Shown: piece after piece, positions 1 to 64,000 of the stretch
How the letters are laid out: the number at the start of each line of letters is the position of its first letter
How positions within the stretch are numbered: position 1 is the first letter of the stretch
Sequence record: PV419677.1
DNA from: a phage
Strand: one strand, 5' to 3'
Length of the DNA: 64,000 nt
Made by a program: the position numbers and the translations under genes
The notes under the pieces: generated by a model
What the model saw: the letters and a program-made list of their open reading frames with translations, nothing else
Databases searched by the model: none
Told to the model about the DNA's origin: nothing

Positions 1-27
1 AAAAAAGGGACCCGAAGGTCCCCTTTA
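1..27 (-). terminator. rho-independent terminator after gene 32
   Basis: minus-strand hairpin GGGACC-UUCG-GGUCCC followed by U-run directly downstream of the gp32 stop. Confidence 0.55.
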
Positions 28-29
28 TA

Positions 30-941
30 TTAAAGGCCAGCCAGAAGGTCGTCAAGACCATCATCGGAAGGCTCTGGAGCGCTTGGAGCAGTCGCAGTGC
101 GTTCAGACTTAGCAGGTTTGCTGGAAGTGAAGTCTTCCATATCTTTATCGAAATCGTCCAGGTCTGCGCCCAGTTTATCAGCTTGTGCGGCGGCTTTAGA
201 AGCAGCACCACCGAGAGCAGCCGTACCCATTACTTTAGAGAATTTCTTCTGATTCTCTTCAAAGGATTTAAACACCAGCAATTCATTCAGGTCAGACATT
301 TCGTCCCAAAGTTTTTTCTGGAATGCTTCATCATTGATACCAGCGATTTCAGACTGGTTCATGAATTTGGAATCATCGTAGTTTTTATAACCGGAAACCA
401 GTTTAGATTTCAGTACGAAGTTCGCACCTTCAAAAGGACAAGTTACATCAATAGCTGTTTCGCCCATGTCAACATCGACTTCAACCATCTGGTTAATTTT
501 ATCCATGATTTTCTTGCCGAAGCGATATTTGAATACTTGACCTTCGTTAGACGGAACAGCAGGGTCTTTAATGACCAGGATGTTAGCCCAGTAAGAAGTA
601 TTACGCTTCAGTTTACGATATTCGGATTCGTTTGTGTTGTACAGGTCATTCTTATTCATGTACGCACACACAGGACAGCTTTCATAGTCGCCGTGGGTAG
701 AAGTACAGTTTTCAATATACCATTGACCGCCATTTTTAAAGCCGTGGTTAACGAGCTTGATGAACGGAGATGGATTTTCTTCATTCTTGGAAGGCAGGAA
801 ACGAATAACCGCAGAGCCGACGCCATCAGTATCTTTCAGTTTCCATTCTTTTTTATCGTCAGAAGAGAAACCAGAACCACCTTTCAGAGCGTTAAGGGAA
901 GCAGCCAGGTCAGCAGGGTTACGACGTTTAAACATAGACAT
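30..941 (-). CDS. 32: single-stranded DNA-binding protein gp32
   Basis: 303 aa; matches recalled T4 gp32 (301 aa) along its length incl. acidic DDLDDLL C-terminus; synteny with 59/33/dsbA/rnh. Confidence 0.95.
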
Positions 942-999
942 ATGATTTTCCTTAGATTATTTGATTTTTAACAGTTGTTTTGATTACGTATTAATTATA

Positions 1000-1671
1000 T
1001 TACTTTTTATTTAAAGCGCATTTATCACGATGACGTTTTAAATGATTTATAGATGTTTCATATCCACATAAATCACAAATAGCTCTTGGTAATTTTTTAC
1101 CTTTAAACCCTTTGGGATGGATATTATCAGGGTTTGAGTAACGACGCTTAGCAGAATCACTAAGAGTTTTTATCACTTCATTACCTCTGATGTTATTTAT
1201 TTTATCATCTTTTTCATAAAAGCGATTTAGGCCTTCAGAAATTGATTTCTTATGCTCCATACTTTTTGGAACATCTTTTTGTGCTTCCGAAATACATTTA
1301 TTTGTATGTGCGGAATTTTTCATTCCATATCTTGGAGCACGTTCACCAGCACCACCGAATGCACCACGAGCCGTTGCTTTATTAAAGAATAGCGGGGATT
1401 TTGGTATATTATAATGGGCGTGGTACCACTCTTCCTCGTCCAAAACATCTTCGCAGACATCAAGTATTTTGATTGTCGGCTTTTCGAGTTGAATAGCTTC
1501 AAGAAAATCAGGTTGCTCACAGGAGGACCAATATTCTCTTCTTGACGTGTATTTCAAATCAATTATAACACCATTTTCAAAAGCACAATTATGCTTTGAC
1601 CCAATGTAAAAATAAGGAGGCGTTTTATTTTTCAGACGAGTTTCAAATGTAAACCAATACACAACATTCAA
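1000..1671 (-). CDS. GIY-YIG homing endonuclease, SegG-like (free-standing)
   Basis: 223 aa; N-terminal VVYWF...YFYIGSK resembles GIY-x10-YIG; located between 32 and 59 where T4 carries segG. Confidence 0.6.
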   Translation of the reverse strand: MNVVYWFTFETRLKNKTPPYFYIGSKHNCAFENGVIIDLKYTSRREYWSSCEQPDFLEAIQLEKPTIKILDVCEDVLDEEEWYHAHYNIPKSPLFFNKATARGAFGGAGERAPRYGMKNSAHTNKCISEAQKDVPKSMEHKKSISEGLNRFYEKDDKINNIRGNEVIKTLSDSAKRRYSNPDNIHPKGFKGKKLPRAICDLCGYETSINHLKRHRDKCALNKK

Positions 1672-2321
1672 AACTTACACCCTTTAACAGTCTCAATGAA
1701 CAATTTACGGGCTTCAAGAGAATCGATATTTAAGATTTTCTTATAAGCATTTAGTTTAGTTGAATACTTTTCCCAAACCAAGTCGTTAGTCTGTTCATCA
1801 TGTTTATTTATAATGCCTAAAAATGAATCAAGCAAACAAAACGTTTCAAATGAGATAACATTCGATTGGAGAAGTTTGAAAATATAACTTGTGTTTACTT
1901 TAGTATTATACTCGAAAATCTCTTGAAGCGATTTGACTTCGACTTTCTTACTGAAGTAATAGATATTCTTTATATCATCTTCGTATACTTGTTTAATTCT
2001 TTTAAGTCTGCCAATGTATTCTCGATAAAATATCAGAGCATCAGCATCGCTTATATCACCTATCCATGCATCCTGGTTCGCGACCAGGTTTGACATGAAT
2101 ATTAACGTTAATTCTTTGAGAGTGTACTTATCACTAAGCTTTTCGAAAAAATACTTATCGCGACGTTTTTGATAAGCACTATCGGAGATTCGCATGGTCC
2201 AGTTATATTTGATAATATCATAACGACCCGAAAAATGCTGTTTGATGGATAAGTACAGTTGATATACTGATTTACCATTTATGTATCGGTTGTTATTTGG
2301 AGGCATGCGAATCGTAATCAT
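1668..2321 (-). CDS. 59: helicase loader gp59
   Basis: 217 aa, same length as T4 gp59 and matches recalled sequence; stop/start overlap with upstream ORF. Confidence 0.9.
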   Translation of the reverse strand: MITIRMPPNNNRYINGKSVYQLYLSIKQHFSGRYDIIKYNWTMRISDSAYQKRRDKYFFEKLSDKYTLKELTLIFMSNLVANQDAWIGDISDADALIFYREYIGRLKRIKQVYEDDIKNIYYFSKKVEVKSLQEIFEYNTKVNTSYIFKLLQSNVISFETFCLLDSFLGIINKHDEQTNDLVWEKYSTKLNAYKKILNIDSLEARKLFIETVKGCKF

Positions 2322-2611
2322 AACAAAAAGTCCAGCGTATTAGTTTTCTGTGTACGAGACATACTCGGACGAAGCAGGTTATCATCATAGGCTTCGTTCA
2401 TAATCTTATCAATGATTCCCGCAGGAATGTATCGCGCAAAATTACCTTCAGGAATTCCACGTTCTTCCAACCAGGCAGTCGCAGCTTCCAGATAAGACAT
2501 TTCAGTTGACTCAACCATGGCTTCAATATCAAGCCCGTTTTGCTGCTTACTAATCGCCCCGGAAGGCGATTCAGTTTTCTGTGTATCGAAATTAACTAAA
2601 GAGGACATCAT
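2318..2611 (-). CDS. 33: late transcription co-activator gp33
   Basis: C-terminal ...LLRPSMSRTQKTNTLDFLL as in T4 gp33; start trimmed from track ORF to ATG at 2611 preceded by GGAG. Confidence 0.75.
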   Translation of the reverse strand: MMSSLVNFDTQKTESPSGAISKQQNGLDIEAMVESTEMSYLEAATAWLEERGIPEGNFARYIPAGIIDKIMNEAYDDNLLRPSMSRTQKTNTLDFLL

Positions 2612-2861
2612 AGAGCTCCACAGCTTCGGTTTTTTCATCTTCAAAACGTTCACGAGTGCCTTTATGATACAGACCGAGCTGTGTATTGAACATCTTACCG
2701 TCAACGCCTAATTCAGTTTTTGCCTTATCTTTAAGGTCTTTAATTTCGTCTGCATATGCTTCCATTTTTAATTTGGTATCGGAAGCAGCTTTAATCAGCT
2801 TGGCTAGTTCAGCGCCATGAGTATCAGGACAAAATTCAACTTTCACTTTTTTCTCTTTCAT
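2592..2861 (-). CDS. dsbA: dsDNA-binding protein DsbA
   Basis: 89 aa, same length as T4 DsbA; matches recalled sequence; position between rnh and 33. Confidence 0.8.
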   Translation of the reverse strand: MKEKKVKVEFCPDTHGAELAKLIKAASDTKLKMEAYADEIKDLKDKAKTELGVDGKMFNTQLGLYHKGTRERFEDEKTEAVELYDVLFS

Positions 2862-2869
2862 AATATACC

Positions 2870-3814
2870 TTAATAAAATTCAGCAATATTTGCAGTTAGT
2901 TTAGACAGACCAGACTTAACAAAGTAAGGATAAACTTTACTTTTGGCTGGGATAACGTAGTTATTATATCGTTCTAAGATTGAAGCGGATATTTCCGCTG
3001 GGATAAAGTCCATATCAATCAACAATTGGTTTTCACAGAATCTATTATATTGCTCTTCTGTTAAAAGCGTTTTCAAAACGTCATGGTCGTAATAATTGAG
3101 TGCAATTTGTTCAAGCTCAGCAGCGCGGGTCGGTGGGGTGCGTTCACCTTCTTCACGAGTGTAATAAAAATCACCACGAACCTTGATGCTTGACACGTTA
3201 TCTTTTTTGTCACCTTTAACAACCTTTGTCACGCAATCCATAAGAGCATCGCCTGATTTAGTTTTGACATATTTTTTCTGCATCGGTGACCATTGTTTTA
3301 CCCCAGGGAATTTATGCAACTGGGTAAAGTCGCCATCCGAAGAAACAACCATAACCGGATGTCCGAGACCAGTGAGCAATTTCGTTAATACTGCAATATG
3401 GTCGTCAGCCTCAATTTTATCCATATTCATCACGATGTAAGGCATATGTTTTTCCATTTCATCAATGATGATATGCATGGCAGCGTGTAGACCTTCCCAA
3501 TCAAATTGTGACTCTTCACGAGCTTTTGCACGGTTTTTCTTATAATAATAAGATTTCGTGCGTCGCCAATAACCATTCTTCGAATTATCAACACAAATAA
3601 TTGGGACTGTATAACCGAGCTTTTTAAACTGTACAATGTTTTTTCTGATAGAGTTCAGAACCAGATGTCTGGTCATTGCGGTTGTCACCTTAGGGAAGCC
3701 CGCGTCTTTACCGAATTCCTGGAAGGCTGCTGCCATGATGAGCTGACTAAAATCGAGTAACTGAAAACCATCTTTTTGACGGTCTTCTTCAGGGAGTAAA
3801 AAATCTAAATTCAT
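2870..3814 (-). CDS. rnh: RNase H / 5'-3' exonuclease
   Basis: 314 aa; motifs YYKKNRAKAREES, SSDGDFTQLH as in T4 RNase H (305 aa). Confidence 0.9.
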   Translation of the reverse strand: MNLDFLLPEEDRQKDGFQLLDFSQLIMAAAFQEFGKDAGFPKVTTAMTRHLVLNSIRKNIVQFKKLGYTVPIICVDNSKNGYWRRTKSYYYKKNRAKAREESQFDWEGLHAAMHIIIDEMEKHMPYIVMNMDKIEADDHIAVLTKLLTGLGHPVMVVSSDGDFTQLHKFPGVKQWSPMQKKYVKTKSGDALMDCVTKVVKGDKKDNVSSIKVRGDFYYTREEGERTPPTRAAELEQIALNYYDHDVLKTLLTEEQYNRFCENQLLIDMDFIPAEISASILERYNNYVIPAKSKVYPYFVKSGLSKLTANIAEFY

Positions 3815-3871
3815 ATGAACCTCTGTTCAATTAGTTGACTCGATTATATTAGCATAAAATTTTTAAAGCAA

Positions 3872-3879
3872 TATAAATA
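3872..3879 (+). promoter_or_regulatory. late promoter (TATAAATA) for gene 34
   Basis: exact TATAAATA about 30 nt upstream of gp34 ATG. Confidence 0.6.
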
Positions 3880-3909
3880 CACGTATACCAATCAATAAGG
3901 ATAAAGCAC

Positions 3910-6900
3910 ATGGCCGATATTTTAAAACCAGCATTCAGAGCAACATCCGGTCTCGATGCGGCTGGTGAGAAAGTCATTAATGTCGCGAAAGCTGATTTCT
4001 CAGTTTTGTCAGACGGCGTTAACGTAGACTTCTTTATAGAAGAAAACACAATTCAACAATATGATGCAACACGCGGATATAAGAAAGATTTTGCAGTTAT
4101 CTATGATAACCGTATTTGGGTTTCCCAACGTGAAATCGCAGAACCAGCTGGCCCATTTGTTCAGCAATATTGGACCGCAACCCGTACTGACCCGAAATGG
4201 GAAACTGTTGCATCACCAACTCGTCAGCTTAGCTCCGGGGAATTTATCGCAGTCGACTCAGCTGCAAGCTTTACCACATTTACATTGCCTCCGAACCCGA
4301 CTGATGGTGATACCATCGTTATTAAAGATATCGGCGGTAATACCGGTTATAATGAAATTAAAATCCAGTCAAGCAACGTGCCTGGCCAAGGTAACCAAAA
4401 GATTGTTCGCTTTGGTAATCAGTATTCAGAAGTTTTAATTACCAAACCATTCTCTTATAACATGCTTATCTTTTCAAACCGCTTATGGCAATTTTGGGAA
4501 GCAGGTAACGAAGAACGTGGTATCAGAGTAGAACCGTCGACCGGACGTTTCCATGCACAAGCTGGCGACTTTATTATGCGTCGTTATACAACTGGTGCAC
4601 CGATTACTTTCATTCTTCCTAAGTATGCAAACCAGGGTGATATTGTCAAATCTGTTGATATCGATGGCATGGGGCCAACGTTCCACCTGATGGTTGAAAC
4701 CTTTGACACCAGTTCCAGTCTTGGTAAAGCTGGCCAGCATCAAATGGAATTCCGTACCACAGGTGATGGTTTCTTCGTTTATGATGCTGCCGAAAAACTC
4801 TGGCATGTTTGGGACGGTGATTTTAAAACTCGTCTTCGTGTTATTCGCGACAGCGTTAAACTTTTACCAAACGAAAGTGTCATTGTATTTGGCGAAGATA
4901 ACTCAACTCCGGCAACGATTAATATCGATTTACCAACGGATGTTTTGCAAGGCGATATTGTTAAGATTGCGCTGAACTATCTCCGTAAATCGCAGACTGT
5001 TAATATAAGAGCTGCTGTCGGCGATAAGATTGCAACTGACATTAAATTGCTGCAATTCCCTAAACGTTCCGAGTATCCACCAGATACAACTTGGGTGATG
5101 GTTGATTCATTGACCTTTAATGGCAACATCAGTTATACTCCGGTTATTGAATTATCATATGCAGAAGATGCAGTGTCTGGAACAAGTTATTGGGTTGTCG
5201 CTCAGAACGTCCCGACTGTCGAACGAGTTGACTCATTAAATGATTCCACGCGTACACGTCTTGGTGTTATTGCTCTGGCAAACCAGACTCAGGCAAACGT
5301 TGACCATGAAAATAACCCAGAGAAAGAACTCGCAATTACACCTCAGACTTTAGCCAACCGTGTTGCTAAAGAGAACCAACGAGGCATTGCCAGAATCGCA
5401 ACGACTGCCCAAGTAAATCAGAACAGTGATTTTGCATTTGTTGATGATGTAATTATTTCTCCGAAAAAACTCAATGAACGTACGGCAACAGAAACGAGAC
5501 GTGGGCTCGCAGAACTCGCCACACAGCAAGAAACCGATGCGGGTGTAGATGATACCACAATTATAACTCCAAAGAAACTGCAAGCTCGCCAGGGCTCAGA
5601 ATCGCTATCCGGTATTGTAACTTACGTTTCAACGACTGGTGCAACTCCTGCTGCTTCGCGTGAATTAAATGGTACAAACGTTTATAATAAAAATACGGTT
5701 AATCTGGTTGTTTCTCCGAAAGCTCTTGACCAGTACAAAGCTACTTACACCCAGCAAGGCGCGGTTATTCTTGCGGTTGAAAGTGAAGTAATCGCTGGTA
5801 CTTCTCAATCTGGCTGGGCAAACGCAGTCGTTACTCCAGAAATGTTGCATCGCAAAACTGCTCTTGATTCCCGTATCGGTTTAATCGAGATTGCTACTCA
5901 AGTTGAAACAGATGCAGGAACCGATTATACCAGAGCTGTGACTCCTAAAACGTTAAATGACCGTAAAGCATCAGAAACGTTAACCGGCATAGCCGAGATT
6001 GCTACGCAATCAGAATTTGATACTGGAACTGATGATACTCGTATCTCAACTCCATTAAAAATTAAAAATAGATTTAATAATACTGCTCGTACTTCTGTTA
6101 ATGCATTAAGTGGTTTAGTAGAAACAGGGACGCTCTGGGACCATTATAGCCTGAATATTCTTGAAGCAAATGAGACTCAGCGTGGCACAGCAAGATTAGC
6201 AACTCAGGGTGAAGTCAATACTGGCACTGACGATAAAACAATCGTTACTCCGCTTAAATTGATGTCGAAAAAAGCCACTGAAAACGCCGAAGGTATTGTT
6301 CGCATCGCGACAAACGCAGAAGCAACAGCAGGCACATCAAAAGTCTTGGCCATTAGTCCGTCTGCGCTGAAATATATTGCCCAAACGGAAACAACTTGGG
6401 AAGCATCTGAAACACTGCGTGGATTTGTTCGTTTATCTTCCGGTGCAGCTACTTCGGCCGCAACTACAACGACGGGCGCGGGATTTACATATGAAAATGG
6501 TGTGTATACCCCGGACCCAAGTAAACTGGTTAGCTATGCGAAATCTGGATATGCAGTTTCGCCTTACGAATTAAACCGCGTATTGCAAAACTTCTTACCG
6601 ATAAATGCGATGGCTGTTAATGCTGAAAAACTGGATAACCTCGATTCGACCCAGTTTATTCGTCGTGATATTGCTCAGACTGTTGAAGGTGTATTAACCC
6701 TTACTAAGCAGACAAATATCTCTGCTCCGGTTGTATCGACGAGCACTGCGGTGTTTACTGATGTAACGGCTGGTACTTCGACGTTCGGAACTGTGAATGT
6801 TGTTAATGGAACTAACAAGTGGAAAATCACTGCTCCTTCCGCCGGAACAACAATGACTATTGGCGATACGACTAACGTATTGACATTAAACACCGCCTCG

Positions 6901-7866
6901 GGTAATGTTGCTGTATTGAACAACCTCAGCGCCGGAAACGATGTTCAAGCCAAAAATAATTATGTTCTAAATGGTCGTACTATCGCAACTACGACGGGTG
7001 AAGTTTCTGGTGCAACTTTGTCTCTGGGTGATAACTCACAGAATTTAGTGCTCAAAACTCTTGATGCGGGTAATATCATAGCAAATGGTGGTGGTGCATT
7101 TAAAGTTCTGACCGAGAAAAACGCAGTAGAAATTGTTGATAGAAACTTTGTTAACCAGGCTGGTGATACAATGTCTGGTGTACTCCGTGTAAATGCTCCG
7201 GTCCGTGTATTTGGTACAAAACCGAGTCTTATTGCACAAGCTCCGACTGCTGATACTGTTGGTTTCTGGTCTGTCGATATCAATGATGAACCGACTTATA
7301 GTCAGTTCCCTGGCTATTGGACAATGAAGTTAAAACGTCAAGTAAACATTGATACGGTTCAAACTAAACCTGCTGGGGTAACTGATGAAGTTTGGAATGC
7401 TTCTGGTTGGTTAACTGAAAACGGAACTTTTGCCTCGCCCGCTATTCGTTATCGTACTGATGATGGTACACTCGGTGATGAAGTATTAGGTAGCTCCGGG
7501 CAGAAACTGCGTGGAACCTGGTTTGACTATTCAGTTCGTGACAAACAAATTAAATATCCTGGTACATTGACTCAGTTTGGTAATACGCTGGATTCGTGCT
7601 ATCAAGATTGGGTTTGTTATCCAACTGAATTGAACGGTGGTACTATTCGTTATACTCGTACGTGGCAGAAAAATAAATCTGCATGGACGACTTTCGCAAT
7701 GGTTTATACCGCGGATAACCCTCCGTCTGCAGAGGATGTTGGTGCATTACCAGCCGATAACACAACGATGGGGAACTTAACCATTCTTGATTGGTTGCGT
7801 ATCGGTAACGTGCGTATCATCCCAGACCCGACCACTAAATCCGTTAAGTTTGAATGGATTGAATAA
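3910..7866 (+). CDS. 34: long tail fibre proximal subunit gp34
   Basis: 1318 aa (T4 1289 aa); long collinear match to recalled gp34 incl. repeated ...RRGIARIATTAQ... motifs. Confidence 0.95.
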   Translation: MADILKPAFRATSGLDAAGEKVINVAKADFSVLSDGVNVDFFIEENTIQQYDATRGYKKDFAVIYDNRIWVSQREIAEPAGPFVQQYWTATRTDPKWETVASPTRQLSSGEFIAVDSAASFTTFTLPPNPTDGDTIVIKDIGGNTGYNEIKIQSSNVPGQGNQKIVRFGNQYSEVLITKPFSYNMLIFSNRLWQFWEAGNEERGIRVEPSTGRFHAQAGDFIMRRYTTGAPITFILPKYANQGDIVKSVDIDGMGPTFHLMVETFDTSSSLGKAGQHQMEFRTTGDGFFVYDAAEKLWHVWDGDFKTRLRVIRDSVKLLPNESVIVFGEDNSTPATINIDLPTDVLQGDIVKIALNYLRKSQTVNIRAAVGDKIATDIKLLQFPKRSEYPPDTTWVMVDSLTFNGNISYTPVIELSYAEDAVSGTSYWVVAQNVPTVERVDSLNDSTRTRLGVIALANQTQANVDHENNPEKELAITPQTLANRVAKENQRGIARIATTAQVNQNSDFAFVDDVIISPKKLNERTATETRRGLAELATQQETDAGVDDTTIITPKKLQARQGSESLSGIVTYVSTTGATPAASRELNGTNVYNKNTVNLVVSPKALDQYKATYTQQGAVILAVESEVIAGTSQSGWANAVVTPEMLHRKTALDSRIGLIEIATQVETDAGTDYTRAVTPKTLNDRKASETLTGIAEIATQSEFDTGTDDTRISTPLKIKNRFNNTARTSVNALSGLVETGTLWDHYSLNILEANETQRGTARLATQGEVNTGTDDKTIVTPLKLMSKKATENAEGIVRIATNAEATAGTSKVLAISPSALKYIAQTETTWEASETLRGFVRLSSGAATSAATTTTGAGFTYENGVYTPDPSKLVSYAKSGYAVSPYELNRVLQNFLPINAMAVNAEKLDNLDSTQFIRRDIAQTVEGVLTLTKQTNISAPVVSTSTAVFTDVTAGTSTFGTVNVVNGTNKWKITAPSAGTTMTIGDTTNVLTLNTASGNVAVLNNLSAGNDVQAKNNYVLNGRTIATTTGEVSGATLSLGDNSQNLVLKTLDAGNIIANGGGAFKVLTEKNAVEIVDRNFVNQAGDTMSGVLRVNAPVRVFGTKPSLIAQAPTADTVGFWSVDINDEPTYSQFPGYWTMKLKRQVNIDTVQTKPAGVTDEVWNASGWLTENGTFASPAIRYRTDDGTLGDEVLGSSGQKLRGTWFDYSVRDKQIKYPGTLTQFGNTLDSCYQDWVCYPTELNGGTIRYTRTWQKNKSAWTTFAMVYTADNPPSAEDVGALPADNTTMGNLTILDWLRIGNVRIIPDPTTKSVKFEWIE

Positions 7867-7874
7867 GAGGTAAT

Positions 7875-9005
7875 ATGGAAAAATTTATGGCAGAGTTTGG
7901 ACAAGGATACGTCCAAACGCCAGTTATATCAGAAAATAATGCCGTTAAATTTAAAATGAGTATAGCAGGGAGCTGTACTCTTTCCACGGTGAAATCGTAT
8001 ATCAAATTTCAGGATGAACGAATTGGACCAACTACTTTTGGTAATGGTCTGACTCTATTGGAAATTGATACAACTACGAATAAAATTGTTAACACGAAAA
8101 ACTATTCATTAACTAGCACGCATGATGCAATCAGTCAGGCATTAATCACCTTTGTGGAATCTGTTCCAGCCGGAAGATTGATTGCTTTTATTTCTTCAGG
8201 GAAACTAAACGCATCACAGACATTAATTGATTGGTTCCGTAAATGTGGTTCAAGAGCATTCCCGGAGAAATGGCTGATTGATAAAGTTGATACATCGTAC
8301 TCGGCTTTTTACATAACCGGCCGGAATGTAATTGTTTCGGAGCATGTTAAGTATAATGACGGGAAGTTAGTTGAGGATGTTTCGACCCCGCTTGAAGTCA
8401 TTTATGATACCTTTAGTGATATAGGAGCAACAGGCTATCCTGTACGCATAACGGAAGACGAGAGCACGTATTCATCAACAGGTGATGGAACATCAACCAC
8501 AATTAAAAGGTTCCCCACAGAGGACCTGGTGACTCCTATGGATACCTATAACCTTTTACCTTTGGATGTGCTTTACTTGAAGTTTCAGATGTCATTTGAC
8601 GCAGCACTGAAAGCCGCCGGAACTGTAAGGACTTCGGTTCGATTCTTTAAAAGCCCCAGCACTTCACCGATATCAAATACAAACATCGATATTGCAGCAA
8701 ACGTTCCAGCCGGGGCTTGGGCGAGTTTCGAAAGATATGTCGAGATTCCACCAGGAGCTGATGGTTTTACAGTAGTAACATCAAGAACTGTAGCTACTGG
8801 AACAGGGTCAATACGTAATATTGTTATTGGTGAGATAACCAGAGGCGACTCGGCATTCAAACCAGCTGAATTTGGTGTCAATGGCATAAGGATGTCATAT
8901 GCAAACGATGCAACAAATACAGGTAATACAATTGTAACATTCCCGGATGCACAAGCTCCGAGAGCCGGCAAGATATATGCAGCCGAACTACGAGAAAAAC
9001 AATAG
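7875..9005 (+). CDS. 35: long tail fibre hinge connector gp35
   Basis: 376 aa (T4 372 aa); position directly after 34. Confidence 0.85.
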   Translation: MEKFMAEFGQGYVQTPVISENNAVKFKMSIAGSCTLSTVKSYIKFQDERIGPTTFGNGLTLLEIDTTTNKIVNTKNYSLTSTHDAISQALITFVESVPAGRLIAFISSGKLNASQTLIDWFRKCGSRAFPEKWLIDKVDTSYSAFYITGRNVIVSEHVKYNDGKLVEDVSTPLEVIYDTFSDIGATGYPVRITEDESTYSSTGDGTSTTIKRFPTEDLVTPMDTYNLLPLDVLYLKFQMSFDAALKAAGTVRTSVRFFKSPSTSPISNTNIDIAANVPAGAWASFERYVEIPPGADGFTVVTSRTVATGTGSIRNIVIGEITRGDSAFKPAEFGVNGIRMSYANDATNTGNTIVTFPDAQAPRAGKIYAAELREKQ

Positions 9006-9027
9006 GACTCTTCGGAGTCCTTTTTTC
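9005..9027 (+). terminator. rho-independent terminator after gene 35
   Basis: GGACTC-TTCG-GAGTCC hairpin followed by TTTTTT. Confidence 0.6.
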
Positions 9028-9029
9028 GT

Positions 9030-9037
9030 TATAAATA
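9030..9037 (+). promoter_or_regulatory. late promoter (TATAAATA) for genes 36-37
   Basis: TATAAATA about 35 nt upstream of gp36 ATG. Confidence 0.6.
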
Positions 9038-9072
9038 CAAAATATCATATGCCGGTTGAAGAGGACTTATAA

Positions 9073-9720
9073 ATGGCAGATTTAAAACTAGGCTCAACAG
9101 CCGGGGGTTCGGTCCTCTGGCACCAGGGTAATTTCCCATTAACACCAGTCAGTAATGACTTATATTTCAAAACTTATAAAATTTATTCCGAATATAACAA
9201 GCCACAAGCAGTCGATAACGATTTTGTTTCTAAAGCTCTAGGTGGTAATTATAAAGCAAATGTGTATTTCGAACAAGGCCTGGCATTTAACGATTCAAAT
9301 GGTTACGGGATTAAGTTAGGAGCGAGAACAGGCGGTACACCATTTACAGCATCTTTCCGTATTAAAGGACCATTCGGATTTGAGACTGAAACAGGAACAC
9401 CGTTCGTTATTTTTGACCCTGACGCTACGACGGGAGCAAAACGTCTTACTGTTATGGGTGATACGTTAGCTCGACAAATTTATGATGAAACAGGTCGTGT
9501 ATTTTCTCCAGGGAACACTCCATCAAAAGCTCAAGTCGGACTTGGTAATGTAACCAACCAACAACAGGTGGAACTAAATAATAGTACATTACAAACAATG
9601 ACAGGTAACTTGTCAGCACCTAATTTCTTCTCTAGGAACCCAGCATCAGACCCGGCCCATGTGCCTCGTTTTGACCAAATCGTTCTTAAAGACTCCGTAC
9701 AAGATTTTGGATATTATTAA
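9073..9720 (+). CDS. 36: long tail fibre distal connector gp36
   Basis: 215 aa (T4 221 aa); synteny 35-36-37. Confidence 0.85.
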   Translation: MADLKLGSTAGGSVLWHQGNFPLTPVSNDLYFKTYKIYSEYNKPQAVDNDFVSKALGGNYKANVYFEQGLAFNDSNGYGIKLGARTGGTPFTASFRIKGPFGFETETGTPFVIFDPDATTGAKRLTVMGDTLARQIYDETGRVFSPGNTPSKAQVGLGNVTNQQQVELNNSTLQTMTGNLSAPNFFSRNPASDPAHVPRFDQIVLKDSVQDFGYY

Positions 9721-9728
9721 GAGGCATT

Positions 9729-12700
9729 ATGGCTACTTTAAAACAAATACAATTTAAAAGAAGTAAGGTTGCCGGCGTTCGTCCGGCGCCAACAGTTCTT
9801 GCTGAAGGTGAACTGGCTATCAACCTGAAAGACCGCTTACTTTTTACTAAAGATGACACCGGCGCCATCATCGACCTTGGTTTTGCCAAAGGTGGTAATA
9901 TCGATGGTAATGTTATTCATAACGGTAATTACAATCAAACTGGTGATTATACCCTGAATGGTACTTTTACCCAAACTGGTGATTTTAATTTAACCGGCAT
10001 TGCTCGTGTAACTCGCGATATTATTGCCGCGGGTCAGATAATGACTGAAGGTGGTGAACTTATTTCTAAGAGTGCATCGACTTCGCATCTTCGTTTTTTT
10101 GATGGTGCATCACGCGAACGCGGTATTATCTTTTCTCCTAACAATGCGGGTTTGACAACTCAGGTAGTTAATATACGAGTGCAAGATTATGCCGCTGGTA
10201 GCGAAAGCACTTACGCGTTTTCAGGCAATGGTCAATTTACTTCACCTGAAGTATCAGCATGGAAATCTATTTCATCCCCACAAATTCTGACTGATAAAGT
10301 TATTACAAACGGGAAGAAGGCCGGCGATTATGATATCTATTCATTAGCAAATAATAATTCTAACACAGATAAAAATAATTTACGTGTTGTGCGTACTGAT
10401 GCAGCCGCCGCAATGCTCCATGAAATTTGTGAAAATAACGGTATCAGTTGGTATTCTGGTTCAACCCCTACTGATTATATGTTATCTTTTGCTTATTCAG
10501 GTGGTTTTCAAGCTGGGCATTCGATTGCAGTGGGTATGGAATCAGGGCCTATGACATATTCGGCCTTAGGTAAGGGTTCTATTGCTCTTGGTGATAATGA
10601 CACCGGGTTAAAATGGCATCAGGATGGATATTTCTTTAGCGTTAATAACGGCACAAAAACTTTCCTTTCTGGGCCGGCAGAAACCACCAGTCTTAGAAAA
10701 ATGGTTATGGGTTATTCTGTAAACGGTACCGATTTAACCACTCCTCCGTCAGAAAACTATGCTTTGGCTACTGTTGTTACTTACCATGATAATAACGCGT
10801 ATGGTGACGGTCAAACTCTTTTAGGTTATTATCAAGGCGGTAAATATCATCACTATTTCCGTGGTAAAGGTACAACAAACATTAACACCGCAGGTGGACT
10901 ATTAGTTACTCCAGGCAATATTGACGTGATTGGCGGTTTAATTAATATCAACGGTCGTAGTAATGCTTCAACCCTATTGTTTAGTAGCTATACGTCAGGT
11001 CAAAGCTCTGTCGATAATATGAATATACGTGTTTGGGGCGATACTTTTACTACTGTAGGTGGTACTCGCAAAAACGTAATGGAAATTTCTGACGCAACTA
11101 GTTGGATGAGCTATATTCAACGAACAACTGCAGGTAAAGTCGAATCTGTTATAAATGGCACCCAGATTGTTAATGAAAACTTGACAGTAGTAAAAAATGC
11201 TACATTTGATGGTACAATCAGCGCAGCCGGCGAAATCGCGACAAATGCTGTAAATGGTCTTCGTATTTGGAACAATGATTACGGTGCCATTTTTAGACGT
11301 TCAGAAGGAAGTCTTCATATTATTCCTACAGCATTTGGTGAAGGACAGAATGGTGATATCGGTCCACTTCGCCCGTTTAGTATGGCTTTAGATACCGGTA
11401 AAGTTACTATTCCAGATTTACAATCAAGTTACAATACGTTCGCAGCAAACGGCTATATTAAATTTACTGGACATGGTGCAGGTGCAGGCGGTTACGATAT
11501 TCAATATGCACAAGCAGCTCCTGTTTTCCAGGAAATCGATGATGATGCTGTAAGTAAATATTATCCTATTGTTAAACAGAAGTTTTTAAACAGTAAAGCT
11601 GTTTGGTCTTTAGGTACTGAAATTAATTCGGGAACATTTGTTTTACACCATATCAAAGAAGATGGTTCACAAGGCCATACATCAAGATTTAACGCTGATG
11701 GTACAGTTAACTTTCCGGATAACGTTCTGGTCGGCGGTGATATTAACACGAAAGGCGTGTTGACTTTTGACGCCGGACGTTTAGGATCACAAGATTATTT
11801 TAAATTTAACCATTTGGGTGATAGTAATAATGCTCGTGATAACATCATCCAGTTAGAAGATAGTCAAGGCGCTCATTTTTCCACTGAACGTACTTTAGCG
11901 ACAGGTGCAATTAAAACTCGTTTCTTTGGCGAAATATCCACTGATGGTACATTATACCTAAATCAGATGAATAATAGCTCTGAACGATTCTCTATTAATA
12001 ATTGGGGAAATTCAGAAGTTGGTCGCGCGGCAGTGATGGAAGTCAAAGATTCCAAAGGTTATCACTTCTATACGGAACGCAGGACAGATAACAGTTTGAA
12101 TTTTGATGTTGCTGGCAATTTTACTGCGCATGGACCTTCCGGAATAACCATCAAAAACTCTGCTGGCGCTCGCCACATCTGGTTTAAAGATAATAGCGAA
12201 TCGGAAAAGGCTGTTATCTGGGCTACAGATGAGGGTATTTTACATATACGAAATAATTATGGGGGTTCATTTAGTCATCACTTCCAGGGTGCAATGATTC
12301 TAGCGGGAGAGAGTGTTCCATATAATGGTGAATACGCTCTTATCCGTGGTAATATTTCCGGTGGTGCATGGTCAGACTGGCGTAACCGTCCGGCTGGATT
12401 GTTGGTAGACTGTCCGGACTCACGAAACCAAGCATATAACATTTGGAAAGCTACTCATTGGGGCGAACAGCACCTTGCGGCGATGGGTATTCATGCTGGC
12501 GGTGGTAATCCTCATGTTATATTGCATGTGGGTGGGAATGATTTTGGATTTGGATATAACGGTGATTTTGCTGCTAGTGCTGCTGTATATTGTAACGACG
12601 TTTATATTCGTTCTGACCGTCGTCTGAAAATTAATGTTGAAGACTACGAAGAGAATGCGGTGGATAAGGTAAATAAACTCAAAGTTAAAACCTATGATAA

Positions 12701-12965
12701 AGTTAAATCTCTTTCTGACCGCGAAGTTATCGGCCATGAGATTGGTATTATCGCACAGGATTTGCAAGAAGTATTACCGGAAGCTGTTAGCACTTCTAGT
12801 GTCGGATCTCAGGATAACCCAGAAGAAATTTTAACAATTTCAAACTCTGCTGTGAACGCGCTTTTAATTAAGGCCATTCAGGAAATGAGCGAAGAAATTA
12901 AAGAATTGAAAACGCCTCTCTTTACTAAAATTGCTCGCAAAATTAGTAAATATTTTAAATTCTAA
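9729..12965 (+). CDS. 37: long tail fibre distal subunit gp37 with C-terminal intramolecular chaperone domain
   Basis: 1078 aa; last ~115 aa carry SDRRLK...[17 protein letters not shown] motif typical of self-cleaving chaperone (peptidase S74-like) domains, as in T2-type gp37. Confidence 0.9.
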
Positions 12966-13000
12966 CAACAAGGGGGAAATGCCCCCTTTGGAGTATAATT

Positions 13001-13801
13001 ATGGCAGTAGTTGGAGTTCCTGGCTGGATTGGAAGTTCAGCCGTAAATGAAACAGGACAACGATGGATGAGTCAAGCGGCTGGTCAATTAAGATTAGGTG
13101 TTCCTTGCTGGATGAGTCAATTTGCAGGTCGCTCAAGAGAAATTATTCACACGCTTGGAGCAGACCACAACTTTAACGGGCAATGGTTCCGCGACCGTTG
13201 CTTTGAAGCCGGTAGTGCGCCTATTGTTTTTAATCTTACAGGTACATTAGTATCTTATACCCGTGATGTTCCATTGTTCTTTATGTATGGGGATACTCCA
13301 AACGAATATGTTCAATTGAATATTGGTGGTGGGGTTCATATATGGGGCCGAGGTGGTCAAGGTGGATGGACCCACTCGGGTGGCGATGGCAACGGGCAAT
13401 GGGGTGGAACTTGTATTGTAAATGATATTGGCGGTCGTTTAAGAATTAATAATGGTGGGGTTATCTGCGGCGGTGGCGGCGGCGGTGGCGGCATCGCTTA
13501 TCGTCCTCACTCTGGTGCAAACTGGCAAGATATTGGTGGCGGTGGAGGAAGACCATTTGGCCTAGGCGGCGGTGGTGGATATTCAGGTGGCGGAGCTTCT
13601 TTGGATGGTCCAGGAGGTGGTTATCAATACGGAAATGCCCACTCTGGTCATGGTGGGGATGCCGGCGGAGCAGGTCAGAATGCATGGTCTGACGGTGGTA
13701 AAGTTCTAAAAGTCGGCGCTGGAGGCGGCGCAGGAGCTGCTGTTGCTGGAAGTTCTCCTACTTGGCATAATACAGGTGTTATCTACGGTTCCTGGCTATA
13801 G
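13001..13801 (+). CDS. 38: T2-type tail fibre adhesin gp38 (Gly-rich motifs flanking variable segments)
   Basis: 266 aa; conserved N-terminus, then multiple poly-Gly blocks (GGGGGGGG, GGGGG) separated by short variable segments. Confidence 0.85.
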
Positions 13802-13812
13802 TGCATAAGCTC

Positions 13813-13820
13813 TATAAATA
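13813..13820 (+). promoter_or_regulatory. late promoter (TATAAATA) for gene t
   Basis: TATAAATA then AAGGAGA Shine-Dalgarno upstream of t. Confidence 0.6.
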
Positions 13821-13838
13821 TCTTTAAAGGAGAAAAGT

Positions 13839-14492
13839 ATGGAACCAAAAGTAGGAATATCAATACCCGACCTACTTTTTGGACTTCTTGATAGAATTTT
13901 TAAAGATAATGCGACCGGGAAAGTTGTTTTTTCCCGGGTACTAGTTATTGTTCTATTATTTTTAATGGCGGTAATCTGGTATAAAGGTGATGCACTTTTA
14001 GATGCGTACAGGGATGCTTCATATGCCTCATACACTGAAATGATAAGGCAAGACCAGGATAACAGATTTAAAATTGCAGCTATCGAGCAAATCCAGATAG
14101 TCCACTCGTCAAGTGGGGCAGACTTTACAGCAATATATTCTTTTAGACCAACTAACCTTAACTACTTTGTGGATATGGTGGGTTACGAGGGGATATTGCC
14201 TGATACAGTCGACGAAAAAAATTTAGGTGGGTTTCCAATAGATAAGACTTCAGCGGAATATTTGGCGGGGGTTAATGGTAATTATTTTGAATCCAGCGTG
14301 GAATCTGTATTCTTACCAACAAAGAAAAAAAGCAGCTTCACATATATGTTCAGCTGCCCATTCTTTAATTTGGAAAACGTTTATGCAGGCACAGTCTCAC
14401 TGTACTGGTATAAGCAAAAACCCGACCTTGGTTTTGATAGGCTTTCTTCTATGTGTGGACAAGCAGGTCGTACGCTCGGGCGTACACGTTAG
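13839..14492 (+). CDS. t: holin T
   Basis: 217 aa (T4 218 aa); LDRIFKDNATGKV..., YMFSCPFFNLENVYAGT match recalled T4 holin. Confidence 0.9.
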   Translation: MEPKVGISIPDLLFGLLDRIFKDNATGKVVFSRVLVIVLLFLMAVIWYKGDALLDAYRDASYASYTEMIRQDQDNRFKIAAIEQIQIVHSSSGADFTAIYSFRPTNLNYFVDMVGYEGILPDTVDEKNLGGFPIDKTSAEYLAGVNGNYFESSVESVFLPTKKKSSFTYMFSCPFFNLENVYAGTVSLYWYKQKPDLGFDRLSSMCGQAGRTLGRTR

Positions 14493-14764
14493 AATCCGGA
14501 GGTATACATCATAAGATAACGGTGTATATCTTCGAATCCTTCGTTAAATTGTTCAATGATTTGTTCAATTTCATCTTCAGATAAACTTTTAAACAATTTG
14601 TTAAACGATACATTGTTTAACTCATTCCCATTCTCATTTCTCAATCCCAACTCATTCAAAAACGCGATAAACACATCGCGCTTCATCGTAATATCTTCCC
14701 GGTCGGTTTTAATCAAAATTGAAGTTATAGTAACAATTTCAGAAACGATTTCAAATTTAGTCAT
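14489..14764 (-). CDS. asiA: anti-sigma70 factor AsiA
   Basis: 91 aa; EIVTITSILIK...FIAFLNE...EFNEGFE..YRYL matches recalled T4 AsiA (90 aa). Confidence 0.9.
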   Translation of the reverse strand: MTKFEIVSEIVTITSILIKTDREDITMKRDVFIAFLNELGLRNENGNELNNVSFNKLFKSLSEDEIEQIIEQFNEGFEDIHRYLMMYTSGF

Positions 14765-14822
14765 TTTAATTTACTCAAGTATTCAATAAGACATTCAATT
14801 ATTCAGTAAGGGTATTATACTA

Positions 14823-14987
14823 TTATTCCTCTGGGTTGTACACATGATTTTCCATCTGTACAACATATTCCTGATACATCTGTTCAACTGGTTCCTGGAA
14901 CTTAAAATCAGCTCCAAGGAATTCCTCAAAGCAAGCCTGTTCGTGCGTACGTTGACCGGTGATGGTGTTCTCTAAGTTATGACTCAT
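14823..14987 (-). CDS. hypothetical small protein (54 aa)
   Basis: ATG with AGGGA Shine-Dalgarno; below the 60-aa ORF-track cutoff; between asiA and arn. Confidence 0.35.
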   Translation of the reverse strand: MSHNLENTITGQRTHEQACFEEFLGADFKFQEPVEQMYQEYVVQMENHVYNPEE

Positions 14988-15076
14988 AATGATTCCCTTT
15001 GTGCTTCTGCTTACGTTTGGACTGCATTTTGGTTTTCTTCTTGTCCTTATGGACAGACGCCTTATTGAAATCGTGC

Positions 15077-15355
15077 TTAGCTACCAGATTGTTCATGCAA
15101 TTTCCTTAATTGATATTCAAGAGAACTGATAATTTCTTTATTAGTTGCAATATACATATCACGTAGGAAGGGTTTCAGACCTTCTCTAACTCTATACGTG
15201 TTATCACTAATATCCTTTATATATTCATGGTCTAAAGCATCCCAAGCCGGCTGGTTAACATAAGTTCCCCAGTTATCTTCCATCATAGTGTTCAGACGTT
15301 TGATATGATTGATATGGGTTTCGATTGCATCAATCTGGAGTTGTTTAAGGTTCAT
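15077..15355 (-). CDS. arn: possible anti-restriction nuclease Arn
   Basis: 92 aa, same length and genomic slot as T4 Arn; assignment by synteny only. Confidence 0.45.
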   Translation of the reverse strand: MNLKQLQIDAIETHINHIKRLNTMMEDNWGTYVNQPAWDALDHEYIKDISDNTYRVREGLKPFLRDMYIATNKEIISSLEYQLRKLHEQSGS

Positions 15356-15966
15356 TAATAAAGGTCCTCTGAATAAAGTTCTTTTTCACTACCGCCACGT
15401 TCAATACGCACCTGATTTGCATAAGTCGCAATAATCATTGCTTCTTCGCGGGTCCAGTAATTGCTGTACTGGTCAATGAATCCTTGATTATCACCACAAA
15501 CATGGTCTGACACAAGTTTATCACTTACTTGGTCAAGCACTTCTGCCATATCCTTGGAATAATGTCTGGCACCAGGAATAACCAGAGTCCCACCATCTTT
15601 TAACTTAAATCGGTTGGCGGCACATACAATCCGTCGCTGATATTTTTCATTGTTATTCCAATGCGCAATCTGCCAACAGATTTCCGGGACTTCTTCCAGA
15701 ATATCTTTTTCATCGCATGTGTATCCATGTGCTTTAAATTTTTCAGCGAGGCTTTTGGGGGTTTCACGCGATTCTGGTGCTGGTAACATTTCTAAACGAG
15801 TGATAAACGGATTCATTTCACAATTACCTTCTTCATTATATTCGGTGTAATCACCGTATGCATGTAATTTAGCAGCGAGACTTTCAGGAGTCTCCCGAGA
15901 AAGAGCTTTATCTAACAAGGCCATACGGTCTTTAAAGGATAATGCTTTACCTTTTAATGGATTCAT
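15355..15966 (-). CDS. hypothetical protein with internal tandem repeat
   Basis: 203 aa; two N-terminal repeats ([18 protein letters not shown] / [18 protein letters not shown]); C-terminal IVCAAN...[12 protein letters not shown] motif of unknown family. Confidence 0.6.
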
Positions 15967-16310
15967 TTGAAAATCACCTTATAACCGTTATCTTTAGCGA
16001 ATTCTTGAATTTTAGCGGCGGTTTCAATTAAATCACCTTTATAATAGGATGATAATTTAATATCAACTGTTTTGCCTTCGCCATACGAAGTTATATTCAC
16101 TTTTTCCGTAAAAATAAGCTCAAGAAATCGCAATAGCTGCATACCAAATTCAAGAGTAACATTATCAATCTGGAGGTTAAGTTGATAAGTTTTCTTAATA
16201 CCATTCACCAGGGCACAGCGCTCATCCCAATCATTACGTTGTTCTTCAATCAATTTAAGGGAATGACCTTCGCCATCCCAATTTAGTTCCATAGGAATCA
16301 TTTGAACCAA
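15963..16310 (-). CDS. hypothetical protein
   Basis: 115 aa; stop/start overlap with neighbours. Confidence 0.5.
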
Positions 16311-16630
16311 CCTTTAACACGTTGCCACAGACTTTTCTGTTGAGCTTTATTAACACCAATTGAGCGAATAACTGGTTGTGATTCCAGGTATTCTTTATAG
16401 TCAGCTTTATAGACTTCATATGCTGCTGGAACAAAGGCACCAATCGCCGCCATGAAGTTCTTGCGAGCACCAAATGGAGCTACTGCATCATCCTGGCGAT
16501 GGATAAGATACTGACCAGCTTTGACCTTGACAATAGTCCCAAGGTAAGCGCCATGATACCAAACATCCCAACCCTCTTGAGTAGGTTCTACGCAAGCACG
16601 CAATTCATTAACAATATTCAGCTTATTCAT
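16298..16630 (-). CDS. hypothetical protein
   Basis: 110 aa; in arn-motA interval. Confidence 0.5.
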   Translation of the reverse strand: MNKLNIVNELRACVEPTQEGWDVWYHGAYLGTIVKVKAGQYLIHRQDDAVAPFGARKNFMAAIGAFVPAAYEVYKADYKEYLESQPVIRSIGVNKAQQKSLWQRVKGWFK

Positions 16631-16637
16631 AATTTCC

Positions 16638-17246
16638 TCACTTTAAGATGTTAATAACATGTTGAATGTTTTCAGTTGACATATGATTGTCAATGTAGGT
16701 ATTCAATCCACCTACTTTAACGCTAAATCCCACGTCTGTAAACTGTTTTACTATCTTTTGTTCAGTATTATACGCATGCACACGAATCTGACCATCACGA
16801 CGTACATCAATCTGTTTTAATGTCTTGATACGCTTGAACTTCACAATCAGATTGCTGCGGTCTTCTGAAATGCTCTTAAAGTCAATACCAATAGACAACA
16901 ATTGCTCTTTGATATATTCTGCAGTCGCTTCCATTTCATCAGTAACGCCGCGTTTTGTTCTTGTCTTCTTCACTTCCAGAAGGTCAGGATTATTTTCATT
17001 TGCCCAAAGTTCAGCTGCGTCCAGAATAAGGTCAACACCTTTTTCCGTAACCATCAAACCATCACCAGAAGCTTCAACATAGTTGTTATTCAACAATGTC
17101 TGTACGCTATCAATTGATGTGTTCTGCTGGTCTAAAACAACCTCAGGACGCACGAAGTTGTTTTTATATACAAACACCAGAGCATTAACATCAGTCTCAT
17201 GTAGAGCGTTCTGGGAGCATTTAACGATATAATTTAGCTTGTTCAT
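16638..17246 (-). CDS. motA: middle transcription activator MotA
   Basis: 202 aa (T4 211 aa); position between arn cluster and gene 52; partial similarity to recalled MotA. Confidence 0.65.
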   Translation of the reverse strand: MNKLNYIVKCSQNALHETDVNALVFVYKNNFVRPEVVLDQQNTSIDSVQTLLNNNYVEASGDGLMVTEKGVDLILDAAELWANENNPDLLEVKKTRTKRGVTDEMEATAEYIKEQLLSIGIDFKSISEDRSNLIVKFKRIKTLKQIDVRRDGQIRVHAYNTEQKIVKQFTDVGFSVKVGGLNTYIDNHMSTENIQHVINILK

Positions 17247-17248
17247 AA

Positions 17249-17476
17249 TTATCCCTTAATAGATTTCATGTAATTTGATGCATATGATTGTACCACAGTA
17301 CGTTTCATATGGGAAGTAGAAACAATAACATCAATCGCTTGTTTACGTTCTTCTTTAGAATTCGCCAGTTTGAACATGTCAAAGTAATAATAGCAAGCTT
17401 CTTTATTAGATTTGAATTTAGCGTTAATGTATTCTTGACCTTCATTCTGTTGTGCAGTAAACATTTTATTCTCCAA
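17249..17476 (-). CDS. hypothetical protein
   Basis: 75 aa ORF directly upstream of motA. Confidence 0.45.
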   Translation of the reverse strand: MENKMFTAQQNEGQEYINAKFKSNKEACYYYFDMFKLANSKEERKQAIDVIVSTSHMKRTVVQSYASNYMKSIKG

Positions 17477-17480
17477 AGTT

Positions 17481-17548
17481 TTTTGTGATTCAGTTTGTAA
17501 CTCAGTATGGAATCATTATGCATCAGGTCAAGGGTCATGTACACTACT
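17481..17548 (-). promoter_or_regulatory. early promoter cassette (type B leader)
   Basis: minus strand GTGTACA -35, about 17 nt spacer, CATAAT -10, then conserved leader ...UUCCAUACUGAGUUAC; repeated at 21721, 35596, 43795. Confidence 0.5.
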
Positions 17549-17562
17549 TTTTTTAAAATATT

Positions 17563-17592
17563 TTAAAATAAAAAAGGACCCCGAAGGGTCCT
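17563..17592 (-). terminator. rho-independent terminator
   Basis: GGACCC-UUCG-GGGUCC hairpin plus U-run after small ORF downstream of gene 52. Confidence 0.6.
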
Positions 17593-17689
17593 AGTCTTTA
17601 TCTATCTTATTACCAATAAACATACCAACAATCACACCTGCGATTGCCGCAAAAATACAAAGCAATGCAAACTCAACTCCAAAACTCAT
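17591..17689 (-). CDS. small hydrophobic protein (32 aa)
   Basis: ATG overlaps gp52 TGA (ATGA); MSFGVEFALLCIFAAIAGVIVGMFIG single TM. Confidence 0.35.
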   Translation of the reverse strand: MSFGVEFALLCIFAAIAGVIVGMFIGNKIDKD

Positions 17690-19065
17690 AGAGCCTCCAA
17701 ATCATTAAGGTATTCAGTTTTAACATCAGTTGTCTTCCAGTACTCATGCTCAGCTTTCTTAGCCTTTGCTTCGTCTGCAAGCTTCTTGGCTTCATCAGAG
17801 GTCATATGGTAGATGTTCATCGCCACTAACTTCTCTGCATAATCGCCATATATTTCACTCGCCTGGAGTTCCTCAATCAACTTCTTACGAGGTTTTCCCT
17901 GGATAACAACCTTACCATCAATCACTTCTTTAATAAAGAAGACTTTTGCCCGGGCCAGTTTAAATGCCGCTTCAGTTTCTTTAATCTTACTGTCAATTCG
18001 CACTTGAACATAAGTCTTACGGACATCAACGAAATCGCGAATCAGGTCAAGCGTGTTGGTATATTCAGCCAATTTGCCTTTGTGATTAAGCACAGTTAAG
18101 TTCTGGGAGAGCTTCTCAATCAGACCAAAGTCTTTCATGATTTTCTCATGATTCTCTTCTTCGGTGCCATCCAACTTGTATTCTTTACGGAATTTAATCT
18201 TAAACCCAAAACCATGTTCACCGCAGTTATCTTTCCAGGTGATAAAACCTTTCTCTTCCAGCGGGTCCAGGATTTTACTTGTATATTTTTCCAGGTTCCA
18301 TTGGACCGGGATTTCAGTAATTTCCATTTGAGTCCGGGAAGTCATTTTGTACGTGCCATGAAGTTCATACTTACCAGGCTCTTCCAGCTCAACAACTTTA
18401 CCACGGAATTCTGGATATTTTACTTTCGGAGCAACCGGCTCACGACCTTCCACGATAGCTTTAACAGCTTCCTTGACGTCCTGGAACGAATGAGGAAGGA
18501 TATCAGTAGCAAAGCCAACAGCAATCCCAGAAGTGGCGTTAAGTAATACAGTAGGAATAACAGGAAGATAAAAAGCAGGAGGCTTATGTTCTTCATCAGG
18601 ATGGACCGGAGCATATTCTGTATCCTTAAACAAGTTGTAAAAGTTCTTTGAAACCCTTGCGAATACATAACGAGCCGATGATGCTTCTGGTACCATTCTG
18701 GAACCAAAGTTACCTTGCCCATCAAACATAGGATATTCATTTTTATATGTTGCAACCAGACCAGAAGTTGCTTCTTCCGCTGATGCTTCACCATGGTGAT
18801 AACCATAATCAGCTACGCCACCTGCGATGGATGCAACTTTATGGAATTTATTCTTATCACCACGCGCCAGGTCTAATGCTCTCGCCATAACAAATCTGTG
18901 AACTGGTTTAAAACCATCAATCATGTTTGGGATGGCACGACCTTCCACAGTGTAGATAGCATATGACAATGCTTCCACATCAATAATGTCTTTTAGACTG
19001 CGTGGGTTAAGGGTCCCCATGGAATCACTGAACTGTTTGGACATCATACTTAAAACGTCAGACAT
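17686..19065 (-). CDS. 52: DNA topoisomerase II medium subunit gp52
   Basis: 459 aa (T4 442 aa); GyrA-like N-terminus ...GFKPVHRFVMARALD... Confidence 0.9.
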   Translation of the reverse strand: MSDVLSMMSKQFSDSMGTLNPRSLKDIIDVEALSYAIYTVEGRAIPNMIDGFKPVHRFVMARALDLARGDKNKFHKVASIAGGVADYGYHHGEASAEEATSGLVATYKNEYPMFDGQGNFGSRMVPEASSARYVFARVSKNFYNLFKDTEYAPVHPDEEHKPPAFYLPVIPTVLLNATSGIAVGFATDILPHSFQDVKEAVKAIVEGREPVAPKVKYPEFRGKVVELEEPGKYELHGTYKMTSRTQMEITEIPVQWNLEKYTSKILDPLEEKGFITWKDNCGEHGFGFKIKFRKEYKLDGTEEENHEKIMKDFGLIEKLSQNLTVLNHKGKLAEYTNTLDLIRDFVDVRKTYVQVRIDSKIKETEAAFKLARAKVFFIKEVIDGKVVIQGKPRKKLIEELQASEIYGDYAEKLVAMNIYHMTSDEAKKLADEAKAKKAEHEYWKTTDVKTEYLNDLEAL

Positions 19066-19073
19066 ATATCACC

Positions 19074-19214
19074 TTACCAGATTAACGAATGTACTGCCAT
19101 TATAGCATCAGAAATAAAAAGCACAACCTGCACTAATGCAAACACAACTCCATAATAAAGCGCCACCAACAAAGTAGCAAGGGCTAACGAGTAGCCCAAG
19201 ATTTTCTTAATCAT
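19074..19214 (-). CDS. small hydrophobic protein (46 aa)
   Basis: ATGA overlap with upstream ORF; hydrophobic; ac/52.1 locus of T4. Confidence 0.35.
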   Translation of the reverse strand: MIKKILGYSLALATLLVALYYGVVFALVQVVLFISDAIMAVHSLIW

Positions 19215-19359
19215 TTTTATCCAATAATTTAAATAGTGTTAAAGTCGCTAATACACCTTGAGCTGTTGACTGCAGAAATACTGAAGTTTCTCCAGTTATT
19301 AATGTTCCAACAAATAAAAATGACCAACAGAAAAAAGCTACGCCATGAACAAATTTCAT
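19207..19359 (-). CDS. small hydrophobic protein (50 aa)
   Basis: ATG with GAGGA Shine-Dalgarno; hydrophobic; ac/stp locus. Confidence 0.4.
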   Translation of the reverse strand: MKFVHGVAFFCWSFLFVGTLITGETSVFLQSTAQGVLATLTLFKLLDKND

Positions 19360-19439
19360 ATTTTCCTCAAGGGCGTCCAAAGACGCCAGTTAATTTCAGA
19401 TTATAACGATGCCATTGCATCACGTGTTCATTATGGAAA

Positions 19440-19613
19440 TTACTCATATATACCACACATTTTGCATAAGCGTTCAAAACAGATATACCCACCACTAAAG
19501 CACATAGTAACAGCAACTTTATCATTAAATGGAGCACCAAATGCTATAAAGGCTCCTGTAATAACAAATAGTGCTAAAACAAATAGGTAACCCATTGTAA
19601 AGAAATGTCTCAT
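19440..19613 (-). CDS. small membrane protein (57 aa)
   Basis: ATG one nt after ndd stop; TM segment [19 protein letters not shown]. Confidence 0.35.
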
Positions 19614-19614
19614 A

Positions 19615-20064
19615 TTAATAGCTCTGCAGAATGAATTTAAAGTTATCAGCAAGCATGCGATTCATTTCTGAAAGGGTCTGGCAATCAGAACTATGTGAGC
19701 GAGTGAACGCCATCGCAATTTGACCTTTACCATAACCAGTTGTCAGAGGTTTCATTTTAGAAACTGGGACAAACAGGACTTCATAGATAACCCCATTGTT
19801 CGCCATTGTGCGAGACAGTTGAGAACGCTGTTTGCGGATGTGACTTAATACAGTGTCAAACCCTTGTTGTGAACGTTGGTTACCAACATAAAAACGTGCA
19901 GCAACAATACGTGATTCGCCTTCACCTTTAACCACGAAATAAAAACCTGGTTGAGTGATAGCTTCTTTAGTTGGGCGACCGGCAACATAATTACCATTAT
20001 GGATATAAGCAACAGTGGTAGCACCAGCATTCAGTACGTCACGACGGGTCATGTAAGTAGTCAT
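19615..20064 (-). CDS. ndd: nucleoid disruption protein Ndd
   Basis: 149 aa; [45 protein letters not shown] match recalled T4 Ndd (151 aa). Confidence 0.9.
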
Positions 20065-20095
20065 ATTAATTTCCTCAGTAAGTTAAAGTTTTGTG

Positions 20096-20138
20096 CTCCA
20101 GTGGGGTCATTATACTCTGACCCCAAGAGTTTGTACAC
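20096..20138 (-). promoter_or_regulatory. early promoter cassette (type A) upstream of ndd
   Basis: minus strand GTGTACA-N17-TATAAT; -10 lies in loop of inverted repeat GGGGTCA/TGACCCC; 44 bp identical to 31163..31202. Confidence 0.55.
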
Positions 20139-20482
20139 TATTTTTGTAGTTGTTCTAAAATAAATCCACTGGTGTAAAGGCTTGCATTATACAGACGGTC
20201 AAGAGACAACGAATCCAACCCATAAGCTTCACGAATTGCATTCACAACACTTTCATAACTTGTATAATAAACATCGCGATAATCGCGGTCCATAGTCATG
20301 CGGAACTTAATAAATTTATAGAAACCAGTTTCAGGGTCCTGATAGAATGCAAATTCAGCAGACATCAAATTTTTAAGGTTAACAGCTTTTGTGCCACCTG
20401 AATAACTTAAATCAAATGCTTCTGATATGCTAATTTGTTTAAAGAACATAATGTTGCGATTACCAAAAAATACTTTAGACAT
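20138..20482 (-). CDS. hypothetical protein
   Basis: 114 aa; ndd-rIIB variable region. Confidence 0.5.
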   Translation of the reverse strand: MSKVFFGNRNIMFFKQISISEAFDLSYSGGTKAVNLKNLMSAEFAFYQDPETGFYKFIKFRMTMDRDYRDVYYTSYESVVNAIREAYGLDSLSLDRLYNASLYTSGFILEQLQK

Positions 20483-20502
20483 AATATTTTCCTCAATTAA
20501 AT

Positions 20503-20540
20503 TTTATTATCCATGGGAACATTATACTCTGCTCCCAAGA
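20503..20540 (-). promoter_or_regulatory. early promoter cassette (type A)
   Basis: near-identical copy of the 20096 cassette (GTGTACAAACTCTTGGG..GAGTATAATG). Confidence 0.5.
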
Positions 20541-20549
20541 GTTTGTACA

Positions 20550-20795
20550 CTATTCTACATCTACCGCGTCATCCCACAAGTCAACTTCTTCTGATGATTC
20601 CATCAGTTCATCAACTGTGAAGCACTCAGTATTATTTTCAATTGCAAAACGCTTCTGATAAAAAGGATAATCCAAACAGTTTTCAGTGCGCACGGGGCGC
20701 TCGCTGTTATCCATTAAAGGCGAAATGCGAATCAGTTGTTGACCATTACCCAGGACAAATTTTTCACCAACTGCAATGTCTTTAAAAAGTTTCAT
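20550..20795 (-). CDS. hypothetical protein
   Basis: 81 aa; acidic C-terminus. Confidence 0.5.
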   Translation of the reverse strand: MKLFKDIAVGEKFVLGNGQQLIRISPLMDNSERPVRTENCLDYPFYQKRFAIENNTECFTVDELMESSEEVDLWDDAVDVE

Positions 20796-20998
20796 TGCTT
20801 AGCTCCATTCCAAATTACATCAACAACAGACTTCAAACCATTATCCTGGATTTGTGTGAACACTTCAGCAGCAATCCAGAGCTGGAAACCAATCATTGCA
20901 ATGGCACCAATGAAAATCAGGATAATCATCGCCACAATAAACTTGAACATAAAGTCAAAGCGACGATTGGATTTCTGAAATTTTGAATTGTAATTCAT
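20792..20998 (-). CDS. hypothetical membrane protein
   Basis: 68 aa from ATG at 20998 (GAGGA Shine-Dalgarno); track start at 21046 is a TTG codon; TM segment FIVAMIILIFIGAIAMIGF. Confidence 0.45.
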   Translation of the reverse strand: MNYNSKFQKSNRRFDFMFKFIVAMIILIFIGAIAMIGFQLWIAAEVFTQIQDNGLKSVVDVIWNGAKQ

Positions 20999-21008
20999 AA
21001 TATTATCC

Positions 21009-21125
21009 TCAAAAGAAATAGTTAAAGTAAACGCGCACATGGTCAATCATAAAAACAATTGGGAAAATGCTCAGAACAACAAACAGTACAAACATGTTCC
21101 AAATGGCTTTAAGTAACTTTTTCAT
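21009..21125 (-). CDS. small hydrophobic protein (38 aa)
   Basis: ATG with GGAG Shine-Dalgarno directly downstream of a promoter cassette; hydrophobic. Confidence 0.35.
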   Translation of the reverse strand: MKKLLKAIWNMFVLFVVLSIFPIVFMIDHVRVYFNYFF

Positions 21126-21132
21126 AATCATC

Positions 21133-21180
21133 TCCAGTAGTTGATAGGTTCATTATACTACAACCACTGGAGATGTACAC
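21133..21180 (-). promoter_or_regulatory. early promoter cassette (type A)
   Basis: GTGTACA-N16-TATAAT followed by leader AUCAACUACUGGAG. Confidence 0.5.
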
Positions 21181-21270
21181 TCTTTTATGCAAGTTTCATT
21201 AATAATAAACTAAAACAAACGCAAATTACTGGGATACACAGCATCCAGATAAGGCACCAGGTTTTGCTGC

Positions 21271-21537
21271 TCAAAATATCACCTCTTTTATTTCAATCAG
21301 ACCTCGGTACAATGCAGTGCGAAGGTCATAAAGAATATCTATGCCATCAACATTATCCAGTTTTCCATCAATAAGCTTTTTTAAATCTTCCTTTGATGCA
21401 ATCAATGGACGAAGAAATTTACAATCAGAAAGAGACAATTCTGTGGTAACATCATCACCATCACCTGACGCATCATACATAGCGGCAACAACCATACCTG
21501 TAACTTTGTGTTTGGCGTAGTATAATTTAATATCCAT
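21271..21537 (-). CDS. hypothetical protein
   Basis: 88 aa from ATG at 21537 with GAGGA Shine-Dalgarno. Confidence 0.45.
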   Translation of the reverse strand: MDIKLYYAKHKVTGMVVAAMYDASGDGDDVTTELSLSDCKFLRPLIASKEDLKKLIDGKLDNVDGIDILYDLRTALYRGLIEIKEVIF

Positions 21538-21547
21538 TTTATTTTCC

Positions 21548-21703
21548 TCATGCATAACGATTGTATGTATTTTTGCGACACGCGTAAAATTGACGCTCAG
21601 TAACTGCAAAACTTTTTCCACGTTGTTGCATTAATTTAAAAAATTCAGTAATATCGCCATTAACTTCAAGGTATAAAGTCATTGCATATTGAGCAGGTTT
21701 CAT
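21548..21703 (-). CDS. hypothetical small protein (51 aa)
   Basis: ATG with GGAGA Shine-Dalgarno just downstream of a type B cassette. Confidence 0.35.
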   Translation of the reverse strand: MKPAQYAMTLYLEVNGDITEFFKLMQQRGKSFAVTERQFYACRKNTYNRYA

Positions 21704-21720
21704 TTTATTCTCCAGTTGTT

Positions 21721-21770
21721 TGGTAACTCAGTATGGAATCATTATACATAGACTCCATACTGATGTACAC
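21721..21770 (-). promoter_or_regulatory. early promoter cassette (type B leader)
   Basis: GTGTACA -35 and TATAAT -10, conserved leader shared with 17481/35596/43795. Confidence 0.5.
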
Positions 21771-21780
21771 TACTTTTTAA

Positions 21781-22056
21781 TTAATTGTGCATTTGTTCTT
21801 TAACTTCTTTATATGCGCCAACTGCATTCACGACCCCAGTAAAATCTGCAGTCCCACGATAGAGATAGAAAGCGATTTCAGTCAGGTGGTAGACTTCAAA
21901 TTCTGAAAGATAAATGATAACGTCATAATAGGCAACTTGTCCCTGGACTTCGTTGAATACTACATCAAAAATTTCATGGGTTGGAAAATTGATGTTGTTG
22001 TTTTTGAGTGCTTGAATAAGAATTTGTTTGATGTTATTAGTAGTAACGTGTTCCAT
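21781..22056 (-). CDS. hypothetical protein
   Basis: 91 aa from ATG at 22056 with GAGGA Shine-Dalgarno. Confidence 0.45.
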   Translation of the reverse strand: MEHVTTNNIKQILIQALKNNNINFPTHEIFDVVFNEVQGQVAYYDVIIYLSEFEVYHLTEIAFYLYRGTADFTGVVNAVGAYKEVKEQMHN

Positions 22057-22059
22057 GAT

Positions 22060-22114
22060 AATGTCCTCATTTGTGTGTGAGGACATTATTACATGGTTGG
22101 TTCAGCTTGTAAAC
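22060..22114 (-). promoter_or_regulatory. early promoter
   Basis: minus strand GTTTACA -35, 16 nt spacer, TAATAAT -10. Confidence 0.45.
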
Positions 22115-22695
22115 CGGTGATAGGGAAATTTTTCTTCTGAACAAGAACGGAGGTACCAGCCATCCCCTTGTGACTTCTGCACAAGACCAGACTCAGGAAC
22201 GAAAGCGCCAGGTCCAGCAAGGAATTTTGGTTTAAATCTATAACCTTTGATAGTCTCTTTTACATCGAACATAATCATAAGGTCAGCAAGCTTGTGCTGC
22301 ATAAAAGGGCCAAGATTAACTCCGTAACCGTGTGGGTAATCGCCATGGCTGCCAGTGTGCACGGATATCCATTTGGAACCAGACTGATGGGTCTTGACTT
22401 CGATTCTTACCCCTTCCTTCGAAACTACATCAAATGCAAAGGAATAAGGATTATCGTAATCTTCATCGCCACCACATAAAAAACCGGAGGTCCATTTAGC
22501 AATAGCTTGTTCAGCCATTGTAGCCACCATACATCTTTGCATGACTTGCTCACGGTCCTGACCAGGGTCTTTACGCAATGAATACCTGGCAGTGTCTACA
22601 ATCTTTTGCAGGGATTCGGGGGTTAAGTCTTCTTTTGTATAAAGAAAGGAGGGCATCTTTTTCAGATGCTCCCATGTTTTACTCTTCTGAATCAT
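22102..22695 (-). CDS. putative PD-(D/E)xK-type nuclease (candidate denB-like)
   Basis: 197 aa; FAFDVV...RIEVKT resembles D...(D/E)xK nuclease core; lies near rIIB where T4 has denB; assignment tentative. Confidence 0.4.
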   Translation of the reverse strand: MIQKSKTWEHLKKMPSFLYTKEDLTPESLQKIVDTARYSLRKDPGQDREQVMQRCMVATMAEQAIAKWTSGFLCGGDEDYDNPYSFAFDVVSKEGVRIEVKTHQSGSKWISVHTGSHGDYPHGYGVNLGPFMQHKLADLMIMFDVKETIKGYRFKPKFLAGPGAFVPESGLVQKSQGDGWYLRSCSEEKFPYHRFTS

Positions 22696-22948
22696 CTTTT
22701 ACCTCATCGATACCGACGATTCCCCGGATATGAAGCTCGCCATAGTACAAACGGTCATTAGCATCAAATGTATCAGAATCCGGGTCAGGGAATTCCCCAA
22801 CAACTACTTCATCACATTCCAACCAGCCATAGTGAACATCACCTTCATGCTTGATGAGCTTACCACAGTAAACTATTCCCGCATAATGATGACCCCGGAG
22901 ATTTGAAACTTTGATGTCACGGTCTGACACATTGAAATGCTTAATCAT
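22679..22948 (-). CDS. hypothetical protein
   Basis: 89 aa. Confidence 0.45.
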   Translation of the reverse strand: MIKHFNVSDRDIKVSNLRGHHYAGIVYCGKLIKHEGDVHYGWLECDEVVVGEFPDPDSDTFDANDRLYYGELHIRGIVGIDEVKDDSEE

Positions 22949-22951
22949 AAT

Positions 22952-23161
22952 TTATTCACCAAAATAAGAGATACGAGTTGCCAGTACATGAGCATAAGCG
23001 CCCATCGCATCCAACTGGGCAATCAAAAGACCTTGTTGACGAGCATCGAGAGTTTCAAAAACTCCACCCTTAATAAACTCTTCAAGAGCATTAATTTTCA
23101 AAACCAGCTGGTCATATTCTTCAACTACACGTGCTTGGAAACCTAACATTTCTTTAGACAT
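22952..23161 (-). CDS. hypothetical protein
   Basis: 69 aa. Confidence 0.4.
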   Translation of the reverse strand: MSKEMLGFQARVVEEYDQLVLKINALEEFIKGGVFETLDARQQGLLIAQLDAMGAYAHVLATRISYFGE

Positions 23162-23645
23162 TGTGTTCTTCCATATATTTTAATCGAGCTTCATTTGCTT
23201 CTTCTGGAGTTGCAAAAGCTCCGACTTGAATTTGTTTTTTATTTCGCATAATAGTGGCTCGCCATGGTTTATTCAAAGCTCGTTTATCAAACGAGACTCC
23301 TTTAAATCCAGACTTGTTGTTATTATACGGGCGCTTATTTAAAGCATTCTCGCCTGGACTAACCCATCTGCAGTTATCGGGAGAGTACCCTTTATCGTTA
23401 TCTGTTCGGTCAAGTTGATGTTTGTCAGTGGGTCGTGGCCCCATATCTGTATAAAATCTTTCAAAATCATGCAGCCATTCATCGCAAACAGTGATACCCC
23501 GACCGCCATATCGAGAATAACTAATATGTGTTGGATTGCAACACCGAGCTTTCATGCCAATCCATACAATGTATTCAGGCGTGTGACCTAGCCCGTGGAC
23601 AATACCACGAGCCGAGCCATCTTTAGCAATTGTTTGTTTAATCAT
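23154..23645 (-). CDS. HNH homing endonuclease with AP2 DNA-binding domain
   Basis: 163 aa; HNH-like ...LDRTDNDKGYSPDNCRWVSPGENALNK; AP2-like SGFKGVSFDKRALNKPWRATI...AFATPEEANEAR. Confidence 0.7.
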   Translation of the reverse strand: MIKQTIAKDGSARGIVHGLGHTPEYIVWIGMKARCCNPTHISYSRYGGRGITVCDEWLHDFERFYTDMGPRPTDKHQLDRTDNDKGYSPDNCRWVSPGENALNKRPYNNNKSGFKGVSFDKRALNKPWRATIMRNKKQIQVGAFATPEEANEARLKYMEEHNV

Positions 23646-24615
23646 TGAAACGTTCGGTCACATCTTCAAGAACCAGGTAACCGCAAACCCTCATCTTACT
23701 ATCGGAATAATCCACCGGGATGCTTACAACATCACGCGGGTGAACTTTACAGGATACGATGCGCCCATCACCATGACCAAAACCGCTTCCGAGATAACCT
23801 TTAGAACAAACATGCAGCCCAGTTGAGCAGGTTTGTTCGTCATTGTCATTCACACGAGAGCGTGGCATTTTAACATATTTACCAGGACTGTTGTCGAATG
23901 TGTTTGAGTGACAATCTTTGTAGGTTGAACGAACCATTTTCCAGGCGATGAAATGACCATCTTCGGTGATTTCGATATCGTTCGCAACCAGGAAGTCAAA
24001 CAAACGTTGCACTGCTTTTTCACTCGGGTTTTCAAGGAGATTCTCGAGGAATGGCAGATAGAATTCAAAGTCTTCGCCATTTTGCATTGAATCAATGATA
24101 CGCGTAACCAGACCAGAGCGCAGTTCAATTCCCTGATAGAACAGGCTACCACCTTCAATACGCACATCGCCTTTCACATATTTTTGCACTGCAGCTTTGA
24201 TTGAGATAAACTCGATAGCATCATCAAAACGCGATTCTTTGAGCGCTTGGACAATATCATCAAAGTGCTTATGGTCTTTTGTTGCGTTCCAGACCGTACG
24301 GCCTTCAGTGATGGAAACGAATTTGCTTGATGCATTCCATACGATTTCCGGGCGGCTTCCGCCGATTGTATCAGTAACCGGGACTTCAACCGTTACTGTC
24401 ACCGGAGCATTAATCGCCACACCAACAGCTGCTTTCAGTGATGCAGAAATGGTTTTAGCTAATTTTGATTCTTTATCATTTTTCAAAACGCGGCGAATGG
24501 TGTCAACGGACACAGCAAAATATTCTGCCAATTCAGGCTGGGTATAATTGCCCGTTGAATACATCTGGACCACATCAGCTTGTTCGGCTTTAGACATACA
24601 TTTGATATTAAACAT
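23638..24615 (-). CDS. rIIB: rIIB protein
   Basis: 325 aa (T4 312 aa); adjacent to rIIA. Confidence 0.85.
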   Translation of the reverse strand: MFNIKCMSKAEQADVVQMYSTGNYTQPELAEYFAVSVDTIRRVLKNDKESKLAKTISASLKAAVGVAINAPVTVTVEVPVTDTIGGSRPEIVWNASSKFVSITEGRTVWNATKDHKHFDDIVQALKESRFDDAIEFISIKAAVQKYVKGDVRIEGGSLFYQGIELRSGLVTRIIDSMQNGEDFEFYLPFLENLLENPSEKAVQRLFDFLVANDIEITEDGHFIAWKMVRSTYKDCHSNTFDNSPGKYVKMPRSRVNDNDEQTCSTGLHVCSKGYLGSGFGHGDGRIVSCKVHPRDVVSIPVDYSDSKMRVCGYLVLEDVTERFND

Positions 24616-24616
24616 A

Positions 24617-26851
24617 TTATTCCTTATTGGCCGCTTCCACGGCCTTCATGATTTGAGCAACGTTCTGTACTTGTTCAGTTGACATGGCGTTACGGTTATA
24701 TAAAAAGTGTGAAACAATCGGGTGATTCTTTTCAAATTCAAAAACCATTTTATCGCTTGTTACCGAAGCGTTTTTGGTCAGGTCGTCATAAATCTTATTA
24801 CAAAGGACCAGAGTTTCCTGCATGGTCTTATCAACTGTTCCACTGTTATATGCGTTATAAGCAAAGAACTTATTGAACTGCATTAATTCGGCATAGTCAG
24901 TATTCACATCTTTCTGAACATCTTTTGCATAAAAATACTTGAACATAAAATTCAGTTCTGCATATTCAGACAGGATAGGAATATAATAACGCGAACGGCT
25001 TGAAGCGGCAATGTACTGGTCCGCATCAACCGCATCAATCAATTCCACATAACGATTGACTGCAGCTTCAATCAGACAATCACACTGCGCCAGCTTGGTA
25101 ATCTTTTTCTGAAGCTGTGGACGAATAACACAGAATTCATTGATTTCCAACAGGTTTGCCAGTTTACACAATGTCTGGGTCCCGAAGGTCGTGGTGCCAT
25201 ATTCTTGATTCAACGGGGAAATGCTACTGCGATTAATGAATACAGCATAACCATCGATTTCCTCTGCATCAGCTGCACATGTAAATTCTTCAACAGACTG
25301 CCATTTGCCATTAGTTTTAGTCCAACGAATCAATGATGGAGTCTTTGACTTAACGCGCGCTTTCGGGTCAGCAACCGGAATCCAGTCTTTTACAAGGGCG
25401 GTCAGTTCAGACGTACGATAGATATTAACTGTATCGCCTTTAAATCGTTCTTGAAGTTGAACCATCAGACGTGTTTGAATTTCGCTGGTTGGGTCAACGA
25501 ACAATAGACTACTACCTTGTACAGTCGGGACTTTACCAGATGCTTTGAGCTTTTTGGCTTTCGCGCTGGTGTCATATAGCATTGAACTGATACCACGAAT
25601 CATCGCAATTCGCCCTTTAGCATCGTCAATAACAATGTTCAAGGTATTATTCTGAATACCAAACATGCTCGTCAGGCTTGCAGTATTCGTGTTCGAGCTT
25701 GAGTTACGCAGACGTTTCAGACGGGTAGTGCTATAGATATCATAGACAACCCCGGCATTAATAAGGTCTTTGTCCAGCTCGAACATTTCATACATCTGGT
25801 TAAAGGTCAATTGCGATTTCGTAAATTTCGTTTCAGCATTACGAGCTTTCAGAAAATTACGAGCTTCATAACTCAGACTCTGTAATTCGCGATACGTGTG
25901 GCGGATACATTCTGATTCCTGCCATTTCTTACAATCATCTTCCATGACTTTCTTATCAAGGGATTCAATACGTTCAACGATATTTGCGACCGTACGTTTA
26001 TCCAGTGATAATGCTTCGCGAGAAGGTGCAATATCCAACGAACCCATCGGGAACTTAATAAAGACAACATCATTTTTGGCGGTCATCCAGGTTTTCTTTG
26101 TATAACCGTCAGCAATTGGATAAACAATTCCACCGTAAATTGCATAAAGACCATAACGTTCTGGGCTGCTATAATCAATACGCTCTGGAGCATAATAATC
26201 ATCAAATTCCGGGAAATAATTAATTTCGCCTACGCCTTGTACTTCAGCCAGTCCAGCAAATGGGCGCATGATATATGCAATCTCGTGGCGGAACTTACCA
26301 AAATCATTACTATCAACCGGGACAACAACTTCAATCCCTGTGCGGTCGCCAGGTTTCATTGGTTCGCTAAAGGTTGGCTTAATCTGTGGACCATCACCAT
26401 CCATATAAGCGACATAACCATTAACTTGACCATCATGATACGAAATCAGGCTAAACGTCTCTGTATAACTGAACGGAGATTTAGAACCCAGACCAAAGCC
26501 ACCAATAAAATCATTGGATTCAGCCTTGGATGATGCAAAGAAACTGTTATACAGACCTGGGGTATTTTCATCACCACGAATCTGGAAATCACTCATACCT
26601 GGGCCAAAGTCACGACACACAAAGCGTGGGTCCAGTTCACCAGGAGCTTGAACAATGAATTTATCCTGACAACCATTGAGCATATGAGCATCAATCATAT
26701 TGGTAATCAGCTCACGAACAACCGCACGCACCTTATTTGTATAAAGGTCACTGGTCAGAATCTTAAACACCTTTGGAGATGCCTGGATTGTGAATGCTGA
26801 TGCCTTGGCACCATTACCAAGGATTGTTTCCTTTTCAGTTTCTAAAATCAT
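24617..26851 (-). CDS. rIIA: rIIA protein (GHKL ATPase-like N-terminus)
   Basis: 744 aa (T4 725 aa); N-terminus MILETEKETILGNG...RELITNMIDAH matches recalled rIIA. Confidence 0.9.
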   Translation of the reverse strand: MILETEKETILGNGAKASAFTIQASPKVFKILTSDLYTNKVRAVVRELITNMIDAHMLNGCQDKFIVQAPGELDPRFVCRDFGPGMSDFQIRGDENTPGLYNSFFASSKAESNDFIGGFGLGSKSPFSYTETFSLISYHDGQVNGYVAYMDGDGPQIKPTFSEPMKPGDRTGIEVVVPVDSNDFGKFRHEIAYIMRPFAGLAEVQGVGEINYFPEFDDYYAPERIDYSSPERYGLYAIYGGIVYPIADGYTKKTWMTAKNDVVFIKFPMGSLDIAPSREALSLDKRTVANIVERIESLDKKVMEDDCKKWQESECIRHTYRELQSLSYEARNFLKARNAETKFTKSQLTFNQMYEMFELDKDLINAGVVYDIYSTTRLKRLRNSSSNTNTASLTSMFGIQNNTLNIVIDDAKGRIAMIRGISSMLYDTSAKAKKLKASGKVPTVQGSSLLFVDPTSEIQTRLMVQLQERFKGDTVNIYRTSELTALVKDWIPVADPKARVKSKTPSLIRWTKTNGKWQSVEEFTCAADAEEIDGYAVFINRSSISPLNQEYGTTTFGTQTLCKLANLLEINEFCVIRPQLQKKITKLAQCDCLIEAAVNRYVELIDAVDADQYIAASSRSRYYIPILSEYAELNFMFKYFYAKDVQKDVNTDYAELMQFNKFFAYNAYNSGTVDKTMQETLVLCNKIYDDLTKNASVTSDKMVFEFEKNHPIVSHFLYNRNAMSTEQVQNVAQIMKAVEAANKE

Positions 26852-26858
26852 GTTTTTC

Positions 26859-27068
26859 TCACTTTATGTTACGTTTGATTAATTCTGCAACTTCAAGAAG
26901 TTCATCCTTTGTTGCGGTGTCTGAAGCTATTTTAATACGGATTTCTTTGAAGCGTTCTTTAAACTCTTCAGCTTCTCTTATATCAAAAAATCGTTGGATA
27001 ACACGGTATTCTTTATGGACAGCTTTATCAAACAGTTCCATATTAACTTTGAAGTTTGTCATTTCCAA
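26859..27068 (-). CDS. hypothetical protein
   Basis: 69 aa. Confidence 0.45.
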   Translation of the reverse strand: MEMTNFKVNMELFDKAVHKEYRVIQRFFDIREAEEFKERFKEIRIKIASDTATKDELLEVAELIKRNIK

Positions 27069-27327
27069 TCTCCTGCAATATTTTTCTCATACTACGCATG
27101 GTAGCTTTATGTTCTTGGCCATGGTATATCAATGCAAGGAGTGCTTCAATTCGCTCCTCAGGAACCTTCTGGCCAGCCTTAATGCTCATGGCTGATGCTC
27201 TTACAGCCAACAAGTAACTTCGCTTCCTGTCGCTATCTGGGAGCTCCTGTACCTTCCTCAGACCTGCTTCCATAATACAACGTGCAACATTCTGCAGATT
27301 AACTAAACTTCCGTCAGACATAATCAT
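27043..27327 (-). CDS. hypothetical protein
   Basis: 94 aa. Confidence 0.45.
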   Translation of the reverse strand: MIMSDGSLVNLQNVARCIMEAGLRKVQELPDSDRKRSYLLAVRASAMSIKAGQKVPEERIEALLALIYHGQEHKATMRSMRKILQEIGNDKLQS

Positions 27328-27373
27328 ATGTTCACCTCAAGGATATCTTAACGCAATTTTTGTGGCTTGTACA

Positions 27374-27398
27374 TAATAAAAAAGGACCCGAAGGTCCT
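27374..27398 (-). terminator. rho-independent terminator
   Basis: GGACC-UUCG-GGUCC hairpin plus U-run after the 50-aa ORF stop. Confidence 0.55.
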
Positions 27399-27403
27399 TT
27401 TGG

Positions 27404-27556
27404 CTACTCAACTTTATAGACTTGCCCATATGCGGTATAGTATTCGCCATCCCAAGTCTCGCACATAATGGTGACAAAGGATGCAAACAGAGGTTTAGTA
27501 TCGGCCCACAGATAACCGTATTCGCCATTTGACAACGTAACCCACCACTTTTTCAT
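27404..27556 (-). CDS. hypothetical small protein (50 aa)
   Basis: ATG with AGGAGA Shine-Dalgarno; protein-like composition; overlapping track ORF 27337..27528 is another frame and runs through the terminator. Confidence 0.4.
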   Translation of the reverse strand: MKKWWVTLSNGEYGYLWADTKPLFASFVTIMCETWDGEYYTAYGQVYKVE

Positions 27557-27574
27557 GGACTTCTCCTATAAGAC

Positions 27575-27590
27575 GGGAGAATATTCTCCC
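27575..27590. promoter_or_regulatory. perfect 16-bp palindrome GGGAGAATATTCTCCC
   Basis: sits between gp39 stop and the next ORF; could be RNA hairpin or protein-binding site. Confidence 0.4.
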
Positions 27591-27598
27591 ACATCTAT

Positions 27599-29431
27599 TT
27601 ATAGTGTTGCATTCATCCAATCTTTACGCTGCTGGGAATCTTTACCGAAGAGCATTTCGAACAGTTCTTTCCAGTTGTCGGGCAATTGAACAACTTCGAA
27701 TACCGGTTCGAGCAATACGCGTTTGTACTCGGCATCTTCCAGAGAACCAAGTCCCTTTATATATCTGATAGTATGCTTCGGAAGTTTATCCTTAGCTTCT
27801 TCATAATCAGGAAGAGAATAGAACCATTCTTGTTTATCTTTGAGCTGCGCAATAATAACAGGAGTTTTCACAAAGCGAATTCGTCCTTCATGGAACAGCT
27901 CTGGCCAGTTACTGAAAAACGCCAATAACGATGGATAGATACTACCAACACCATCCACATCCGCATCTGTCATGATAGCAATGTTTCGGTAATTCATATT
28001 CTCGGCCGGTTGTCCAATCGTTAAACCAGTAATCGCACACACATCAAAGGCTTCGGCGTTCTTCATAACGTCAACAGCTTTCAGACCCCATGTGTTTTTG
28101 AACTTACCACGTAACGGATAAGCACCTTGCAATTCACGGTCGCGAACCTTGATAAATGGCCCGGTTGCAGAATCACCTTCGGTCAGGAATAGAGTCGTTT
28201 CCAGCTTATCATTGCCCCATTCGTTGGCCTTGATATGCTTTTGCACCTTGGCCTTTGAAGCTTTCTTATTCGCCTTGGTCTCTGCTGCTTTCTCTGCAGC
28301 CAATTTACGGGCTAATGCAGCTTCAACAATCGGCATAATCAGCGGTTCATTTTTCAGAATAGCTTGCGCGATTTTCTTGGCATCAATCTTAATGTGATTT
28401 CGAATTTCACCAGCTGGAGAAGTCAGTCGCTCCTTAGTCTGGGAATCAAATCGCATGTTGCTCATATCGCGGATGAACATAAGCATGGTGAGGCATTCTT
28501 TAACTCGTGCCTTGGTCACCTCGATGCCTTTATATTTGCGCTTAATGGCCGGCTGAAGGTGTTCACAGATATCATCCATAACACATTCAACGTGGTGTCC
28601 ACCATTCTTTGTATGAATGTTGTTGACATAAGTCAGCTGTCGAAAACCGTCCGGGCTAGTCGTAAAGGCCATCGATACTGTATCCGTTTCCTGGATAACA
28701 ACTTCGGTTCCGAATTGCTTGGCGAACTTCTTGAAATTGCCATCAACCTTTTTACCATTAAAGGTAAACTGAATATCCGGATAAACAACCGCAAGAGTCT
28801 GCAGACGGTCCAATGTAATATCCAGATAAATCTGGGACAGGCTATTTTCTTCAAAGTGACTGAAGTCCGGAACAAAAATAACAGTTGTACCTTTACCCTT
28901 AGATTTCTTGGTAGACCAACCTTTGTTTTCCATACCATTGGAGCAGTTAACGGTGATTTCATTTGTGCCGTCGGCAGTAATCCCGGTGAACAATACAGAG
29001 AAAATATTAGTCAGAGAAGACCCGACGCCATTCATCCCGCCAGTTTTACGTTCAGCATCATCACCGAAGTTACCACCTGCTTTTGGAATAGTCCATGCTG
29101 CAACAGGGCCAGGGATTTGTTCACCGTTTTGGTCTGTAACCATTGCTTGTGGAATACCACGGCCATTATCAGAAACCGAAATCTGATTATCTTTAATTTG
29201 GACATCAATTTTATTGGCAAATTTAAAACTGGTGCGAATTGCTTCATCAACAGAGTTATCGATAATTTCATCAATCAGTTTTACAATACCAGGAACATAG
29301 CTTACGGACTTATATTCACCAAACAAGAATCGCTCATGCGCTTCATTTGAACTGGAACCAATATACATCCCGGAACGTTTTTTGATATGCTCGACGTCCG
29401 AGAGTACTTTAATTTCATTATTAATCATCAT
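27599..29431 (-). CDS. 39: DNA topoisomerase II large subunit gp39 (unsplit, includes gene-60 equivalent)
   Basis: 610 aa; GyrB-like ATPase N-terminus; single ORF rather than T4's 39 + 60. Confidence 0.9.
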   Translation of the reverse strand: MMINNEIKVLSDVEHIKKRSGMYIGSSSNEAHERFLFGEYKSVSYVPGIVKLIDEIIDNSVDEAIRTSFKFANKIDVQIKDNQISVSDNGRGIPQAMVTDQNGEQIPGPVAAWTIPKAGGNFGDDAERKTGGMNGVGSSLTNIFSVLFTGITADGTNEITVNCSNGMENKGWSTKKSKGKGTTVIFVPDFSHFEENSLSQIYLDITLDRLQTLAVVYPDIQFTFNGKKVDGNFKKFAKQFGTEVVIQETDTVSMAFTTSPDGFRQLTYVNNIHTKNGGHHVECVMDDICEHLQPAIKRKYKGIEVTKARVKECLTMLMFIRDMSNMRFDSQTKERLTSPAGEIRNHIKIDAKKIAQAILKNEPLIMPIVEAALARKLAAEKAAETKANKKASKAKVQKHIKANEWGNDKLETTLFLTEGDSATGPFIKVRDRELQGAYPLRGKFKNTWGLKAVDVMKNAEAFDVCAITGLTIGQPAENMNYRNIAIMTDADVDGVGSIYPSLLAFFSNWPELFHEGRIRFVKTPVIIAQLKDKQEWFYSLPDYEEAKDKLPKHTIRYIKGLGSLEDAEYKRVLLEPVFEVVQLPDNWKELFEMLFGKDSQQRKDWMNATL

Positions 29432-29471
29432 CTTTCCTCTTGTGTATGGAGGTATTATAAGTCACATATTT

Positions 29472-29495
29472 TAAAGCAAAAAGGCCCGAAGGCCT
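29472..29495 (-). terminator. rho-independent terminator
   Basis: GGCC-UUCG-GGCC hairpin plus U-run downstream of lipoprotein gene. Confidence 0.5.
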
Positions 29496-29755
29496 TATTC
29501 AAATCGGATGGTACTGTTCTTGAATAGCAAACCAGAACAAACAGTTCCTTCAACTTTCTTACCAGTTGGGCCCACGGCCGTAAAGCCTGTATGTTGGAAA
29601 TCATCTTTACCGCAAGAGAACCAATTATATCCGGTGATTTGGATTTGCTCATAGCCGTTTGCATCTAATACACGAATGGCGTTATCTGCATCAGTACAAC
29701 CAGCTAATGAAACCGCCAGCACCAGCGCGGCAATAGAACGATTAATGTATTTCAT
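29495..29755 (-). CDS. putative lipoprotein
   Basis: 86 aa; signal peptide with lipobox LAGC. Confidence 0.6.
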   Translation of the reverse strand: MKYINRSIAALVLAVSLAGCTDADNAIRVLDANGYEQIQITGYNWFSCGKDDFQHTGFTAVGPTGKKVEGTVCSGLLFKNSTIRFE

Positions 29756-29761
29756 AATTTC

Positions 29762-29938
29762 TCACTTAGTCAGCAGGTCGTAAAAACCGCCATTAACATG
29801 TTTAGGGGCCGAGACTAACCGAACAGCCAGCCGATGGCAATCAGGACAAACATCATTATCTCTTTCAGAGATTTTCTTGATTTTTTCGTATTCTTTCGCG
29901 CAGTCATCAGATTGGCATTTGTAATCATAAAGTGGCAT
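29762..29938 (-). CDS. FmdB-like zinc-ribbon protein (58 aa)
   Basis: MPLYDYKC...C(17)...CPDC with N-terminus like FmdB family MPIYEYxC; AAGGA Shine-Dalgarno; below ORF-track cutoff. Confidence 0.45.
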   Translation of the reverse strand: MPLYDYKCQSDDCAKEYEKIKKISERDNDVCPDCHRLAVRLVSAPKHVNGGFYDLLTK

Positions 29939-29939
29939 G

Positions 29940-30311
29940 TTATTCCTTAAAGTGTGCTTTCAACATCTGGTAAACGGTCCAGGCTTCGGAGTTATTAGAG
30001 ATGGTGATTTTAGTCAAAGGGAATTCGCTTGGCTCAGATGGAGCCGCGTCTTCGCATTCATCTTCAGTATCGTCATCTTTTTCTTCTTCAAAGAAATGGA
30101 ATTCATCTTCCTTTATGAATAGGCTCACAAATTCACCAGTTGATAATTCCATTTTATACACATCACCATCTTCAATTCTGACTGGTCTAAATCCCTCGCC
30201 ATTGATTATAGCATTGGCTATATTATCATTATCTGTGCATAACAAACGGAATCTGCTTTCAGCAACATTATCTTTAAAATAATACCACTTATCAGTTTCA
30301 AATTTAGACAT
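29940..30311 (-). CDS. hypothetical acidic protein
   Basis: 123 aa from ATG at 30311 (AAGGAG Shine-Dalgarno); acidic stretch EEEKDDDTEDECEDAAPSEPSE. Confidence 0.5.
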   Translation of the reverse strand: MSKFETDKWYYFKDNVAESRFRLLCTDNDNIANAIINGEGFRPVRIEDGDVYKMELSTGEFVSLFIKEDEFHFFEEEKDDDTEDECEDAAPSEPSEFPLTKITISNNSEAWTVYQMLKAHFKE

Positions 30312-30528
30312 TATAAATCTCCTTCCAAAAATCCGTACCATTTTCTGATTCTTCGCGGAACAACGCATAACTAGGTAATTTTGCGTCTTTGTCTGCATAC
30401 ACATAAATGATATCAGTGGTGCAAAGAAATTCATTGATGTTTTTCTTCACAATCACTTTATCACTTTCGGCAGTGTCCCAAAACTCTTCAGCGGTCAGGG
30501 AAGTGGTCACACAATCTGCATTAAACAT
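30304..30528 (-). CDS. hypothetical protein
   Basis: 74 aa; GAGGAGA Shine-Dalgarno. Confidence 0.5.
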   Translation of the reverse strand: MFNADCVTTSLTAEEFWDTAESDKVIVKKNINEFLCTTDIIYVYADKDAKLPSYALFREESENGTDFWKEIYNV

Positions 30529-30576
30529 AATATTCTCCTCATTGATAGGGCAAAATTACCCTATCATTTTTATAAT

Positions 30577-31131
30577 TTAGGCAAAATGGATATCAGCATA
30601 CTCAACGATAAAGCTCTCAGGAACAACCTTAAAGGTTCCAAGGAACACGATATTATACAGTTTGACACCTTCTTCAACCCACTGGTCTGTGATGTAACCA
30701 GACATGCTAGTGGTTTCATAAGTCGGACCATACATGCAATTGTATTCAAACGGTTTAGGTGAAACAAAAAAGACACCTTTGCCCAATTTCCATTTAAAAT
30801 CAACCCCAACATGAGACTGGTCAATGGTTTCAACGTCTTGAGCAATTACGCCACGGATATCATTGCTTTCGCACACATATCCATCATGGGATTCAACTTC
30901 CTCAGACACAGGAGCGATATATCCAGTAAATTCGGTTGATTCCAGGAATTTAGGATGCACATAAGCCAATTGAGTTTCAGTCTGACCATTTTTAGGAATG
31001 ATACGCACTTTAACTTCTTTAATTCCACCTACTAAATTAGTGCGAAGACCCACAACCTCAACAAAACGACCAGCAGCTTTAGAACGAGATTCTTTAGAAA
31101 CACGTACAATATCACCAGCTTCAACTTTCAT
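30577..31131 (-). CDS. hypothetical protein, paralog of 31211..31966 (shared C-terminal domain)
   Basis: 184 aa; C-terminus YITDQWVEEGVKLYNIVFLGTFKVVPESFIVEY aligns with GWVTDQWIEDGVELLNVVHAGEFTVVPRSMVVE. Confidence 0.6.
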   Translation of the reverse strand: MKVEAGDIVRVSKESRSKAAGRFVEVVGLRTNLVGGIKEVKVRIIPKNGQTETQLAYVHPKFLESTEFTGYIAPVSEEVESHDGYVCESNDIRGVIAQDVETIDQSHVGVDFKWKLGKGVFFVSPKPFEYNCMYGPTYETTSMSGYITDQWVEEGVKLYNIVFLGTFKVVPESFIVEYADIHFA

Positions 31132-31162
31132 AATTTTCTCTCTTGGTTAATAAGTTTATTCT

Positions 31163-31202
31163 CCAGTGGGGTCATTATACTCTGACCCCAAGAGTTTGTA
31201 CA
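31163..31202 (-). promoter_or_regulatory. early promoter cassette (type A)
   Basis: 44 bp identical to 20096..20138. Confidence 0.55.
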
Positions 31203-31210
31203 CTTTAAAT

Positions 31211-31966
31211 TTAATTAAAAATTTCAACAACCATAGAACGTGGTACAACAGTAAATTCACCAGCATGGACAACGTTCAGGAGTTCAACACCATCTTCAAT
31301 CCACTGGTCTGTTACCCAACCACAAATGGAACTATTAAATGGGCGTTTGATTTGAACTGGTTTGCATAACAAGTCAATAGGGTCACCCAGTTCGCTAACT
31401 TCTTCCAGCAGTACAGATTCACGCGGATAAAGGATAGCTTCAAGATTGTCACCTGATTCATTGACCGCAGTAAATTCAAAGATGCTTTGGTGATTGTGGT
31501 ACTTAACTGTTTTAACGGTAAATGGAGCAAATCCAAAAATACCTTTCAGTACCCGCCACCCGGCATGCATTGCAACAGTCTTTCCAAACTGACTGGCATC
31601 TTCAATAAGCTGATAGGTTTTACCAACTTTGATAGGAGTTTCTTCAACTTCCTTGAAGAGCTCAATCTCAGCTTCATAAACAATAATTTTTTCTACTTCA
31701 TTAGTATCAAGGCGACGTGCATGCAGAATATATGCGTTATAAAACCAGTTACTTTTTACAAAAGTTTCAACAATAAATTCACCTTCACCTAAAGCATCAG
31801 CCAGAGTATTATACCCAGAAATCATAGCTGCGTTTTGAGTAATAGGTTTAACCAGATGATAAGTTTTGTTAATTTCAATAGTCATATTTTGTTTCTCAAG
31901 TTTTAATGGTTTAATTGGGCGAACATACATACTTACAACATCAAAGTCAATAAATTCTGGTTTCAT
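31211..31966 (-). CDS. hypothetical protein, paralog of 30577..31131
   Basis: 251 aa; shares C-terminal domain with neighbour. Confidence 0.6.
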   Translation of the reverse strand: MKPEFIDFDVVSMYVRPIKPLKLEKQNMTIEINKTYHLVKPITQNAAMISGYNTLADALGEGEFIVETFVKSNWFYNAYILHARRLDTNEVEKIIVYEAEIELFKEVEETPIKVGKTYQLIEDASQFGKTVAMHAGWRVLKGIFGFAPFTVKTVKYHNHQSIFEFTAVNESGDNLEAILYPRESVLLEEVSELGDPIDLLCKPVQIKRPFNSSICGWVTDQWIEDGVELLNVVHAGEFTVVPRSMVVEIFN

Positions 31967-32223
31967 TATGCAACCTTATTGAACATCGCCAGTTGGTTAG
32001 GTTGTACAACCATAATTTCACGACGACCTTTTGCGTTTGACACGTTCAAGTAGATACCTTTGTTCATGTCTGTTTCTTTATCATATACCGCAATTTTATT
32101 GACAGTAAAGATTTTACCACGAATATTTGCAAATGCACATTCAAACGCTTCAGTCAGACCTGCTTCAGCAGCTTGAAGAGCAGACATTTCATATTGTTGG
32201 CCAATTTCAAAAGAAGTAATCAT
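31966..32223 (-). CDS. hypothetical protein
   Basis: 85 aa from ATG at 32223; upstream in-frame residues are translated leader. Confidence 0.45.
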   Translation of the reverse strand: MITSFEIGQQYEMSALQAAEAGLTEAFECAFANIRGKIFTVNKIAVYDKETDMNKGIYLNVSNAKGRREIMVVQPNQLAMFNKVA

Positions 32224-32229
32224 TTTGTT

Positions 32230-32285
32230 ATCCTCATCAGTAGTTGATGAGGTGATTATGTCTCTTTCCATTGGCCTTGTACACT
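32230..32285 (-). promoter_or_regulatory. early promoter cassette (type A) with leader stem-loop
   Basis: GTGTACA -35; leader CCUCAUCA-ACUAC-UGAUGAGG hairpin sequesters Shine-Dalgarno. Confidence 0.5.
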
Positions 32286-32290
32286 ACTTT

Positions 32291-32974
32291 TTATCGTTTT
32301 TTCGGTAAAGATAACGGGTCTGCATCTTCTTCGGAAGGAACTTCATCCAAACCAAGAGCATAGCGCTGGGCATACTTAAGCATCAAAATATCTTTCGCGC
32401 AGTCATGCACCGAATCGTGCGCCACAAATCCGTCTAAAGTCCCCTTCGGTAATGGAGTTTCACACATCTTACGGACGAGTGACAGGGCTTCGATTGCTGT
32501 TCTGATATCTCGCTGGTTCCAGAATACAACCGGCTCCAGGCCATAGGTATTCAATTCACGCTCGGGAATACCCTCATTGCGCTGTAGGTCACGGATAAGG
32601 TCAACAAACAACGGGAAGTCAAAAGACATTCCACGACACCACATAAGGCTTTCGTATTTGTTAATTCCATTACCATTCAGATAATCAATTGCCTGTTGGA
32701 TACCGGTCAGAGTATCAACATCTTGCGCAGAAGGAGCCAAGTTAACACGGGCTTCTGCTGATTGCTTTTTCCACCAACCCATGGTTGTTGTATCGAACAG
32801 ACGCTTACCTTTTTGGTATTCAAGGCTAAACTTGATACGTTTGCCGCGATTAACCAGGGTTTCGAATGATTCCACAATAACAGGGTCAGATTCGAATGTA
32901 ATCAGGGCCAGGTCAATAACGGCTCCCTTCGAGCCGTTTCCCAGAGTTTCAAAGTCAATAATAGCATCAATCAT
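32291..32974 (-). CDS. dexA: exonuclease A (DnaQ-like 3'-5' exonuclease)
   Basis: 227 aa, same length as T4 DexA; MIDAIIDFETLG exo motif I; synteny next to dda. Confidence 0.8.
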   Translation of the reverse strand: MIDAIIDFETLGNGSKGAVIDLALITFESDPVIVESFETLVNRGKRIKFSLEYQKGKRLFDTTTMGWWKKQSAEARVNLAPSAQDVDTLTGIQQAIDYLNGNGINKYESLMWCRGMSFDFPLFVDLIRDLQRNEGIPERELNTYGLEPVVFWNQRDIRTAIEALSLVRKMCETPLPKGTLDGFVAHDSVHDCAKDILMLKYAQRYALGLDEVPSEEDADPLSLPKKR

Positions 32975-33206
32975 CGCACATCTCTTTTAATTTTTGAATT
33001 TCACCAGCAACATAGTCGGAGATAAAAATCCCTGGCTCTTCATTGTTAAAATATTCAATCGCGGCCATACGTTTCCGAATAAGATTCAGTTCCAGCAAAA
33101 CGTAATTACCCTGCACGACGATAGTCGGATTATCTTCGAAAAATTCAACCGCGTCCTGAATACCATAGATAAGATTATCTAAATCTTCTTTATGTACTTT
33201 ATACAT
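32967..33206 (-). CDS. hypothetical protein
   Basis: about 80 aa; start uncertain (track ORF begins at 33242). Confidence 0.35.
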   Translation of the reverse strand: MYKVHKEDLDNLIYGIQDAVEFFEDNPTIVVQGNYVLLELNLIRKRMAAIEYFNNEEPGIFISDYVAGEIQKLKEMCDD

Positions 33207-34527
33207 AATATGCGTCGTACCTCGCTCGTGTGATTCCAACATAAGCCAACTGGCTCGCTAATGAAGCTTCGGCCATATGGATGCATGGAGTATAGATGAA
33301 TGCTTTGTCCACTGAAACGCCTTGGGCCTTGTGGATTGTACTGACCGGAAGAGCACGGACTTTCAAGAAGGTCCTGCGCGCTTTCCAGAAGTCTTTCCAC
33401 TCTGGACGTTTACCAGCGGCTTTCATCTGTTTGTATGTGTCAGCAACTTTCGCCAGATATGCCTGGAATTTTGGTTGCTGGTCTTCTGGTAAAACTTTAA
33501 TGCGGTCAACCTGATATTCTTCATCTTCATCAATTGACTCAACTTCCAGGTCCCAGTAATTAATCACTAACTGGTGCGATTCGCCTTTACAACGGAGAAT
33601 GGTGGAAGTGTATTTGCAATCCTTGATGCGAACCAACTGACCATTATTAAAAATGGTTTCGCTGAATTTCTTACCTTCAAATTCCAGCTCTTTCATGTGC
33701 GGCTCTTGCATAACCAGGACTTCATACGGTAAAAATGCTTTATCCGTTTCATAGAGCTTGCGACGAATAATATTGTTCAGTTTTTCAACTGATTTATTCG
33801 TGTATGCATACATCCTGTTTTCCATCAACATATCAGCATCTTTTACAATACTGAAATAGTTTACCAGGAAATCCTTTAAAGCGGTTTGTGAGGTGAAACC
33901 TTGCACGCCATGACCTTCATACATACAGTCACGGAACCAGCCGCCATTGCGAATTTCTGTCGCCACTTCAATGATAGGAGCATTGCTTCGCATGACCTCA
34001 GTCAGATGAATCTGTTTGAACTTAGGATGCGTAAAGAACGGGCTTATCTTTTGCTGTGTGCTTCCCGGGTCAACTGGCTGCAGCTGGTGCATATCACCAA
34101 TTCCAAGAATAGTGCACCATTTAGGAACAGAGTTAAGAATAATCTTAAACAGAGACCCGTCATACATACTTGCTTCATCACAAACCAGAACATTGCATTT
34201 TGACATGTCAGGCATTTCGCGCTGTTCAAAAACGTTTTGGTCTTCATATGTCGTTGGGTTAATCTTCAAGATACTATGGATTGTATTCGCTGTTTGACCA
34301 GACAATTTAGATAAAACTTTTTTCGCCTGGTGAGTTGGTGCAGCAAGCACAATTCCCATAACTCCATTACGCACTAAGTGGTCAATGACAAATTTTGTCA
34401 GAGTGGTCTTACCTGTGCCAGCTGGACCATTCAGAGTGATACATTCCCCTGAACGTCGCTGAATAGCTTCAGTAATATAATCAAAAGCTTCTTTTTGTCC
34501 TGTGTTCAAGTCTTCAAATTTAATCAT
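33199..34527 (-). CDS. dda: Dda DNA helicase
   Basis: 442 aa (T4 439 aa); Walker A GPAGTGKTTL; long match to recalled Dda. Confidence 0.9.
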   Translation of the reverse strand: MIKFEDLNTGQKEAFDYITEAIQRRSGECITLNGPAGTGKTTLTKFVIDHLVRNGVMGIVLAAPTHQAKKVLSKLSGQTANTIHSILKINPTTYEDQNVFEQREMPDMSKCNVLVCDEASMYDGSLFKIILNSVPKWCTILGIGDMHQLQPVDPGSTQQKISPFFTHPKFKQIHLTEVMRSNAPIIEVATEIRNGGWFRDCMYEGHGVQGFTSQTALKDFLVNYFSIVKDADMLMENRMYAYTNKSVEKLNNIIRRKLYETDKAFLPYEVLVMQEPHMKELEFEGKKFSETIFNNGQLVRIKDCKYTSTILRCKGESHQLVINYWDLEVESIDEDEEYQVDRIKVLPEDQQPKFQAYLAKVADTYKQMKAAGKRPEWKDFWKARRTFLKVRALPVSTIHKAQGVSVDKAFIYTPCIHMAEASLASQLAYVGITRARYDAYYV

Positions 34528-34823
34528 GCCAATTTTACTCGCTTAACATATAAAGTATCTAAAATTAATTTCAATTCTCGTGCGTGTTCTTCAGTAGGAA
34601 AAACAGTTTTTGTTTCCCACTTATCAAACCACCATTTTCTAGGTGTGCATACTGTTTCAATACGTCCCATGCGTAAATAGCGCCTTGTAGTATATGAATA
34701 GTTGGCAAGTTCATATTCTGCGCCCACTTTTGTGGTGTATAAGGTAACCTTTCCATCATACTCCAATGGGTGTTCAAAACCATCTTTATCTTTGTGGACC
34801 AGCACATATGCGTAGTACATCAC
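34524..34823 (-). CDS. hypothetical protein
   Basis: 99 aa; stop/start overlap with dda. Confidence 0.5.
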   Translation of the reverse strand: MMYYAYVLVHKDKDGFEHPLEYDGKVTLYTTKVGAEYELANYSYTTRRYLRMGRIETVCTPRKWWFDKWETKTVFPTEEHARELKLILDTLYVKRVKLA

Positions 34824-34824
34824 A

Positions 34825-35571
34825 TTAACCTCTAATCAGTTTAAAAATTGACGCGTTCAAAGGCAGACCACGTTTCAGTTTTAATTTACCAATAAAACCA
34901 ATCTTCTCAAAACGCTCAAGACCTTGAATGATTTTATCATAGCAATCAAAAAGCGTTTCAGCATTAGTTAATTTCTTGGTAACTTTCCAGTCATTACCTT
35001 TGAGCAAGACGTTCAATTTAGTAAGCTCATGACCTTCCGCAATACGGGAACCATCAATGCGAGCCTTCAGAGCAACCATTTTTAATTGGTTTTCTTTGGA
35101 CTGCTCTGATTTACTCATTTGAGCATAATGCTTAACGCGATTCTCACGTTTGTGTTGGATGTTCTTGATATGGGTATATGACTTTTTAATCTGTTCCCAT
35201 TTCTCTGCAGACAGATTTAACTTTTCAATCTTCTTGACAGATGGACGAGCAATTTTTACAGCAACATCATCACGACGTTGTTTAAGCTCATCCAGGGACC
35301 AATCAGAACGCATAGTGTTGTATTTCTTTTTAACAGGAATAACATTACCTTTGATATAACCAATGTCATTGTTAAAACGCTCTAATGATAGCTTCTCACC
35401 TTCAATAGAGTTATTAAATGTTTCACCAGAATAAGCACAAACTTTTTGGTCAAGAATGTTAACCAGGTAATTGAAATCCAGGTTAAAGTCCTTGCCACGA
35501 CGTTTAGCAGAAGCTTGAGTGTGTTCCAGGCGACGTTTAACTTTCAGCGTTTTGGTTTTTGATAAAGTCAT
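34825..35571 (-). CDS. hypothetical basic protein (possible Srd by position)
   Basis: 248 aa; lysine-rich; position equals T4 srd; no sequence-level confirmation. Confidence 0.5.
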   Translation of the reverse strand: MTLSKTKTLKVKRRLEHTQASAKRRGKDFNLDFNYLVNILDQKVCAYSGETFNNSIEGEKLSLERFNNDIGYIKGNVIPVKKKYNTMRSDWSLDELKQRRDDVAVKIARPSVKKIEKLNLSAEKWEQIKKSYTHIKNIQHKRENRVKHYAQMSKSEQSKENQLKMVALKARIDGSRIAEGHELTKLNVLLKGNDWKVTKKLTNAETLFDCYDKIIQGLERFEKIGFIGKLKLKRGLPLNASIFKLIRG

Positions 35572-35595
35572 GATATTTTTCTCATCTTACGGACG

Positions 35596-35648
35596 ATTTG
35601 GTAACTCAGTATGGATTCATTATACACCATCCATTAGGTGTGTACACT
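35596..35648 (-). promoter_or_regulatory. early promoter cassette (type B leader)
   Basis: GTGTACA -35, TATAAT -10, conserved type B leader. Confidence 0.5.
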
Positions 35649-35706
35649 ACTTTTTCGCCTTTAACGCTTTTATTTTTACTGTGTATAATGGTTCTAAGGT
35701 CTTTGG

Positions 35707-36321
35707 TTAGTTCAAAACAGTCAAATGCCAAACAGTATACAGGTTATTCAATGGGTGTGTTTCAATCAAGTCTACGCGGAGCGTAGTCCCAGCGGGAAAC
35801 ATAAACTCATCTTCATCATTAACCAGGTGCAAGTTTGACTTCCTGGTTGCTTCTGGATATGCACCATTGAACTCTTCAGGAGGAGCACCACAAATCATTT
35901 TGAAGATTGCTTCCTGATAGTTATACGCATATGGTGCATTGTTTATGCAGAAAATATTCCTTGTTCCATAGAAACTGTATGATGCGAAATTTCTTGCAAC
36001 CTGCCAGTCCCTGGAAAAACTCATTACACGATTGAATTCAATTGTTGCCCCAACATATCTTAAATCTTCCAGGTATTCCATAGTTTTCTTTGATATACCA
36101 CGGAACAACGCCGCTGGCGGGGCAGTATTCAGATTGTTGCGGATAATCCTGGACAAGTCTTCTTGAATCAGGTCAGGTTTATTTTCCATACACTGCCAGA
36201 GTACTGATTGCTCATTATCTGTATAAAGAGCATCAATCTCCGCTTGACATTGGTTACGAAAAGACTCACTAGAAGCGGCGGTGTCAATAATTCCATTCAA
36301 AACGTCATCAGTGTATAGCAT
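35707..36321 (-). CDS. ADP-ribosyltransferase, ModA/ModB family
   Basis: 204 aa from ATG at 36321; R-S-E triad candidates (LFRG, SFSRD, DEDEF). Confidence 0.6.
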   Translation of the reverse strand: MLYTDDVLNGIIDTAASSESFRNQCQAEIDALYTDNEQSVLWQCMENKPDLIQEDLSRIIRNNLNTAPPAALFRGISKKTMEYLEDLRYVGATIEFNRVMSFSRDWQVARNFASYSFYGTRNIFCINNAPYAYNYQEAIFKMICGAPPEEFNGAYPEATRKSNLHLVNDEDEFMFPAGTTLRVDLIETHPLNNLYTVWHLTVLN

Positions 36322-36329
36322 TTTATTAT

Positions 36330-36382
36330 CCTCATCAGTAGTTGATAGGAACATCTTAACGTGTCTTATTGTTCTTGTACAC
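36330..36382 (-). promoter_or_regulatory. early promoter cassette (type A)
   Basis: GTGTACA-N17-TAAGAT and AUCAACUACUGAUGAGGA leader. Confidence 0.5.
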
Positions 36383-36926
36383 AGTCAAGAACATAATAAT
36401 CATCAATAAATCCAGCATCAACTACCACGAATTTCTGGTCAACTGGAACAAACCATTCAAGCTCGGAATCAATCATGTCCATGTATTCTTCACGCCTTAA
36501 TGTAGCTGCCCGGTCGGAACCAGAAGCTGTATTGAAGAATTCAAGTGGAACATCAAGTGCGATTTTGCGCATCGCATCATGGTAACAAAAAGCTTTGGTC
36601 TGATTCAATCTGACGATAGTCCTAGTCACATATTCCATTGCAGCAAAATCCCTGGCAATACCATAGTCTTCTGTAAAGGAGGTTATCCGTCCAAATTCAA
36701 AAGGTTGCATTGATTCTTTTGCTTCATCTAACAAATCAATCTCTTGCTGGGTTACTCCGCGCCACAAGACTGTATCGGGTATAGACAACCTTGACTTGAT
36801 GATTGAGTTGACATTTGAATGCAAGGTCTTATCAACCTTTGATGTGCGGCATTCAAATAATGAAGCTATCTCCATTTCACTAAATTTTAACTGGTTGGGT
36901 TCGGTATCAGATTTGATGATGTTCAT
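36366..36926 (-). CDS. ADP-ribosyltransferase, ModA/ModB family
   Basis: 186 aa; LWRG, SFTED, ELEWF triad candidates; tandem with second ADP-ribosyltransferase as in T4 modB-modA. Confidence 0.6.
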   Translation of the reverse strand: MNIIKSDTEPNQLKFSEMEIASLFECRTSKVDKTLHSNVNSIIKSRLSIPDTVLWRGVTQQEIDLLDEAKESMQPFEFGRITSFTEDYGIARDFAAMEYVTRTIVRLNQTKAFCYHDAMRKIALDVPLEFFNTASGSDRAATLRREEYMDMIDSELEWFVPVDQKFVVVDAGFIDDYYVLDCVQEQ

Positions 36927-36982
36927 AATGGTCTCTCTGTTGTAAGAAAGACCATTATGACATTAGGAGGGGAGTAAGTAAA

Positions 36983-37231
36983 CTACTTAAATACTCCAAG
37001 TGGAACGCCAAAGACTGCAATGTCTACGGCCATACCAATCGGAGATTGATATGATGGAGATTGATATGATGAGTAAGAACTTTTCGATTTTATCGGGGTT
37101 TCGACTTTAATTGTCTCGGATTCAGTCTTAAGCCTTTGTAAACGATTAATTTTTTGTTGCTCGATTTCCTTATGAGCATGTTTACGGTCGATATCCAGCG
37201 CCGATGTGGGAATATTTGTTAACCAGTTCAT
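36983..37231 (-). CDS. hypothetical protein with Ser/Tyr-rich repeat
   Basis: 82 aa from ATG at 37231 (ATGA overlap with upstream ORF); SSYSSYQSPSYQSP repeat. Confidence 0.4.
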   Translation of the reverse strand: MNWLTNIPTSALDIDRKHAHKEIEQQKINRLQRLKTESETIKVETPIKSKSSYSSYQSPSYQSPIGMAVDIAVFGVPLGVFK

Positions 37232-37407
37232 TGTTTCACCCATGGTGCCCATGGAGGTGGGTCGTCGTAATATGAGGCCAGGTCGCGTAGAACTTCCAAG
37301 GGGAGGCTAAAACCGTGCTTCTGTATAATCGCATCAAGTTCGTCAACTAGGTCCACACGGGCTTCCGTAGGAGCTTTAGGCTCTTCAAAAAGTTCAAATA
37401 AATCCAT
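37228..37407 (-). CDS. hypothetical small acidic protein (59 aa)
   Basis: ATG overlaps stop of upstream ORF (TAATG); stop overlaps next ATG. Confidence 0.35.
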   Translation of the reverse strand: MDLFELFEEPKAPTEARVDLVDELDAIIQKHGFSLPLEVLRDLASYYDDPPPWAPWVKQ

Positions 37408-37889
37408 TAGTATCCACCGATAGGGCCGTAACCATACATACGAGCGCGCATCTTAGTATCGTGCAGAGCTTCTTCTGTTAAAGTAAAGCGCAGACCAATA
37501 TCAAAGTGTTTCCAAATCTGACGTTCAACTTCAGCAAGGTCTTCAGGTGCAGAAATCAGATATGTGCGACCTTTAAGTCGTTCAGTGGCCATTTTATCTC
37601 TATCTTTATAGAAAATGGTATCTTCGCCATAAAGGTCCGGGTGGCGATAGCCTTTGATGTGTAGAGCTTCGGAAACAGTAAACGGACACCCTTCGGCAAC
37701 ATCAACGTTTTTTCTATGAAATACCTTCAGCATAACGTTTTCTGGCATCGTCAGGTTCATTAATTTTGTTTCCAACTCAGTAACTGAATCCATGCCATTA
37801 TATGGCAAGATAAGACAGGCTGTTGCATCGTAAGGACGTGTCTGTCCAGCGGAATCACGGACATAGAATTCTAATTCATATACTTTCAT
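37407..37889 (-). CDS. hypothetical protein (possible Mrh by position)
   Basis: 160 aa vs T4 Mrh 161 aa, same slot between modB and soc; synteny only. Confidence 0.5.
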
Positions 37890-38035
37890 AATGATTTCCT
37901 CTTACCGACTAATGGACCATCAGGAACTTTATTTTCCTTGATGTACTTTTCGTTTTCTTCCATCATTTTACTGCCAATTTTCAAAAGCAAATCCAGTGCT
38001 TCTTTTGCTCGGCGTTCAGCATCTTCTTGTGTCAT
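37886..38035 (-). CDS. hypothetical small protein (49 aa)
   Basis: ATGA overlaps on both sides with track ORFs at 38032 and 37889. Confidence 0.35.
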
Positions 38036-38226
38036 GATTTATCTCCGTAGATATCACGCATCAGTTTAAGCGCTGCTCGTTCAGTCTTCTTTTCCTGCAT
38101 GGCTTTAAGCCCGTTAACGGCCCATTCTTCGGCTTCGCGCTGCATTTCTTCCTCGGCTCTGGCCACCCAGGAATCATCAATCCCTGGAGTAACCAACCAA
38201 TCTTTAAGCCAACTTGTAATTCTCAT
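38032..38226 (-). CDS. hypothetical protein
   Basis: 64 aa. Confidence 0.4.
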
Positions 38227-38568
38227 TTAATCACACGAGCTGGAAGACGAATCACAGCTTCCCGAATCATAGGAGGAATAAGACGAATCACCGGTCCACG
38301 AACTAACTGCGGCGGCGGTGACCACAATCGAAGTAGTATCGATACTACTTTGCGCTTGGGCTCTTTGTTCTTGCAGTCGAGTTAAACGTTTTTGTAAGTC
38401 TTCTTCTGACATTGTAGAATATAGGTCTTTTGATTTCGATTTGACCACTTCTTCCATCATGCCATCACCCATGTAAGCATATTCTCTTAGCTTAACATCC
38501 GGCAGGCTAACCGGAACCACACCCTCGTTTGGTTTGGTCTTGAACAAATTTTTGAGCCAACTAATCAT
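38227..38568 (-). CDS. hypothetical protein with Ser-rich C-terminus
   Basis: 113 aa; C-terminal SSYSSYDSGSCDSSSSSCD. Confidence 0.45.
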   Translation of the reverse strand: MISWLKNLFKTKPNEGVVPVSLPDVKLREYAYMGDGMMEEVVKSKSKDLYSTMSEEDLQKRLTRLQEQRAQAQSSIDTTSIVVTAAAVSSWTGDSSYSSYDSGSCDSSSSSCD

Positions 38569-38762
38569 AGGAAACCTCGTTTAAATTCAACTTGACCATC
38601 ATCATAACGGATTTCAATATTGAATTCTAAAGAGTCATCGTCATGCATCATGAATGAATGTACGATAACTTCATCAAACACACCCAATCCGTACTTAAAA
38701 TGGACATCATGGGCAATAATTTCATCTAAAGTTTTGTTTGGTTTAATCCAACGGTTTAACAT
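38565..38762 (-). CDS. hypothetical protein
   Basis: 65 aa. Confidence 0.4.
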   Translation of the reverse strand: MLNRWIKPNKTLDEIIAHDVHFKYGLGVFDEVIVHSFMMHDDDSLEFNIEIRYDDGQVEFKRGFL

Positions 38763-38804
38763 AGTATTCTCCTCTGTAATTGAAATAATTATACCGCTTC
38801 TATT

Positions 38805-38835
38805 AAAAGCAAAAAGGGAACCCGAAGGTTCCCTA
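38805..38835 (-). terminator. rho-independent terminator after soc
   Basis: GGGAACC-UUCG-GGUUCCC hairpin plus U-run. Confidence 0.6.
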
Positions 38836-38838
38836 TAA

Positions 38839-39072
38839 TTAAACTACTGGGGTAGGCGTAAACATCGCCGCGTTCTTAGTTCGCCAATCAGCTGCACTAG
38901 ACGCTACGGTGACATAAGCGGCCTTTTCGGAAGGAAAAGTCTGATAGTGTGCATTCGCAATACGATGCTCATTTGAATAGATTTCAAACGGAACAGATAC
39001 TTCAACACCTTTAACTTCTTTACCTTCACCAGCTGGATGCGTAAAGGTTTTGATATTAACGAAACCACCCAT
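38839..39072 (-). CDS. soc: small outer capsid protein Soc
   Basis: 77 aa; VNIKTF...HYQTFPSEKAAY matches recalled T4 Soc (80 aa). Confidence 0.85.
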   Translation of the reverse strand: MGGFVNIKTFTHPAGEGKEVKGVEVSVPFEIYSNEHRIANAHYQTFPSEKAAYVTVASSAADWRTKNAAMFTPTPVV

Positions 39073-39103
39073 AATTAACTCCTTTGTTGTTTAATTACGG
39101 GTG

Positions 39104-39111
39104 TATTTATA
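39104..39111 (-). promoter_or_regulatory. late promoter (TATAAATA) for soc
   Basis: minus strand TATAAATA about 30 nt upstream of soc ATG. Confidence 0.55.
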
Positions 39112-39113
39112 AC

Positions 39114-39650
39114 TTAATAACCCCGGTCCTGACGAGCGAAGTTTTCAGCATTTTTCAGGTAATACAGTTTAAAGATTTCTTCTGCTGACAGACCAAGACC
39201 ATGGAACATGTTCAGAACAAAGTGCAGGATGTCAATCATCTCAAATTTAATTTCGAGCTGGTCTTCAGGAGACAACTCATCAATACGACGATTACGGAAT
39301 TCAGCATGTTGGGCTTTCCACGGTTTCCAACAACTTGAGGCTGCTTTCTCGCCATTAGACATACCCCCGAGAGAAGTCAGAAGTTCACGGAATTCATCAT
39401 CGACATAATCTTTCTGGTTGCGAAGCCATGCAACAACATCACCTGCAGTAGCCAATTCATCTGGATGTGAGTTATATTCAGGTTTTTCGGTAGCCAGACG
39501 AACTTGCAATGATTTCTGCATATCAAGCATAATCTGCAGCGGGTCAATACCTTTTGTAATTGCATTGTCATAAGCCAGAGCAGCTTTATCAACGCCAGCA
39601 ATCAGTTGTGAACATTCATTAAAATGAGCCATTATATTTTTCCTTATCAA
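39114..39650 (-). CDS. 56: dCTP pyrophosphatase gp56 (MazG-like)
   Basis: 178 aa; position between soc and 61; C-terminal ...FHFVLNMF..GL..EEIFKLYYLKN..NFARQDRGY as recalled for T4 gp56. Confidence 0.7.
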   Translation of the reverse strand: MIRKNIMAHFNECSQLIAGVDKAALAYDNAITKGIDPLQIMLDMQKSLQVRLATEKPEYNSHPDELATAGDVVAWLRNQKDYVDDEFRELLTSLGGMSNGEKAASSCWKPWKAQHAEFRNRRIDELSPEDQLEIKFEMIDILHFVLNMFHGLGLSAEEIFKLYYLKNAENFARQDRGY

Positions 39651-39717
39651 TTCATGTTATTTTGTATGTTAATTATATCATATTGGTTTGAAGCATAAAT
39701 ACACGGAAGGGGGATAT

Positions 39718-39915
39718 ATGCTCAAACTATCTAGTCTAATTCAAGCCATCAAAGGCAGTCGTAAGCGAACGATTCTGGTCCTTTCGATACTCTGTTTAGT
39801 TCTACTCTGGAACTTCGTTGTTGCCCCTGTTGCATTGACACATGGTGTTATATTACCAGTCATTGCACTCGAATCAGTTGTAGATATTTTACTGGCATTA
39901 ATCGGCCTTATATAG
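39718..39915 (+). CDS. hypothetical membrane protein (65 aa)
   Basis: plus-strand ORF from ATG at 39718 with GGAAGGGGG Shine-Dalgarno; two hydrophobic segments; opposite to flanking genes. Confidence 0.4.
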   Translation: MLKLSSLIQAIKGSRKRTILVLSILCLVLLWNFVVAPVALTHGVILPVIALESVVDILLALIGLI

Positions 39916-40033
39916 ATGGAATAATGTGAATATTATTCCATCGGATTTGGAAATTAACCAGTAAGAAAGACAAGAAACATCATGGGCTTTTTAGCTCTTG
40001 ATGTTTTTCTGCGGAACTTACCGGAATTCCTTC

Positions 40034-41062
40034 CTAAACTTTTGCGTACTTCGAAAGTCGCATTCTCGCCATCAACCCTTGAGCAACGTTATCGGCCATA
40101 TATGATTCGATTTGTTCAGGGGTTGCGCCCTCCGATTTAACCATCTCATTTATGTCTTTCGTATGCCATGGTGCATTGTCCCAGAACATAACGGCTTCAC
40201 CCGCTTCAACGAGCTTCTTCATACGTTTAATCGTATCCGGATGTCTTGGCTCGTTGTCCATTACCCATACTCGGGTTTCAGCATAAGGAACGGCTTCCAA
40301 TGCTAATGTTCCACCAGTTATCGCAATGCTGTTAGGGATAAACAAACTATCAATCGGACCTTCCATTACCCACACGCGCTTGCGCTCATCAATCTTGTCT
40401 ACGCCATAGACTTTGGAAGCTTCTGGGTGAGCTTTGATTGTGATATATTTTTGTGGTGCATCTTTGCGAAGAGCTCGTCCTTGGAAAGATTCGATTTCTT
40501 TTTTGCCGTTGAAGATAGGAATAACCAAGCGTGGTTCATTCGTTTCATTCTTATACGTCCCAGGATTAACGGAGTTAACTAATGCAGGCCATTTGTTTGT
40601 AAACCATAACCGGTTCCAAACATTGCTCGGAATACACCGACTTTTTACATACTTAACTATCGGATGCTCTTCTGGTAAAGTATCAATTCTTTCACAAAAA
40701 GCAAGCTCTTCAATAACCGGAGTTTTTTCTGGTTCTTTCGGAGCTTCTGCAACTTCATTACGTTGTCGACCGAAGGCATTCTCCTTATACTTCTCAACCA
40801 TATATTCCCGGTGCAAATCCGGCTCAAACTCTTTTATGTATTTGCTTATATGCGTGGAGTAGTCACAGTTAAAACATTTCACGTAAACCGCACCATCAGA
40901 CGGATTGGTATACGCCCAGAATCGAGCCTTGTGCGAATCTTTCTGGGAGTCACCACAAACCTTGCAACGACAGTTTGCCTTAAATGTGCTCCCGGTGACT
41001 TCTCTATAACGTGGTTGATACGATAAAGCTCTGACTGCAAATTCTCTATCAATATATGACAT
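40034..41062 (-). CDS. 61: DNA primase gp61
   Basis: 342 aa, same length as T4 gp61; zinc ribbon CRCKVCGD...CFNCDY; long collinear match. Confidence 0.9.
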   Translation of the reverse strand: MSYIDREFAVRALSYQPRYREVTGSTFKANCRCKVCGDSQKDSHKARFWAYTNPSDGAVYVKCFNCDYSTHISKYIKEFEPDLHREYMVEKYKENAFGRQRNEVAEAPKEPEKTPVIEELAFCERIDTLPEEHPIVKYVKSRCIPSNVWNRLWFTNKWPALVNSVNPGTYKNETNEPRLVIPIFNGKKEIESFQGRALRKDAPQKYITIKAHPEASKVYGVDKIDERKRVWVMEGPIDSLFIPNSIAITGGTLALEAVPYAETRVWVMDNEPRHPDTIKRMKKLVEAGEAVMFWDNAPWHTKDINEMVKSEGATPEQIESYMADNVAQGLMARMRLSKYAKV

Positions 41063-41281
41063 AGTTTCCTCATTTCAATGCCCCCGAAGGACCATTATAC
41101 TGTAGGTTTATCGTCTTTATTCTTACGCTTTTTTGATGGGATTTGTTCAGGGCCTTTATTGACAACTGCCCCGGAAGTGGTACCTGTTGCGATATTAGTT
41201 GGGTTTCCACCTGCATCACCGGCAACCATATCTTCGTTGATAAAATCTTTGAATGTTTTCATAACACCCCCTTTCCGCTAT

Positions 41282-41473
41282 TTATACAACGAAGATAGCT
41301 TTATCACCATTTGCATCAGTCACTTCATAAGTGTCTTCATGATACAACGGAATAATCCAGGTAACACCATCATCAGCGATAACATGGATTGCTTCTTGGT
41401 CTTGCGACACGATTTCATATTCTTCAAAAATCTGGAAGACCGAAATCTTAGAGCCCGTACACATTGCAGTCAT
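41282..41473 (-). CDS. hypothetical protein
   Basis: 63 aa. Confidence 0.4.
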   Translation of the reverse strand: MTAMCTGSKISVFQIFEEYEIVSQDQEAIHVIADDGVTWIIPLYHEDTYEVTDANGDKAIFVV

Positions 41474-41474
41474 A

Positions 41475-41843
41475 TTAACCTCGCTTCATGAAAGCATTAA
41501 AAATCTGGTCATCAATATCAGTAGGCGGTTCTTGAGATTTAACCCAGCCAGCATCCAGAATGTCATTTGCTTCAGTAGATAGCATGACCCCAATTTCAGG
41601 ATTTCCGGTTATCCACGCTGCACAATCGCGTACATTCTTTTTATCAAATGGATAGCCACGAGTATCTTCATAAGGCCCATTCATTACCATAAATGAGCGA
41701 GCCTTTATGATAACGCCATCTTTAACAATAATATAACCAATCGCCTGATTATAACGAGGCTCGCGGAATTCATAATGAGCATTACCATCATTATTTTTAA
41801 CTAATTCAAAATTCAGATAAGACAAATCGCTTTGAATATACAT
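41475..41843 (-). CDS. hypothetical protein (shares C-terminal DDQIFNAFMKR with next ORF)
   Basis: 122 aa. Confidence 0.5.
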   Translation of the reverse strand: MYIQSDLSYLNFELVKNNDGNAHYEFREPRYNQAIGYIIVKDGVIIKARSFMVMNGPYEDTRGYPFDKKNVRDCAAWITGNPEIGVMLSTEANDILDAGWVKSQEPPTDIDDQIFNAFMKRG

Positions 41844-41844
41844 A

Positions 41845-42282
41845 TTAATCTCGCTTCATAAAGGCATTAAAAATTTGGTCGTCAACTGAATATACAGGGG
41901 TTTCCAGAAGTTTCAAAAGACTGTTTTTAATGTACTTACCCGGGATACCCATATTAACAATACTGTCATTCAATTCATTGTTAGGATTGATGTCTTTAAA
42001 TTCAAACCCATCAAATTCAACCTTGTCAGGAATACCATCAGCGAAAAAATAAACCAATTGGTGCATTGTATTGCATGAAAATAATTTAGACTTGACTGCA
42101 ATAAGTTCTTGCCAATGGTTTAATTCTTTGTTAAGAAGCTTATGAGCAAACGTAATTCTATCATCACTATCAACAAGAAAATAACCCAGGTATTGAATTT
42201 CGTCGCTCCAAAACACCCGGTATGCCTGTGCATTTGGATTTTTACAGCGAAGTTTTTTGATAACTAAATTTCTGTTAATCAT
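41845..42282 (-). CDS. hypothetical protein (shares C-terminal DDQIFNAFMKR with previous ORF)
   Basis: 145 aa from ATG at 42282 (AGGTG Shine-Dalgarno) just after sp stop. Confidence 0.5.
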   Translation of the reverse strand: MINRNLVIKKLRCKNPNAQAYRVFWSDEIQYLGYFLVDSDDRITFAHKLLNKELNHWQELIAVKSKLFSCNTMHQLVYFFADGIPDKVEFDGFEFKDINPNNELNDSIVNMGIPGKYIKNSLLKLLETPVYSVDDQIFNAFMKRD

Positions 42283-42283
42283 T

Positions 42284-42577
42284 TTATTCACCTGTAACCC
42301 ATTGAACAATTTTGCTATTGTCAAATGAAGCATCGCAATACAGAACATAGTTATACTGCATAACGTCACCAGAAGTCAATTGGTCAGATACTTCTTTAAC
42401 CATATCAGGGTGGTCACGTTTAGTTATGTTCATGATATCAGCATAAATCTGATGTTCAACATCAGTCTGGTCGGCAGTCATAGACCACTCACAAAGGTCT
42501 TTATCAAGTCCAGCAGTAACTGGAGCTGTACCACATGATGCTACGGTAAGAATTGCCGCGATTAATAACTTTTTCAT
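42284..42577 (-). CDS. sp: Spackle periplasmic protein (superinfection exclusion)
   Basis: 97 aa, same length as T4 Sp; signal peptide; DKDLCEWSMTADQT...VMQYNYVLYCD matches recalled Sp. Confidence 0.85.
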   Translation of the reverse strand: MKKLLIAAILTVASCGTAPVTAGLDKDLCEWSMTADQTDVEHQIYADIMNITKRDHPDMVKEVSDQLTSGDVMQYNYVLYCDASFDNSKIVQWVTGE

Positions 42578-42580
42578 TTC

Positions 42581-42635
42581 AATCTCCTCAGTAGTTGATA
42601 GGGATAATATACAGCATTACCCCTTTGTTGTACAC
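42581..42635 (-). promoter_or_regulatory. early promoter cassette (type A) upstream of sp
   Basis: GTGTACA-N17-TATATT; leader AUCAACUACUGAGGAG. Confidence 0.5.
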
Positions 42636-42874
42636 TATTTTAATGCATCTTCCAGATAAATTTTGCGGAATTTGCGTTTTGTCTGACGAATCTGACGCTT
42701 GGTAGGTTTCACAGGAAATTCGAAGAACTCTACGTATTCTTGTTCATAATCATTGTGGCCGACTGAAAGAACTAGTTCCCAGCTGCTTACGGTGCGTTGG
42801 ATAAACATATTATGCTTACCAAAAGATTTATTCCAAAAAGAACTAGGGGTAGGTTTCATTAATGTGATATTCAT
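42635..42874 (-). CDS. hypothetical protein
   Basis: 79 aa. Confidence 0.45.
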   Translation of the reverse strand: MNITLMKPTPSSFWNKSFGKHNMFIQRTVSSWELVLSVGHNDYEQEYVEFFEFPVKPTKRQIRQTKRKFRKIYLEDALK

Positions 42875-43081
42875 TTAAATTTCCTCAATGCGGCGGGCAT
42901 CATATTCAAAAACTTTATTGTCATTAACAAAGGCTTTAACCAGCGCATTATTCACTTCTGCATACTGCACTGTAACCCATTCAATCATATTTTGGTCACT
43001 AACATCCAGCGCGGTTTCTTTGGTAAACATATTACCATTTTCAAACCAACCAATAAATACTACGTTTTCTAATTTATACAT
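42875..43081 (-). CDS. dmd: Dmd antitoxin (discriminator of mRNA degradation)
   Basis: 68 aa; VVFIGWFENGNMFTKE...QYAEVNNALVKAF matches recalled T4 Dmd (60 aa). Confidence 0.8.
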   Translation of the reverse strand: MYKLENVVFIGWFENGNMFTKETALDVSDQNMIEWVTVQYAEVNNALVKAFVNDNKVFEYDARRIEEI

Positions 43082-43399
43082 TTAGATTTCCTCGCAGAAG
43101 GCCCAGGCAGCGTGATAAACTGTTGCGCCTTTAGTATCATTTAAACAAACCACGTCAACCGGTGCAATCACACGATAAAGACGGGGTTCTCCTCCATATG
43201 AGCGGGCTGCTCTTCCTGCATAGATACGGGCCAAACCAATATCTTCAGTAAAAAACACACGCCCTAAATTTTTCTTGCGCCCAACTTCTGACAGAACACC
43301 AGTTGCATCAGGAGGGCAAAGCATATTTTGGATTCCAGCATTAGAGCTTGAGCCATGATAATAAACTTTGTATTCCGCCTTGCAATCAATAGTTTTCAT
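43082..43399 (-). CDS. hypothetical protein
   Basis: 105 aa; Gly/Arg-rich; no T4 counterpart recalled between dmd and 41. Confidence 0.5.
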   Translation of the reverse strand: MKTIDCKAEYKVYYHGSSSNAGIQNMLCPPDATGVLSEVGRKKNLGRVFFTEDIGLARIYAGRAARSYGGEPRLYRVIAPVDVVCLNDTKGATVYHAAWAFCEEI

Positions 43400-43415
43400 T
43401 TTATTCTCCAGTAGT

Positions 43416-43462
43416 TGATAGAGTCATTATAACATAAGAAAAAGGGGCTGTAAGCCCCTTTG
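43416..43462 (-). promoter_or_regulatory. hairpin plus early promoter
   Basis: AGGGGC-UUACA-GCCCCU hairpin with U-run then TATAAT and AUCAACUACUGGAG leader. Confidence 0.45.
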
Positions 43463-43467
43463 TTCAC

Positions 43468-43770
43468 TTACGCCAACTCATAGTTGTGCATAGTCAGACA
43501 ACGAATTTTCCCAGTAGTTGGGTGCATAACAGTCACACTAATTGTGTAATCATCACACACGTTAACAAAAGGTTCAGCGATAACATATACTGCCCCACCC
43601 GCCAACAGGTATTCACGAAGAGAGCTGCGAACAGATGAAGGTTGAACATCGCTTTTGAGCTTTATTAATTTACCAGTTTGAATGCCTGATGCGATAAGAG
43701 CAGCACAGTTTTCATCACGGCGAGCGAATTGTCCAAAATAGTAACGATTCATGTCGGTTTGATTAAACAT
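43468..43770 (-). CDS. hypothetical protein
   Basis: 100 aa; no T4 counterpart recalled between dmd and 41. Confidence 0.5.
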   Translation of the reverse strand: MFNQTDMNRYYFGQFARRDENCAALIASGIQTGKLIKLKSDVQPSSVRSSLREYLLAGGAVYVIAEPFVNVCDDYTISVTVMHPTTGKIRCLTMHNYELA

Positions 43771-43794
43771 ATGGTTTTCCTTTTAACAGTTGGT

Positions 43795-43852
43795 TTATTG
43801 TGTAACTCAGTATGGAATCATTATGTCCTAAGACAAGGGGCTTGTACACCCC
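43795..43852 (-). promoter_or_regulatory. early promoter cassette (type B leader)
   Basis: -35 GTGTACA sits in loop of AAGGGG/CCCCUU hairpin. Confidence 0.5.
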
Positions 43853-43866
43853 TTTTTAAAAATATT

Positions 43867-45306
43867 TTAAAATTTCATTTGAGCAGCAAGGTCATCCAGG
43901 TCGCTCCTGTTGACCCTGGTTTGTCGATTCATTTCGGCCTGGCGATTCATCTCACCGGTGGCTTCTTTAACCGTAGGGCCTTGTTTAGGAGCCGAATCAT
44001 CATCAACCTCATACCAGCGCTGATTACCTTTCTTAACACCCATCTTGAATTTATTATAGTAGTTCTTATCACCATAACGAGACTTAAGCTGTTTGATTAA
44101 CTGCAGCCCCATTTGAGCGAATTCTTCGGTCTCAACAACACCCAACATAAAGTCAGCCGTGTGAGCAATACCAAAGGATTCTGCAATGTCAGCCATATCA
44201 ATCTCGGCTGCAACGTTAGCGCCCCTGGTTGTCTGCGCTGCAGTCCACAAGACCACATTTTTCTCAACTGCCAACCCACGAAGTTCTTCTGCAACCATCT
44301 TAATCAGACCGTAACTGTTTTCGGTAAACGTTTTCAGTCTTGAGCTTGCACAGATTGCCAGGTAGTCAACAATAATCACATCCGGTACAAACCCTTGCTT
44401 CAGTTTGTATTCGTTCAGTAATGCACGGAAAGTATCCGCATGAGCACCACCAGTTGGATATTGTTTTATCTTCAGAGTCCCAAGAGTCCCGGAAGCACGC
44501 CATTTTTCCATCTTAGCTTTATATTCTGCCCATGATATATGACCTTCATCAATATCATCCAGAGACACATCCAGCAAGTTGGCATCAATACGTTTGGCAC
44601 ATACTTCTTCGGCCATTTCCATGCTTATATAAAGAACGTTATGACCAGTCTGAAGATAGTCAGCCGCTAACGAACAAAGTCCTAGAGATTTCCCGACGTT
44701 TGTCCCGGCCAGTAAAACGTTCTCTGTACCATACTCAACTCCACCCTTCGTGATTTTATTCAGGATGTTAATGCGGAACGGAACCTTTTTCGATTTGTTC
44801 AGATAAGTCTGGAATCGAGCTTCGTAATCGTTTAACCAGTCATGGCCCAGGGCAGAGTCAAAACAGATAGATAATGCATCACGCATGATATCAGGGATAG
44901 CACCAATATCCGGGATTCGTTTATCACGTTTATCTTTCGGAAGTTCGGCATTGCTCTGGATTTCGATAATCCTGGATGTAGCATTGAACATCGCAGACTT
45001 CTGTACATACTTCTCGGTTTCTCTAACCAACCATTCCTGGTCTTCTGGAGTATCGGCCAAGACTCCTAAGAGTTTCTTGGTGCCTTCATATTCAACTTCA
45101 GAAAGGTCAGAACTGTCGAGCGCGATATCAAGTGCAGTCTTAGTTGGCACCGCCTGATATTCTTTTACGTGTTCGTTAATCGTATTAAAAAGGGTCTTCG
45201 CTGGACCCTTTTCAAAATATGTGCTATTCAGATATGGCCAGACTTTAACAAAATATTCCTTGTTAAAGAGCAGCTGGGATAAAATAGTTTCTACCACTTC
45301 CACCAC
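43867..45306 (-). CDS. 41: replicative DNA helicase gp41
   Basis: 479 aa (T4 475 aa); DnaB-like; Walker A GTNVGKS. Confidence 0.9.
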   Translation of the reverse strand: MVEVVETILSQLLFNKEYFVKVWPYLNSTYFEKGPAKTLFNTINEHVKEYQAVPTKTALDIALDSSDLSEVEYEGTKKLLGVLADTPEDQEWLVRETEKYVQKSAMFNATSRIIEIQSNAELPKDKRDKRIPDIGAIPDIMRDALSICFDSALGHDWLNDYEARFQTYLNKSKKVPFRINILNKITKGGVEYGTENVLLAGTNVGKSLGLCSLAADYLQTGHNVLYISMEMAEEVCAKRIDANLLDVSLDDIDEGHISWAEYKAKMEKWRASGTLGTLKIKQYPTGGAHADTFRALLNEYKLKQGFVPDVIIVDYLAICASSRLKTFTENSYGLIKMVAEELRGLAVEKNVVLWTAAQTTRGANVAAEIDMADIAESFGIAHTADFMLGVVETEEFAQMGLQLIKQLKSRYGDKNYYNKFKMGVKKGNQRWYEVDDDSAPKQGPTVKEATGEMNRQAEMNRQTRVNRSDLDDLAAQMKF

Positions 45307-45635
45307 CTCTTTTTCATTTTAATCTTATCAATTTCATCTTGTATTTGCATTGTAACACACTTTTCTACATGCACTGCAAGCTCCGCTTTGCGGTCTTCAG
45401 AAGGGGTGCCGAAATCAACTGAAACTTTTCCCGATGGTTCAATTTTAATTCCGGTTACGTACACAATGTGATTGGACCCATCAGGGAGTGATAACAGAAT
45501 TTCCTGCCGTACAGTTCCCATGGATTGCCGGATAATCTCCAAACTTTTTTCGTAGTAAGGTACAGAAGGAGCCTTAGCTCCCTCCGCATCTTTCTCGAAA
45601 TTATCTAAATCAGATAAATCGATATCATTCATCAA
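45291..45635 (-). CDS. 40: probable head vertex assembly protein gp40
   Basis: 114 aa; position between 41 and uvsX; C-terminal KKRWWKW membrane-association-like tail. Confidence 0.55.
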   Translation of the reverse strand: MMNDIDLSDLDNFEKDAEGAKAPSVPYYEKSLEIIRQSMGTVRQEILLSLPDGSNHIVYVTGIKIEPSGKVSVDFGTPSEDRKAELAVHVEKCVTMQIQDEIDKIKMKKRWWKW

Positions 45636-46803
45636 GGTCTTCCATCATATCTAAATCGTTTTCGATATCTGCCGCAGATGGTTTTGCCTTACCTTCGGGA
45701 GCAGAGTATTTTTCAACCTTGGAGGCAATAAGCGCATCAACCTCGGCGTCAACAACAGCATTGCTATCGATTGCACCCAGCTGGTAATGTCGTTTGATTG
45801 CATCACGGAAAGGTTCGTGCTTGAACAACGGACCCCAGAATTCGGTACAGTTAGTATCTTTTGCACGCCATGATTTTTCTTCGCGGACCATTTCACCGGT
45901 CTCAACATCAAGATATTCACGGTTATACCAACCAACTTTCGGTTTCACCACAAATCCGATTTCCATTGCCATATCAAGCAGGCCAGAATACGGGTCAATA
46001 CCCCCATCGAATTTTACATCAATGAAGAATTTACTTTTCTCTTTGACCATACGAGATTTTTCGGCGTTCAGAACAAATTGGAAACCTTCAAGTTCTTTAC
46101 CGGTTTCTTTAATCTGGCGTTTGCCGATAATGAATACGGTGTCCGCAGAATACATAACACCTGTACCACCGGTCATAACGGTTTTGCTGTACATCTCAAT
46201 CGTCTCGATTGTATGGTTAACCGCGACACAAGGAATATCCTTGATACTAAAATATGGGGTAACAATACGGAACAGAGATTTCAGGGATTTAGCACGAGTC
46301 ATATCACCAACGACTTTTTCGTTCATCGCATCTTCTGTTTCTTTTTTCGACGCCATGTTACCGATTGAGTCAATAAAGATAATGACTTTTTCACCGCGCT
46401 CAATTGCTTCAAGCTGGTTAACCATATCAACTTTCAATTGTTCAACCGACTGGATTGGTGTGTGGATAACACGCTCCGGGTCTACTTTCATTGCACGCAG
46501 ATAGGCCTCTGTGATACCAAATTCTGAATCGTAGAACAAACAGATTGCGTCGGGGTATTTGTTCATATATGCAGAGACCATCGTTAAACCCATATTGGAT
46601 TTAAAGTGTTTTGACGGACCAGCAAAAATAGTCAAACCTGACTGCATACCACCATCTAGTGCACCGCTGATTGCAATGTTCAGCATCGGGATTTTTGTAC
46701 GAACTACATCTTTATCATTAAAGAACTTGGACTTGGTAAGAGTCGCGGTCATTTTGGATGTAGAAGCTTTAATCAAACGGGATTTCAAATCTGCAATAGA
46801 CAT
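45625..46803 (-). CDS. uvsX: UvsX recombinase (RecA-like)
   Basis: 392 aa (T4 391 aa); Walker A GPSKHFKS; long collinear match. Confidence 0.9.
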   Translation of the reverse strand: MSIADLKSRLIKASTSKMTATLTKSKFFNDKDVVRTKIPMLNIAISGALDGGMQSGLTIFAGPSKHFKSNMGLTMVSAYMNKYPDAICLFYDSEFGITEAYLRAMKVDPERVIHTPIQSVEQLKVDMVNQLEAIERGEKVIIFIDSIGNMASKKETEDAMNEKVVGDMTRAKSLKSLFRIVTPYFSIKDIPCVAVNHTIETIEMYSKTVMTGGTGVMYSADTVFIIGKRQIKETGKELEGFQFVLNAEKSRMVKEKSKFFIDVKFDGGIDPYSGLLDMAMEIGFVVKPKVGWYNREYLDVETGEMVREEKSWRAKDTNCTEFWGPLFKHEPFRDAIKRHYQLGAIDSNAVVDAEVDALIASKVEKYSAPEGKAKPSAADIENDLDMMEDLDE

Positions 46804-46888
46804 TCATTTTTTCCATAGGCACCATTATATTTTTCTCACAGGTTTAAGATAGGATAATTATATCACTGTATTTTTAGAGCAATTAATG

Positions 46889-47392
46889 TTAGTTAATACC
46901 TTGGCGTGCTTTCTCTTTAGCTACACATTTATTAATATAGCTCAGACGGTTTTGAGCAGAACGCTGATACATATCACGATACTCATTAGCTTTTGGAGAA
47001 CCAGCCTCTGCTGCCTGATAAGCTTCCGCGCGCATGATGTTTATCTGCATATTGATGTATGACATGCAGACCTGTGAAATCTGGTTAACAGTATCCAGGT
47101 CATTTTGGCGCTTGGTTTCTGCTTCCAGTTTAGCAATGATTTCGTCATGCTTCGCAGCTTGTTCGCGTTTGTACTCAATTTCACGTTGAGCATATTTCGC
47201 GCAGTTATTTCCACATTGATTGTTGTCGCGTTTGTAGATAAGTCCAGTACCACCTTTGAAATCAAAGGAACCATTATGCACCTGACGGTCTGCAGCAATT
47301 CGCGCTTTACCAATCTCATTGGCATTAACAACATCGCCCTGGTAAGCACAACCAGATAGCAGCATAACAGCTGCGATAGCTAACTTTTTCAT
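46889..47392 (-). CDS. putative lipoprotein
   Basis: 167 aa from ATG at 47392 (GAGGA Shine-Dalgarno); signal peptide with lipobox LSGC; occupies T4 beta-gt/42 slot. Confidence 0.6.
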   Translation of the reverse strand: MKKLAIAAVMLLSGCAYQGDVVNANEIGKARIAADRQVHNGSFDFKGGTGLIYKRDNNQCGNNCAKYAQREIEYKREQAAKHDEIIAKLEAETKRQNDLDTVNQISQVCMSYINMQINIMRAEAYQAAEAGSPKANEYRDMYQRSAQNRLSYINKCVAKEKARQGIN

Positions 47393-47402
47393 TGTATTTT
47401 CC

Positions 47403-47546
47403 TCAATTAAAACATTCATAGCGGGCTTGGAGTCCCAAAAATATCCAACCCAAAATTAAAGTTGGAGTCATATGTGGAGTCATTATTGCCCAATAGATTG
47501 ACATACTAAAAAATGCAATCAGTACAATAATTGTAATTATCTTCAT
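47403..47546 (-). CDS. small membrane protein (47 aa)
   Basis: ATG overlaps imm stop (ATGA); hydrophobic. Confidence 0.35.
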   Translation of the reverse strand: MKIITIIVLIAFFSMSIYWAIMTPHMTPTLILGWIFLGLQARYECFN

Positions 47547-47785
47547 TTGGTTTCCTTGATGATAATTACATGTGCATTTGATTTACGCTCAGCAACGAGT
47601 GCCCAGATAAATGCAATAAACCATCCGACCATTGTCCAACCTAACAGGAGGTTAACAAAGAAGATTCCGCAATTACTTTTGGTTCCTCGCAGTAGCGCGA
47701 TAATCCACGGCAGAAAATATGCCAGTGCAGCCAGGAAGAAAGAACCAGCACCAAGAACAACAGTACCTGCAATTAATGTTTCCAT
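47543..47785 (-). CDS. imm: superinfection immunity protein Imm
   Basis: 80 aa; two TM segments with YFLPWIIA...LLLGWTMVGWFIAFIWAL signature of Imm family. Confidence 0.8.
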   Translation of the reverse strand: METLIAGTVVLGAGSFFLAALAYFLPWIIALLRGTKSNCGIFFVNLLLGWTMVGWFIAFIWALVAERKSNAHVIIIKETK

Positions 47786-47805
47786 TTTAATATCCTTAAT
47801 TTAAT

Positions 47806-47856
47806 CATCAGTAGTTGATGGAGTAATCATACGGCAATCCTTTGCTGTTGTAAACA
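47806..47856 (-). promoter_or_regulatory. early promoter upstream of imm
   Basis: GTTTACA-N17-TATGAT and AUCAACUACUGAUGA leader. Confidence 0.5.
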
Positions 47857-47857
47857 C

Positions 47858-48864
47858 TTAAAAATCAAACATATCAAAAAGAGATGCTTTTTTCTCGTAA
47901 TCAACCTTAGCTGCTTCAGAGAACCCTGTTAACGGTTTGACAAAAGTCTTCTGGAACAGTGTGTTGTAGTCCATCCACTGCAAGACTTGGTCACGGATTT
48001 CAATCGGGAGTTCAATCCCAGATGGCCATGCAATCACGGTTTCACCAAACGGGTTGCCGACTTTAAGAGGAAGTACATACACCTTTTCCCCTTCCATGAT
48101 TTGTGGAACAGTCTTCAGACCTTTAGTTGCACGCATATATGCAAGCACACCTTTGATATGAGCCGGGCACTTAAATCCAGGGAAACCACCCTCATTATAT
48201 TTCTGAATGTTGTTAACCGATGATACACCTGCGATGGTCATGTAGTTAAGCTCATTAAATTCCTTATTGAATTCCTTGAAGTATGTCTGCAGAGATTCTT
48301 CACCTTCTTGCAGCATGCGACGGATACATTCTTTCAGAGCTTTCTGACATGCTTTTGGTGTGCTCGACTTTTGAGTTTCCAGACCCATGATTTTCAGTTT
48401 CGGAACAGCATATCGTGTGCCTTCCATATCGTACACATTCAGAGCATAACGCTTCTTCGCTGTCCAGAATCCACCAACACCTTTAGAACCAAGCGGAGGA
48501 CATGCAATCGCTTCACGGTCCATAAACATAAGGTGCTGTTTGTTGTTCATGTATTCAGCCAGTTCACGGAAAGCTTTATCGATTGCCGGTTCCAGACGGT
48601 CTTTCGCAAACTTGTCCATGAAGTCAACCAGGTGGTTTGTATCGCGGAATTTCGATTCGCCACCAACCTTTTTAATCAGGTTATCGCACTGGATATAAAT
48701 GGAGTCAGTATCGCCATAGAATACATATGTTTCACCACTTGTACCACAAACACTATCAAAATATTCGTTAACTTTACGCTCAATCCACTGCAATGCAAGT
48801 TGTCCGAAAGATGTAATCGCGGTTGCATTTCGCAGGTCAAAGTAACGGAACCAGATATTTCCCA
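47858..48864 (-). CDS. 43: DNA polymerase gp43, subunit 43B exon 2 (motif C YGDTDS to C-terminus)
   Basis: frame begins GNIWFRYFDLRNATAI..., contains YGDTDS; collinear with T4 gp43 residues about 560-898. Confidence 0.8.
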
Positions 48865-49095
48865 CAATTTTGTTCAGTTGAAGTCGTTAATTTCAACCCG
48901 GAATTATATCCAGCTGCATGTTGCCATGCAGAGCAGACTATATCATCATCTTTCGATGCCATGCGCTTCCAGCCACTTGGCTGTACTCCTTTCGGATAGT
49001 CGTTGCACGTTCCTATAATAGGCTTCGCTCAGGATTGTCTCATAGAGATGTCCCCTGAATTCACATGGTTTAAAGTGCGCCGGAATACTTGGTTA
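48865..49095 (-). mobile_element. candidate ORF-less group I self-splicing intron in gene 43
   Basis: 231 nt between ...CYGA/L and GNIW...; P1 (exon GUGCGU : intron GCGCAC, U.G at splice site), P7 (GACUA / UAGUC within GAUAUAGUC), GNRA hairpin, terminal G; splicing restores frame. Confidence 0.55.
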
Positions 49096-49267
49096 ACGCA
49101 CCATAACAACTGTTGATAAGCAATTTGCGGTTAATCTGTGCAGTATTTGCCGCAATTTCTGCCATTTGCGAATTATGCAAATGACTTTCCAAATCCGCCC
49201 TTGATAATGTTTTTAAATATGCAATTTGCGAATCATCAAAATCTATATTATAATCAATATTCATCAT
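49096..49267 (-). CDS. 43: DNA polymerase gp43, subunit 43B exon 1 (motif B region)
   Basis: MMNIDYN...NRKLLINSCYGA matches T4 gp43 around KILINSLYGALG; ATG overlaps stop of the homing endonuclease gene. Confidence 0.7.
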
Positions 49268-50082
49268 TTATTCCTACAGTTATCAAAATGCCAACGTTTC
49301 ATGCCTGCTAATATACCTTCTTTTCCACAATGTGGACAAACTGCTTTAACCTCTTTTGCTTGTTTCCAATATTCCTTTCTGGCATCAGAAATAGCTTGAT
49401 TGTGTTCATCTGAATTTTTGTGTCCCAATCTGGTTTTAACGATATCTGGATTTTTAGCAACACGTTCTTTCATAAACTCAGATTTCGCTGCACGCATTTC
49501 TGGTGTCCAGGCATCGGAGCATTTTTGTTTGTGGTCGTCGGATATAGTTCCATTTTTCAGCACAGACTCATTGTTCTTATAATGTTCAATTAAACTTTGT
49601 GAACGTTTTTGACAAGTTTCTACCGAGTGTTTTGTTCCAGTATTTTTAATTGAGGCGATTTTAAAATTATCAATTGAAATTTTATTGTAATAATCTGGAT
49701 TTTGGGCCCGGGTATATTTGATACTATCGGAAACCTTTTTGGCAACTACTGGATTATGCATCGCATTTGGTAAATTTAAAGAATTGACATAATCCCACCC
49801 ACCTTTACCACCTGGGGTTAAATTATATGTGTCAGTACGTGTGATAAATTCATTATCAACTAATTTGGCTTCAAGTGCATATGCATCATCTTCGTTATCA
49901 AATTCAGCAATGATTGATTTGACCAGGTTATGCTTGCCATATTTTTCTTTCGCAGCTTTCACAATGGGACCCGAACCCAGATAATCATCCAACAAATTAT
50001 AAGATTCACATTTATGAACTCCAATGTAAATCTTATCGTTCACTAAATTTTTAATTTGATAAACAGTGTATACATTTTTCAT
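49264..50082 (-). CDS. GIY-YIG homing endonuclease inserted in gene 43
   Basis: 272 aa; VYTVYQIKNLVNDKIYIGV GIY-YIG motif, NLTPGGKGG, C-terminal zinc finger CPHCGKEGILAGMKRWHFDNC. Confidence 0.8.
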   Translation of the reverse strand: MKNVYTVYQIKNLVNDKIYIGVHKCESYNLLDDYLGSGPIVKAAKEKYGKHNLVKSIIAEFDNEDDAYALEAKLVDNEFITRTDTYNLTPGGKGGWDYVNSLNLPNAMHNPVVAKKVSDSIKYTRAQNPDYYNKISIDNFKIASIKNTGTKHSVETCQKRSQSLIEHYKNNESVLKNGTISDDHKQKCSDAWTPEMRAAKSEFMKERVAKNPDIVKTRLGHKNSDEHNQAISDARKEYWKQAKEVKAVCPHCGKEGILAGMKRWHFDNCRNK

Positions 50083-50094
50083 AATGTCTCCTTA

Positions 50095-50135
50095 ATTTAA
50101 AAATATTTTAGCGCGCTTCCTTGCGCTTGTACAAC
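50095..50135 (-). promoter_or_regulatory. promoter-like element for homing endonuclease gene
   Basis: minus strand GTTGTACA...TAAAAT then GGAGA Shine-Dalgarno inside 53-nt spacer between 43A stop and endonuclease ATG. Confidence 0.35.
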
Positions 50136-51659
50136 TTAAAGATGGTTTAAAAGGTCTTTAATCAATTCACTATTACGTTGTGCCGCCAACATCTTTTTCT
50201 TTTCGGTTTTTCGTTGATTAAAAACTTTCTCAACTTCTGTCGGAATAATACCTGCAACATCTTTAAAATACATCATGCCATTTGGAGCACAACTAAATGT
50301 ATCAGATGGACGGTCAGCAGTTCCTGCGATGTATTCATACATCGGCGCAGGAGCAAATGAACCGGCAATCGTTTCTGGACTGATGTTAATCTGTCGGATG
50401 ATGCTCGGATACAGAGATGTCAAGTCACAGCTCATAACGTATTTGTATGCGTTCGGAATCGGTTCCTTAACAAATGCACCAGGGAATGATTGACGAACAT
50501 GCGATTTGGTTTCCGGAATGACTTTGTTTTGAGTCTTCAGGCTGTTAAAGATAATCGCATCCCAAGTTTTGATTGGGCTGAATACAGACTGAATCTGCAT
50601 TTTTGCGTAATAACCCATTGACTGGCTAAGGTTAATAAACTGGCGCTTACGGTCAATCTGTACAACACGATAAACATCGATGATGTTATAAGAAATATAC
50701 CGTTGGTGATTTGATTCACGCAGTTTAGAAATCGGACCATCATACGGGAGTTTACCAACACCCAGCTCAGATTCCGCAACATAATCCAACGAATAAGACG
50801 GTTGGTTTGTGAAGCTGAACTTTTTATACAGGTCCAGATAATCCAGAACAGAGATACCCAGAATCTGAATGATTTCTTGTTCTTCACCAAAGCCGTTGTT
50901 AATTACTTTAACTTTTGTACGACGATGTGGGCTCAGACGTTTTGCTGTGGCTTCACCAAATACATTTTTAAGGCGGTTGTAGATATACGGAATATCAAAC
51001 TTCTCGATGTTCCAACCAGTTAACATAACCGGAGTTTTCTCGTTCCAGAATACCAAATACTGCTGGAGCATTTCTTCTTCTGAATCGAAAGCCATATAAA
51101 CAATTTTTTCCAGGATTTCTTCAGGGACTTCATCGCCGCCATCTTCTTGCAGCTTGGCAGCAATATCAATAGACCATTGCTCCACAGTGGCGTATGGTGA
51201 GCTCAAAAGGTCAAAGACATAGAATTTATCGTCTACCGAATCATAGTGCGTCAGGGCATCAATAGGGTGACGTGCTTCAGACGGCTCAGGGAACCCATCC
51301 GGAGATGTCACCTCGATATCGAAGTTAGCCACACGGATTTTACTTGAATCGTATTTGATTTCGTGTGGATAACGGTCGGACAAGTATGCGAGTTTAAAGT
51401 CATCCATACCCATAGCTTCGAGACCCATGTCATTCATTCGCTTCATCCACTGGGATGCATCACGCATGGAATCGAATTCTTTTTTCACACAACCTTTATT
51501 ATAGATGTCTGTATACTTTGCAGCCTGGTCTTCGCGAGCATGCATAAACAAGCATGGAGCATAAGGGATTTCACGAACACGTTCATGACCATTCTTGTCA
51601 ATGTATCGTTCAAGCAGATTGTCACCGATTTGTTCGATAGTTAAATAAAATTCTTGCAT
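50136..51659 (-). CDS. 43: DNA polymerase gp43, subunit 43A (exonuclease and palm motif A)
   Basis: 507 aa; collinear with T4 gp43 N-terminal about 510 residues incl. FDIEVT, SLYPSIIRQ; ends with stop before the motif B region. Confidence 0.9.
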   Translation of the reverse strand: MQEFYLTIEQIGDNLLERYIDKNGHERVREIPYAPCLFMHAREDQAAKYTDIYNKGCVKKEFDSMRDASQWMKRMNDMGLEAMGMDDFKLAYLSDRYPHEIKYDSSKIRVANFDIEVTSPDGFPEPSEARHPIDALTHYDSVDDKFYVFDLLSSPYATVEQWSIDIAAKLQEDGGDEVPEEILEKIVYMAFDSEEEMLQQYLVFWNEKTPVMLTGWNIEKFDIPYIYNRLKNVFGEATAKRLSPHRRTKVKVINNGFGEEQEIIQILGISVLDYLDLYKKFSFTNQPSYSLDYVAESELGVGKLPYDGPISKLRESNHQRYISYNIIDVYRVVQIDRKRQFINLSQSMGYYAKMQIQSVFSPIKTWDAIIFNSLKTQNKVIPETKSHVRQSFPGAFVKEPIPNAYKYVMSCDLTSLYPSIIRQINISPETIAGSFAPAPMYEYIAGTADRPSDTFSCAPNGMMYFKDVAGIIPTEVEKVFNQRKTEKKKMLAAQRNSELIKDLLNHL

Positions 51660-51720
51660 TTGGTTTCCTTTATAGTCGAGTGATTGACTTTTGTTTTATG
51701 ACTTGATGTTATTATACTAC

Positions 51721-51742
51721 AAAAGGGACCGAAGTCCCTTTG
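51721..51742 (-). terminator. putative terminator hairpin
   Basis: GGGAC-UUCG-GUCCC hairpin with short U-run upstream of gene 43. Confidence 0.4.
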
Positions 51743-51744
51743 CT

Positions 51745-51972
51745 TTAAATTTCTATTGTACGTCGTTCGATGGTTGGATTACCCTTTTCATCTTTAGTTC
51801 TAACCATAGCCTGGAAGACTCTCTGTCCAGGATGCAATAATTTCTTGAGTTCCTTTTGAAATTCTATTTGAAGTTCTTCGGAAAGGTCAAAAATAGTTTG
51901 ATTTGGGGAAAGTCCATATATTTCTTTAAGGCGTTCGCATGTTTCAATTTCATGCTTCATATCAATTACCAA
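51745..51972 (-). CDS. hypothetical protein
   Basis: 75 aa between regA and 43. Confidence 0.45.
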   Translation of the reverse strand: MVIDMKHEIETCERLKEIYGLSPNQTIFDLSEELQIEFQKELKKLLHPGQRVFQAMVRTKDEKGNPTIERRTIEI

Positions 51973-52330
51973 TTGTGTATTTGGCTACAAGCTTCCAGTC
52001 GTCTTTTTGTTTAAAGGAGATAACACGGAAGTTGTTTGTTACTGCGAACAATTCATTATGCTCTTCTTCTTTGATAGTGATTAAGCCCCAGTCTTCGAGC
52101 AGTTGAGCAATGGAATCACGGCGCTGATAGTCTTCACCATCAATATCCACCTGGCGACCATCCATGCGCAGCATTTCTTTGAAGTGAACAATATAATAAC
52201 GGCCTTGCTTCTGGAGGATGTGGCAGCTCTGGTACAGCACACGGTCTTTATTATTTGCGATGCCCATACGGGTCAGAGTTTCTTTAACTTTCAGGAAGTC
52301 TTCAGGTTGCTTTAATGTAATTTCAATCAT
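51962..52330 (-). CDS. regA: translational repressor RegA
   Basis: 122 aa, same length as T4 RegA; near-identical to recalled sequence. Confidence 0.9.
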   Translation of the reverse strand: MIEITLKQPEDFLKVKETLTRMGIANNKDRVLYQSCHILQKQGRYYIVHFKEMLRMDGRQVDIDGEDYQRRDSIAQLLEDWGLITIKEEEHNELFAVTNNFRVISFKQKDDWKLVAKYTIGN

Positions 52331-52331
52331 T

Positions 52332-52910
52332 TTACCATTCCAATATTTGTTTTTTAATTTCTTTTTGTTCTTTCACATTACTGGTAACGGTCTTTAAGAA
52401 TTCATCCGTCACCAGACCTTTTGTCTTTTTCAAAACATCTTTAAGACTACCTTTGGCTTTCAATGTTTCCATATACATCAAAGCATCATCTGCATTAATT
52501 GTATAATATTTCATTAAAAGCTTTAACACAAGCTGGACGCTGACTACATCCGGCTCAGCCTTCGCCCATTTACCATAACGCTTGCCTTGCGGAACTGCAT
52601 GCAGCAAATAATTATAATGCTGTTGGTCTGTTAACCCGGAACCGATTAAGTTCATCACGTTTACCTGCATGATGCAATCGACATGTTGGCTCAACGCGTT
52701 TTCCAACCAGAATTTATTGTAGTTTTCCGATTGAATCAGGTTCCGTGGTTTTTTGCTAACGGTTATGTCATTAAGAATCGCAAACAATTCATTTTCTGCT
52801 TTCTCTTTGTATGAATCGGACAATTCCTGAATTTTGTTAAAGTCGCGTGATTTCCACGCAACCTCATGTTCGTTTAATTGAACGTCATCACCAAAGAGAC
52901 TTACAGCCAT
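52332..52910 (-). CDS. 62: clamp loader small subunit gp62
   Basis: 192 aa (T4 187 aa); synteny regA-62-44. Confidence 0.85.
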   Translation of the reverse strand: MAVSLFGDDVQLNEHEVAWKSRDFNKIQELSDSYKEKAENELFAILNDITVSKKPRNLIQSENYNKFWLENALSQHVDCIMQVNVMNLIGSGLTDQQHYNYLLHAVPQGKRYGKWAKAEPDVVSVQLVLKLLMKYYTINADDALMYMETLKAKGSLKDVLKKTKGLVTDEFLKTVTSNVKEQKEIKKQILEW

Positions 52911-53893
52911 TTCATTTCCCCAGCCAGTTGAGCAAACAGATAAGTCAAGTGAACTTCGGTATTGGCCGCAATGCCATGGTACTGATTATTCTCACCTACA
53001 ATCTCATACATGCGGATGATACTTGCACCAGTCAGTTTGCCATACATTTCATCAGCCAGCTTTGCAATGAAGCTTGAATAATCATTTGCATGCTTAGGAG
53101 CCAGACCACGGAGAACTTTAAAGTTACGGTCCTTAAGGGCATCAATCACATCATCAATTGGCGTGCGATTGTTTGTCACGATACTCAGAATACCAGAATC
53201 GATAACACCCTTTGCAGAGTAACGGTCAAGCTCGTTAATTGTCTTACGCAGGTCCGGGAAGTTATGCTTAACCAGAGCAGCAACAACTTTCAGGTCTTCG
53301 ATTTCAACGCCTTCGTTTTTACATATCGCAACCGCACGATGAATCATCTCTTTCATCATAGTAGTCTGGTCAGCTGGAGTTGCTTCACCAAACTTAATTA
53401 CGCGACAACGAGACTGCAACGGAGTAATGATGCCATCGATATTGTTCGCGGTCATAATGATTGAACAGTTGCTCGAATAAGCTTCCATAAAGCTACGGAG
53501 GTGTCGTTGTGATTCTGCCAGACCTGCACGGTCGAACTCATCGATAACAATTACCTTACGGCGACCTTCGATTGATTTGGATGATGCAAAGCGAGTCAAT
53601 TCATTACGCACAAAGTCAATTCGGCAATCGGAGCCGTTAACAAACAGCATATCAGAATTCGTATCTGCGCACATAGCTTTTGCAACTGTTGTCTTACCAG
53701 TACCAGGGGAACTACTGACCAGAATCAAGTTAGGAATCAAACCTTTTTTAACAATCGCCTCTAATGTTTCTTTATCGTGAGCCGGGAGAATACACTCTGA
53801 TAATGTACCTGGGCGGTATTTTTGTTCCCACATGAAGTCGGATTCGTTGACTGTCAAACCGTTAATTACTGTTGCCATTATTATTTTCCTCAT
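52901..53893 (-). CDS. 44: clamp loader large subunit gp44 (AAA+)
   Basis: 330 aa (T4 319 aa); Walker A SPGTGKTT. Confidence 0.9.
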   Translation of the reverse strand: MRKIIMATVINGLTVNESDFMWEQKYRPGTLSECILPAHDKETLEAIVKKGLIPNLILVSSSPGTGKTTVAKAMCADTNSDMLFVNGSDCRIDFVRNELTRFASSKSIEGRRKVIVIDEFDRAGLAESQRHLRSFMEAYSSNCSIIMTANNIDGIITPLQSRCRVIKFGEATPADQTTMMKEMIHRAVAICKNEGVEIEDLKVVAALVKHNFPDLRKTINELDRYSAKGVIDSGILSIVTNNRTPIDDVIDALKDRNFKVLRGLAPKHANDYSSFIAKLADEMYGKLTGASIIRMYEIVGENNQYHGIAANTEVHLTYLFAQLAGEMKWL

Positions 53894-54440
53894 TAAATTT
53901 TTTAACTATTTTATTCAATTCATTGGCTGAATAATTATACCCATAGTTCCGCAAAAGCGTACTGAACTTACCGCGCTTTGGTTTATCCAGCTCTATCCAA
54001 ATTTTTAACAGTTCATCATAGTGATTCCAAACTTCAGAACGCTGCCATAACGAACAATTCAATTTATGTGTTTTACTAAATGTTCGAGATACACCAGTAC
54101 GTGATTCAGACATTTGTCTACGAGTTTCTTCTGTATGAAAATCAACTCCACCATTACCGCCTGGATGAACATTAACACATTTATTTCCATATTCAATAAG
54201 ACCTTTGGCAACAATCAAAGATTCATAGTGTTTAGCTTCTTTGAAAGTTTTTACTTCTTTAATAATTTTTGTATCGAATAACCAAAGCCCAGGAATTAAA
54301 TCATTTTCTTTTCGACAAGCTTTAATAAACGTTCCACTGCCGTGATATTCTTCACCGGTCAAACGATGTCTACCAAAATAATGATAAACATCGTTTGATG
54401 CAGTATTTGTTATTTTTGTATGATAACAAATGTATGACAT
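53862..54440 (-). CDS. putative GIY-YIG (Seg-like) homing endonuclease between 45 and 44
   Basis: 192 aa from ATG at 54440 (GGAGA Shine-Dalgarno); SYICYH...VYHYFG and VHPGGNGG resemble Seg-family motifs; overlaps gp44 start by 32 nt. Confidence 0.5.
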   Translation of the reverse strand: MSYICYHTKITNTASNDVYHYFGRHRLTGEEYHGSGTFIKACRKENDLIPGLWLFDTKIIKEVKTFKEAKHYESLIVAKGLIEYGNKCVNVHPGGNGGVDFHTEETRRQMSESRTGVSRTFSKTHKLNCSLWQRSEVWNHYDELLKIWIELDKPKRGKFSTLLRNYGYNYSANELNKIVKKFNEENNNGNSN

Positions 54441-54471
54441 TTTATTCTCCATGGGGCCGAAGCCCCATTTA

Positions 54472-55167
54472 TTAATCTTGGAATTCGTGGCTAGAGCCTT
54501 GTTCCATCGCAATCACATAGCTTGCTTGTGTGCCTTCAAACTTCGTAGCAAATTTATCATCTTTCGCCCAAAGCATAACACGGTAATCAGCCGGAATCAT
54601 TTTCATGTTCAGTTTGTTAATGATAAATTTAAACGCTGCATCGCCTTCGTAGTCGCCACATACCAGGGAATACAATGGACGTGCTAATTCTTTATCTTCG
54701 AGCTGGTTATAACCATGGATAACAATCTTACCGTCTTTGTTGGTGATTGCAAAGGTGTCCAGAGACAAACCACCAGCCACACGCAGAAGCTGCTGCAGGT
54801 CACTACCTTTCAGGTCGAAAATAACCTTAGCTACCGGGAAAGGAATCTTTTTAGCAGGGAACACGATAGTGCTCGGGTCTGCAGCTGGCCAGTGAATCGT
54901 TGAACGTTGGTCTTTGATAATGATGTTTGATGCGTCTTCAGCCAGAGATACTTCAGCTTGGTCAGTTACCAGGCCCAGGATACTTAAGAAGCCGTTCAGG
55001 TCATAAATCGCAGCTTCAAAGTCAATTGTATCATTGATTTCGGCTTCGCCATATGACGCTCCAGTTACGGAACGAGTCAGGATGGTATTACCTGGCTTAA
55101 GCATAATGCCAGAGTAAATGGAAGTAAAGTTTTTCAATACCGCGATTGTGTCCTTTGAGAATTTCAT
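54472..55167 (-). CDS. 45: sliding clamp gp45
   Basis: 231 aa (T4 228 aa); N-terminus MKFSKDTIAVLKNF...IYDLNGFL matches recalled gp45. Confidence 0.9.
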   Translation of the reverse strand: MKFSKDTIAVLKNFTSIYSGIMLKPGNTILTRSVTGASYGEAEINDTIDFEAAIYDLNGFLSILGLVTDQAEVSLAEDASNIIIKDQRSTIHWPAADPSTIVFPAKKIPFPVAKVIFDLKGSDLQQLLRVAGGLSLDTFAITNKDGKIVIHGYNQLEDKELARPLYSLVCGDYEGDAAFKFIINKLNMKMIPADYRVMLWAKDDKFATKFEGTQASYVIAMEQGSSHEFQD

Positions 55168-55232
55168 GTAATTACCTTTTATTCAATATTCAGTTAATGA
55201 GAATTAATTATACAACGTTTATTAACGTGCAG

Positions 55233-55658
55233 TTAAGCAATAACTGTCATTTGTTTGCGGATAGCTTCCGGAAGAGATTCAATATACTCTGGAAGTTGCG
55301 CAGCAATAATAGAACCAGCTTGCACCAGATGGTCGTCAGAGTTAACGCAATAATCATCTTCAAGACGTTCGGAACCGTCACGGTCGATAACCAGTTTAGC
55401 ACCAGCAGCCAGTGAATCGTTGTAGTGATTGCGCATCAGTTCAATCCACTTATCAGATACATCAGCATCGATAACACCATACAACATGAATTTAACTTCT
55501 TGAGGAAGTGATTTCAAACGGGTGGCAGATACTTCATCACACGCCAGGACCCAGGATTTACGGATGCGGTTTTGGTTATGTGGGTTAGCGTCAGTGCGGA
55601 TGGTTTTAACTTGGATATCTTTAGCAGTTACGTTGTTCATAATATTCTCTCTATTCAA
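55233..55658 (-). CDS. rpbA: probable RNA polymerase-binding protein RpbA
   Basis: 141 aa; position directly downstream of 45 as in T4; synteny-based. Confidence 0.5.
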   Translation of the reverse strand: MNRENIMNNVTAKDIQVKTIRTDANPHNQNRIRKSWVLACDEVSATRLKSLPQEVKFMLYGVIDADVSDKWIELMRNHYNDSLAAGAKLVIDRDGSERLEDDYCVNSDDHLVQAGSIIAAQLPEYIESLPEAIRKQMTVIA

Positions 55659-55663
55659 TTCAA

Positions 55664-55882
55664 TTAATCAAAGTATTCATATGCGAACCAGGCATTGTGT
55701 CTGTTCGCGATTATTTTAACATATTCTTCACCGAAAGCGTTTTGCAAGTCACGTTCAGTGACAAGGTGTTCATCTTTCGAAAAGGTATTAACTAACACAT
55801 ACCGTTTAATTTCAGGGACAGCCAGTAAATGCTGCCCGGTTAAAAAATTGCTCATAAATAATATTATCCGTTGCAGTATCAA
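55664..55882 (-). CDS. hypothetical protein
   Basis: 72 aa. Confidence 0.4.
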   Translation of the reverse strand: MILQRIILFMSNFLTGQHLLAVPEIKRYVLVNTFSKDEHLVTERDLQNAFGEEYVKIIANRHNAWFAYEYFD

Positions 55883-55895
55883 ACAAGGGTCTGAT

Positions 55896-56612
55896 ATGAA
55901 TTATAACATCATTTACCAAAAGCTTATTAGCAGAGCATTGAATCGCAAATTAACCACATACTCTGAAAGCCATCACATTATACCCCGTTGTATGGGTGGG
56001 GCTGACGACGCTTCAAATCTTGTTGATTTAACTCCCGAGGAACATTTCGTTTGCCATCAACTGTTGGTCAAAATGCATCCAAATAACGCTTCTTTGGTCT
56101 ATGCCGCGCGCATGATGACAGTTTCTGCACCAAATGCCGACAGAAGCAAAAATAAATTATTTGGATGGCTTCGTCGTAAAAACTTGGAAGCTCAACAAAA
56201 TAAAATTTTCTCCGATGAAACCAGAAAGAAAATGTCAGAATCCGCCAAATTAAAACCGAGAGTCGAATGTCCACACTGTGGAAAAACCGGTCTCGCTGGC
56301 AATATGAATCGTTGGCATTTTGATAACTGTTCCAAAGGTCCAAACAAGGTTGTTCATACTATTCCGGAAAAGCAAAAGCAAAAAATTTCAGTAGGTTTAA
56401 AACAAGCTAAACATGAAATTTTAAATTGTGAATTTTGCGGGCTTGAAGGTAAAAAGTGTGTTATATCCACTCACCGACAATTCTGCAAATCCAATCCAAA
56501 CCGGAAGAAAAAGGTGGACCCCAAAATTCAGTGTCCACACTGTAATGTAGTCAGTACGCCAGCTAATATGAAACGTTGGCATTTTGATAACTGCAAAATG
56601 AAGCCTCAATAA
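55896..56612 (+). CDS. HNH homing endonuclease with two C-terminal zinc fingers (mob-like)
   Basis: 238 aa from ATG at 55896; HNH core SHHIIPRCMGG...NLVDLTPEEHFVCH; two CPHCG...RWHFDNC fingers; plus strand amid minus-strand genes. Confidence 0.75.
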   Translation: MNYNIIYQKLISRALNRKLTTYSESHHIIPRCMGGADDASNLVDLTPEEHFVCHQLLVKMHPNNASLVYAARMMTVSAPNADRSKNKLFGWLRRKNLEAQQNKIFSDETRKKMSESAKLKPRVECPHCGKTGLAGNMNRWHFDNCSKGPNKVVHTIPEKQKQKISVGLKQAKHEILNCEFCGLEGKKCVISTHRQFCKSNPNRKKKVDPKIQCPHCNVVSTPANMKRWHFDNCKMKPQ

Positions 56613-56617
56613 GAGGC

Positions 56618-58312
56618 TCATTCCAGAACAGTAAATCGACCGACTTTTTTCATTTGAAGATGCTGTCCATATGCTTCTGGGTCATGGTCTCGGTGACTGA
56701 TGATAAACACGTTTTGACCTTCCAATTTATTGATAATTGCCTGGATAGCTTTGATGCCTTCGGCGTCAGTGGCTGAATCCATGACCTCATCCAGAATCAA
56801 CGTACTAATTTGCACACCAGATACTTTCGCAGCAATATCGCGCCATGTAAACAGCAATGCAATATCTATACGAGCTTTTTCACCCTGGCTAAATGATGCA
56901 TAGCTAAAGTCTTCACGTCCACGAGATTTAATCGTTTCGTTGAACTCTTCATCTAACGTAAAGCTATAATCAGCTTCCATAACTTTAAGATAAGCGTTTA
57001 TCTGCTTATTAAAGATAGGAATATATTTCTTAATAATCGCGCCCTTAATACCAGAATCTTTCAACATATCCGTTAGGATACCACGTTGATATTTTTCCAT
57101 CACAAGGTCGGATTTCTGTTTGACTATTTTATCAAGCTGGTCTTGGAGCATTTTAATGTCTGCTGCATGGTCAATGAATTCCGACTTGGCTTGCTCGATT
57201 AATGCTTTAACCTTTTTAGCTTTTTCGACAGTCTGGACTAAGGTTTGTTTCTTAGTTTGAATGTCTTGAGCTATTGTACGCTGGTTTTGTCTTGCCTTGG
57301 TATACGCATCAAATTGCTCCTGAACAACATTCTGGCGAGCTTTATGCTTATCAGCCGAAGCATTACATTCTTCAATCTTTGACTCAATCCTGGCGACAAT
57401 AGGGTCTCCTGGATGCAACTGACTGGCACAGGTCTGACAACAACCACCTTTCTCGTACAGACCAACAACCTTTCGATAATCGTCAATCTTCGACTTAATC
57501 AGGAATGATTCTTGCTTTAACTTCGTGAGTTCATGCTCAGGGTCTTCTCCCAAGATTATCTCGGTCAGTCTTGTCGTTGCTTCTTCGATAGTTGTCTTGA
57601 TTCCACGTGCTTCTGTGGCAAGTTCATCATACATCGTTTGCAGTCGCAACAGATTATCGCCTGACAATTTTCTTTGACGGTCTTCGTTGTCCTGATAGAT
57701 TTTAATCTGTTGAACAATACCATCATGCTGCACATCCATCACCTGGATTTGGCTATTGACTTCGCGGATAAGAGATTTGTTCAACTTATCCATATCGGCC
57801 AGTACAGAAACCTCTAAAAGGTCTTCGACAAGCTTTCTTCTGGCAGGAGTGGATAGGCCCATAAAAGGGGTATATCCAGCTGTGCCGAGTACGACAATTT
57901 GTTTGAAACTGGCGTATGACATTCCGATAAGCTGTTCAAATTCCGCTTGGAAGTCTTTACTGCTGGCAGATTCATCAAGACGTTTACCGCCACAAGAGAT
58001 TTCAAAAACATTGGGTTTTTGCCCGCGTTTGATATAGTATTCTTTTCCATCATATTCCATCCACAATTCAACGAGCATATCTTTTTTGTTGCTCGAGTTA
58101 ATCAGCTGACCTTTCTTTACATCACGGAAAGGCTTACCGAACATAGCAAAGGTAACCGCTTCAAGGAACGTAGATTTACCTGCGCCATTCTTGCCGGTGA
58201 CCAGAGTTTTCTGAACTTTATCCAGTTCAACAGTAATCGGTTGAGCACCAACCGACATAATATTTTTATAGATAACTTTCTTAAGCTTAAAAGTCTTCAT
58301 CGTAATAAGCAT
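56618..58312 (-). CDS. 46: recombination endonuclease subunit gp46 (Rad50-like)
   Basis: 564 aa (T4 560 aa); Walker A GKNGAGKST. Confidence 0.9.
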   Translation of the reverse strand: MLITMKTFKLKKVIYKNIMSVGAQPITVELDKVQKTLVTGKNGAGKSTFLEAVTFAMFGKPFRDVKKGQLINSSNKKDMLVELWMEYDGKEYYIKRGQKPNVFEISCGGKRLDESASSKDFQAEFEQLIGMSYASFKQIVVLGTAGYTPFMGLSTPARRKLVEDLLEVSVLADMDKLNKSLIREVNSQIQVMDVQHDGIVQQIKIYQDNEDRQRKLSGDNLLRLQTMYDELATEARGIKTTIEEATTRLTEIILGEDPEHELTKLKQESFLIKSKIDDYRKVVGLYEKGGCCQTCASQLHPGDPIVARIESKIEECNASADKHKARQNVVQEQFDAYTKARQNQRTIAQDIQTKKQTLVQTVEKAKKVKALIEQAKSEFIDHAADIKMLQDQLDKIVKQKSDLVMEKYQRGILTDMLKDSGIKGAIIKKYIPIFNKQINAYLKVMEADYSFTLDEEFNETIKSRGREDFSYASFSQGEKARIDIALLFTWRDIAAKVSGVQISTLILDEVMDSATDAEGIKAIQAIINKLEGQNVFIISHRDHDPEAYGQHLQMKKVGRFTVLE

Positions 58313-58550
58313 CCTTGATGCATGATTCAGCCATATGAATTAATGTCTCTGGAGTATCATCTTCCATTACATTAAAACTAAATTCTACGGCCCAATCGGT
58401 GACTACATAGACTTTGATAAGTTGACCGGTTTCCCGGTCAGTGATAGCTTCAAACCAATACTTAATAGTATTTGGTTGATTATCGTCGTCAACCACATCA
58501 CATTCGCGGATATGTTCAAGCCCCGCTTCATTAAAATCATAAAGTCTCAC
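58287..58550 (-). CDS. hypothetical protein
   Basis: 87 aa between 47 and 46. Confidence 0.45.
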   Translation of the reverse strand: MRLYDFNEAGLEHIRECDVVDDDNQPNTIKYWFEAITDRETGQLIKVYVVTDWAVEFSFNVMEDDTPETLIHMAESCIKDAYYDEDF

Positions 58551-59566
58551 GGTTGCACCTCAAGATATAATTTGTTGGCCAATGCTTTAAGAGCTTTTGA
58601 TTCTTTCTCATTGGTGTCAGGTAATGCATCAATATATTCTGCCATCATATCAGTTAAGCGTTTTATGTCTAACTCTTCTTCGGAGTCAGTCGTATCAACA
58701 CTGTTATCAACCTTATTGACAACACGCAATTCATGTACACGCTTTTCTAATTCAGATTCGAACTTGGTCAGGTCTTTATCGACTTTTTCTACAATAACAC
58801 GGACTGATAAGTCTTTGAAGTCGTCGTAGTTAATAGTTTCGTTTGGATAGAAAATCTTCCGATGCCAGGTGGTTTCATTCGGAATAAATTTCATCTCTTC
58901 GGTTTCTGTATCAAATTCCCAGAATCCGCGCGGGTCATTCTCATCACCTGCTGTTAATGTCCATGGTGTCCCGATGTACTTAACGTTTGCAGCTTCTGAA
59001 ATGGTATGAAAGTGACCAGACCAAACTTGCTTGTACTTCTTAAGGAAATCAGGCTCAAGCCCGTGGGATTTCAATCCTTTATAGAAATAAAACCCGGTTA
59101 ATTCCCAGTGACCGATGCAATATTCAGCCCCAGAAGTTTTGATGTGTTGATGAATGTCAGTTGCGTTCTCGTCGCACATCCATGGAATCATATCAATCTG
59201 GCAACCGTCAAAATCAACAGTCGTTGGCTTATCATAGATTTTAACATGGTCATACTTATTCAGGAGTTCAGTGATAGCATTAGGATGAATCTTATTCTTC
59301 AGATTCATGTCATGGTTCCCGACTATCGTGTGCATAGTAATTCCTGCTTCACGAAGGAGTTCCATAATCTCACGGCTGAATTCCATTGTCTTATGCGTTA
59401 CGGCCTTACGGACGTCAAAAATATCACCATATTGAATCCAGACTTTAATCCCATTCGCTTTGGAATATGCAATCGCCTGTAAAATACCATCGCGTTGAAT
59501 GTTTTGAGCCCATGGGTCGTCAGCTTTGACACCCAAGTGCCAATCACCTAAATTTAAAATTTTCAT
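58547..59566 (-). CDS. 47: recombination endonuclease subunit gp47 (Mre11-like)
   Basis: 339 aa from ATG at 59566, same length as T4 gp47; phosphoesterase motifs LGDWHLG, GNHD. Confidence 0.9.
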   Translation of the reverse strand: MKILNLGDWHLGVKADDPWAQNIQRDGILQAIAYSKANGIKVWIQYGDIFDVRKAVTHKTMEFSREIMELLREAGITMHTIVGNHDMNLKNKIHPNAITELLNKYDHVKIYDKPTTVDFDGCQIDMIPWMCDENATDIHQHIKTSGAEYCIGHWELTGFYFYKGLKSHGLEPDFLKKYKQVWSGHFHTISEAANVKYIGTPWTLTAGDENDPRGFWEFDTETEEMKFIPNETTWHRKIFYPNETINYDDFKDLSVRVIVEKVDKDLTKFESELEKRVHELRVVNKVDNSVDTTDSEEELDIKRLTDMMAEYIDALPDTNEKESKALKALANKLYLEVQP

Positions 59567-59706
59567 AAGCCAAGCGCCGTTATCGCAGTGCAAAATAAAA
59601 TTATTGAAATGAACCCGTCAGGAGTAGAAAAGAATCCTATCCAACAAGCTCGTGTGAATGTGTAGAATGCCATGAATAACACGACATATCCTAAAAATAA
59701 TTCCAT
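59563..59706 (-). CDS. small membrane protein (47 aa)
   Basis: GAGGAGA Shine-Dalgarno; stop overlaps gp47 ATG (ATGA); hydrophobic. Confidence 0.4.
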   Translation of the reverse strand: MELFLGYVVLFMAFYTFTRACWIGFFSTPDGFISIILFCTAITALGL

Positions 59707-59751
59707 ATGTTCTCCTCAGTTGGTTCATTTTATCATCCCGAATATAAAGCA

Positions 59752-59783
59752 AAAAGGAAGCACTAGGCTTCCTTTCCAATTAA
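59752..59783 (-). terminator. putative rho-independent terminator
   Basis: AAGGAAGC-CUAGU-GCUUCCUU hairpin plus U-rich tail overlapping end of 57-aa ORF. Confidence 0.45.
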
Positions 59784-59936
59784 TACACCGTACAGAGGTT
59801 CGTGAGAAGACCTGAACTTGATAGGCTTATAGGTAATAGTACCTTCATTTTCTGCTTTAATGCGAGCGGCTTCAAATTGAAGTATCATCTCATTTTTGTC
59901 AGATTTAATCTTATCAAAATCCGTCGAATTCGTCAT
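59763..59936 (-). CDS. hypothetical small protein (57 aa)
   Basis: ATG with AAGAGG Shine-Dalgarno; in T4 alpha-gt slot. Confidence 0.35.
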   Translation of the reverse strand: MTNSTDFDKIKSDKNEMILQFEAARIKAENEGTITYKPIKFRSSHEPLYGVLIGKEA

Positions 59937-60017
59937 TCATAAAACCTCTTAAACTTTTTCGTATTCGTCATGCATAAGCTTAAAAATCCGGGTGTTCGTC
60001 TTCAAAGCAACCGATAT

Positions 60018-60218
60018 TCATCGCTGCCACCATTTCTTAAGTTGATGTGAATCCACCCAAACCTTGGCCACGGGCTCAATCTGAAAAATACCATCAGAAT
60101 ACTGCCCAACCATTTTATATTCGGTTTCAGTCTGCTTGATACAGATATTACCATATGAGCGAAGTCTGAAAGCGGCTCCAACAAGAAGCCGTTTAAAAGG
60201 TTTATTTACTAATGCCAT
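60018..60218 (-). CDS. hypothetical protein
   Basis: 66 aa; alternative frame ORF 60002..60184 also possible. Confidence 0.3.
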   Translation of the reverse strand: MALVNKPFKRLLVGAAFRLRSYGNICIKQTETEYKMVGQYSDGIFQIEPVAKVWVDSHQLKKWWQR

Positions 60219-60513
60219 TTACGATTTCCCAAATTTGTTTGCGAGTAGTTTCCCACATCAACTTAATCAGGTCTTCCGTAACTGGTTGGCGGTAAATTCC
60301 ACGCAGTTTAACTAAAGCATATTTGTATGCTTCAAAATTGTTTTCCAGCACTGCCCCTTGAGCATGCTTATTCAGTCGTGCAATTTCACGAGCATTCTTT
60401 TTCAGAATCTTTGCTGCTTGACTCTGTGCTTCGAGTGCGTTCGCTTCTTCGAGACGTTCCTGTGCTTCTTCAATCTGCTTATCGGTCAGTTGAGAAATAT
60501 CTGGAGCTTGCAT
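60202..60513 (-). CDS. hypothetical protein
   Basis: 103 aa, helical composition. Confidence 0.45.
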   Translation of the reverse strand: MQAPDISQLTDKQIEEAQERLEEANALEAQSQAAKILKKNAREIARLNKHAQGAVLENNFEAYKYALVKLRGIYRQPVTEDLIKLMWETTRKQIWEIVNGISK

Positions 60514-60514
60514 A

Positions 60515-60766
60515 TTAATCCTTGGGAGTTAACTCAATTGTAAAATATAGATTAGCATTATCCACATGATAACGGTAATCAACGTTATTATCCGGTGAAG
60601 TAAATTCCAGATTCCGGACGTTTAAAGGGTCGATATCAATTGGAAGACCTTTTATGTCTCGCAGATAAAGTTTAATGAAATATGGGAGCGCAGTAAAGTC
60701 TTCCTCGATTTTATCTAAAAAATCGGTAATATCAAATTGATGTTCCATATAAAAAATCCAAATCAC
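60515..60766 (-). CDS. hypothetical protein
   Basis: 83 aa. Confidence 0.4.
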
Positions 60767-61289
60767 CTTCTTTATCTTTGGCGCTCTTATCAGACCCTGG
60801 CGCTTTAACTAAAGAGGATTCGTACTGTGTCATTTTGTCATAGATGTCCTGGATAAATGTTTCATCAGCCAGAGCCACCATATCGTCGTCACGTGAATCA
60901 TACACGTTGTGAACGAAGTAGCTATATTTCTTTGCCATTTCTTTACGTTCTTTTTTGATACGCTGAACGAAAGCATTGAAGCAAGCCATTGTTATGTAAG
61001 CATGTGGATTATCGTATTTTGTTTCGTCGAAGTTATGAAGACCTTTTATTGCGGCCTCAATTCCGTCTGCAATCATTTCTTGCTTCCAGGATTGGGTATA
61101 TCCGGAGAAGTTGAAACGTTTGCTAAGACCTTCGGCTATAAGCATAATTGCCAGACCAATAACATCGTTCTGGCGAATAATTTTATTCGGGTCGGTGTTC
61201 GCATTCAGCTTCTGTTTCCACTCCGAAATAGCTTTCAGAAGCTCTTTATTATTTACATAGTTATTCTTGGTTAATTTAATTTCGTTCAT
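60732..61289 (-). CDS. 55: late sigma factor gp55
   Basis: 185 aa, same length as T4 gp55; near-identical central region ...[29 protein letters not shown]... Confidence 0.95.
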
Positions 61290-61337
61290 ATCGCCTCACT
61301 TAGTATATTAATATTATATCGTCCTTGATATAAAGCG

Positions 61338-61604
61338 TTAGCGAAGTAAACAGTAAGCCTGGAAGACCTTCTCCATAATTGCCTTAAATTCGTGGATGTC
61401 AATATAAGGGATAACCTCCGCATCACTAATGAATTCCATCAAACGGTCATGCTCGTTGCGGTATTGTCCTTCATTCAGCATACCGATATGGGACTCCCAA
61501 GAGCCATACCCTTCTGCATGCGGGAAGAATGTTATTTTCATGAATTCATCCACCCAAAATGTTCCCAGGTCCTGGATGGATATCATTGTATGATTGATGT
61601 GCAT
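61338..61604 (-). CDS. hypothetical protein
   Basis: 88 aa. Confidence 0.45.
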   Translation of the reverse strand: MHINHTMISIQDLGTFWVDEFMKITFFPHAEGYGSWESHIGMLNEGQYRNEHDRLMEFISDAEVIPYIDIHEFKAIMEKVFQAYCLLR

Positions 61605-61870
61605 CAGTATACCATCTGGGCAGCTTCTAAAACATCATCAAGCTTATCAAACTGGTCAACATAATCAATCCCACCAACTTCATCTTTAGCATACAACCAA
61701 TACTGATGGAATTCATATTCAATAATAAAGTGGTCGCCTTCAATCTGGAGGACACCAACATCATTAAATTGAACTGCATAACCCGTCAAGCGGACATCAT
61801 TCAGGAGTTCTTCTTTCATAGTAATCATTTCCAGGTTTTTCTCATAATGAGAGAGTTTAATTTTAATCAT
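61604..61870 (-). CDS. hypothetical protein
   Basis: 88 aa. Confidence 0.45.
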   Translation of the reverse strand: MIKIKLSHYEKNLEMITMKEELLNDVRLTGYAVQFNDVGVLQIEGDHFIIEYEFHQYWLYAKDEVGGIDYVDQFDKLDDVLEAAQMVY

Positions 61871-62126
61871 TTAAGTAGTCCAGGAATTCGTCTAATGTCA
61901 TGCCTTCCGCCCAAGCTTCCCAAGCATCGATTTTGGTGTACTTGGTTTTAGTACACATAGGATAGATTCTGAATTCATATCCCATTGAAATGAAATAATT
62001 TAAAGTCCTTTGTAAATAGTAACCTTGACTAATTTTATGAGCTCGGCGAATTCCATTAGCATACGTATGTTTGTATGATACTATTACCGCAACACCTTCA
62101 GGTAATTCAATAGCAGGACACATCAT
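61863..62126 (-). CDS. hypothetical protein
   Basis: 87 aa. Confidence 0.45.
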   Translation of the reverse strand: MMCPAIELPEGVAVIVSYKHTYANGIRRAHKISQGYYLQRTLNYFISMGYEFRIYPMCTKTKYTKIDAWEAWAEGMTLDEFLDYLND

Positions 62127-62449
62127 TTCGCACCCTTAATAATTTTCAGGTCAACAAAACCTTTCTTGCGCTGGGACTTCATACGCTTGATAGCTTTATC
62201 AGAAACTTCTTTGTTTTCACGCAGAAGCGGCAGACCAAACGCTACTACATCAAATTCATTCAGGATATACTGGACAAGGCTTTCACGAATACGCGCTTTA
62301 CCCATTGTCTGACCTTCTGCAATAATCAGTTTCTGTACATCGCCTTCCCACTGGTCCAGAATCTCAGGGGTAACAAAACCAGATTTCATCAGAGTGTTAA
62401 CTTTAGCAAATGCGAAATTAGCGATGATGTTAGTGATAGATGCAGTCAT
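62123..62449 (-). CDS. hypothetical protein
   Basis: 108 aa. Confidence 0.45.
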   Translation of the reverse strand: MTASITNIIANFAFAKVNTLMKSGFVTPEILDQWEGDVQKLIIAEGQTMGKARIRESLVQYILNEFDVVAFGLPLLRENKEVSDKAIKRMKSQRKKGFVDLKIIKGAK

Positions 62450-62521
62450 GATATATTCCTCAGTCTCATTAAATTAAAATTTTATTATCCTGGGGTCATT
62501 ATACCATGACCCCGTTGGTTT

Positions 62522-62719
62522 TTACTGCGCTTTAGCGCCTTTCCAGCCTTCATACATCATTGCAACGGACAAAAGCAGTGCGCCTTCGCATGCTGCGTAC
62601 TTATTATTCCAAAACCAGTTCAGAAAAACTTCATCCTCAATGCCAGAGTGTTTCATGTTCTGAAAAAATTTGGCACGTTCTTCTGCAATACGTTGTGACA
62701 ATTTAGATTGTGGATTCAT
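62522..62719 (-). CDS. hypothetical protein
   Basis: 65 aa from internal ATG; longer track ORF overlaps upstream gene. Confidence 0.35.
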   Translation of the reverse strand: MNPQSKLSQRIAEERAKFFQNMKHSGIEDEVFLNWFWNNKYAACEGALLLSVAMMYEGWKGAKAQ

Positions 62720-62726
62720 ATTTTCC

Positions 62727-63020
62727 TCAGCTATAGTAATAACAGATATTAGCTTTACGTTTGGCTGTTCGATGTGAAGTATTGTAATCCGGTTCGTCAT
62801 CCATGTAAACATCCTTTTTCAGCTTTCTCACTTCCCCGCGAGCAATTCGGTTCTGTTCGTTTTTAACTTCAGAAGAAATACCACCCATACGCTTCCATTT
62901 GTCTGAACGGAAGATATTTTCTTCAACTAAATCCTGACTTACGCCGTCTGGTGCTTTACGACGTCCGGAATAATAAAAATCTTTTACAGACAATTCTTTG
63001 CGACGAATAGTTTTACCCAT
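62727..63020 (-). CDS. hypothetical basic protein
   Basis: 97 aa; GAGGT Shine-Dalgarno; Lys/Arg-rich. Confidence 0.45.
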   Translation of the reverse strand: MGKTIRRKELSVKDFYYSGRRKAPDGVSQDLVEENIFRSDKWKRMGGISSEVKNEQNRIARGEVRKLKKDVYMDDEPDYNTSHRTAKRKANICYYYS

Positions 63021-63022
63021 AG

Positions 63023-63277
63023 TTACCTCAACAGTTTGTATCCAATAAGATTTTTAATGTACTGGATATCTTTGACATCCAAATCCAACTTAAGGTCTTT
63101 CAGACGGTCACCCAGGGTCAAAAAGGTTACATGCTTCCAATTCTTCACTGGGCAGCAATAAGTCTTAGGACCATTTGCAATTTCAATATTCTTATCAGTG
63201 ACGGTGAGAAAAATTAGGCGCTCATCATCCAGATTAAGGGTAATGATATTTTTCATTGAGTGTAATTTCAGGTTCAT
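63023..63277 (-). CDS. hypothetical protein
   Basis: 84 aa. Confidence 0.4.
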   Translation of the reverse strand: MNLKLHSMKNIITLNLDDERLIFLTVTDKNIEIANGPKTYCCPVKNWKHVTFLTLGDRLKDLKLDLDVKDIQYIKNLIGYKLLR

Positions 63278-63450
63278 AATTTAATTTCCTTAGCTATCGA
63301 ACAAAACACTCCACGGTCACAAATCATTTTAATACCAAGGTCAATTATGGTATACCACACATCCAGGCTAGATATTTCAGTTACTAAAACAGCTTTGCCG
63401 TTGATTGAATAATACTGGTTGACTTTAATTTCTTTATCATTGATAGTCAT
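63274..63450 (-). CDS. hypothetical protein
   Basis: 58 aa from ATG after conserved leader; upstream in-frame residues are translated leader. Confidence 0.35.
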   Translation of the reverse strand: MTINDKEIKVNQYYSINGKAVLVTEISSLDVWYTIIDLGIKMICDRGVFCSIAKEIKL

Positions 63451-63461
63451 TTTGTTTTCCT

Positions 63462-63512
63462 CATCAGTAGTTGATGGGATAATGATACACCGTTCAAAGG
63501 GGCTTGTACACC
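63462..63512 (-). promoter_or_regulatory. early promoter cassette (type A) with hairpins
   Basis: -35 GTGTACA in loop of AAAGGGG/CCCCUUU hairpin; leader CCUCAUCA-ACUAC-UGAUGGG. Confidence 0.5.
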
Positions 63513-63517
63513 CCTTT

Positions 63518-63835
63518 TTAATCTTCAATTAAGTCCTGGTCATACCCCAGGGATATCAGTTTTGTTTTAAAGGCAGGAATATTTGTCATTTTTTCATCAT
63601 TGACAAAAATCACTGGGTAACGAATGTTAAGGGTAGGATATCCAGCACGCTTAGCCAAAGACACGATTAAAGGTCTGTCATAAGCGATTTCAGAGCCTTG
63701 TTTGTTAAGGACTGAATAGAATGTATAAGGAAGGTTTAAGGAGCCCAGAAGGCTCCTGACGTGCATACAACCAGGGCATCGACCGACTTCTTCGGGGATA
63801 CCATAGATTTCAATCTTAGTCGAGTTTTGGCCCAC
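63518..63835 (-). CDS. glutaredoxin/thioredoxin-like protein (NrdC/NrdH family)
   Basis: 105 aa; CPGC active-site motif near N-terminus; apparent GTG start. Confidence 0.5.
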   Translation of the reverse strand: MGQNSTKIEIYGIPEEVGRCPGCMHVRSLLGSLNLPYTFYSVLNKQGSEIAYDRPLIVSLAKRAGYPTLNIRYPVIFVNDEKMTNIPAFKTKLISLGYDQDLIED

Positions 63836-64000
63836 AGGAAATCACTCCTTGGTAGTTCCAGGTTTTAATAACTTCTTCATCGTTGGCGGTTGCATACGGG
63901 ACATAAATCTGAATAAGGAAACCTGTGTCATCGAAAGAGAAATAAACCGTCGGTTTGATTCCATGAATCTCAGATAGAGCATAGATATCTTTAAGGTCTT
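63815..64000 (-). CDS. hypothetical protein, 5'-truncated at window edge
   Basis: open frame from window end to TAA at 63815..63817; protein-like composition. Confidence 0.3.

Follow-up and report, generated by a model that had tools for sequence, protein, structure and literature searches.

T4 MotB is an early protein that coats DNA non-specifically and binds it tightly, is toxic and alters the H-NS footprint (PMC6070864, PMC7827196). Patterson-West et al. 2021 (PMC7827196) described a common C-terminal domain (CTD) behind differing N-terminal domains (NTDs) in MotB and MotB.1, included the orthologues of phage SP18 and the Gapriverviruses in their tables, and called the CTD an OB-fold that may itself bind DNA. 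T4 MotB.1 (P39415/NP_049627) falls into Category 2 in that work and into an LSm-like fold family in Kim et al. 2025, where its NTD is an LSm-like barrel, bent, antiparallel and five-stranded, and its link to GoF/Frd.2 rests on structure and deep PSI-BLAST. Deletion of T4 motB.1 has been published as giving no phenotype. The relationship between MotB and MotB.1 is thus real, ordinary and known since 2021.

We analysed a 64,000-nt stretch of DNA (PV419677.1; hereafter the window) from a Gaprivervirus-like T4-type phage. An earlier note on this DNA had described tandem paralogues of 184 and 251 aa without giving them gene names, and two such ORFs are present on the minus strand (Table 1). The 184-aa ORF matches the Pfam motB family PF17613 (1.3e-49, 168.6 bits, cut-off 25) in two stretches, of which the best-scoring covers profile positions 65–161 of 162. 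It also matches phrog_1671 (5e-68) and aligns over its full length with T4 MotB (NP_049626; 47% identity, E 1e-54), and its counterparts in SP18 and JS98 are annotated motB. The 251-aa ORF passes the same gathering threshold at 35.3 bits through profile positions 118–154 only. As it lacks the N-terminal KOW-like barrel, we assign it as a CTD-only relative (MotB.1) and not as a MotB orthologue; its counterpart in SP18 is annotated motB.1 and its homologues in Gapriverviruses are 89–95% identical. The gene order in the window (39, 39.1-like, 39.2-like Zn-ribbon, goF-like, cef, motB, motB.1, orf, dexA, orf, dda) is the same as in the gene 39–dda region of T4 and SP18, with motB.1 immediately upstream of motB as in T4. 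The locus is the non-essential region of T4-type phages from gene 39 to dexA/dda and, judged by sequence comparison, the pair is motB and motB.1, paralogous early genes. We put the probability of our reading as a whole, covering identity, architectures, history, mechanism and expression, at about 85%.

Table 1. Features of the motB–motB.1 locus, in window coordinates.
Feature	Position	Strand	Basis or remark
motB (184 aa + stop)	30577..31131	-	MotB homologue; PF17613, phrog_1671
MotB N-terminal KOW-like small beta-barrel, aa 1-66	30934..31131	-	basic, net +5, pI 10
MotB acidic linker, aa 67-105, predicted disordered	30817..30933	-	pLDDT < 50; net charge -9
MotB C-terminal five-stranded barrel, aa 106-184	30580..30816	-	AF2 pLDDT 82-96
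MotB core common with MotB.1, aa 140-177	30601..30714	-	BLASTP, hhalign
motB.1 (251 aa + stop), long Gaprivervirus-type MotB.1	31211..31966	-	phrog_2333 8e-77
MotB.1 N-terminal disordered segment, aa 1-27, with motif IDFDVVSMYVRPIKPL	31886..31966	-	pLDDT < 50
MotB.1 LSm-like barrel D1, aa 28-110	31637..31885	-	AF2 pLDDT 83-90
MotB.1 LSm-like barrel D2, aa 111-192	31391..31636	-	AF2 order as D1; T4 MotB.1-type
MotB.1 C-terminal barrel, aa 193-251, begins with DPxDLL element	31214..31390	-	AF2, BLASTP, hhalign
MotB.1 core common with MotB, aa 211-248	31223..31336	-	BLASTP, hhalign
Intergenic PeSL-type cassette (79-nt spacer)	31132..31210	-	promoter scan and hairpin
Promoter-like site TGTACA-17-CATAAT	32255..32283	-	scan 9/12; upstream of the small ORF before motB.1
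Hairpin between motB stop and cef ribosome-binding site	30543..30566	-	-14.3 kcal/mol, z -4.8

Comparison of the two proteins by BLASTP with composition adjustment aligned residues 140–177 of MotB with residues 211–248 of MotB.1 without gaps (20 of 38 identical, 29 of 38 positive, E 3e-12); all other segments remained at E > 5. In hhalign, 40 columns of the family profiles align at 99.1% probability (E 2e-18). The similarity of about 35 C-terminal residues reported in the earlier note is therefore highly significant, and AF2 gives the CTD the same strand pattern in both ORFs (119–131, 137–153, 156–163, 166–171, a short helix and 175–178 in MotB; 203–206, 214–224, 227–234, 237–242, a short helix and 246–248 in MotB.1). 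As a domain boundary the 35 residues fall short, since in the models the conserved ~38 aa cover just the final four strands of a five-stranded barrel of ~55–80 aa. In the AF2 models, whose quality is moderate (mean pLDDT 73–75, pTM 0.41–0.44), the strand order of the CTD appears SH3-like. The CTD motif is invariant in dozens of orthologues of each gene, and of the 43 columns invariant in alignment A1, 25 fall within the MotB.1 C-terminal barrel; the two types differ in fixed residues (KLYNIVF vs ELLNVVH). The resemblance extends to the DNA that codes for the two CTDs, where a 48-nt stretch recurs at a distance of 622 nt with 79% identity and contains an exact 12-mer.

Outside the CTD the proteins differ. 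The basic KOW-like barrel of MotB carries V.VS..SRSK.AG, which is found in the 184-aa and not in the 251-aa ORF. As strings of small barrels, the two proteins resemble tandem small-barrel nucleic-acid factors (Spt5 KOW repeats, NusG/RfaH KOW, EF-P/eIF5A domain I, Tudor/PWWP/chromo barrels) in fold only (7–20% identity); no PDB chain matched the MotB profile at E ≤ 1. MotB.1 consists here of a disordered N-terminal motif, two LSm-like barrels, the DPxDLL element and the CTD. The motif (IDFDVVSMY..P) is found again in ~180-aa MotB.1 proteins and in KOW-type single-copy proteins. D1 is modelled as strand-helix-three strands-short helix-strand and is of the type in the common ~180-aa MotB.1 (50–68% identity to the single barrel of 138–183-aa MotB.1 proteins), and in many Tequatroviruses the ~180-aa MotB.1 has a barrel of this type and no other. 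Aligned as profiles, D1 and D2 match over 77 columns (96.9%, E 1.8e-10), indicating that they are paralogous, and pLDDT across the two is 67–90. The family of the window's GoF-like protein (phrog_622) gives only a weak match to MotB.1 residues 28–109 (E 0.008); with single-sequence queries in hhalign, neither the GoF-like ORF nor orf101 matched the D1 or D2 profile significantly. The MotB.1 profile yielded chance-level matches only among PDB chains. The extra ~80-aa N-terminal module of 245–250-aa MotB.1 proteins reached at best 20% probability against D1, D2, KOW, CTD, orf101 and GoF. By hhalign no sequence relation was detectable between the N-terminal parts of MotB and MotB.1 (probabilities ≤ 0.4%), nor between the KOW barrel and either the LSm-like barrels or the CTD (≤ 1.5%). 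The N-terminal halves, called unrelated in the earlier note, are so in sequence, but AF2 models both as small beta-barrels, one in MotB and two in MotB.1.

Compared with T4 MotB (PF17613; Patterson-West et al. 2018, 2021), the window protein has the same KOW-like NTD and CTD, and its gene likewise lies upstream of cef. An insert in the acidic disordered linker, absent from SP18 and T4 MotB (alignment A2) and common to JS98-type MotB, makes the window protein 22 aa longer. A DxDV..MY motif hidden in this insert (SHDGYVCESNDIRGV) was considered and rejected (HMM 1.3 bits, equalled by 26 of 1000 shuffles). With T4 MotB.1 the window protein shares the D2 barrel and the DPTDLL-CTD module (residues 112–223 against T4 residues 2–115; 36.5% identity, E 1e-16), whereas the N-terminal motif and the second LSm-like barrel, D1, are extra in the window. 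At 251 aa the window protein is longer than the MotB.1 of resequenced T4 (143 aa) and that of the T4 reference record (119 aa). In the reference motB.1 an extra G (a 1-nt insertion) truncates the CTD, so that the 119-aa product lacks most of the shared core. The published heterologous-expression assays of MotB.1 apparently used this frameshifted allele.

The CTD is rare, with 34 cluster representatives among 1.84 billion proteins, in three classes of proteins that include hybrids of KOW with a MotB.1-type CTD. No fewer than three unrelated N-terminal arrangements precede it, and it also occurs in orphan fragments such as the 43-aa P0258, which begins with the MotB.2 N-terminus, and a 29-aa RB69 peptide (Patterson-West 2021, PMC7827196); these fragments look like deletion remnants. 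In 25 of the 25 CTD-bearing representatives examined the domain is C-terminal, a sample that leaves aside P0259–P0260 and P0263–P0267, much longer proteins with several short matched stretches. By tblastn we located 1832 CTD places in 925 phage records. Among the matches listed, phages of Escherichia, Shigella, Salmonella and Yersinia and one Pseudomonas phage carry two or three copies, and phages of Klebsiella, Edwardsiella, Enterobacter and Raoultella carry one. Single-copy versions in related phages were found in PEi26 (Edwardsiella, Kanagawavirus), pzk-kv8 (Klebsiella, Marfavirus) and the metagenomic T4-like contigs L005, L008 and L011. The locus is that of the window, and the gene, a single 'motB', lies between dexA or motB.2 and cef; in L009 it directly follows dexA and the contig ends past the gene. 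These hybrids combine in one gene the KOW barrel of MotB with the linker (DxDV..MY motif and DPTDLL) and ELLNVV-type CTD of MotB.1. What is divided between two genes in the window phage is thus united here, and, unlike the window MotB.1, the hybrids have no LSm-like barrel.

A hybrid gene at the same position fits a duplication followed by N-terminal replacement. In the scheme we favour, the ancestor would have been one gene of the order KOW, DxDV..MY motif, DPTDLL and CTD, a form still seen in Edwardsiella, Klebsiella and metagenomic T4-like phages, and its duplication would predate the separation of the coliphage T-even genera. Downstream, one copy may then have kept the KOW barrel while its CTD diverged, giving MotB; upstream, the other may have kept the linker motif and CTD while KOW gave way to one or two LSm-like barrels, which produced MotB.1. 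Over 32 residues, identity to the T4-type MotB core is 78% for the MotB core of the window and 47% for the MotB.1 core, and the T4-type MotB.1 core is 84% identical to its window orthologue and 47% to the MotB core. Within the window phage the two CTD cores are 53% identical over 38 residues. Orthologues being closer than paralogues, the duplication is old. We infer the direction of the domain exchange from the distribution and these 32-residue identities rather than from a rooted phylogeny; the alternative is that the single-copy hybrid gene once had an LSm-like barrel and acquired KOW in its place.

Other origins of the shared segment were weighed against an old duplication. Because the likeness spans just 38 aa and nothing else in the two proteins aligns, it might be a chance or compositional match of two unrelated short ORFs. 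The BLASTP and hhalign statistics, the passing of the PF17613 threshold by both ORFs, the invariance of the motif and the identical AF2 strand pattern refute this, and we regard its probability as negligible. Highly improbable too is that the tandem copies exchanged sequence recently by recombination or gene conversion, for instance through nearby PeSL cassettes. Short homology patches suffice for T4 recombination, PeSLs promote shuffling (PMC2839356), and the 79% DNA identity with its 12-mer could be read in this way, but this identity extends over a mere 48 nt, KLYNIVF and ELLNVVH are fixed by type, and gene conversion was rejected on the closer identity of orthologues between genera (78–84%) than of paralogues (53%). 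A mobile CTD module might also have been fused separately to a KOW gene and to an LSm-like (GoF-family) gene, with no duplication of a whole gene. The various N-terminal arrangements, the orphan fragments and the presence of GoF-family LSm-like genes two genes away in a PeSL-rich locus could suggest such captures. However, the orphans resemble deletion remnants, the CTD is C-terminal throughout the 25 representatives, and the linker motif, DPTDLL and CTD travel jointly behind both KOW and LSm-like barrels, which fits an exchange of N-terminal barrels better than capture of the CTD; independent capture is thus improbable. With significant CTD similarity, a non-essential region and single-copy relatives, duplication-divergence and domain shuffling in an accessory locus, as the earlier note had proposed, stands as the preferred history.

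PeSL cassettes, defined in PMC2839356 (see also Arbiol et al. 2010; Comeau et al. 2014), provide a close parallel for the spacer between the two genes, which is likewise intergenic, in a hyperplastic region and preceded by an upstream stop in AT-rich sequence. Their strong σ70-like promoter and GGGG...CCCC stem-loop over the −10 are predicted here from sequence. An early-type promoter on the minus strand (−35 TGTACA at 31202–31197, −10 TATAAT at 31179–31174) is, with TGTACA-17-TATAAT and 10 of 12 positions, the best σ70-type match of the 3.9-kb region, and a hairpin at 31161–31194 (−17.7 kcal/mol, z −4.2) encloses the −10. This early-promoter hairpin element is conserved upstream of T4 motB. 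Its stem is altered on both sides at two positions (GGGGTCA/TGACCCC in the window and SP18 vs GGGACCA/TGGTCCC in T4), and the phage wV7 record has an annotated promoter at the motB spacer position. We suggest that this PeSL-type early promoter in the spacer belongs to motB and drives its transcription. For motB.1, the start overlaps the stop of the small ORF upstream (TAATG at 31966), so that it most likely shares the promoter-like site of that ORF (TGTACA-17-CATAAT), which is the probable promoter of the orf–motB.1 pair, and may be co-transcribed with it. The earlier claim of a separate promoter for each gene therefore holds for motB, and probably not for motB.1. The hairpin after motB was considered as an intrinsic terminator and rejected, since a T-run lies on the non-coding strand and none follows the hairpin on the coding strand, leaving a terminator role for motB transcripts unsupported.

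By analogy with T4 MotB, at 47% identity, we infer that the window MotB probably acts in the same way. Its basic KOW barrel would be the likelier DNA-contacting part, and the CTD core, which is acidic (pI 4.1–4.4 for the two cores) and has invariant aromatic residues, may serve as a docking or oligomerisation module common to both proteins. Such a module could bring two nucleic-acid-binding heads to one partner, KOW for DNA and the LSm-like barrels perhaps for RNA. Charge is a weak argument here, since the T4 MotB CTD, with a net charge of +1, is not acidic; the CTD of the window MotB is the more acidic of the two. It is possible, though on balance doubtful, that the CTD is instead a nucleic-acid-binding domain (OB-fold or cold-shock-like), with both proteins binding DNA and the N-terminal barrels giving partner specificity. 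The conservation of the linker motif, DPTDLL and CTD as a unit speaks for a common role in interaction rather than for one in DNA binding. A more speculative proposal, which we think rather unlikely to hold, is that the CTD is a phage-specific SH3-like adaptor tethering interchangeable heads to a common host or phage partner, that MotB.1 is the RNA-directed counterpart of MotB, and that the published lack of MotB.1 activity is an artefact of the truncated allele.

The finding of a shared CTD in itself adds nothing new, but its by-products may help work on the T4 host takeover. The truncation within the CTD of the T4 reference allele affects how the published heterologous-expression assays of MotB.1 are to be read, and the single-copy hybrids offer a concrete model for the origin of the motB–motB.1 pair, together with natural chimeras for tests of domain function.

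Family matches identify the 184-aa ORF as MotB (PF17613, 1e-49; phrog_1671, 5e-68; 47% identity to T4 MotB over its full length). The 251-aa ORF is a member of phrog_2333, its residues 112-223 align to T4 MotB.1 (E 1e-16), and its SP18 counterpart is annotated motB.1. The surrounding 3.8 kb share 94-98% identity with T4-like coliphages of the Gaprivervirus type (pEC-M719-6WT.2, EAWsc9 and SP18 among them) and follow the T4 order from gene 39 to dda: gene 39 topoisomerase, 39.1/39.2-like ORFs, a goF-like ORF, cef, motB, motB.1, a small ORF, dexA, a small ORF and dda.

The earlier note, whose coordinates for both genes agree with ours, had described a similar C-terminus in the two products, and this similarity lies far above chance. 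By BLASTP of ORF against ORF, MotB 140-177 and MotB.1 211-248 align without gaps (20/38 identities, 29/38 positives, E 3e-12) in the only significant segment, all others being noise, and their homologue profiles align over 40 columns (99.1% probability, E 2e-18). The coding DNA retains 48 nt at 79% identity, spaced 622 nt. Both proteins pass the gathering score of Pfam PF17613 (motB), the match in the 251-aa protein being confined to profile positions 118-154. Reading the pair as products of duplication and divergence was right in outline: they are the known paralogues motB and motB.1. Patterson-West et al. 2021 (PMC7827196) suggested that either gene may derive from duplication of the other, reported both in 40 other phages and, in a supplementary table, counted SP18_gp012 (orthologous to the 251-aa ORF) among the MotB homologues. 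Since the sharing is already published, the pair seen here is a rediscovery, of a feature that is real and ordinary for T-even phages.

Coordinates of the features discussed (window nucleotides unless residues or another locus are named)
Feature	Position	Strand	Remarks
goF-like ORF	29940-30434	-	164 aa as mechanically called
Stable hairpin, motB stop to cef ribosome-binding site	30543-30566		-14.3 kcal/mol, z -4.8
motB	30577-31131	-	184 aa
Acidic insert in MotB linker	30838-30906	-	22 aa, EEVESHDGYVCESNDIRGVIAQD; MotB residues ~76-98
motB.1	31211-31966	-	251 aa
orf101	31966-32271	-	101 aa
Promoter-like site upstream of orf101	32255-32283	-	TGTACA-17-CATAAT; scan 9/12
MotB N-terminal (KOW) barrel	aa 1-64		AF2; basic, net +5, pI 10
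MotB linker	aa 67-105		AF2; disordered, acidic
MotB C-terminal barrel	aa 106-184		AF2; confident, pLDDT 82-96
MotB.1 disordered segment	aa 1-27		AF2
MotB.1 barrels D1, D2	aa 28-110, 111-192		AF2; identical element order
MotB.1 C-terminal barrel	aa 193-251		AF2
T4 reference motB.1 (L001)	3792-4151		spacer 3643-3791
Regions compared with it (L003, L004)	350-781
Post-cef gene, PEi26 goF (L014)	2959-3726		255 aa
Post-cef genes, metagenomic contigs	L005 1483-2235; L008 5791-6450; L011 5665-6381

Each gene had also been credited with its own promoter, which holds for motB only. The 79-nt motB.1-motB spacer carries a -35 TGTACA and a -10 TATAAT 17 nt apart (10/12 in the promoter scan), with the -10 inside a hairpin (-17.7 kcal/mol, z -4.2); a promoter is annotated here in the wV7 record. 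The spacer of T4 is laid out alike, its stem differing at two positions changed on both sides (window GGGGTCA/TGACCCC, T4 GGGACCA/TGGTCCC). By its sequence, the element matches the promoter-early stem-loop (PeSL) as defined by Arbiol et al. 2010 (PMC2839356). For motB.1, the start overlaps the upstream ORF stop as TAATG, and a weaker promoter-like site precedes that upstream ORF, orf101. The first ATG of orf101 falls within this site and phrog_17795 spans residues 17-101 only; translation probably begins at Met17 (about 32223), for a product of 85 aa. A terminator role for the hairpin downstream of motB is not supported for motB transcripts, the T-run that lends it that look sitting on the non-coding strand.

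AF2 models from family alignments (moderate quality, mean pLDDT 75 and 73) place the conserved 38 aa in strands 2-5 of both C-terminal domains (CTDs), with a less conserved strand 1 upstream (LGKGVFFVSP in MotB, LCKPVQIKRP in MotB.1). Because a short helix sits between strands 4 and 5 in both, the modelled topology appears SH3-like rather than the OB fold proposed in 2021. The two LSm-like barrels of the window MotB.1, D1 and D2, are by profile comparison paralogues (hhalign, 96.9%, E 1.8e-10, one contaminating sequence having been taken out of the D1 profile); D1 is the type standing alone in the common ~180-aa MotB.1 and D2 is the T4 type. The N-terminal domain of T4 MotB.1 is an LSm-like five-stranded barrel structurally related to GoF and Frd.2 (Kim et al. 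2025, PMC12152347). Another long form of MotB.1, of 245-250 aa (P0008, P0009, P0011, P0012, P0020, P0054, P0246), has a different extra N-terminal module of ~80 aa (MNTFDPNAKYIVTPY...), then the DxDV..MY linker motif, D1 and CTD; profile comparisons of this module with D1, D2, KOW, GoF and orf101 gave nothing significant. MotB itself is a mosaic, since its linker insert is patchy (JS98-type MotB has it, as do several mosaic variants, but SP18 and T4 MotB do not) and two KOW sequence types (VRVSKESRSKAAGRF... and VAVSAASKSKVSGKK...) alternate among homologues.

Searched exhaustively with an HMM of the CTD alone, 1.84 billion cluster representatives yielded 34, and the match is C-terminal in all 25 CTD-bearing representatives with sequences examined. 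Three architectures occur: class A (KOW barrel, linker, MotB-type CTD with core KLYNIVF), class B (DxDV..MY motif and one or two LSm-like barrels, DPTDLL, MotB.1-type CTD with core ELLNVVH) and class C (KOW barrel, DxDV..MY motif, DPTDLL, MotB.1-type CTD). The single-copy versions sought in related phages do exist: a class C gene is the sole MotB-family gene between dexA or motB.2 and cef in three metagenomic T4-like contigs (L005, L008, L011), Edwardsiella phage PEi26 and Klebsiella phage pzk-kv8. A fourth such contig, L009, has a class C gene directly after dexA and ends beyond that gene. By tblastn the CTD occurs at 1832 places in 925 phage records; among the matches listed, Escherichia, Shigella, Salmonella and Yersinia phages and one Pseudomonas phage have two or three places, and Klebsiella, Edwardsiella, Enterobacter and Raoultella phages have one.

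CTD cores are 78-84% identical between orthologues across genera and 47-56% between paralogues, which argues for an old duplication and rules out recent gene conversion between the CTDs. The most economical history, as we infer it, is that a single KOW-motif-CTD gene was duplicated and the copies then diverged: the upstream copy would have substituted LSm-like barrel(s) for the KOW barrel to become MotB.1, and the downstream copy would have become MotB through loss of the linker motif and divergence of the CTD. A 43-aa metagenomic protein, P0258, joins the first ~16 MotB.2 residues (MKIYRVESSFSIL.YED) to the last 28 of the MotB.1 CTD and looks like a motB.1 deletion remnant; the 29-aa RB69 'Category 3' peptide (Patterson-West 2021) may be a similar one. 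In the window, the GoF homologue (phrog_622) is 34% identical to T4 GoF from residue 44 on, and translation probably starts at Met42, which would give ~123 aa, the length of SP18 goF, and a slight overlap with the cef stop. Where a phage has a single MotB-family gene, the post-cef gene (goF in the PEi26 annotation) encodes 219-255 aa, about twice the length of GoF in T4 or the window; duplicated-barrel forms may therefore exist in the GoF family too.

T4 MotB is abundant and early, binds DNA tightly and non-specifically, and is toxic when expressed alone; H-NS and StpA co-purify with it on DNA, and the H-NS footprint is altered (PMC6070864, PMC7827196). By orthology, the window MotB would likewise be an early nucleoid-binding protein perturbing H-NS. 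Unlike the strongly basic KOW barrel, the shared CTD core, with D, Q, W, E, G, L and N as its invariant residues, is acidic (pI 4.1-4.4), and whole MotB.1 has a pI of 5.0; we therefore favour a CTD that would serve as a docking or oligomerisation barrel common to both proteins, the N-terminal barrels being heads that contact nucleic acid. The rival view put forward in 2021, in which DNA binding resides in the CTD, we consider less likely, though plausible because the CTD of T4 MotB is slightly basic.

The T4 reference NC_000866.4 has one extra G within motB.1 (CAATGGATTGGAAGATGG versus CAATGGATTGAAGATGG), which shortens MotB.1 to 119 aa (13.8 kDa) and leaves the remaining CTD (EDGVELLNVVHAGEYSVVPRSAVVAILN) intact in another frame. 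Resequenced T4 genomes (MT984581, HM137666) encode a 143-aa MotB.1 with a complete CTD, and in nine more T4, RB55 and RB59 records the match spans 600 nt versus 601 in the reference. Kim et al. 2025 (PMC12152347) used gene synthesis, cited NC_000866.4 for T4 sequences and reported a 13.8-kDa product, which suggests that the MotB.1 they expressed heterologously and assayed lacked most of the shared domain. This frameshift, the class C hybrids present in single copy, the paired LSm-like barrels of Gaprivervirus MotB.1 and the motif-DPTDLL-CTD as a conserved unit are incremental over the literature on this family.

Follow-up and report, generated by a model that had tools for sequence, protein, structure and literature searches.

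In phage T4, dmd and tifA form an early operon (PMC9391042). Srikant et al. (2022) proposed that they belong to a possible 'anti-TA island', in which dmd is directed against RnlA, tifA (61.4) against ToxN and adfA (61.2) against DarT, and they called other genes of the island 'attractive anti-toxin candidates' (PMC9391042). T4-type phages are also known to exchange gene modules by shuffling between promoter/hairpin elements called PeSLs (Arbiol 2010, PMC2839356; Comeau 2014, PMC4122927). In T4, dmd (20371-20553) is immediately next to gene 41 (20612-22039), as the first-pass annotation of the present DNA had stated: the gap is 58 bp long and contains no ORF.

The window analyzed here is the whole 64,000 nt stretch of the T4-like phage record PV419677.1. 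Its gene 41/dmd junction carries two unrelated additions, both on the minus strand, whose positions and lengths agree with those first annotated. ORF-A (43082..43399, 105 aa, phrog_2110, Shine-Dalgarno GGAG at 43409-43406) encodes a minimal Arr-like protein with a predicted ADP-ribosyltransferase (ART) fold, and ORF-B (43468..43770, 100 aa, phrog_17014 with E 3.4e-69, Shine-Dalgarno AGGA at 43781-43778) is an orphan gene restricted to Gaprivervirus. Profile matches confirm the neighbors that had been named. The conserved upstream anchor of the junction is gene 41, which encodes the DnaB-like replicative helicase (43867..45306, minus strand; Pfam DnaB_C; phrog_19, E 9e-125). On the other side are dmd, the antitoxin gene against RnlA/LsoA (42875..43081, minus strand; PF17587, E 1.3e-20; phrog_2102), and Spackle (42284-42577, E 3e-43). 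The tifA homologue (42635..42874, minus strand; DUF7279, Pfam E 8.6e-20) is contiguous with dmd, and its product is 45% identical to T4 gp61.4 (E 1e-16). The TAA stop codon of ORF-A abuts the ATG of dmd, the gaps between ORF-A, dmd and tifA have zero length, and a single predicted early promoter lies upstream of ORF-A, which would thus head an early operon, ORF-A-dmd-tifA.

ORF-B is bordered by two PeSL-type cassettes, found by a consensus scan on the minus strand. Cassette 1 (43820..43855) lies between gene 41 and ORF-B. Its hairpin (43835-43854, −14.1 kcal/mol, z −2.3) is directly 3' of the gene 41 stop codon, and its promoter (43848-43820) has a −35 box, TGTACA (43848-43843), in the loop, a 17-nt spacer and a −10 box, CATAAT (43825-43820). 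Cassette 2 (43426..43461), between ORF-B and ORF-A, has a terminator-like hairpin with a T-run (43441-43461; stem AAAGGGGC/GCCCCTTT, −15 kcal/mol, z −2.9) and a promoter (43454-43426) with the −35 box CTTACA (43454-43449) in the loop, a 17-nt spacer and an extended −10 box, TG-TATAAT (43431-43426). Judging from these signals, cassette 1 probably drives ORF-B, while cassette 2 probably terminates the transcription of ORF-B and drives ORF-A-dmd-tifA. The first-pass annotation had placed a terminator/promoter cassette after each ORF; this is correct in plus-strand coordinates, but in the direction of transcription each cassette is upstream of its ORF. The hairpin motif AAGGGG-N5-9-CCCCTT is present in four copies in the window, compared to 0.01 expected (a 400-fold enrichment), and a second copy identical to the hairpin of cassette 1 is found at 63497-63516.

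These cassettes are composites of a terminator hairpin and a sigma70-like early promoter whose −35 box is in or at the loop, and they flank orphan ORFs in a hyperplastic region, as PeSLs do. The G+C-rich stem-loop with its T-run comes right after a gene, the promoter overlaps it and has a 17-nt spacer, several copies exist, and indels between close relatives end at the elements. They differ from typical PeSLs in being a local variant (stem A3G4-loop-C4T3, −35 box (C/T)(T/G)TACA); the nearest kinds described in PMC4122927 are the nt-1 stem type and the PST/T4 promoter type. The comparison of the junction across related phages, which had been suggested as a check, shows that the indels are bounded by hairpins. 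In an alignment of four phages, the ORF-B indel spans exactly from hairpin to hairpin, with cassettes 1 and 2 as its left and right boundaries. In DK-13 the order is gene 41 stop codon, one hairpin and ORF-A, ORF-B being absent. SP18 has a further, third cassette, whose breakpoint falls inside the hairpin loop of cassette 1.

By tblastn, ORF-B is found in 22 phage records, all from Gaprivervirus and all at least 94% identical, and it forms a single 90%-identity cluster among 5.8e9 proteins; searches of protein clusters and phage records returned no distant homologues. There is no significant match in Pfam, NCBIfam or PADLOC (a match to LmuC, E 0.04, is insignificant), and the AF2 model computed from the single sequence has a pLDDT of 46.7 and gives no usable fold prediction. 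The gene is nevertheless under selection, with a dN/dS of 0.05-0.17 among Gapriverviruses. ORF-B can be described as a lineage-restricted accessory orphan, predicted to be expressed early, in a cassette bounded by two PeSLs; it would be gained and lost by recombination between these elements. The likeliest guess about its function is that of a host-specific adaptive protein which acts by binding. Ordinary phage mosaicism accounts for its presence, and an orphan cassette shuffled between PeSLs is a better explanation of the gene than a role in counter-defence.

Of the profile and structure searches that had been recommended, the profile searches yielded nothing usable for ORF-B, and both kinds led to Arr and the ART fold for ORF-A. 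ORF-A alone has no match in Pfam (E ≤ 1), NCBIfam or PADLOC, and none to anti-defence proteins; the profile of its narrow family has none among PDB sequences. A broadened profile, which combines this narrow family with domains from polyvalent proteins, matches only Arr-ms (2HW2/9IAF, E 1.2e-3) and Arr-2 (9IBA, E 0.047) among PDB sequences, and its hhalign comparison with the Arr family alignment gives 96.2% and E 2.6e-9. Moreover, the ORF-A-like stretch of 12 of the 36 multidomain relatives scanned exceeds the 25-bit gathering cutoff of PF12120 (Arr-ms) with 25.5-35.2 bits, over positions 1-67 of the 99 of the model only. Since ORF-A itself and its narrow profile match nothing, the link to Arr consists of transitive profile evidence and of the fold. 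On these grounds ORF-A appears to be homologous to the N-terminal two thirds of Arr.

The AF2 model of ORF-A (pLDDT 87.2, pTM 0.78) has the split β-sheet of the ART fold and a single long helix (residues 54-68). In a Foldseek search of the PDB with this model, Arr ranks first and KptA third, and a match in BFVD is a 94-aa phage protein recorded as 'Rifampin ADP-ribosyl transferase' (E 1.7e-7, TM 0.73-0.81). The NAD+ lobe of Tpt1/KptA is the nearest structure to the modeled ORF-A; the superposition covers 75 residues, of this lobe only. Within its clade, ORF-A is the smallest protein with an ART fold. The description of the protein as Gly/Arg-rich in the first-pass annotation was overstated (Gly 9.5%, Arg 6.7%), and the strings that had been quoted for it, YHGSSS and ARIYAGRAA, are in fact the conserved NAD-binding strand and helix of the fold.

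Nine residues do not vary across 45 diverse sequences: H15, G16, E38, F49, A57, Y60, A61, G70 and G91. As every one of the 45 has S or T at position 17, the H-G-[ST] NAD motif of strand 1 is kept. The alignments to Arr pair H15 with Arr H19 and F49 with Arr Y49; the strand 2 position is thus aromatic, neither Tyr nor His. AcrIF11, an active phage ART, also has a Phe (Phe26) in place of the Tyr (PMC8120803). In the H-Y-[EDQ] / H-H-h clade of ARTs, the catalytic residue of strand 5 is Glu, Asp or Gln, with a hydrophobic residue there in Tpt1. A conserved catalytic acid near the position of Arr Asp84, on strand 5, was not found: positions 84-90 hold no invariant acid in the 45 sequences, position 87 being N in 27, S in 8, Q in 4, R in 3, H in 2 and D in 1, and position 88 being Asp in 20. 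The only invariant acid of the family is E38, in the loop between strands 1 and 2. The alignments to Arr end at residue 84 of ORF-A, just short of Arr Asp84. Given the missing invariant acid and the end of the alignment there, catalysis by ORF-A is not assured. Conservation is also complete or almost complete at R41, K42/K43 and R63, and the basic loop GRKKN is invariant.

ORF-A is present in 610 phage records, from Straboviridae that infect Escherichia, Klebsiella, Acinetobacter, Aeromonas, Vibrio and other hosts, and the full profile search gives 246 relatives. ORF-A-like domains are also embedded in giant phage "polyvalent" proteins; according to a published proposal, such proteins enter the cell together with the DNA and act as infection begins (PMC5512222). 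Among the 36 multidomain architectures scanned are a portal protein followed by the ORF-A-like domain and a 2H/Acb1-like domain, and a tape-measure protein of 3924 aa; other partners are ART-PolyVal, NUDIX, Toprim, GNAT, ParB, CHAP and LPD23. No match was obtained by tblastn against 72,556 plasmids, and the family looks phage-restricted in the collections searched. The gene is absent from the T4 junction (T4 was checked from 9.5 to 26.5 kb), and no T4-named protein is found among the homologues. This absence probably explains why no experiment on any member of the family was found in the literature, where the papers on 'ORF040c' concern ORFs of other phages. In the VR7 record, the homologue of ORF-A is annotated as resembling RB69 ORF040c. 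A screen of early genes in AV110 covered only genes with T4 homologues.

Only in some Tevenvirinae is ORF-A linked to dmd. No Dmd domain is found in the neighbors of the ORF-A homologues of Matisse, Konradin and Aeromonas phage 65, outside the Tevenvirinae of E. coli, and in Vibrio 501E54-1 the neighbors are not annotated as dmd. The idea that ORF-A always travels with dmd is therefore rejected, and guilt by association with dmd is limited to some lineages, because homologues elsewhere are not beside it. The two genes also evolve differently. Among four Gapriverviruses, ORF-A has 0 nonsynonymous substitutions versus 5-16 synonymous ones, and its identity is at least 55-60% between phages of different bacterial orders, whereas dmd already has a dN of 0.25 between the window and VR7. 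ORF-A is thus far more conserved than toxin-binding inhibitors like Dmd, which points to a conserved substrate and not to a fast-evolving toxin.

The first-pass annotation had suggested that both ORFs may belong to the counter-defence neighborhood of Dmd and Spackle. This is plausible for ORF-A as a candidate: the island has been described in print, ORF-A is contiguous with dmd and tifA, and its superfamily is used in phage-host conflict. The suggestion is weakened by the lineage-limited linkage to dmd and by a conservation unlike that of inhibitors. We consider it probable that ORF-A is an early NAD+-dependent effector which transfers ADP-ribose, ORF-B being a PeSL-shuffled accessory orphan. 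Transcription of ORF-A, the first cistron of its operon, would start right after infection at the early promoter in the 43426-43461 cassette. The protein would bind NAD+ via the invariant H15-G16-S/T17 strand, F49 and Y60 would stack on the nicotinamide and the ribose, and the ADP-ribose would go to an acceptor of the infected cell that is highly conserved, for host take-over or for counter-defence. In view of the lack of a conserved Asp84-type acid, of the invariant basic GRKKN loop and of Tpt1 as the best structural match, we give a phosphate or hydroxyl acceptor on a nucleic acid or a small molecule roughly the same likelihood as a protein side chain. The window contains two Mod-like genes. 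ORF-A therefore comes in addition to these ARTs, its interpretation as a replacement of ModA or ModB is rejected, and a redundant role in host take-over is not obviously needed. A bolder proposal, which we judge rather improbable, is that ORF-A founds a class of counter-defence enzymes, as a stripped-down Arr/Tpt1-like NAD+ transferase and the enzymatic third member of the dmd-tifA operon. Its ADP-ribosylation might disable a conserved effector of host immunity, e.g., an RNase toxin or the RNA ends that this toxin produces, or ORF-A might heal or cap the cleaved RNA; the same module would be injected by many unrelated phages within polyvalent virion proteins.

Other explanations must be compared with the transferase of a conserved acceptor. 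ORF-A could work as the NAD+ lobe of Tpt1/KptA, placing ADP-ribose onto a terminal or 2'-phosphate of RNA in a reaction of end healing or capping; as an enzymatic partner of Dmd and TifA, it would repair or protect the transcripts and tRNAs cut by host RNase toxins such as RnlA/LsoA, ToxN or anticodon nucleases. A phosphate nucleophile tolerates the missing acid, as in the H-H-h clade of Tpt1 (PMC8120803; PMC9503650), and the conserved basic residues (R41, K42/K43, R63) as well as the contiguity with the genes of two inhibitors of RNase toxins, in what is probably one operon, are in favor of an RNA substrate. Some polyvalent relatives pair the domain with a 2H phosphoesterase (P0154) or with NUDIX (P0157, P0201), which are described partners in KptA-based RNA repair (PMC9503650), and in Klebsiella phage Matisse the homologue and RNA ligase 2 belong to one gene string. 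However, these 2H and NUDIX associations represent just 3 of the 36 architectures, the sequence homology is to Arr and not to Tpt1, and ORF-A is devoid of the N-terminal RNA-binding lobe that carries most of the R-H-R-R catalytic tetrad of Tpt1. The basic loop, which aligns with the NAD-binding S-N-F/E-x-G-R region of Arr, may bind the phosphates of NAD+ and not the substrate. To our knowledge, the Pnkp/Rnl repair of T4 type makes no 2'-phosphate junctions, which also counts against this role. Altogether RNA end modification is a possible but unlikely activity of ORF-A. It is a little more doubtful still that the protein is catalytically inert, i.e., a degenerate ART fold which acts by binding, either as a sponge that soaks up NAD+, ADP-ribose or immune signals related to them, or as a decoy or inhibitor of a host ART toxin, of its antitoxin or of another host protein. 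Inertness would account for the lack of an invariant acid at the canonical third catalytic position, for the Phe in place of Arr Y49, and for the tiny size of a protein (105 aa) which has no recognizable substrate-binding extension; Dmd, TifA and AdfA of the same island indeed act by binding (PMC9391042, PMC11825919). On the contrary, the strict invariance of the NAD-contacting H-G-S/T, F49 and Y60 over a very wide divergence and the recurrence of the domain beside other enzymes in polyvalent proteins fit an enzyme better, and AcrIF11 is active despite its Phe (PMC8120803). Variability is also the rule in binders of fast-evolving host proteins, whereas few accessory genes here are as conserved as ORF-A.

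Considering that Arr is the only homologue detectable by sequence, that some GenBank records give its name to a homologue, and that Aravind and colleagues discussed whether phage ARTs of the Arr family might detoxify diffusible compounds (PMC9503650), ORF-A might be a genuine Arr, which would inactivate rifamycin-type or similar inhibitors and protect the host RNA polymerase. Yet the two helices which wall the rifampicin cleft are not both present, ORF-A ends at about residue 110 of Arr, RIF site 2 (126-133) is missing, and an alignment of RIF site 1 (87-95) is not possible (sites as in PMC8492726 and PMC8120803). Y49 and D84, which are 100% conserved in functional Arrs (PMC8492726), are not kept, and even the best relatives match the Pfam model over its first two thirds only. 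Enteric, Acinetobacter, Aeromonas and Vibrio hosts would not be rifamycin-rich niches either. The inactivation of rifampicin is disfavored, and we regard a genuine Arr as very improbable. The least credible explanation, that both ORFs are chance frames or decaying remnants in an intergenic spacer, could invoke their shortness, the absence of Pfam matches, the hyperplastic region and the confinement of ORF-B homologues to one genus. It conflicts with the purifying selection on both genes, with the Shine-Dalgarno sequence and the predicted early promoter that each of them has, and with the conservation of ORF-A in hundreds of records and its confident fold. The substitution pattern rejects the non-coding status of ORF-A and ORF-B, and the chance-frame explanation is refuted for ORF-A.

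Few accessory genes of T4-like phages are conserved as strongly as ORF-A, which heads a predicted operon whose two other genes encode proven inhibitors of host RNase toxins and is a good candidate for experiments. With its acceptor identified, phage-host biology would gain a new ADP-ribosylation reaction, and the presence of enzymatic counter-defences in the 'anti-TA island' besides stoichiometric ones would be put to the test. Some database records of the family are labeled 'rifampin ADP-ribosyl transferase' or even 'clamp loader subunit', and the present analysis corrects these labels. In therapeutic phages, the former label might wrongly suggest a gene for antibiotic resistance, whereas the parts that bind rifampicin are missing. 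ORF-B and its two hairpins are an example, resolved to the base pair, of PeSL-mediated cassette exchange in Gaprivervirus.

Compared to known ARTs, ORF-A is like Arr (PF12120; PDB 2HW2, 9IAF, 9IBA) in being a very small single-domain protein, and the two have in common the H-G-T/S strand, the E-x-G-R loop, the V-[YF]-[FI]-T strand, the helix that follows it and the V-x-P-x-G strand. Arr is longer (143 aa versus 105 aa), and the alignment spans its residues 13-82 only. In the H19-Y49-D84 triad of Arr, the His is kept in ORF-A, Y49 becomes F49 and D84 has no conserved equivalent. ORF-A lacks the second helix and the C-terminal helix, neither rifampicin-binding site is recognizable, and its GRKKN loop is strongly basic and four residues longer than that of Arr. 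Arr is a resistance cassette, whereas ORF-A is phage-borne and predicted to be expressed early. Tpt1/KptA (PDB 9LD3, 7KW9) is a two-lobe protein, and ORF-A is a single domain without the RNA-binding lobe and the R-H-R-R tetrad; no Tpt1 sequence matches the family profile in the PDB search at E ≤ 10. AcrIF11 (PDB 6KYF) has no detectable sequence homology with ORF-A and requires Asp115, which has no conserved equivalent there. Its target, Cas8f, is a defence protein, whereas the extreme conservation of ORF-A suggests a conserved target. Alt, ModA and ModB of T4 and ART-PolyVal are phage ARTs whose action falls in the first moments of infection, and the ORF-A-like domain is repeatedly fused to ART-PolyVal in the same polypeptides. 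These enzymes are of the R-S-E (cholera-toxin) type and have about 200 aa or more, whereas ORF-A is of the H type and half that size.

The phage is T4-like and belongs to the genus Gaprivervirus; its nearest record at the junction between gene 41 and dmd is that of Escherichia phage MN01 (97% identity). All the genes around this junction are on the minus strand, in the transcription order gene 41 helicase (45306-43867), ORF-B (43770-43468, 100 aa), ORF-A (43399-43082, 105 aa), dmd (43081-42875, Pfam Dmd, E 1.3e-20), a TifA/gp61.4 homologue (42874-42635, DUF7279, 45% identity to T4 gp61.4) and spackle (sp, 42577-42284, Pfam T4_Spackle, E 3e-43). In T4, dmd and gene 41 are separated by 58 bp with no gene in the gap; the first-pass annotation was therefore correct in describing two extra ORFs here. 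Cassette exchange has a hot spot between gene 41 and sp, with optional cassettes in SP18, UPEC01 and VR7. In VR7, a 110-aa ORF (2366-2698 of the comparison locus) separates dmd from the 61.4 homologue.

ORF-A and ORF-B are genuine genes. Across the four Gapriverviruses compared, ORF-A shows extreme purifying selection (0 nonsynonymous versus 5-16 synonymous differences), and the dN/dS of ORF-B is 0.05-0.17. Their Shine-Dalgarno sequences are GGAG (43409-43406, minus) and AGGA (43781-43778, minus), respectively. Each ORF is accompanied by a composite element in which a G+C-rich hairpin with a T-run is combined with a sigma70-like early promoter, the -35 being placed within the hairpin loop. In plus-strand coordinates the element follows the ORF, as first annotated; in the direction of transcription it lies upstream. 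The cassette before ORF-A (43461-43426, minus; -15 kcal/mol) has CTTACA, a 17-nt spacer and TG-TATAAT; the one before ORF-B (43855-43820, minus; -14.1 kcal/mol) has TGTACA, a 17-nt spacer and CATAAT. The stop codon of ORF-A abuts the dmd start, and dmd in turn abuts the tifA homologue, an arrangement from which we infer co-transcription: the promoter at 43454-43426 is most likely that of an early operon of three genes, ORF-A-dmd-tifA. In T4, dmd and tifA are known to form an early operon (PMC9391042).

ORF-B forms a single 90%-identity cluster among 5.8 billion proteins, and is found in only 22 phage records, all of Gaprivervirus-type Escherichia or Shigella phages (identity at least 94%). An AF2 model made from the single sequence could not be used (pLDDT 46.7). 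The comparison across relatives proposed at first pass (window, MN01, DK-13 and SP18) shows an indel bounded exactly by two hairpins: in DK-13, the gene 41 stop codon is followed by one hairpin and then directly by ORF-A, while the window and MN01 have an additional segment, running from the hairpin after gene 41 to that before ORF-A, whose sole content is ORF-B. In SP18 and UPEC01, a third cassette lies between gene 41 and ORF-B; it brings a terminator and a promoter of its own and an 83-aa ORF labelled "goF mRNA metabolism modulator" (2408-2656 of the SP18 locus), and its right-hand junction is inside the TGTACA loop of the hairpin after gene 41. Four copies of the motif AAGGGG-N5-9-CCCCTT are present in the window, versus 0.01 expected. 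Promoter-early stem-loops (PeSLs) are known to shuffle orphan ORFs as modules within the hyperplastic regions of T4-type phages (PMC2839356, PMC4122927). The hairpin-bounded indels and the repeated motif match this behaviour, which makes ORF-B an ordinary accessory orphan carried by PeSLs; with its cassettes it is a textbook PeSL indel. That it encodes a host-specific binding protein is a low-confidence guess.

One of the four motif copies, at 63497-63516 (context 63452-63537), is a hairpin identical to that after gene 41, AAGGGGCTTGTACACCCCTT, with its own -10-like box. It is located just downstream of an nrdC/glutaredoxin-like ORF (63518-63835, minus) and precedes several small ORFs, and is a further PeSL-type element of the same genome. 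A weaker relative is at 12970-12988. The leaders of sp (42589-42611) and ORF-A (43409-43431) have in common a 23-nt segment, CAGTAGTTGATAG..ATA (83% identity), and a (T/C)(G/T)TACA-N17 promoter, and the sp promoter context, TAAAATAGTGTACAA, recurs at the SP18 cassette junction; promoter-leader sequences may therefore be recombination substrates besides the hairpins. The adjacent minus-strand ORFs 41475-41843 (122 aa) and 41845-42369 (174 aa) have only a C-terminal tail in common, DDQIFNAFMKR(G/D), also found in T4 gp61.2 (AdfA, the anti-DarT factor). Their 3' ends contain a 45-nt direct repeat (89% identical), which suggests N-terminal domain swapping onto a constant tail, or gene-end recombination.

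The two ORFs had been proposed to belong to a counter-defence neighbourhood. Srikant et al. did propose that dmd, tifA and adfA form a possible anti-TA island whose other genes are candidates (PMC9391042). This argument is real but lineage-limited: in Slopekvirus, Lazarusvirus, Ishigurovirus and one Vibrio phage, the ORF-A homologues are elsewhere, with no adjoining Dmd-like gene. Moreover, the conservation of ORF-A fits an enzyme with a conserved substrate, unlike that of Dmd, and ORF-B is an ordinary orphan. The proposal is only partly sustained.

Direct searches with ORF-A in Pfam, NCBIfam and PADLOC gave no match, and PHROGs assigns it to phrog_2110, "unknown function". It has 121 close homologues (52-99% identity, best local alignment) in T4-like phages of many hosts, a few of which are named "ADP-ribosyl transferase". 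The AF2 model, for which 37 of them served as input, has high confidence (pLDDT 87.2, pTM 0.78) and a beta-beta-alpha-beta4 topology. Foldseek ranked Arr, the rifampicin ADP-ribosyltransferase (ART), first, and a 94-aa phage protein labelled rifampin ADP-ribosyltransferase was matched in BFVD (E 1.7e-7). Searched exhaustively with the profile, 1.84 billion representatives yielded 246 relatives; in 12 of the 36 scanned, the ORF-A-like stretch scores above the cut-off that Pfam sets for PF12120 (Arr-ms). When the polyvalent-protein domains were included, the profile matched, among all PDB sequences, only Arr-ms (E 1.2e-3) and Arr-2 (E 0.047), and hhalign of the ORF-A profile against the Arr family alignment gave 96.2% probability (E 2.6e-9). 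The profile and structure searches envisaged at first pass thus reveal an ART fold and establish, at the sequence level, homology to Arr, restricted to residues 8-84 of ORF-A and 13-82 of Arr.

Many of the 246 relatives are domains within large phage proteins, some virion-associated: one architecture joins a lambda-type portal, an ORF-A-like domain and a 2H/Acb1-like domain, and another example is a 3924-aa tape-measure protein. Other partners are ART-PolyVal, NUDIX, Toprim, GNAT, ParB, CHAP, LPD23 and DUF7178. This is the architecture of "polyvalent proteins", which have been proposed to enter the cell together with the DNA and to function from the start of infection (PMC5512222).

Two Mod-like (T4 ModA/ModB-type) R-S-E ART genes, detected by tblastn with T4 proteins (~35788-36276 and ~36417-36887, minus), adjoin srd (34828-35571). 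The window therefore encodes at least three ARTs, and ORF-A is an additional one, presumably with a different target.

No characterisation of the ORF-A family was found in the literature search, and its public annotation is inconsistent. The UPEC01 homologue (1983-2300 of its locus) is labelled "clamp loaded subunit DNA polymerase", and the features under the UPEC03 match include one with the comparable name "clamp loader subunit"; both are clearly wrong. Konradin, Abraxas, Phynn and 501E54-1 have "putative ADP-ribosyl transferase", Klebsiella phage KLB25 "rifampin ADP-ribosyl transferase", and most other records "hypothetical protein". The rifampin label is misleading in the safety screening of therapeutic phages, since the parts that bind rifampicin are missing. 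ORF-A is a minimal Arr-like phage ART which merits an experiment.

On the most likely reading, ORF-A would bind NAD+ and, early in infection, pass ADP-ribose to a conserved acceptor. The lack of a conserved acid, the basic GRKKN loop and the best structural match, Tpt1, an RNA 2'-phosphotransferase (Tpt1/KptA), put a phosphate or hydroxyl acceptor (a nucleic-acid end or a small molecule) roughly on a par with a protein side chain. The GRKKN loop, which aligns with the NAD-binding loop of Arr, may equally bind the NAD+ diphosphate. A Tpt1-like reaction on RNA ends would suit an operon directed against RNase toxins, as well as the occasional 2H and NUDIX partners (PMC9503650), but ORF-A lacks the RNA lobe and the tetrad of Tpt1. 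The ORF-A homologue of Klebsiella phage Matisse (Slopekvirus; 2501-5219 of the locus) is the first in a run of small genes on one strand, the last of which are an Srd-like "decoy of host sigma70" and RNA ligase 2 (RnlB); this hints weakly at a connection with RNA repair or with the take-over of transcription.

In a set of 45 diverse sequences, H15, G16, E38, F49, A57, Y60, A61, G70 and G91 are invariant, and P29, P30, R41, K43, N44, L45, V48, T51, I59, R63, A64, G69 and V94 nearly so. The NAD+ pocket is homologous to that of Arr and its contact residues are invariant; a non-catalytic binder is less likely than an active ART. A true rifamycin-modifying enzyme is also less likely, despite the homology: no alignment extends to Arr Asp84, there is no invariant acid at ORF-A 84-90, RIF-binding site 1 of Arr (87-95) is not alignable, and ORF-A ends near Arr residue 110, so that it has neither the second helix nor RIF-binding site 2 (126-133) (sites and cleft helix as defined in PMC8492726 and PMC8120803). 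With this truncated end, a Phe for Tyr49 and no conserved acid, ORF-A is therefore not classed as an Arr by function. H15-G16-S/T17 is the counterpart of the NAD+ motif H19-G-T of Arr, and F49, at the position of Arr Y49, is matched by a Phe in AcrIF11, an active phage ART (PMC8120803). Within the Arr/Tpt1 clade, ORF-A is a truncated variant of the H-F-x type.

Follow-up and report, generated by a model that had tools for sequence, protein, structure and literature searches.

The Gaprivervirus lineage no longer carries a slot-encoded cytosine hypermodification module, and dam is also missing. We estimate a probability of roughly 60% that Td, the product of td, which has an aspartate at position 177 (Escherichia coli ThyA numbering), makes 5-methylcytosine (5mC) in these phages and that their virion DNA most likely carries this base, which would explain both the empty slots and the retention of genes directed against ordinary deoxycytidine (dC). 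The alternative modification is most likely determined by the td locus, located outside the slots and outside the stretch of DNA analyzed here (64,000 nucleotides of record PV419677.1, hereafter the window). The paradox of a missing hydroxymethylcytosine (hmC) synthase alongside anti-dC functions was already flagged, without a solution, in papers from 2021 and 2025 (PMC8056088, PMC12115623); what is new here is the Asp177 Td, which the sequences suggest as a testable lead.

The window is a segment of a T4-like Gaprivervirus resembling SP18 and VR7. Over positions 44000-48865, its DNA is 96.5% identical to that of SP18 and 96-98% identical to that of its Gaprivervirus relatives, and its proteins mostly share 90-100% identity with those of SP18. 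The isolate carries insertions without counterpart in these relatives, and those that interrupt its gene 43 were found in no record of the phage collection examined. A novel enzyme among the window-specific ORFs was ruled out, as Pfam and PHROGs scans identified all of them as homing endonucleases or conserved unknowns.

The minus strand of the uvsX-imm slot reads uvsX, a lipoprotein ORF, a 47-aa membrane ORF, imm, and gene 43, a layout that is identical in SP18, VR7, VR20, VR25, and VR26; the gene order over 45625..47785 confirms the preliminary description of the window, according to which this slot holds only a lipoprotein and a 47-aa membrane protein. One border is uvsX (45625..46803, minus strand), encoding a recombinase with 99% identity to SP18 UvsX and 79% to T4 UvsX, and the other is the DNA polymerase gene 43 (47858..51659, minus strand), which is interrupted twice here. 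An 85-bp junction (46804..46888) is found where T4 has segA, b-gt, and 42 and where JS98 has the 4.2-kb cluster gp038-gp042. It is followed by a predicted lipoprotein with the lipobox LLSGC (46889..47419, minus strand; probable start at ATG 47392, giving 167 aa), a homologue of VR7 ORF049c and of JS98 gp043 (52% identity, E=1e-49). This protein belongs to PHROG 1754, of unknown function, shows weak similarity to the N-terminus of T4 Imm.1, and has a dN/dS of 0.04-0.11. The 47-aa membrane protein (47403..47546, minus strand) is homologous to T4 gp42.1, RB69 orf054c, and JS98 gp044 (56% identity) and falls in PHROG 3610 (E=1e-25); its VR7 homologue is annotated 42.1 and tblastn gives a match in the 42-imm spacer of T4. 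The superinfection immunity membrane protein Imm (47543..47785, minus strand) shares 51% identity with its T4 counterpart and 67% with that of JS98.

The two other slots show the same pattern. In T4 the three slots contain segA/b-gt/42, a-gt/mobB, and dam, so the modification genes had been correctly assigned to them beforehand. The 47-55 interval (59563..60766, minus strand) has the five small ORFs that had been described, i.e. homologues of 47.1, a-gt.2, a-gt.3, a-gt.4, and a-gt.5 (59563..59706, 59763..59936, 60018..60218, 60202..60513, and 60515..60766), without a-gt and mobB. The 47.1 homologue is 78% identical to T4 47.1 (tblastn), and the a-gt.2 to a-gt.5 homologues, with 41-58% identity to T4, agree with the SP18 and JS98 annotation. 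The 56-61 interval (39633..40033) lacks dam and contains, again as described, a single plus-strand ORF (39688..39915, 75 aa), which is conserved, with 85% identity to the SP18 region and 49% to the T4 dam-61 spacer; its VR7 counterpart, ORF033w, is annotated as RB32 ORF030w-like. The slot ORFs are therefore not the unrelated fillers they had been taken for, since they correspond to conserved neighbours of T4 and/or JS98 (gp42.1, 47.1, a-gt.2-5, ORF030w-like, and JS98 gp043), left in place at sites without modification genes or homing endonucleases.

Searches for the missing genes covered the window and the complete SP18 genome. With T4 gp42, a-gt, b-gt, and dam, tblastn returned no match at E<1, and phmmer --max with T4 42, a-gt, b-gt, dam, and JS98 gp038-042 against the six-frame ORFs of at least 50 aa returned nothing better than E=0.1. 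In both sequences the dCMP hydroxymethylase gp42 gave only E>=0.2 with phmmer --max and E>1 with tblastn, the alpha- and beta-glucosyltransferases gave no match at E<0.29 in any frame, and neither a Dam-family N6-adenine methyltransferase nor a match to JS98 gp038, gp039, gp040, gp041, or gp042 was detected. The only gene recovered by the modification-gene queries was td, which rules out relocated copies in the window and SP18. A simple rearrangement, with 42, gt, and dam elsewhere in the genome of the isolate, was considered because only 64 kb of ~170 kb is visible and because the isolate has insertions absent from its relatives. We find this scarcely credible, as the genes are undetectable in complete SP18, VR7 lacks 42, gt, and dam across 22 kb covering the three slots, and according to published surveys the hmC synthase is absent from the genus as a whole (PMC8056088, PMC12115623).

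The sister genus Dhakavirus, grouped with Gaprivervirus in a 2021 pan-genome analysis (PMC8056088), illustrates what the uvsX-imm slot may contain. In JS98 it holds a five-gene arabinosyl-5-hydroxycytosine cluster, gp038-gp042, encoding an arabinosyltransferase, a 5-hydroxy-dCMP synthase, a nucleotide kinase, a phosphatase, and a uridylyltransferase/kinase (PMC13326640), and the blastn alignment between the window and JS98 resumes on either side of this cluster. JS98 and RB69 (Dhakavirus/Mosigvirus) share with the window the slot borders, the gp043/gp044/imm trio, the absence of dam, and the avoidance of GATC, but the cluster is wholly missing here. A 5-hydroxy-dCMP synthase is recognizable as a ThyA homologue with Asn169, whereas the sole ThyA homologue of Gapriverviruses has Asp169.

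Gapriverviruses share with T4 (Tequatrovirus, glucosyl-5-hydroxymethylcytosine) the backbone, the order of genes, the small neighbours 42.1, 47.1, and a-gt.2-5, and gp56, gp1, Cd, Frd, DenA, DenB, and Alc, but gene 42, alpha-gt, beta-gt, dam, and arn, all present in T4, are absent; no arn homologue was found. The gp56 dCTPase/dUTPase (39117..39632, minus strand; Pfam dUTPase_2), whose retention had been noticed from the outset, is highly conserved, with 68% identity to T4, 84% to JS98, and 118 invariant columns across four phages. Endonuclease IV, dC-specific in T4, is encoded by denB (22102..22695, minus strand; PHROG 1360, E=9e-80). It is intact, although its sequence has diverged to an unusual degree (45-49% identity to T4 and JS98 DenB, compared with 72% between those two) and extends 13 aa further at the C-terminus; all 66 invariant columns are nevertheless present, including T4 Ser176, and a dN/dS of 0.095 versus SP18 indicates purifying selection. 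While gp56 and denB are encoded in the window, intact copies of alc and denA occur in SP18. The alca/alcb split in SP18 does not signify a dead alc, as alca encodes a full-length Alc of 167 aa that aligns with T4 Alc over 166/167 residues. The dNMP kinase gp1, Cd, and Frd are also retained. Because the anti-dC and nucleotide-pool genes have been kept, we consider that some non-canonical form of cytosine must still be present in the DNA.

Direct information on Gaprivervirus DNA comes from VR7. Gordeeva et al. 2018 describe VR7 DNA as unglycosylated, say that it "has modified cytosines", list VR7 apart from hydroxymethylated T4(147), and mention assays with the 5mC-sensitive enzymes EcoRII and SalI and with Csp6I and pre-treatment with T4 BGT. 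The literature searched on Gaprivervirus DNA chemistry and on 5mC in T4-like phages yielded nothing beyond this restriction statement.

T4 with dC DNA requires the inactivation of 56, denB, and alc. This requirement speaks against a phage that no longer modifies cytosine and fills its capsids with ordinary dC DNA, with gp56 acting only as a dUTPase and with DenB and Alc retargeted or neutralised. The strong divergence and C-terminal extension of DenB would fit such a scenario, as would the persistence of gp56 homologues in T4-like genera for which Table 4 of PMC12115623 scores hmC synthase, DenB, and Alc as absent. T4-like phages with unmodified dC would, however, be expected to lack alc and denB, and here both are present and intact, in agreement with the genus table of PMC12115623; both appear to be under purifying selection (dN/dS measured for denB), DenB retains Ser176, and the VR7 cytosines are reported to be modified (Gordeeva et al. 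2018). CCGG, GCGC, GGCC, and CGCG are, moreover, not avoided (observed/expected 1.01-1.13). We therefore give ordinary dC very little credence.

Site avoidance in general was discarded as a proxy for unmodified DNA, since it does not discriminate: C-containing palindromes are as common as in T4 and JS98; GATC, CATG, and CTAG apart, the 4-mers among them show no avoidance, and GATC alone is strongly depleted. GATC is nearly absent, with 2 sites observed versus ~230 expected (76 versus 226 in T4), and we propose that the loss of dam is tolerated because the genome has been purged almost completely of this site.

Gapriverviruses have a single ThyA-family gene, td, which is located ~3.4 kb upstream of where the window begins and adjoins frd (DHFR), which overlaps it; cd (dCMP deaminase) is present in SP18 and VR7. 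The motif GLPFNIASY of E. coli ThyA and JS98 Td reads GLPFDIGSY in SP18. Every Gaprivervirus sequence that was examined, SP18 and vB_YenM_P8 among them, has Asp177, which occurs in 4/4 Td clusters of the genus (79 member sequences) and in VR7, VR20, VR25, and VR26, whereas Asn177 is found in 114 further Td cluster representatives; JS98 and Bp7 have Asn177. The td of the window's own genome probably encodes Asp177 too, judging from relatives that are 96-98% identical over 44000-48865. Across 23 catalytic or ligand-binding positions, 177 is the only one that differs from ordinary T4-like thymidylate synthases, and the catalytic Cys146, Asp169, and the C-terminal residues are kept. Along its whole length the protein shares 64-70% identity with genuine Tds, td has a dN/dS of 0.02-0.04, and 36 further substitutions are clade-specific. 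Mutagenesis reported in 1992 showed that Asn177->Asp changes the substrate of thymidylate synthase to dCMP in place of dUMP, with 5mdCMP as the product, and among modified metavirome contigs Asp177 is overrepresented (PMC8670742). The preliminary description had left a choice between modification genes elsewhere in the genome and a different DNA modification. Its second option is supported by the retention of gp56, DenB, Alc, and DenA, by the modified, unglycosylated cytosines reported for VR7 (Gordeeva et al. 2018), and by the Asp177 Td; its first is not, as complete SP18 contains no homologue of 42, gt, dam, or the JS98/RB69 arabinosylation genes.

In the pathway that we propose, gp56 would convert dCTP and dCDP to dCMP, and Td(Asp177), by analogy with the N177D and N229D mutants, would convert dCMP and CH2-THF to 5-methyl-dCMP and DHF, with Frd recycling DHF. 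The action of gp1 and host Ndk would then provide 5-methyl-dCTP, from which gp43 would polymerize DNA with 5mC in place of C, and the dC-containing host DNA would remain a target of DenA, DenB, and Alc. We infer each of three elements of this scheme, namely the chemical identity of the base as 5mC, the pathway flux, and the protection that 5mC would give DNA against DenB and Alc. Host ThyA and/or deamination of 5-methyl-dCMP by Cd could supply dTMP. The proposal has a cost, i.e. a phage without its own dUMP-directed thymidylate synthase.

Td(Asp177) could alternatively be a dCMP hydroxymethylase, an analogue of gene 42 yielding naked 5-hydroxymethylcytosine without glucosylation. T4 gp42 likewise has Asp at the position equivalent to 177, and Gordeeva et al. 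2018 reported VR7 cytosines as modified but unglycosylated; the same study, however, lists VR7 apart from T4(147), which is termed "hydroxymethylated", after T4 BGT. This alternative appears quite improbable given the identity to genuine Tds and the conservation of the C-terminal and all other examined catalytic residues, the formation of 5-methyl-dCMP by the engineered N177D and N229D enzymes (PMC8670742), and the overlap of frd with td, which fits DHF production. Leu143 was dropped as a decisive predictor of methyl versus hydroxymethyl transfer, as Xp12 has Asn at 143.

Synthesis of 5mC by an Asp177 enzyme has a likely natural precedent in Xanthomonas phage Xp12, the DNA of which contains 100% 5mC by LC-MS, non-glycosylated. 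Asp177 is present in the only ThyA homologue of this phage, which is accompanied by a dCMP deaminase and a DHFR, functions also found in Gapriverviruses, and the combination of Asp177 with an intact Cys146 occurs in all Gapriverviruses examined. Xp12 is nevertheless an unrelated siphovirus and its enzyme, with ~31% identity, also differs at 143 and 147, whereas the Gaprivervirus enzyme is a T4 Td orthologue changed at 177 within a T4-type dCTPase/DenB/Alc system. The engineered E. coli N177D and Lactobacillus casei N229D enzymes (PMC8670742), which make 5mdCMP, have the same substitution in an otherwise complete active site; these are laboratory mutants, while the Gaprivervirus change is natural, genus-wide, under purifying selection, and accompanied by the other clade-specific substitutions.

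The Acinetobacter phages 133 and ZZ1 present the same paradox, having no gp42-like gene yet Alc, DenB, and dCTPase (PMC8056088). In each of the two, the Td has Asp177 and is accompanied by Alc and DenB; gp56 was confirmed in 133, and no second ThyA homologue was found within the 100 kb of 133 examined. These phages belong to other subfamilies and infect other hosts, Acj133 Td is 51% identical to SP18 Td, and GATC is avoided in Gaprivervirus but not in Acj133. The closest Asn-type relatives of the 133 and ZZ1 Tds are from Acinetobacter phages, indicating that Asp177 arose separately, and comparison of these sequences makes it most likely that the change in Acj133 is independent of that in Gaprivervirus.

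This recurrence bears on another explanation, in which non-ThyA enzymes hidden among the small ORFs produce the non-canonical cytosine and Td-Asp177 is incidental or auxiliary. Krischvirus SAP, a T4-like phage, has modified cytosines (glucosylated methyl-dC) with no recognizable pathway genes, neither a synthase nor a transferase being detectable, dozens of Gaprivervirus ORFs have no assigned function, and an "unknown protein" was invoked in the papers of 2021 and 2025 (PMC8056088, PMC12115623). We judge this explanation rather unlikely: it leaves Asp177 in three separate paradox lineages unexplained, and VR7 DNA is reported to be unglycosylated (Gordeeva et al. 2018). In addition, according to annotation tables, SP18 ORFs of at least 180 aa all have a JS98, T4, or RB69 homologue and those without a noted homologue are all below ~150 aa.

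On balance, we lean toward the view that in Gapriverviruses and, independently, in the Acinetobacter 133/ZZ1 lineages, cytosine is fully replaced by 5mC through one natural Asn177->Asp switch, a recurrent route in which sugar modules are discarded and the anti-dC arsenal is kept; Gapriverviruses would then be the first all-5mC E. coli phages. One difficulty is that 5mC DNA is a substrate of the E. coli enzymes McrA, McrBC, and Mrr, although Xp12 DNA, which is fully 5mC, is cut only weakly in vitro by McrBC. If the proposal is correct, sensitivity to 5mC-dependent restriction (McrBC, MspJI-type) would be expected, as would escape from defences against glucosyl- or arabinosyl-cytosine, which bears on the choice of therapeutic phages. 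Coliphages that are easy to grow would then supply both DNA fully substituted with 5mC and a dCMP methyltransferase, and pipelines that name every PF00303 protein "thymidylate synthase" would be masking a functional class. The paradox would be resolved for three phage lineages, and a natural path of nearly one residue from thymidylate synthase to dCMP methylase would be documented.

The sequence between 44000 and 50000 matched 603 phage records by megablast; the top match was Yersinia phage vB_YenM_P8 (98.3%), and Escherichia and Shigella phages followed at 96-98%, among them Shigella phage SP18, the type of the genus Gaprivervirus in the Tevenvirinae. A greedy ORF map against SP18, JS98 (a Dhakavirus) and T4 showed the window's early and replication region to be T4-type and collinear, with the order gp32 - 59 - 33 - rnh - tail fibres - motA - 52 - ndd - denB - rIIB - rIIA - 39 ... 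56 - 61 - 41 - 40 - uvsX - imm - 43 - 62 - 44 - 45 - 46 - 47 - 55. The host-range module (9729-13801) is swapped relative to SP18: its gp37 is 76% identical to that of JS98 over 727 aa and merely 33% to that of SP18, and its adhesin ORF (13001..13801) is of the JS98/T6 type (79% identity), the SP18 counterpart being absent.

In T4, the uvsX-imm interval is occupied by segA, b-gt and 42, the 47-55 interval by a-gt and mobB, and the 56-61 interval by dam. Here, an 85-bp junction separates uvsX (45625..46803) from a lipoprotein ORF (46889..47419, real start probably 47392), beyond which lie a 47-aa membrane ORF (47403..47546), imm (47543..47785) and gene 43; the 47-55 interval holds five small ORFs, and a single plus-strand ORF occupies the interval between 56 (39117..39632) and 61. 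T4 gp42, a-gt, b-gt and dam gave no tblastn match at E<1, either in the window or across the four loci that make up the complete genome of SP18, the relative on which the complete-genome search was run, and phmmer --max found nothing better than E=0.1 among all six-frame ORFs of at least 50 aa. The absence of these genes from the slots, as the preliminary description had it, was thus borne out, and this observation, as first stated, is already documented in the literature. Slot contents are identical in SP18, VR7, VR20, VR25 and VR26, so the empty slots are a property of the genus and not a peculiarity of this isolate.

The occupants had been described as unrelated small genes, which does not hold, since they match neighbours in T4, JS98, RB69 or VR7. 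The lipoprotein is a homolog of JS98 gp043 (52% identity; PHROG 1754) with weak similarity to the T4 Imm.1 N-terminus, and the 47-aa protein is homologous to JS98 gp044 and RB69 orf054c (PHROG 3610), its VR7 homolog being annotated as T4 gp42.1. Both genes are under purifying selection (dN/dS 0.04-0.25). The five 47-55 ORFs correspond to the T4 genes 47.1 and a-gt.2 to a-gt.5, and the plus-strand ORF is conserved in SP18, VR7 (annotated RB32 ORF030w-like) and the T4 dam-61 spacer. In JS98, the uvsX-imm slot contains gp038-gp042 followed by gp043, gp044 and imm. From their RB69 homologs, gp038-gp042 are an arabinosyltransferase 1, a ThyA-like 5-hydroxy-dCMP synthase, a Tmk-like kinase, a sugar phosphatase and a uridylyltransferase/kinase, which jointly make up the arabinosyl-5-hydroxycytosine pathway (NAR 2026, PMC13326640). 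None of these five has a homolog in the window or SP18, whereas gp043, gp044 and imm do; on this comparison, the slot in Gapriverviruses thus has the look of a T4-like one with the entire modification module missing.

No Dam homolog was found in the window or in complete SP18, and hardly any GATC sites are present: 2 in the window (11785 and 12805, both in tail-fibre gene 37) versus ~230 expected, 5 versus 596 in SP18, and 8 versus 313 in 95 kb of JS98. Depletion is far milder in T4 (76 versus 226 in 69 kb) and is not seen in Acinetobacter phage 133 (Acj133; 364 in 100 kb), and C-containing 4-mer palindromes other than GATC, CATG and CTAG are not depleted. The GATC pattern fits the classical picture of selection against this site in those enterobacterial phages that have no Dam of their own.

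DNA polymerase gene 43 (47858-51659, minus strand) is interrupted twice. Its first part, 43A (50136..51659, 507 aa), terminates in a stop codon and is followed by a GIY-YIG homing endonuclease ORF (49264..50082), a short exon for residues 516-570 (about 49094..49267), with only 56% identity to SP18, a compact group I intron (48914-49127; Rfam RF00028, 81 bits) within polymerase motif B (KLLINSCYGAL|GN), and the last exon (47858..48865). These insertions are absent from every Gaprivervirus in the phage collection; phage vB_EcoM_G2285 has the closest similar intron (78% identity), likewise in its polymerase gene, and the 43A/43B split point of Acj133 coincides with that found here. Further homing endonucleases, with no SP18 counterpart at the same place, are an HNH/AP2-type between denB.1 and rIIB (23154-23645, minus), a Seg-like between 44 and 45 (53862-54512, minus) and a MobB-like HNH between 45.2 and 46 (55695-56612, plus); a fourth (1000-1671, minus) corresponds to SP18/T4 segG between 32 and 59 but has diverged (72% identity over 114 aa).

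In T4, loss of gene 42 is tolerated only when 56, denB and alc have been inactivated as well. Nevertheless, SP18 retains gp56, gp1 dNMP kinase, Cd, Td, Frd, DenA, DenB and full-length Alc. The window's gp56 shares 84% identity with that of JS98, and 118 alignment columns are invariant across four phages; DenB keeps all 66 of 66 invariant positions (dN/dS 0.095), including T4 Ser176, a residue reported as critical for cleavage specific to dC. Nikulin and Zimin (2021) pointed out that Gapriverviruses and Acinetobacter phages 133 and ZZ1 keep these genes without a known enzyme for a non-canonical base (PMC8056088); a 2025 paper in this line of research states that the base "is currently unknown" (PMC12115623), and we found no later resolution in the literature searched.

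Gaprivervirus DenB (22102-22695) is itself an outlier, 45-49% identical to T4 and JS98 DenB, which share 72%, and has a 13-aa C-terminal extension with all invariant residues intact. The nearby motA and gp52 share this divergence, suggesting that the segment is mosaic and differs in ancestry. The gp56 alleles also differ within the genus: that of the window is 87% identical to SP18 and about 70-72% to VR7 and VR26, VR26 gp56 is 80% identical to T4 gp56, and a segF homing endonuclease adjoins VR7 gp56, suggesting endonuclease-driven allele exchange at this locus.

We aligned the product of SP18 td with E. coli ThyA, JS98 Td, T4 gp42 and JS98 gp039. SP18 Td, the sole ThyA-family protein of SP18, has Asp at the position of E. 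coli ThyA Asn177 (GLPFDIGSY versus GLPFNIASY), as do T4 gp42 and the 5-hydroxy-dCMP synthase JS98 gp039; among 23 catalytic or ligand-binding positions, 177 is the sole difference from JS98 and RB68 Td. In a search with SP18 Td, all four Gaprivervirus-type clusters (86-100% identity, 79 members including vB_YenM_P8) have Asp, whereas, after an identity gap, 114 of 116 T4-like clusters at 64-70% have Asn. One exceptional cluster, P0069, with Asp177, comes from a T4-like metagenomic contig, lies between frd and frd.x genes and has many of the 37 Gaprivervirus-specific substitutions. VR7, VR20, VR25 and VR26 all have Asp (td dN/dS 0.02-0.04). As td lies outside the window, we infer Asp177 for this genome from its relatives.

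Mutagenesis in 1992 showed that changing Asn177 to Asp makes dCMP, in place of dUMP, the substrate of thymidylate synthase, yielding 5mdCMP, and Asp177 marks metavirome contigs with modified cytosines (eLife 2021, PMC8670742, which summarises the 1992 work). Xp12, whose DNA contains 100% 5-methylcytosine by LC-MS, has a single ThyA homolog, with Asp177, adjoining dCMP deaminase and DHFR; Gapriverviruses share this trio, with td overlapping frd, plus cd.

Asp177 is found in each of the three lineages highlighted in 2021. The Acj133 motif is GKPFDIASY, in the only ThyA homolog of the 100 kb examined, which also encode Alc, DenB and gp56 and have small ORFs only in the uvsX-imm slot; ZZ1, of a different subfamily, has GMPFDIASY with frd adjoining, as well as alc, denB and cd. 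Lineages with gp42 or 5-hydroxy-dCMP synthase have a Td with Asn177. Acj133 Td is 57-62% identical to the Asn-type Tds of other T4-like phages of Acinetobacter, compared with 51% to SP18 Td and 53% to JS98 Td, and the change therefore most likely arose more than once. Asp occurs in 9 of 118 Acj133 Td homologs. Two viral contigs, one uncultured T4-like and the other unrelated (SRR24146912_91236 and IMGVR_UViG_3300023503_000001), encode ThyA homologs with Asp177 and an otherwise TS-like motif; this scattered class is routinely annotated as thymidylate synthase.

In the proposed pathway, gp56 would convert dCTP and dCDP to dCMP, Td(Asp177) would convert dCMP and CH2-THF to 5-methyl-dCMP, with Frd recycling DHF, gp1 and host Ndk would make 5-methyl-dCTP, and gp43 would build 5mC DNA. 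Host dC DNA would then be the sole target of DenA, DenB and Alc, with 5mC DNA presumably immune to DenB and Alc. The dTMP could come from host ThyA, T4 td mutants being viable on thyA+ hosts, or from Cd acting on 5-methyl-dCMP, as has been described in Xp12-infected cells.

VR7, a Gaprivervirus whose slots and Asp177 we checked, was used by Gordeeva et al. (2018), who report its cytosines as modified and unglycosylated. Restriction with EcoRII and SalI (blocked by 5mC) and Csp6I (blocked only by glycosylation) was combined there with T4 beta-glucosyltransferase pre-treatment, and a supplementary legend reads [quoted passage not shown]. Such a result, a modified cytosine free of glycosylation and not listed as hydroxymethylated, is the one expected of 5-methylcytosine. 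Against this reading, E. coli McrA, McrBC and Mrr attack 5mC, and no arn homolog was found; McrBC, however, cuts fully methylated Xp12 DNA only marginally in vitro. Krischvirus SAP also shows that T4-like phages can have hidden modification pathways.

The suggestion in the preliminary description that a different modification is used is thus supported by the retained gp56, DenA, DenB and Alc, by Asp177 in relatives and by the modified cytosines of VR7. Td(Asp177) offers a specific and apparently unpublished explanation of the paradox, a candidate ThyA-family dCMP methyltransferase within a T4-type anti-dC system.
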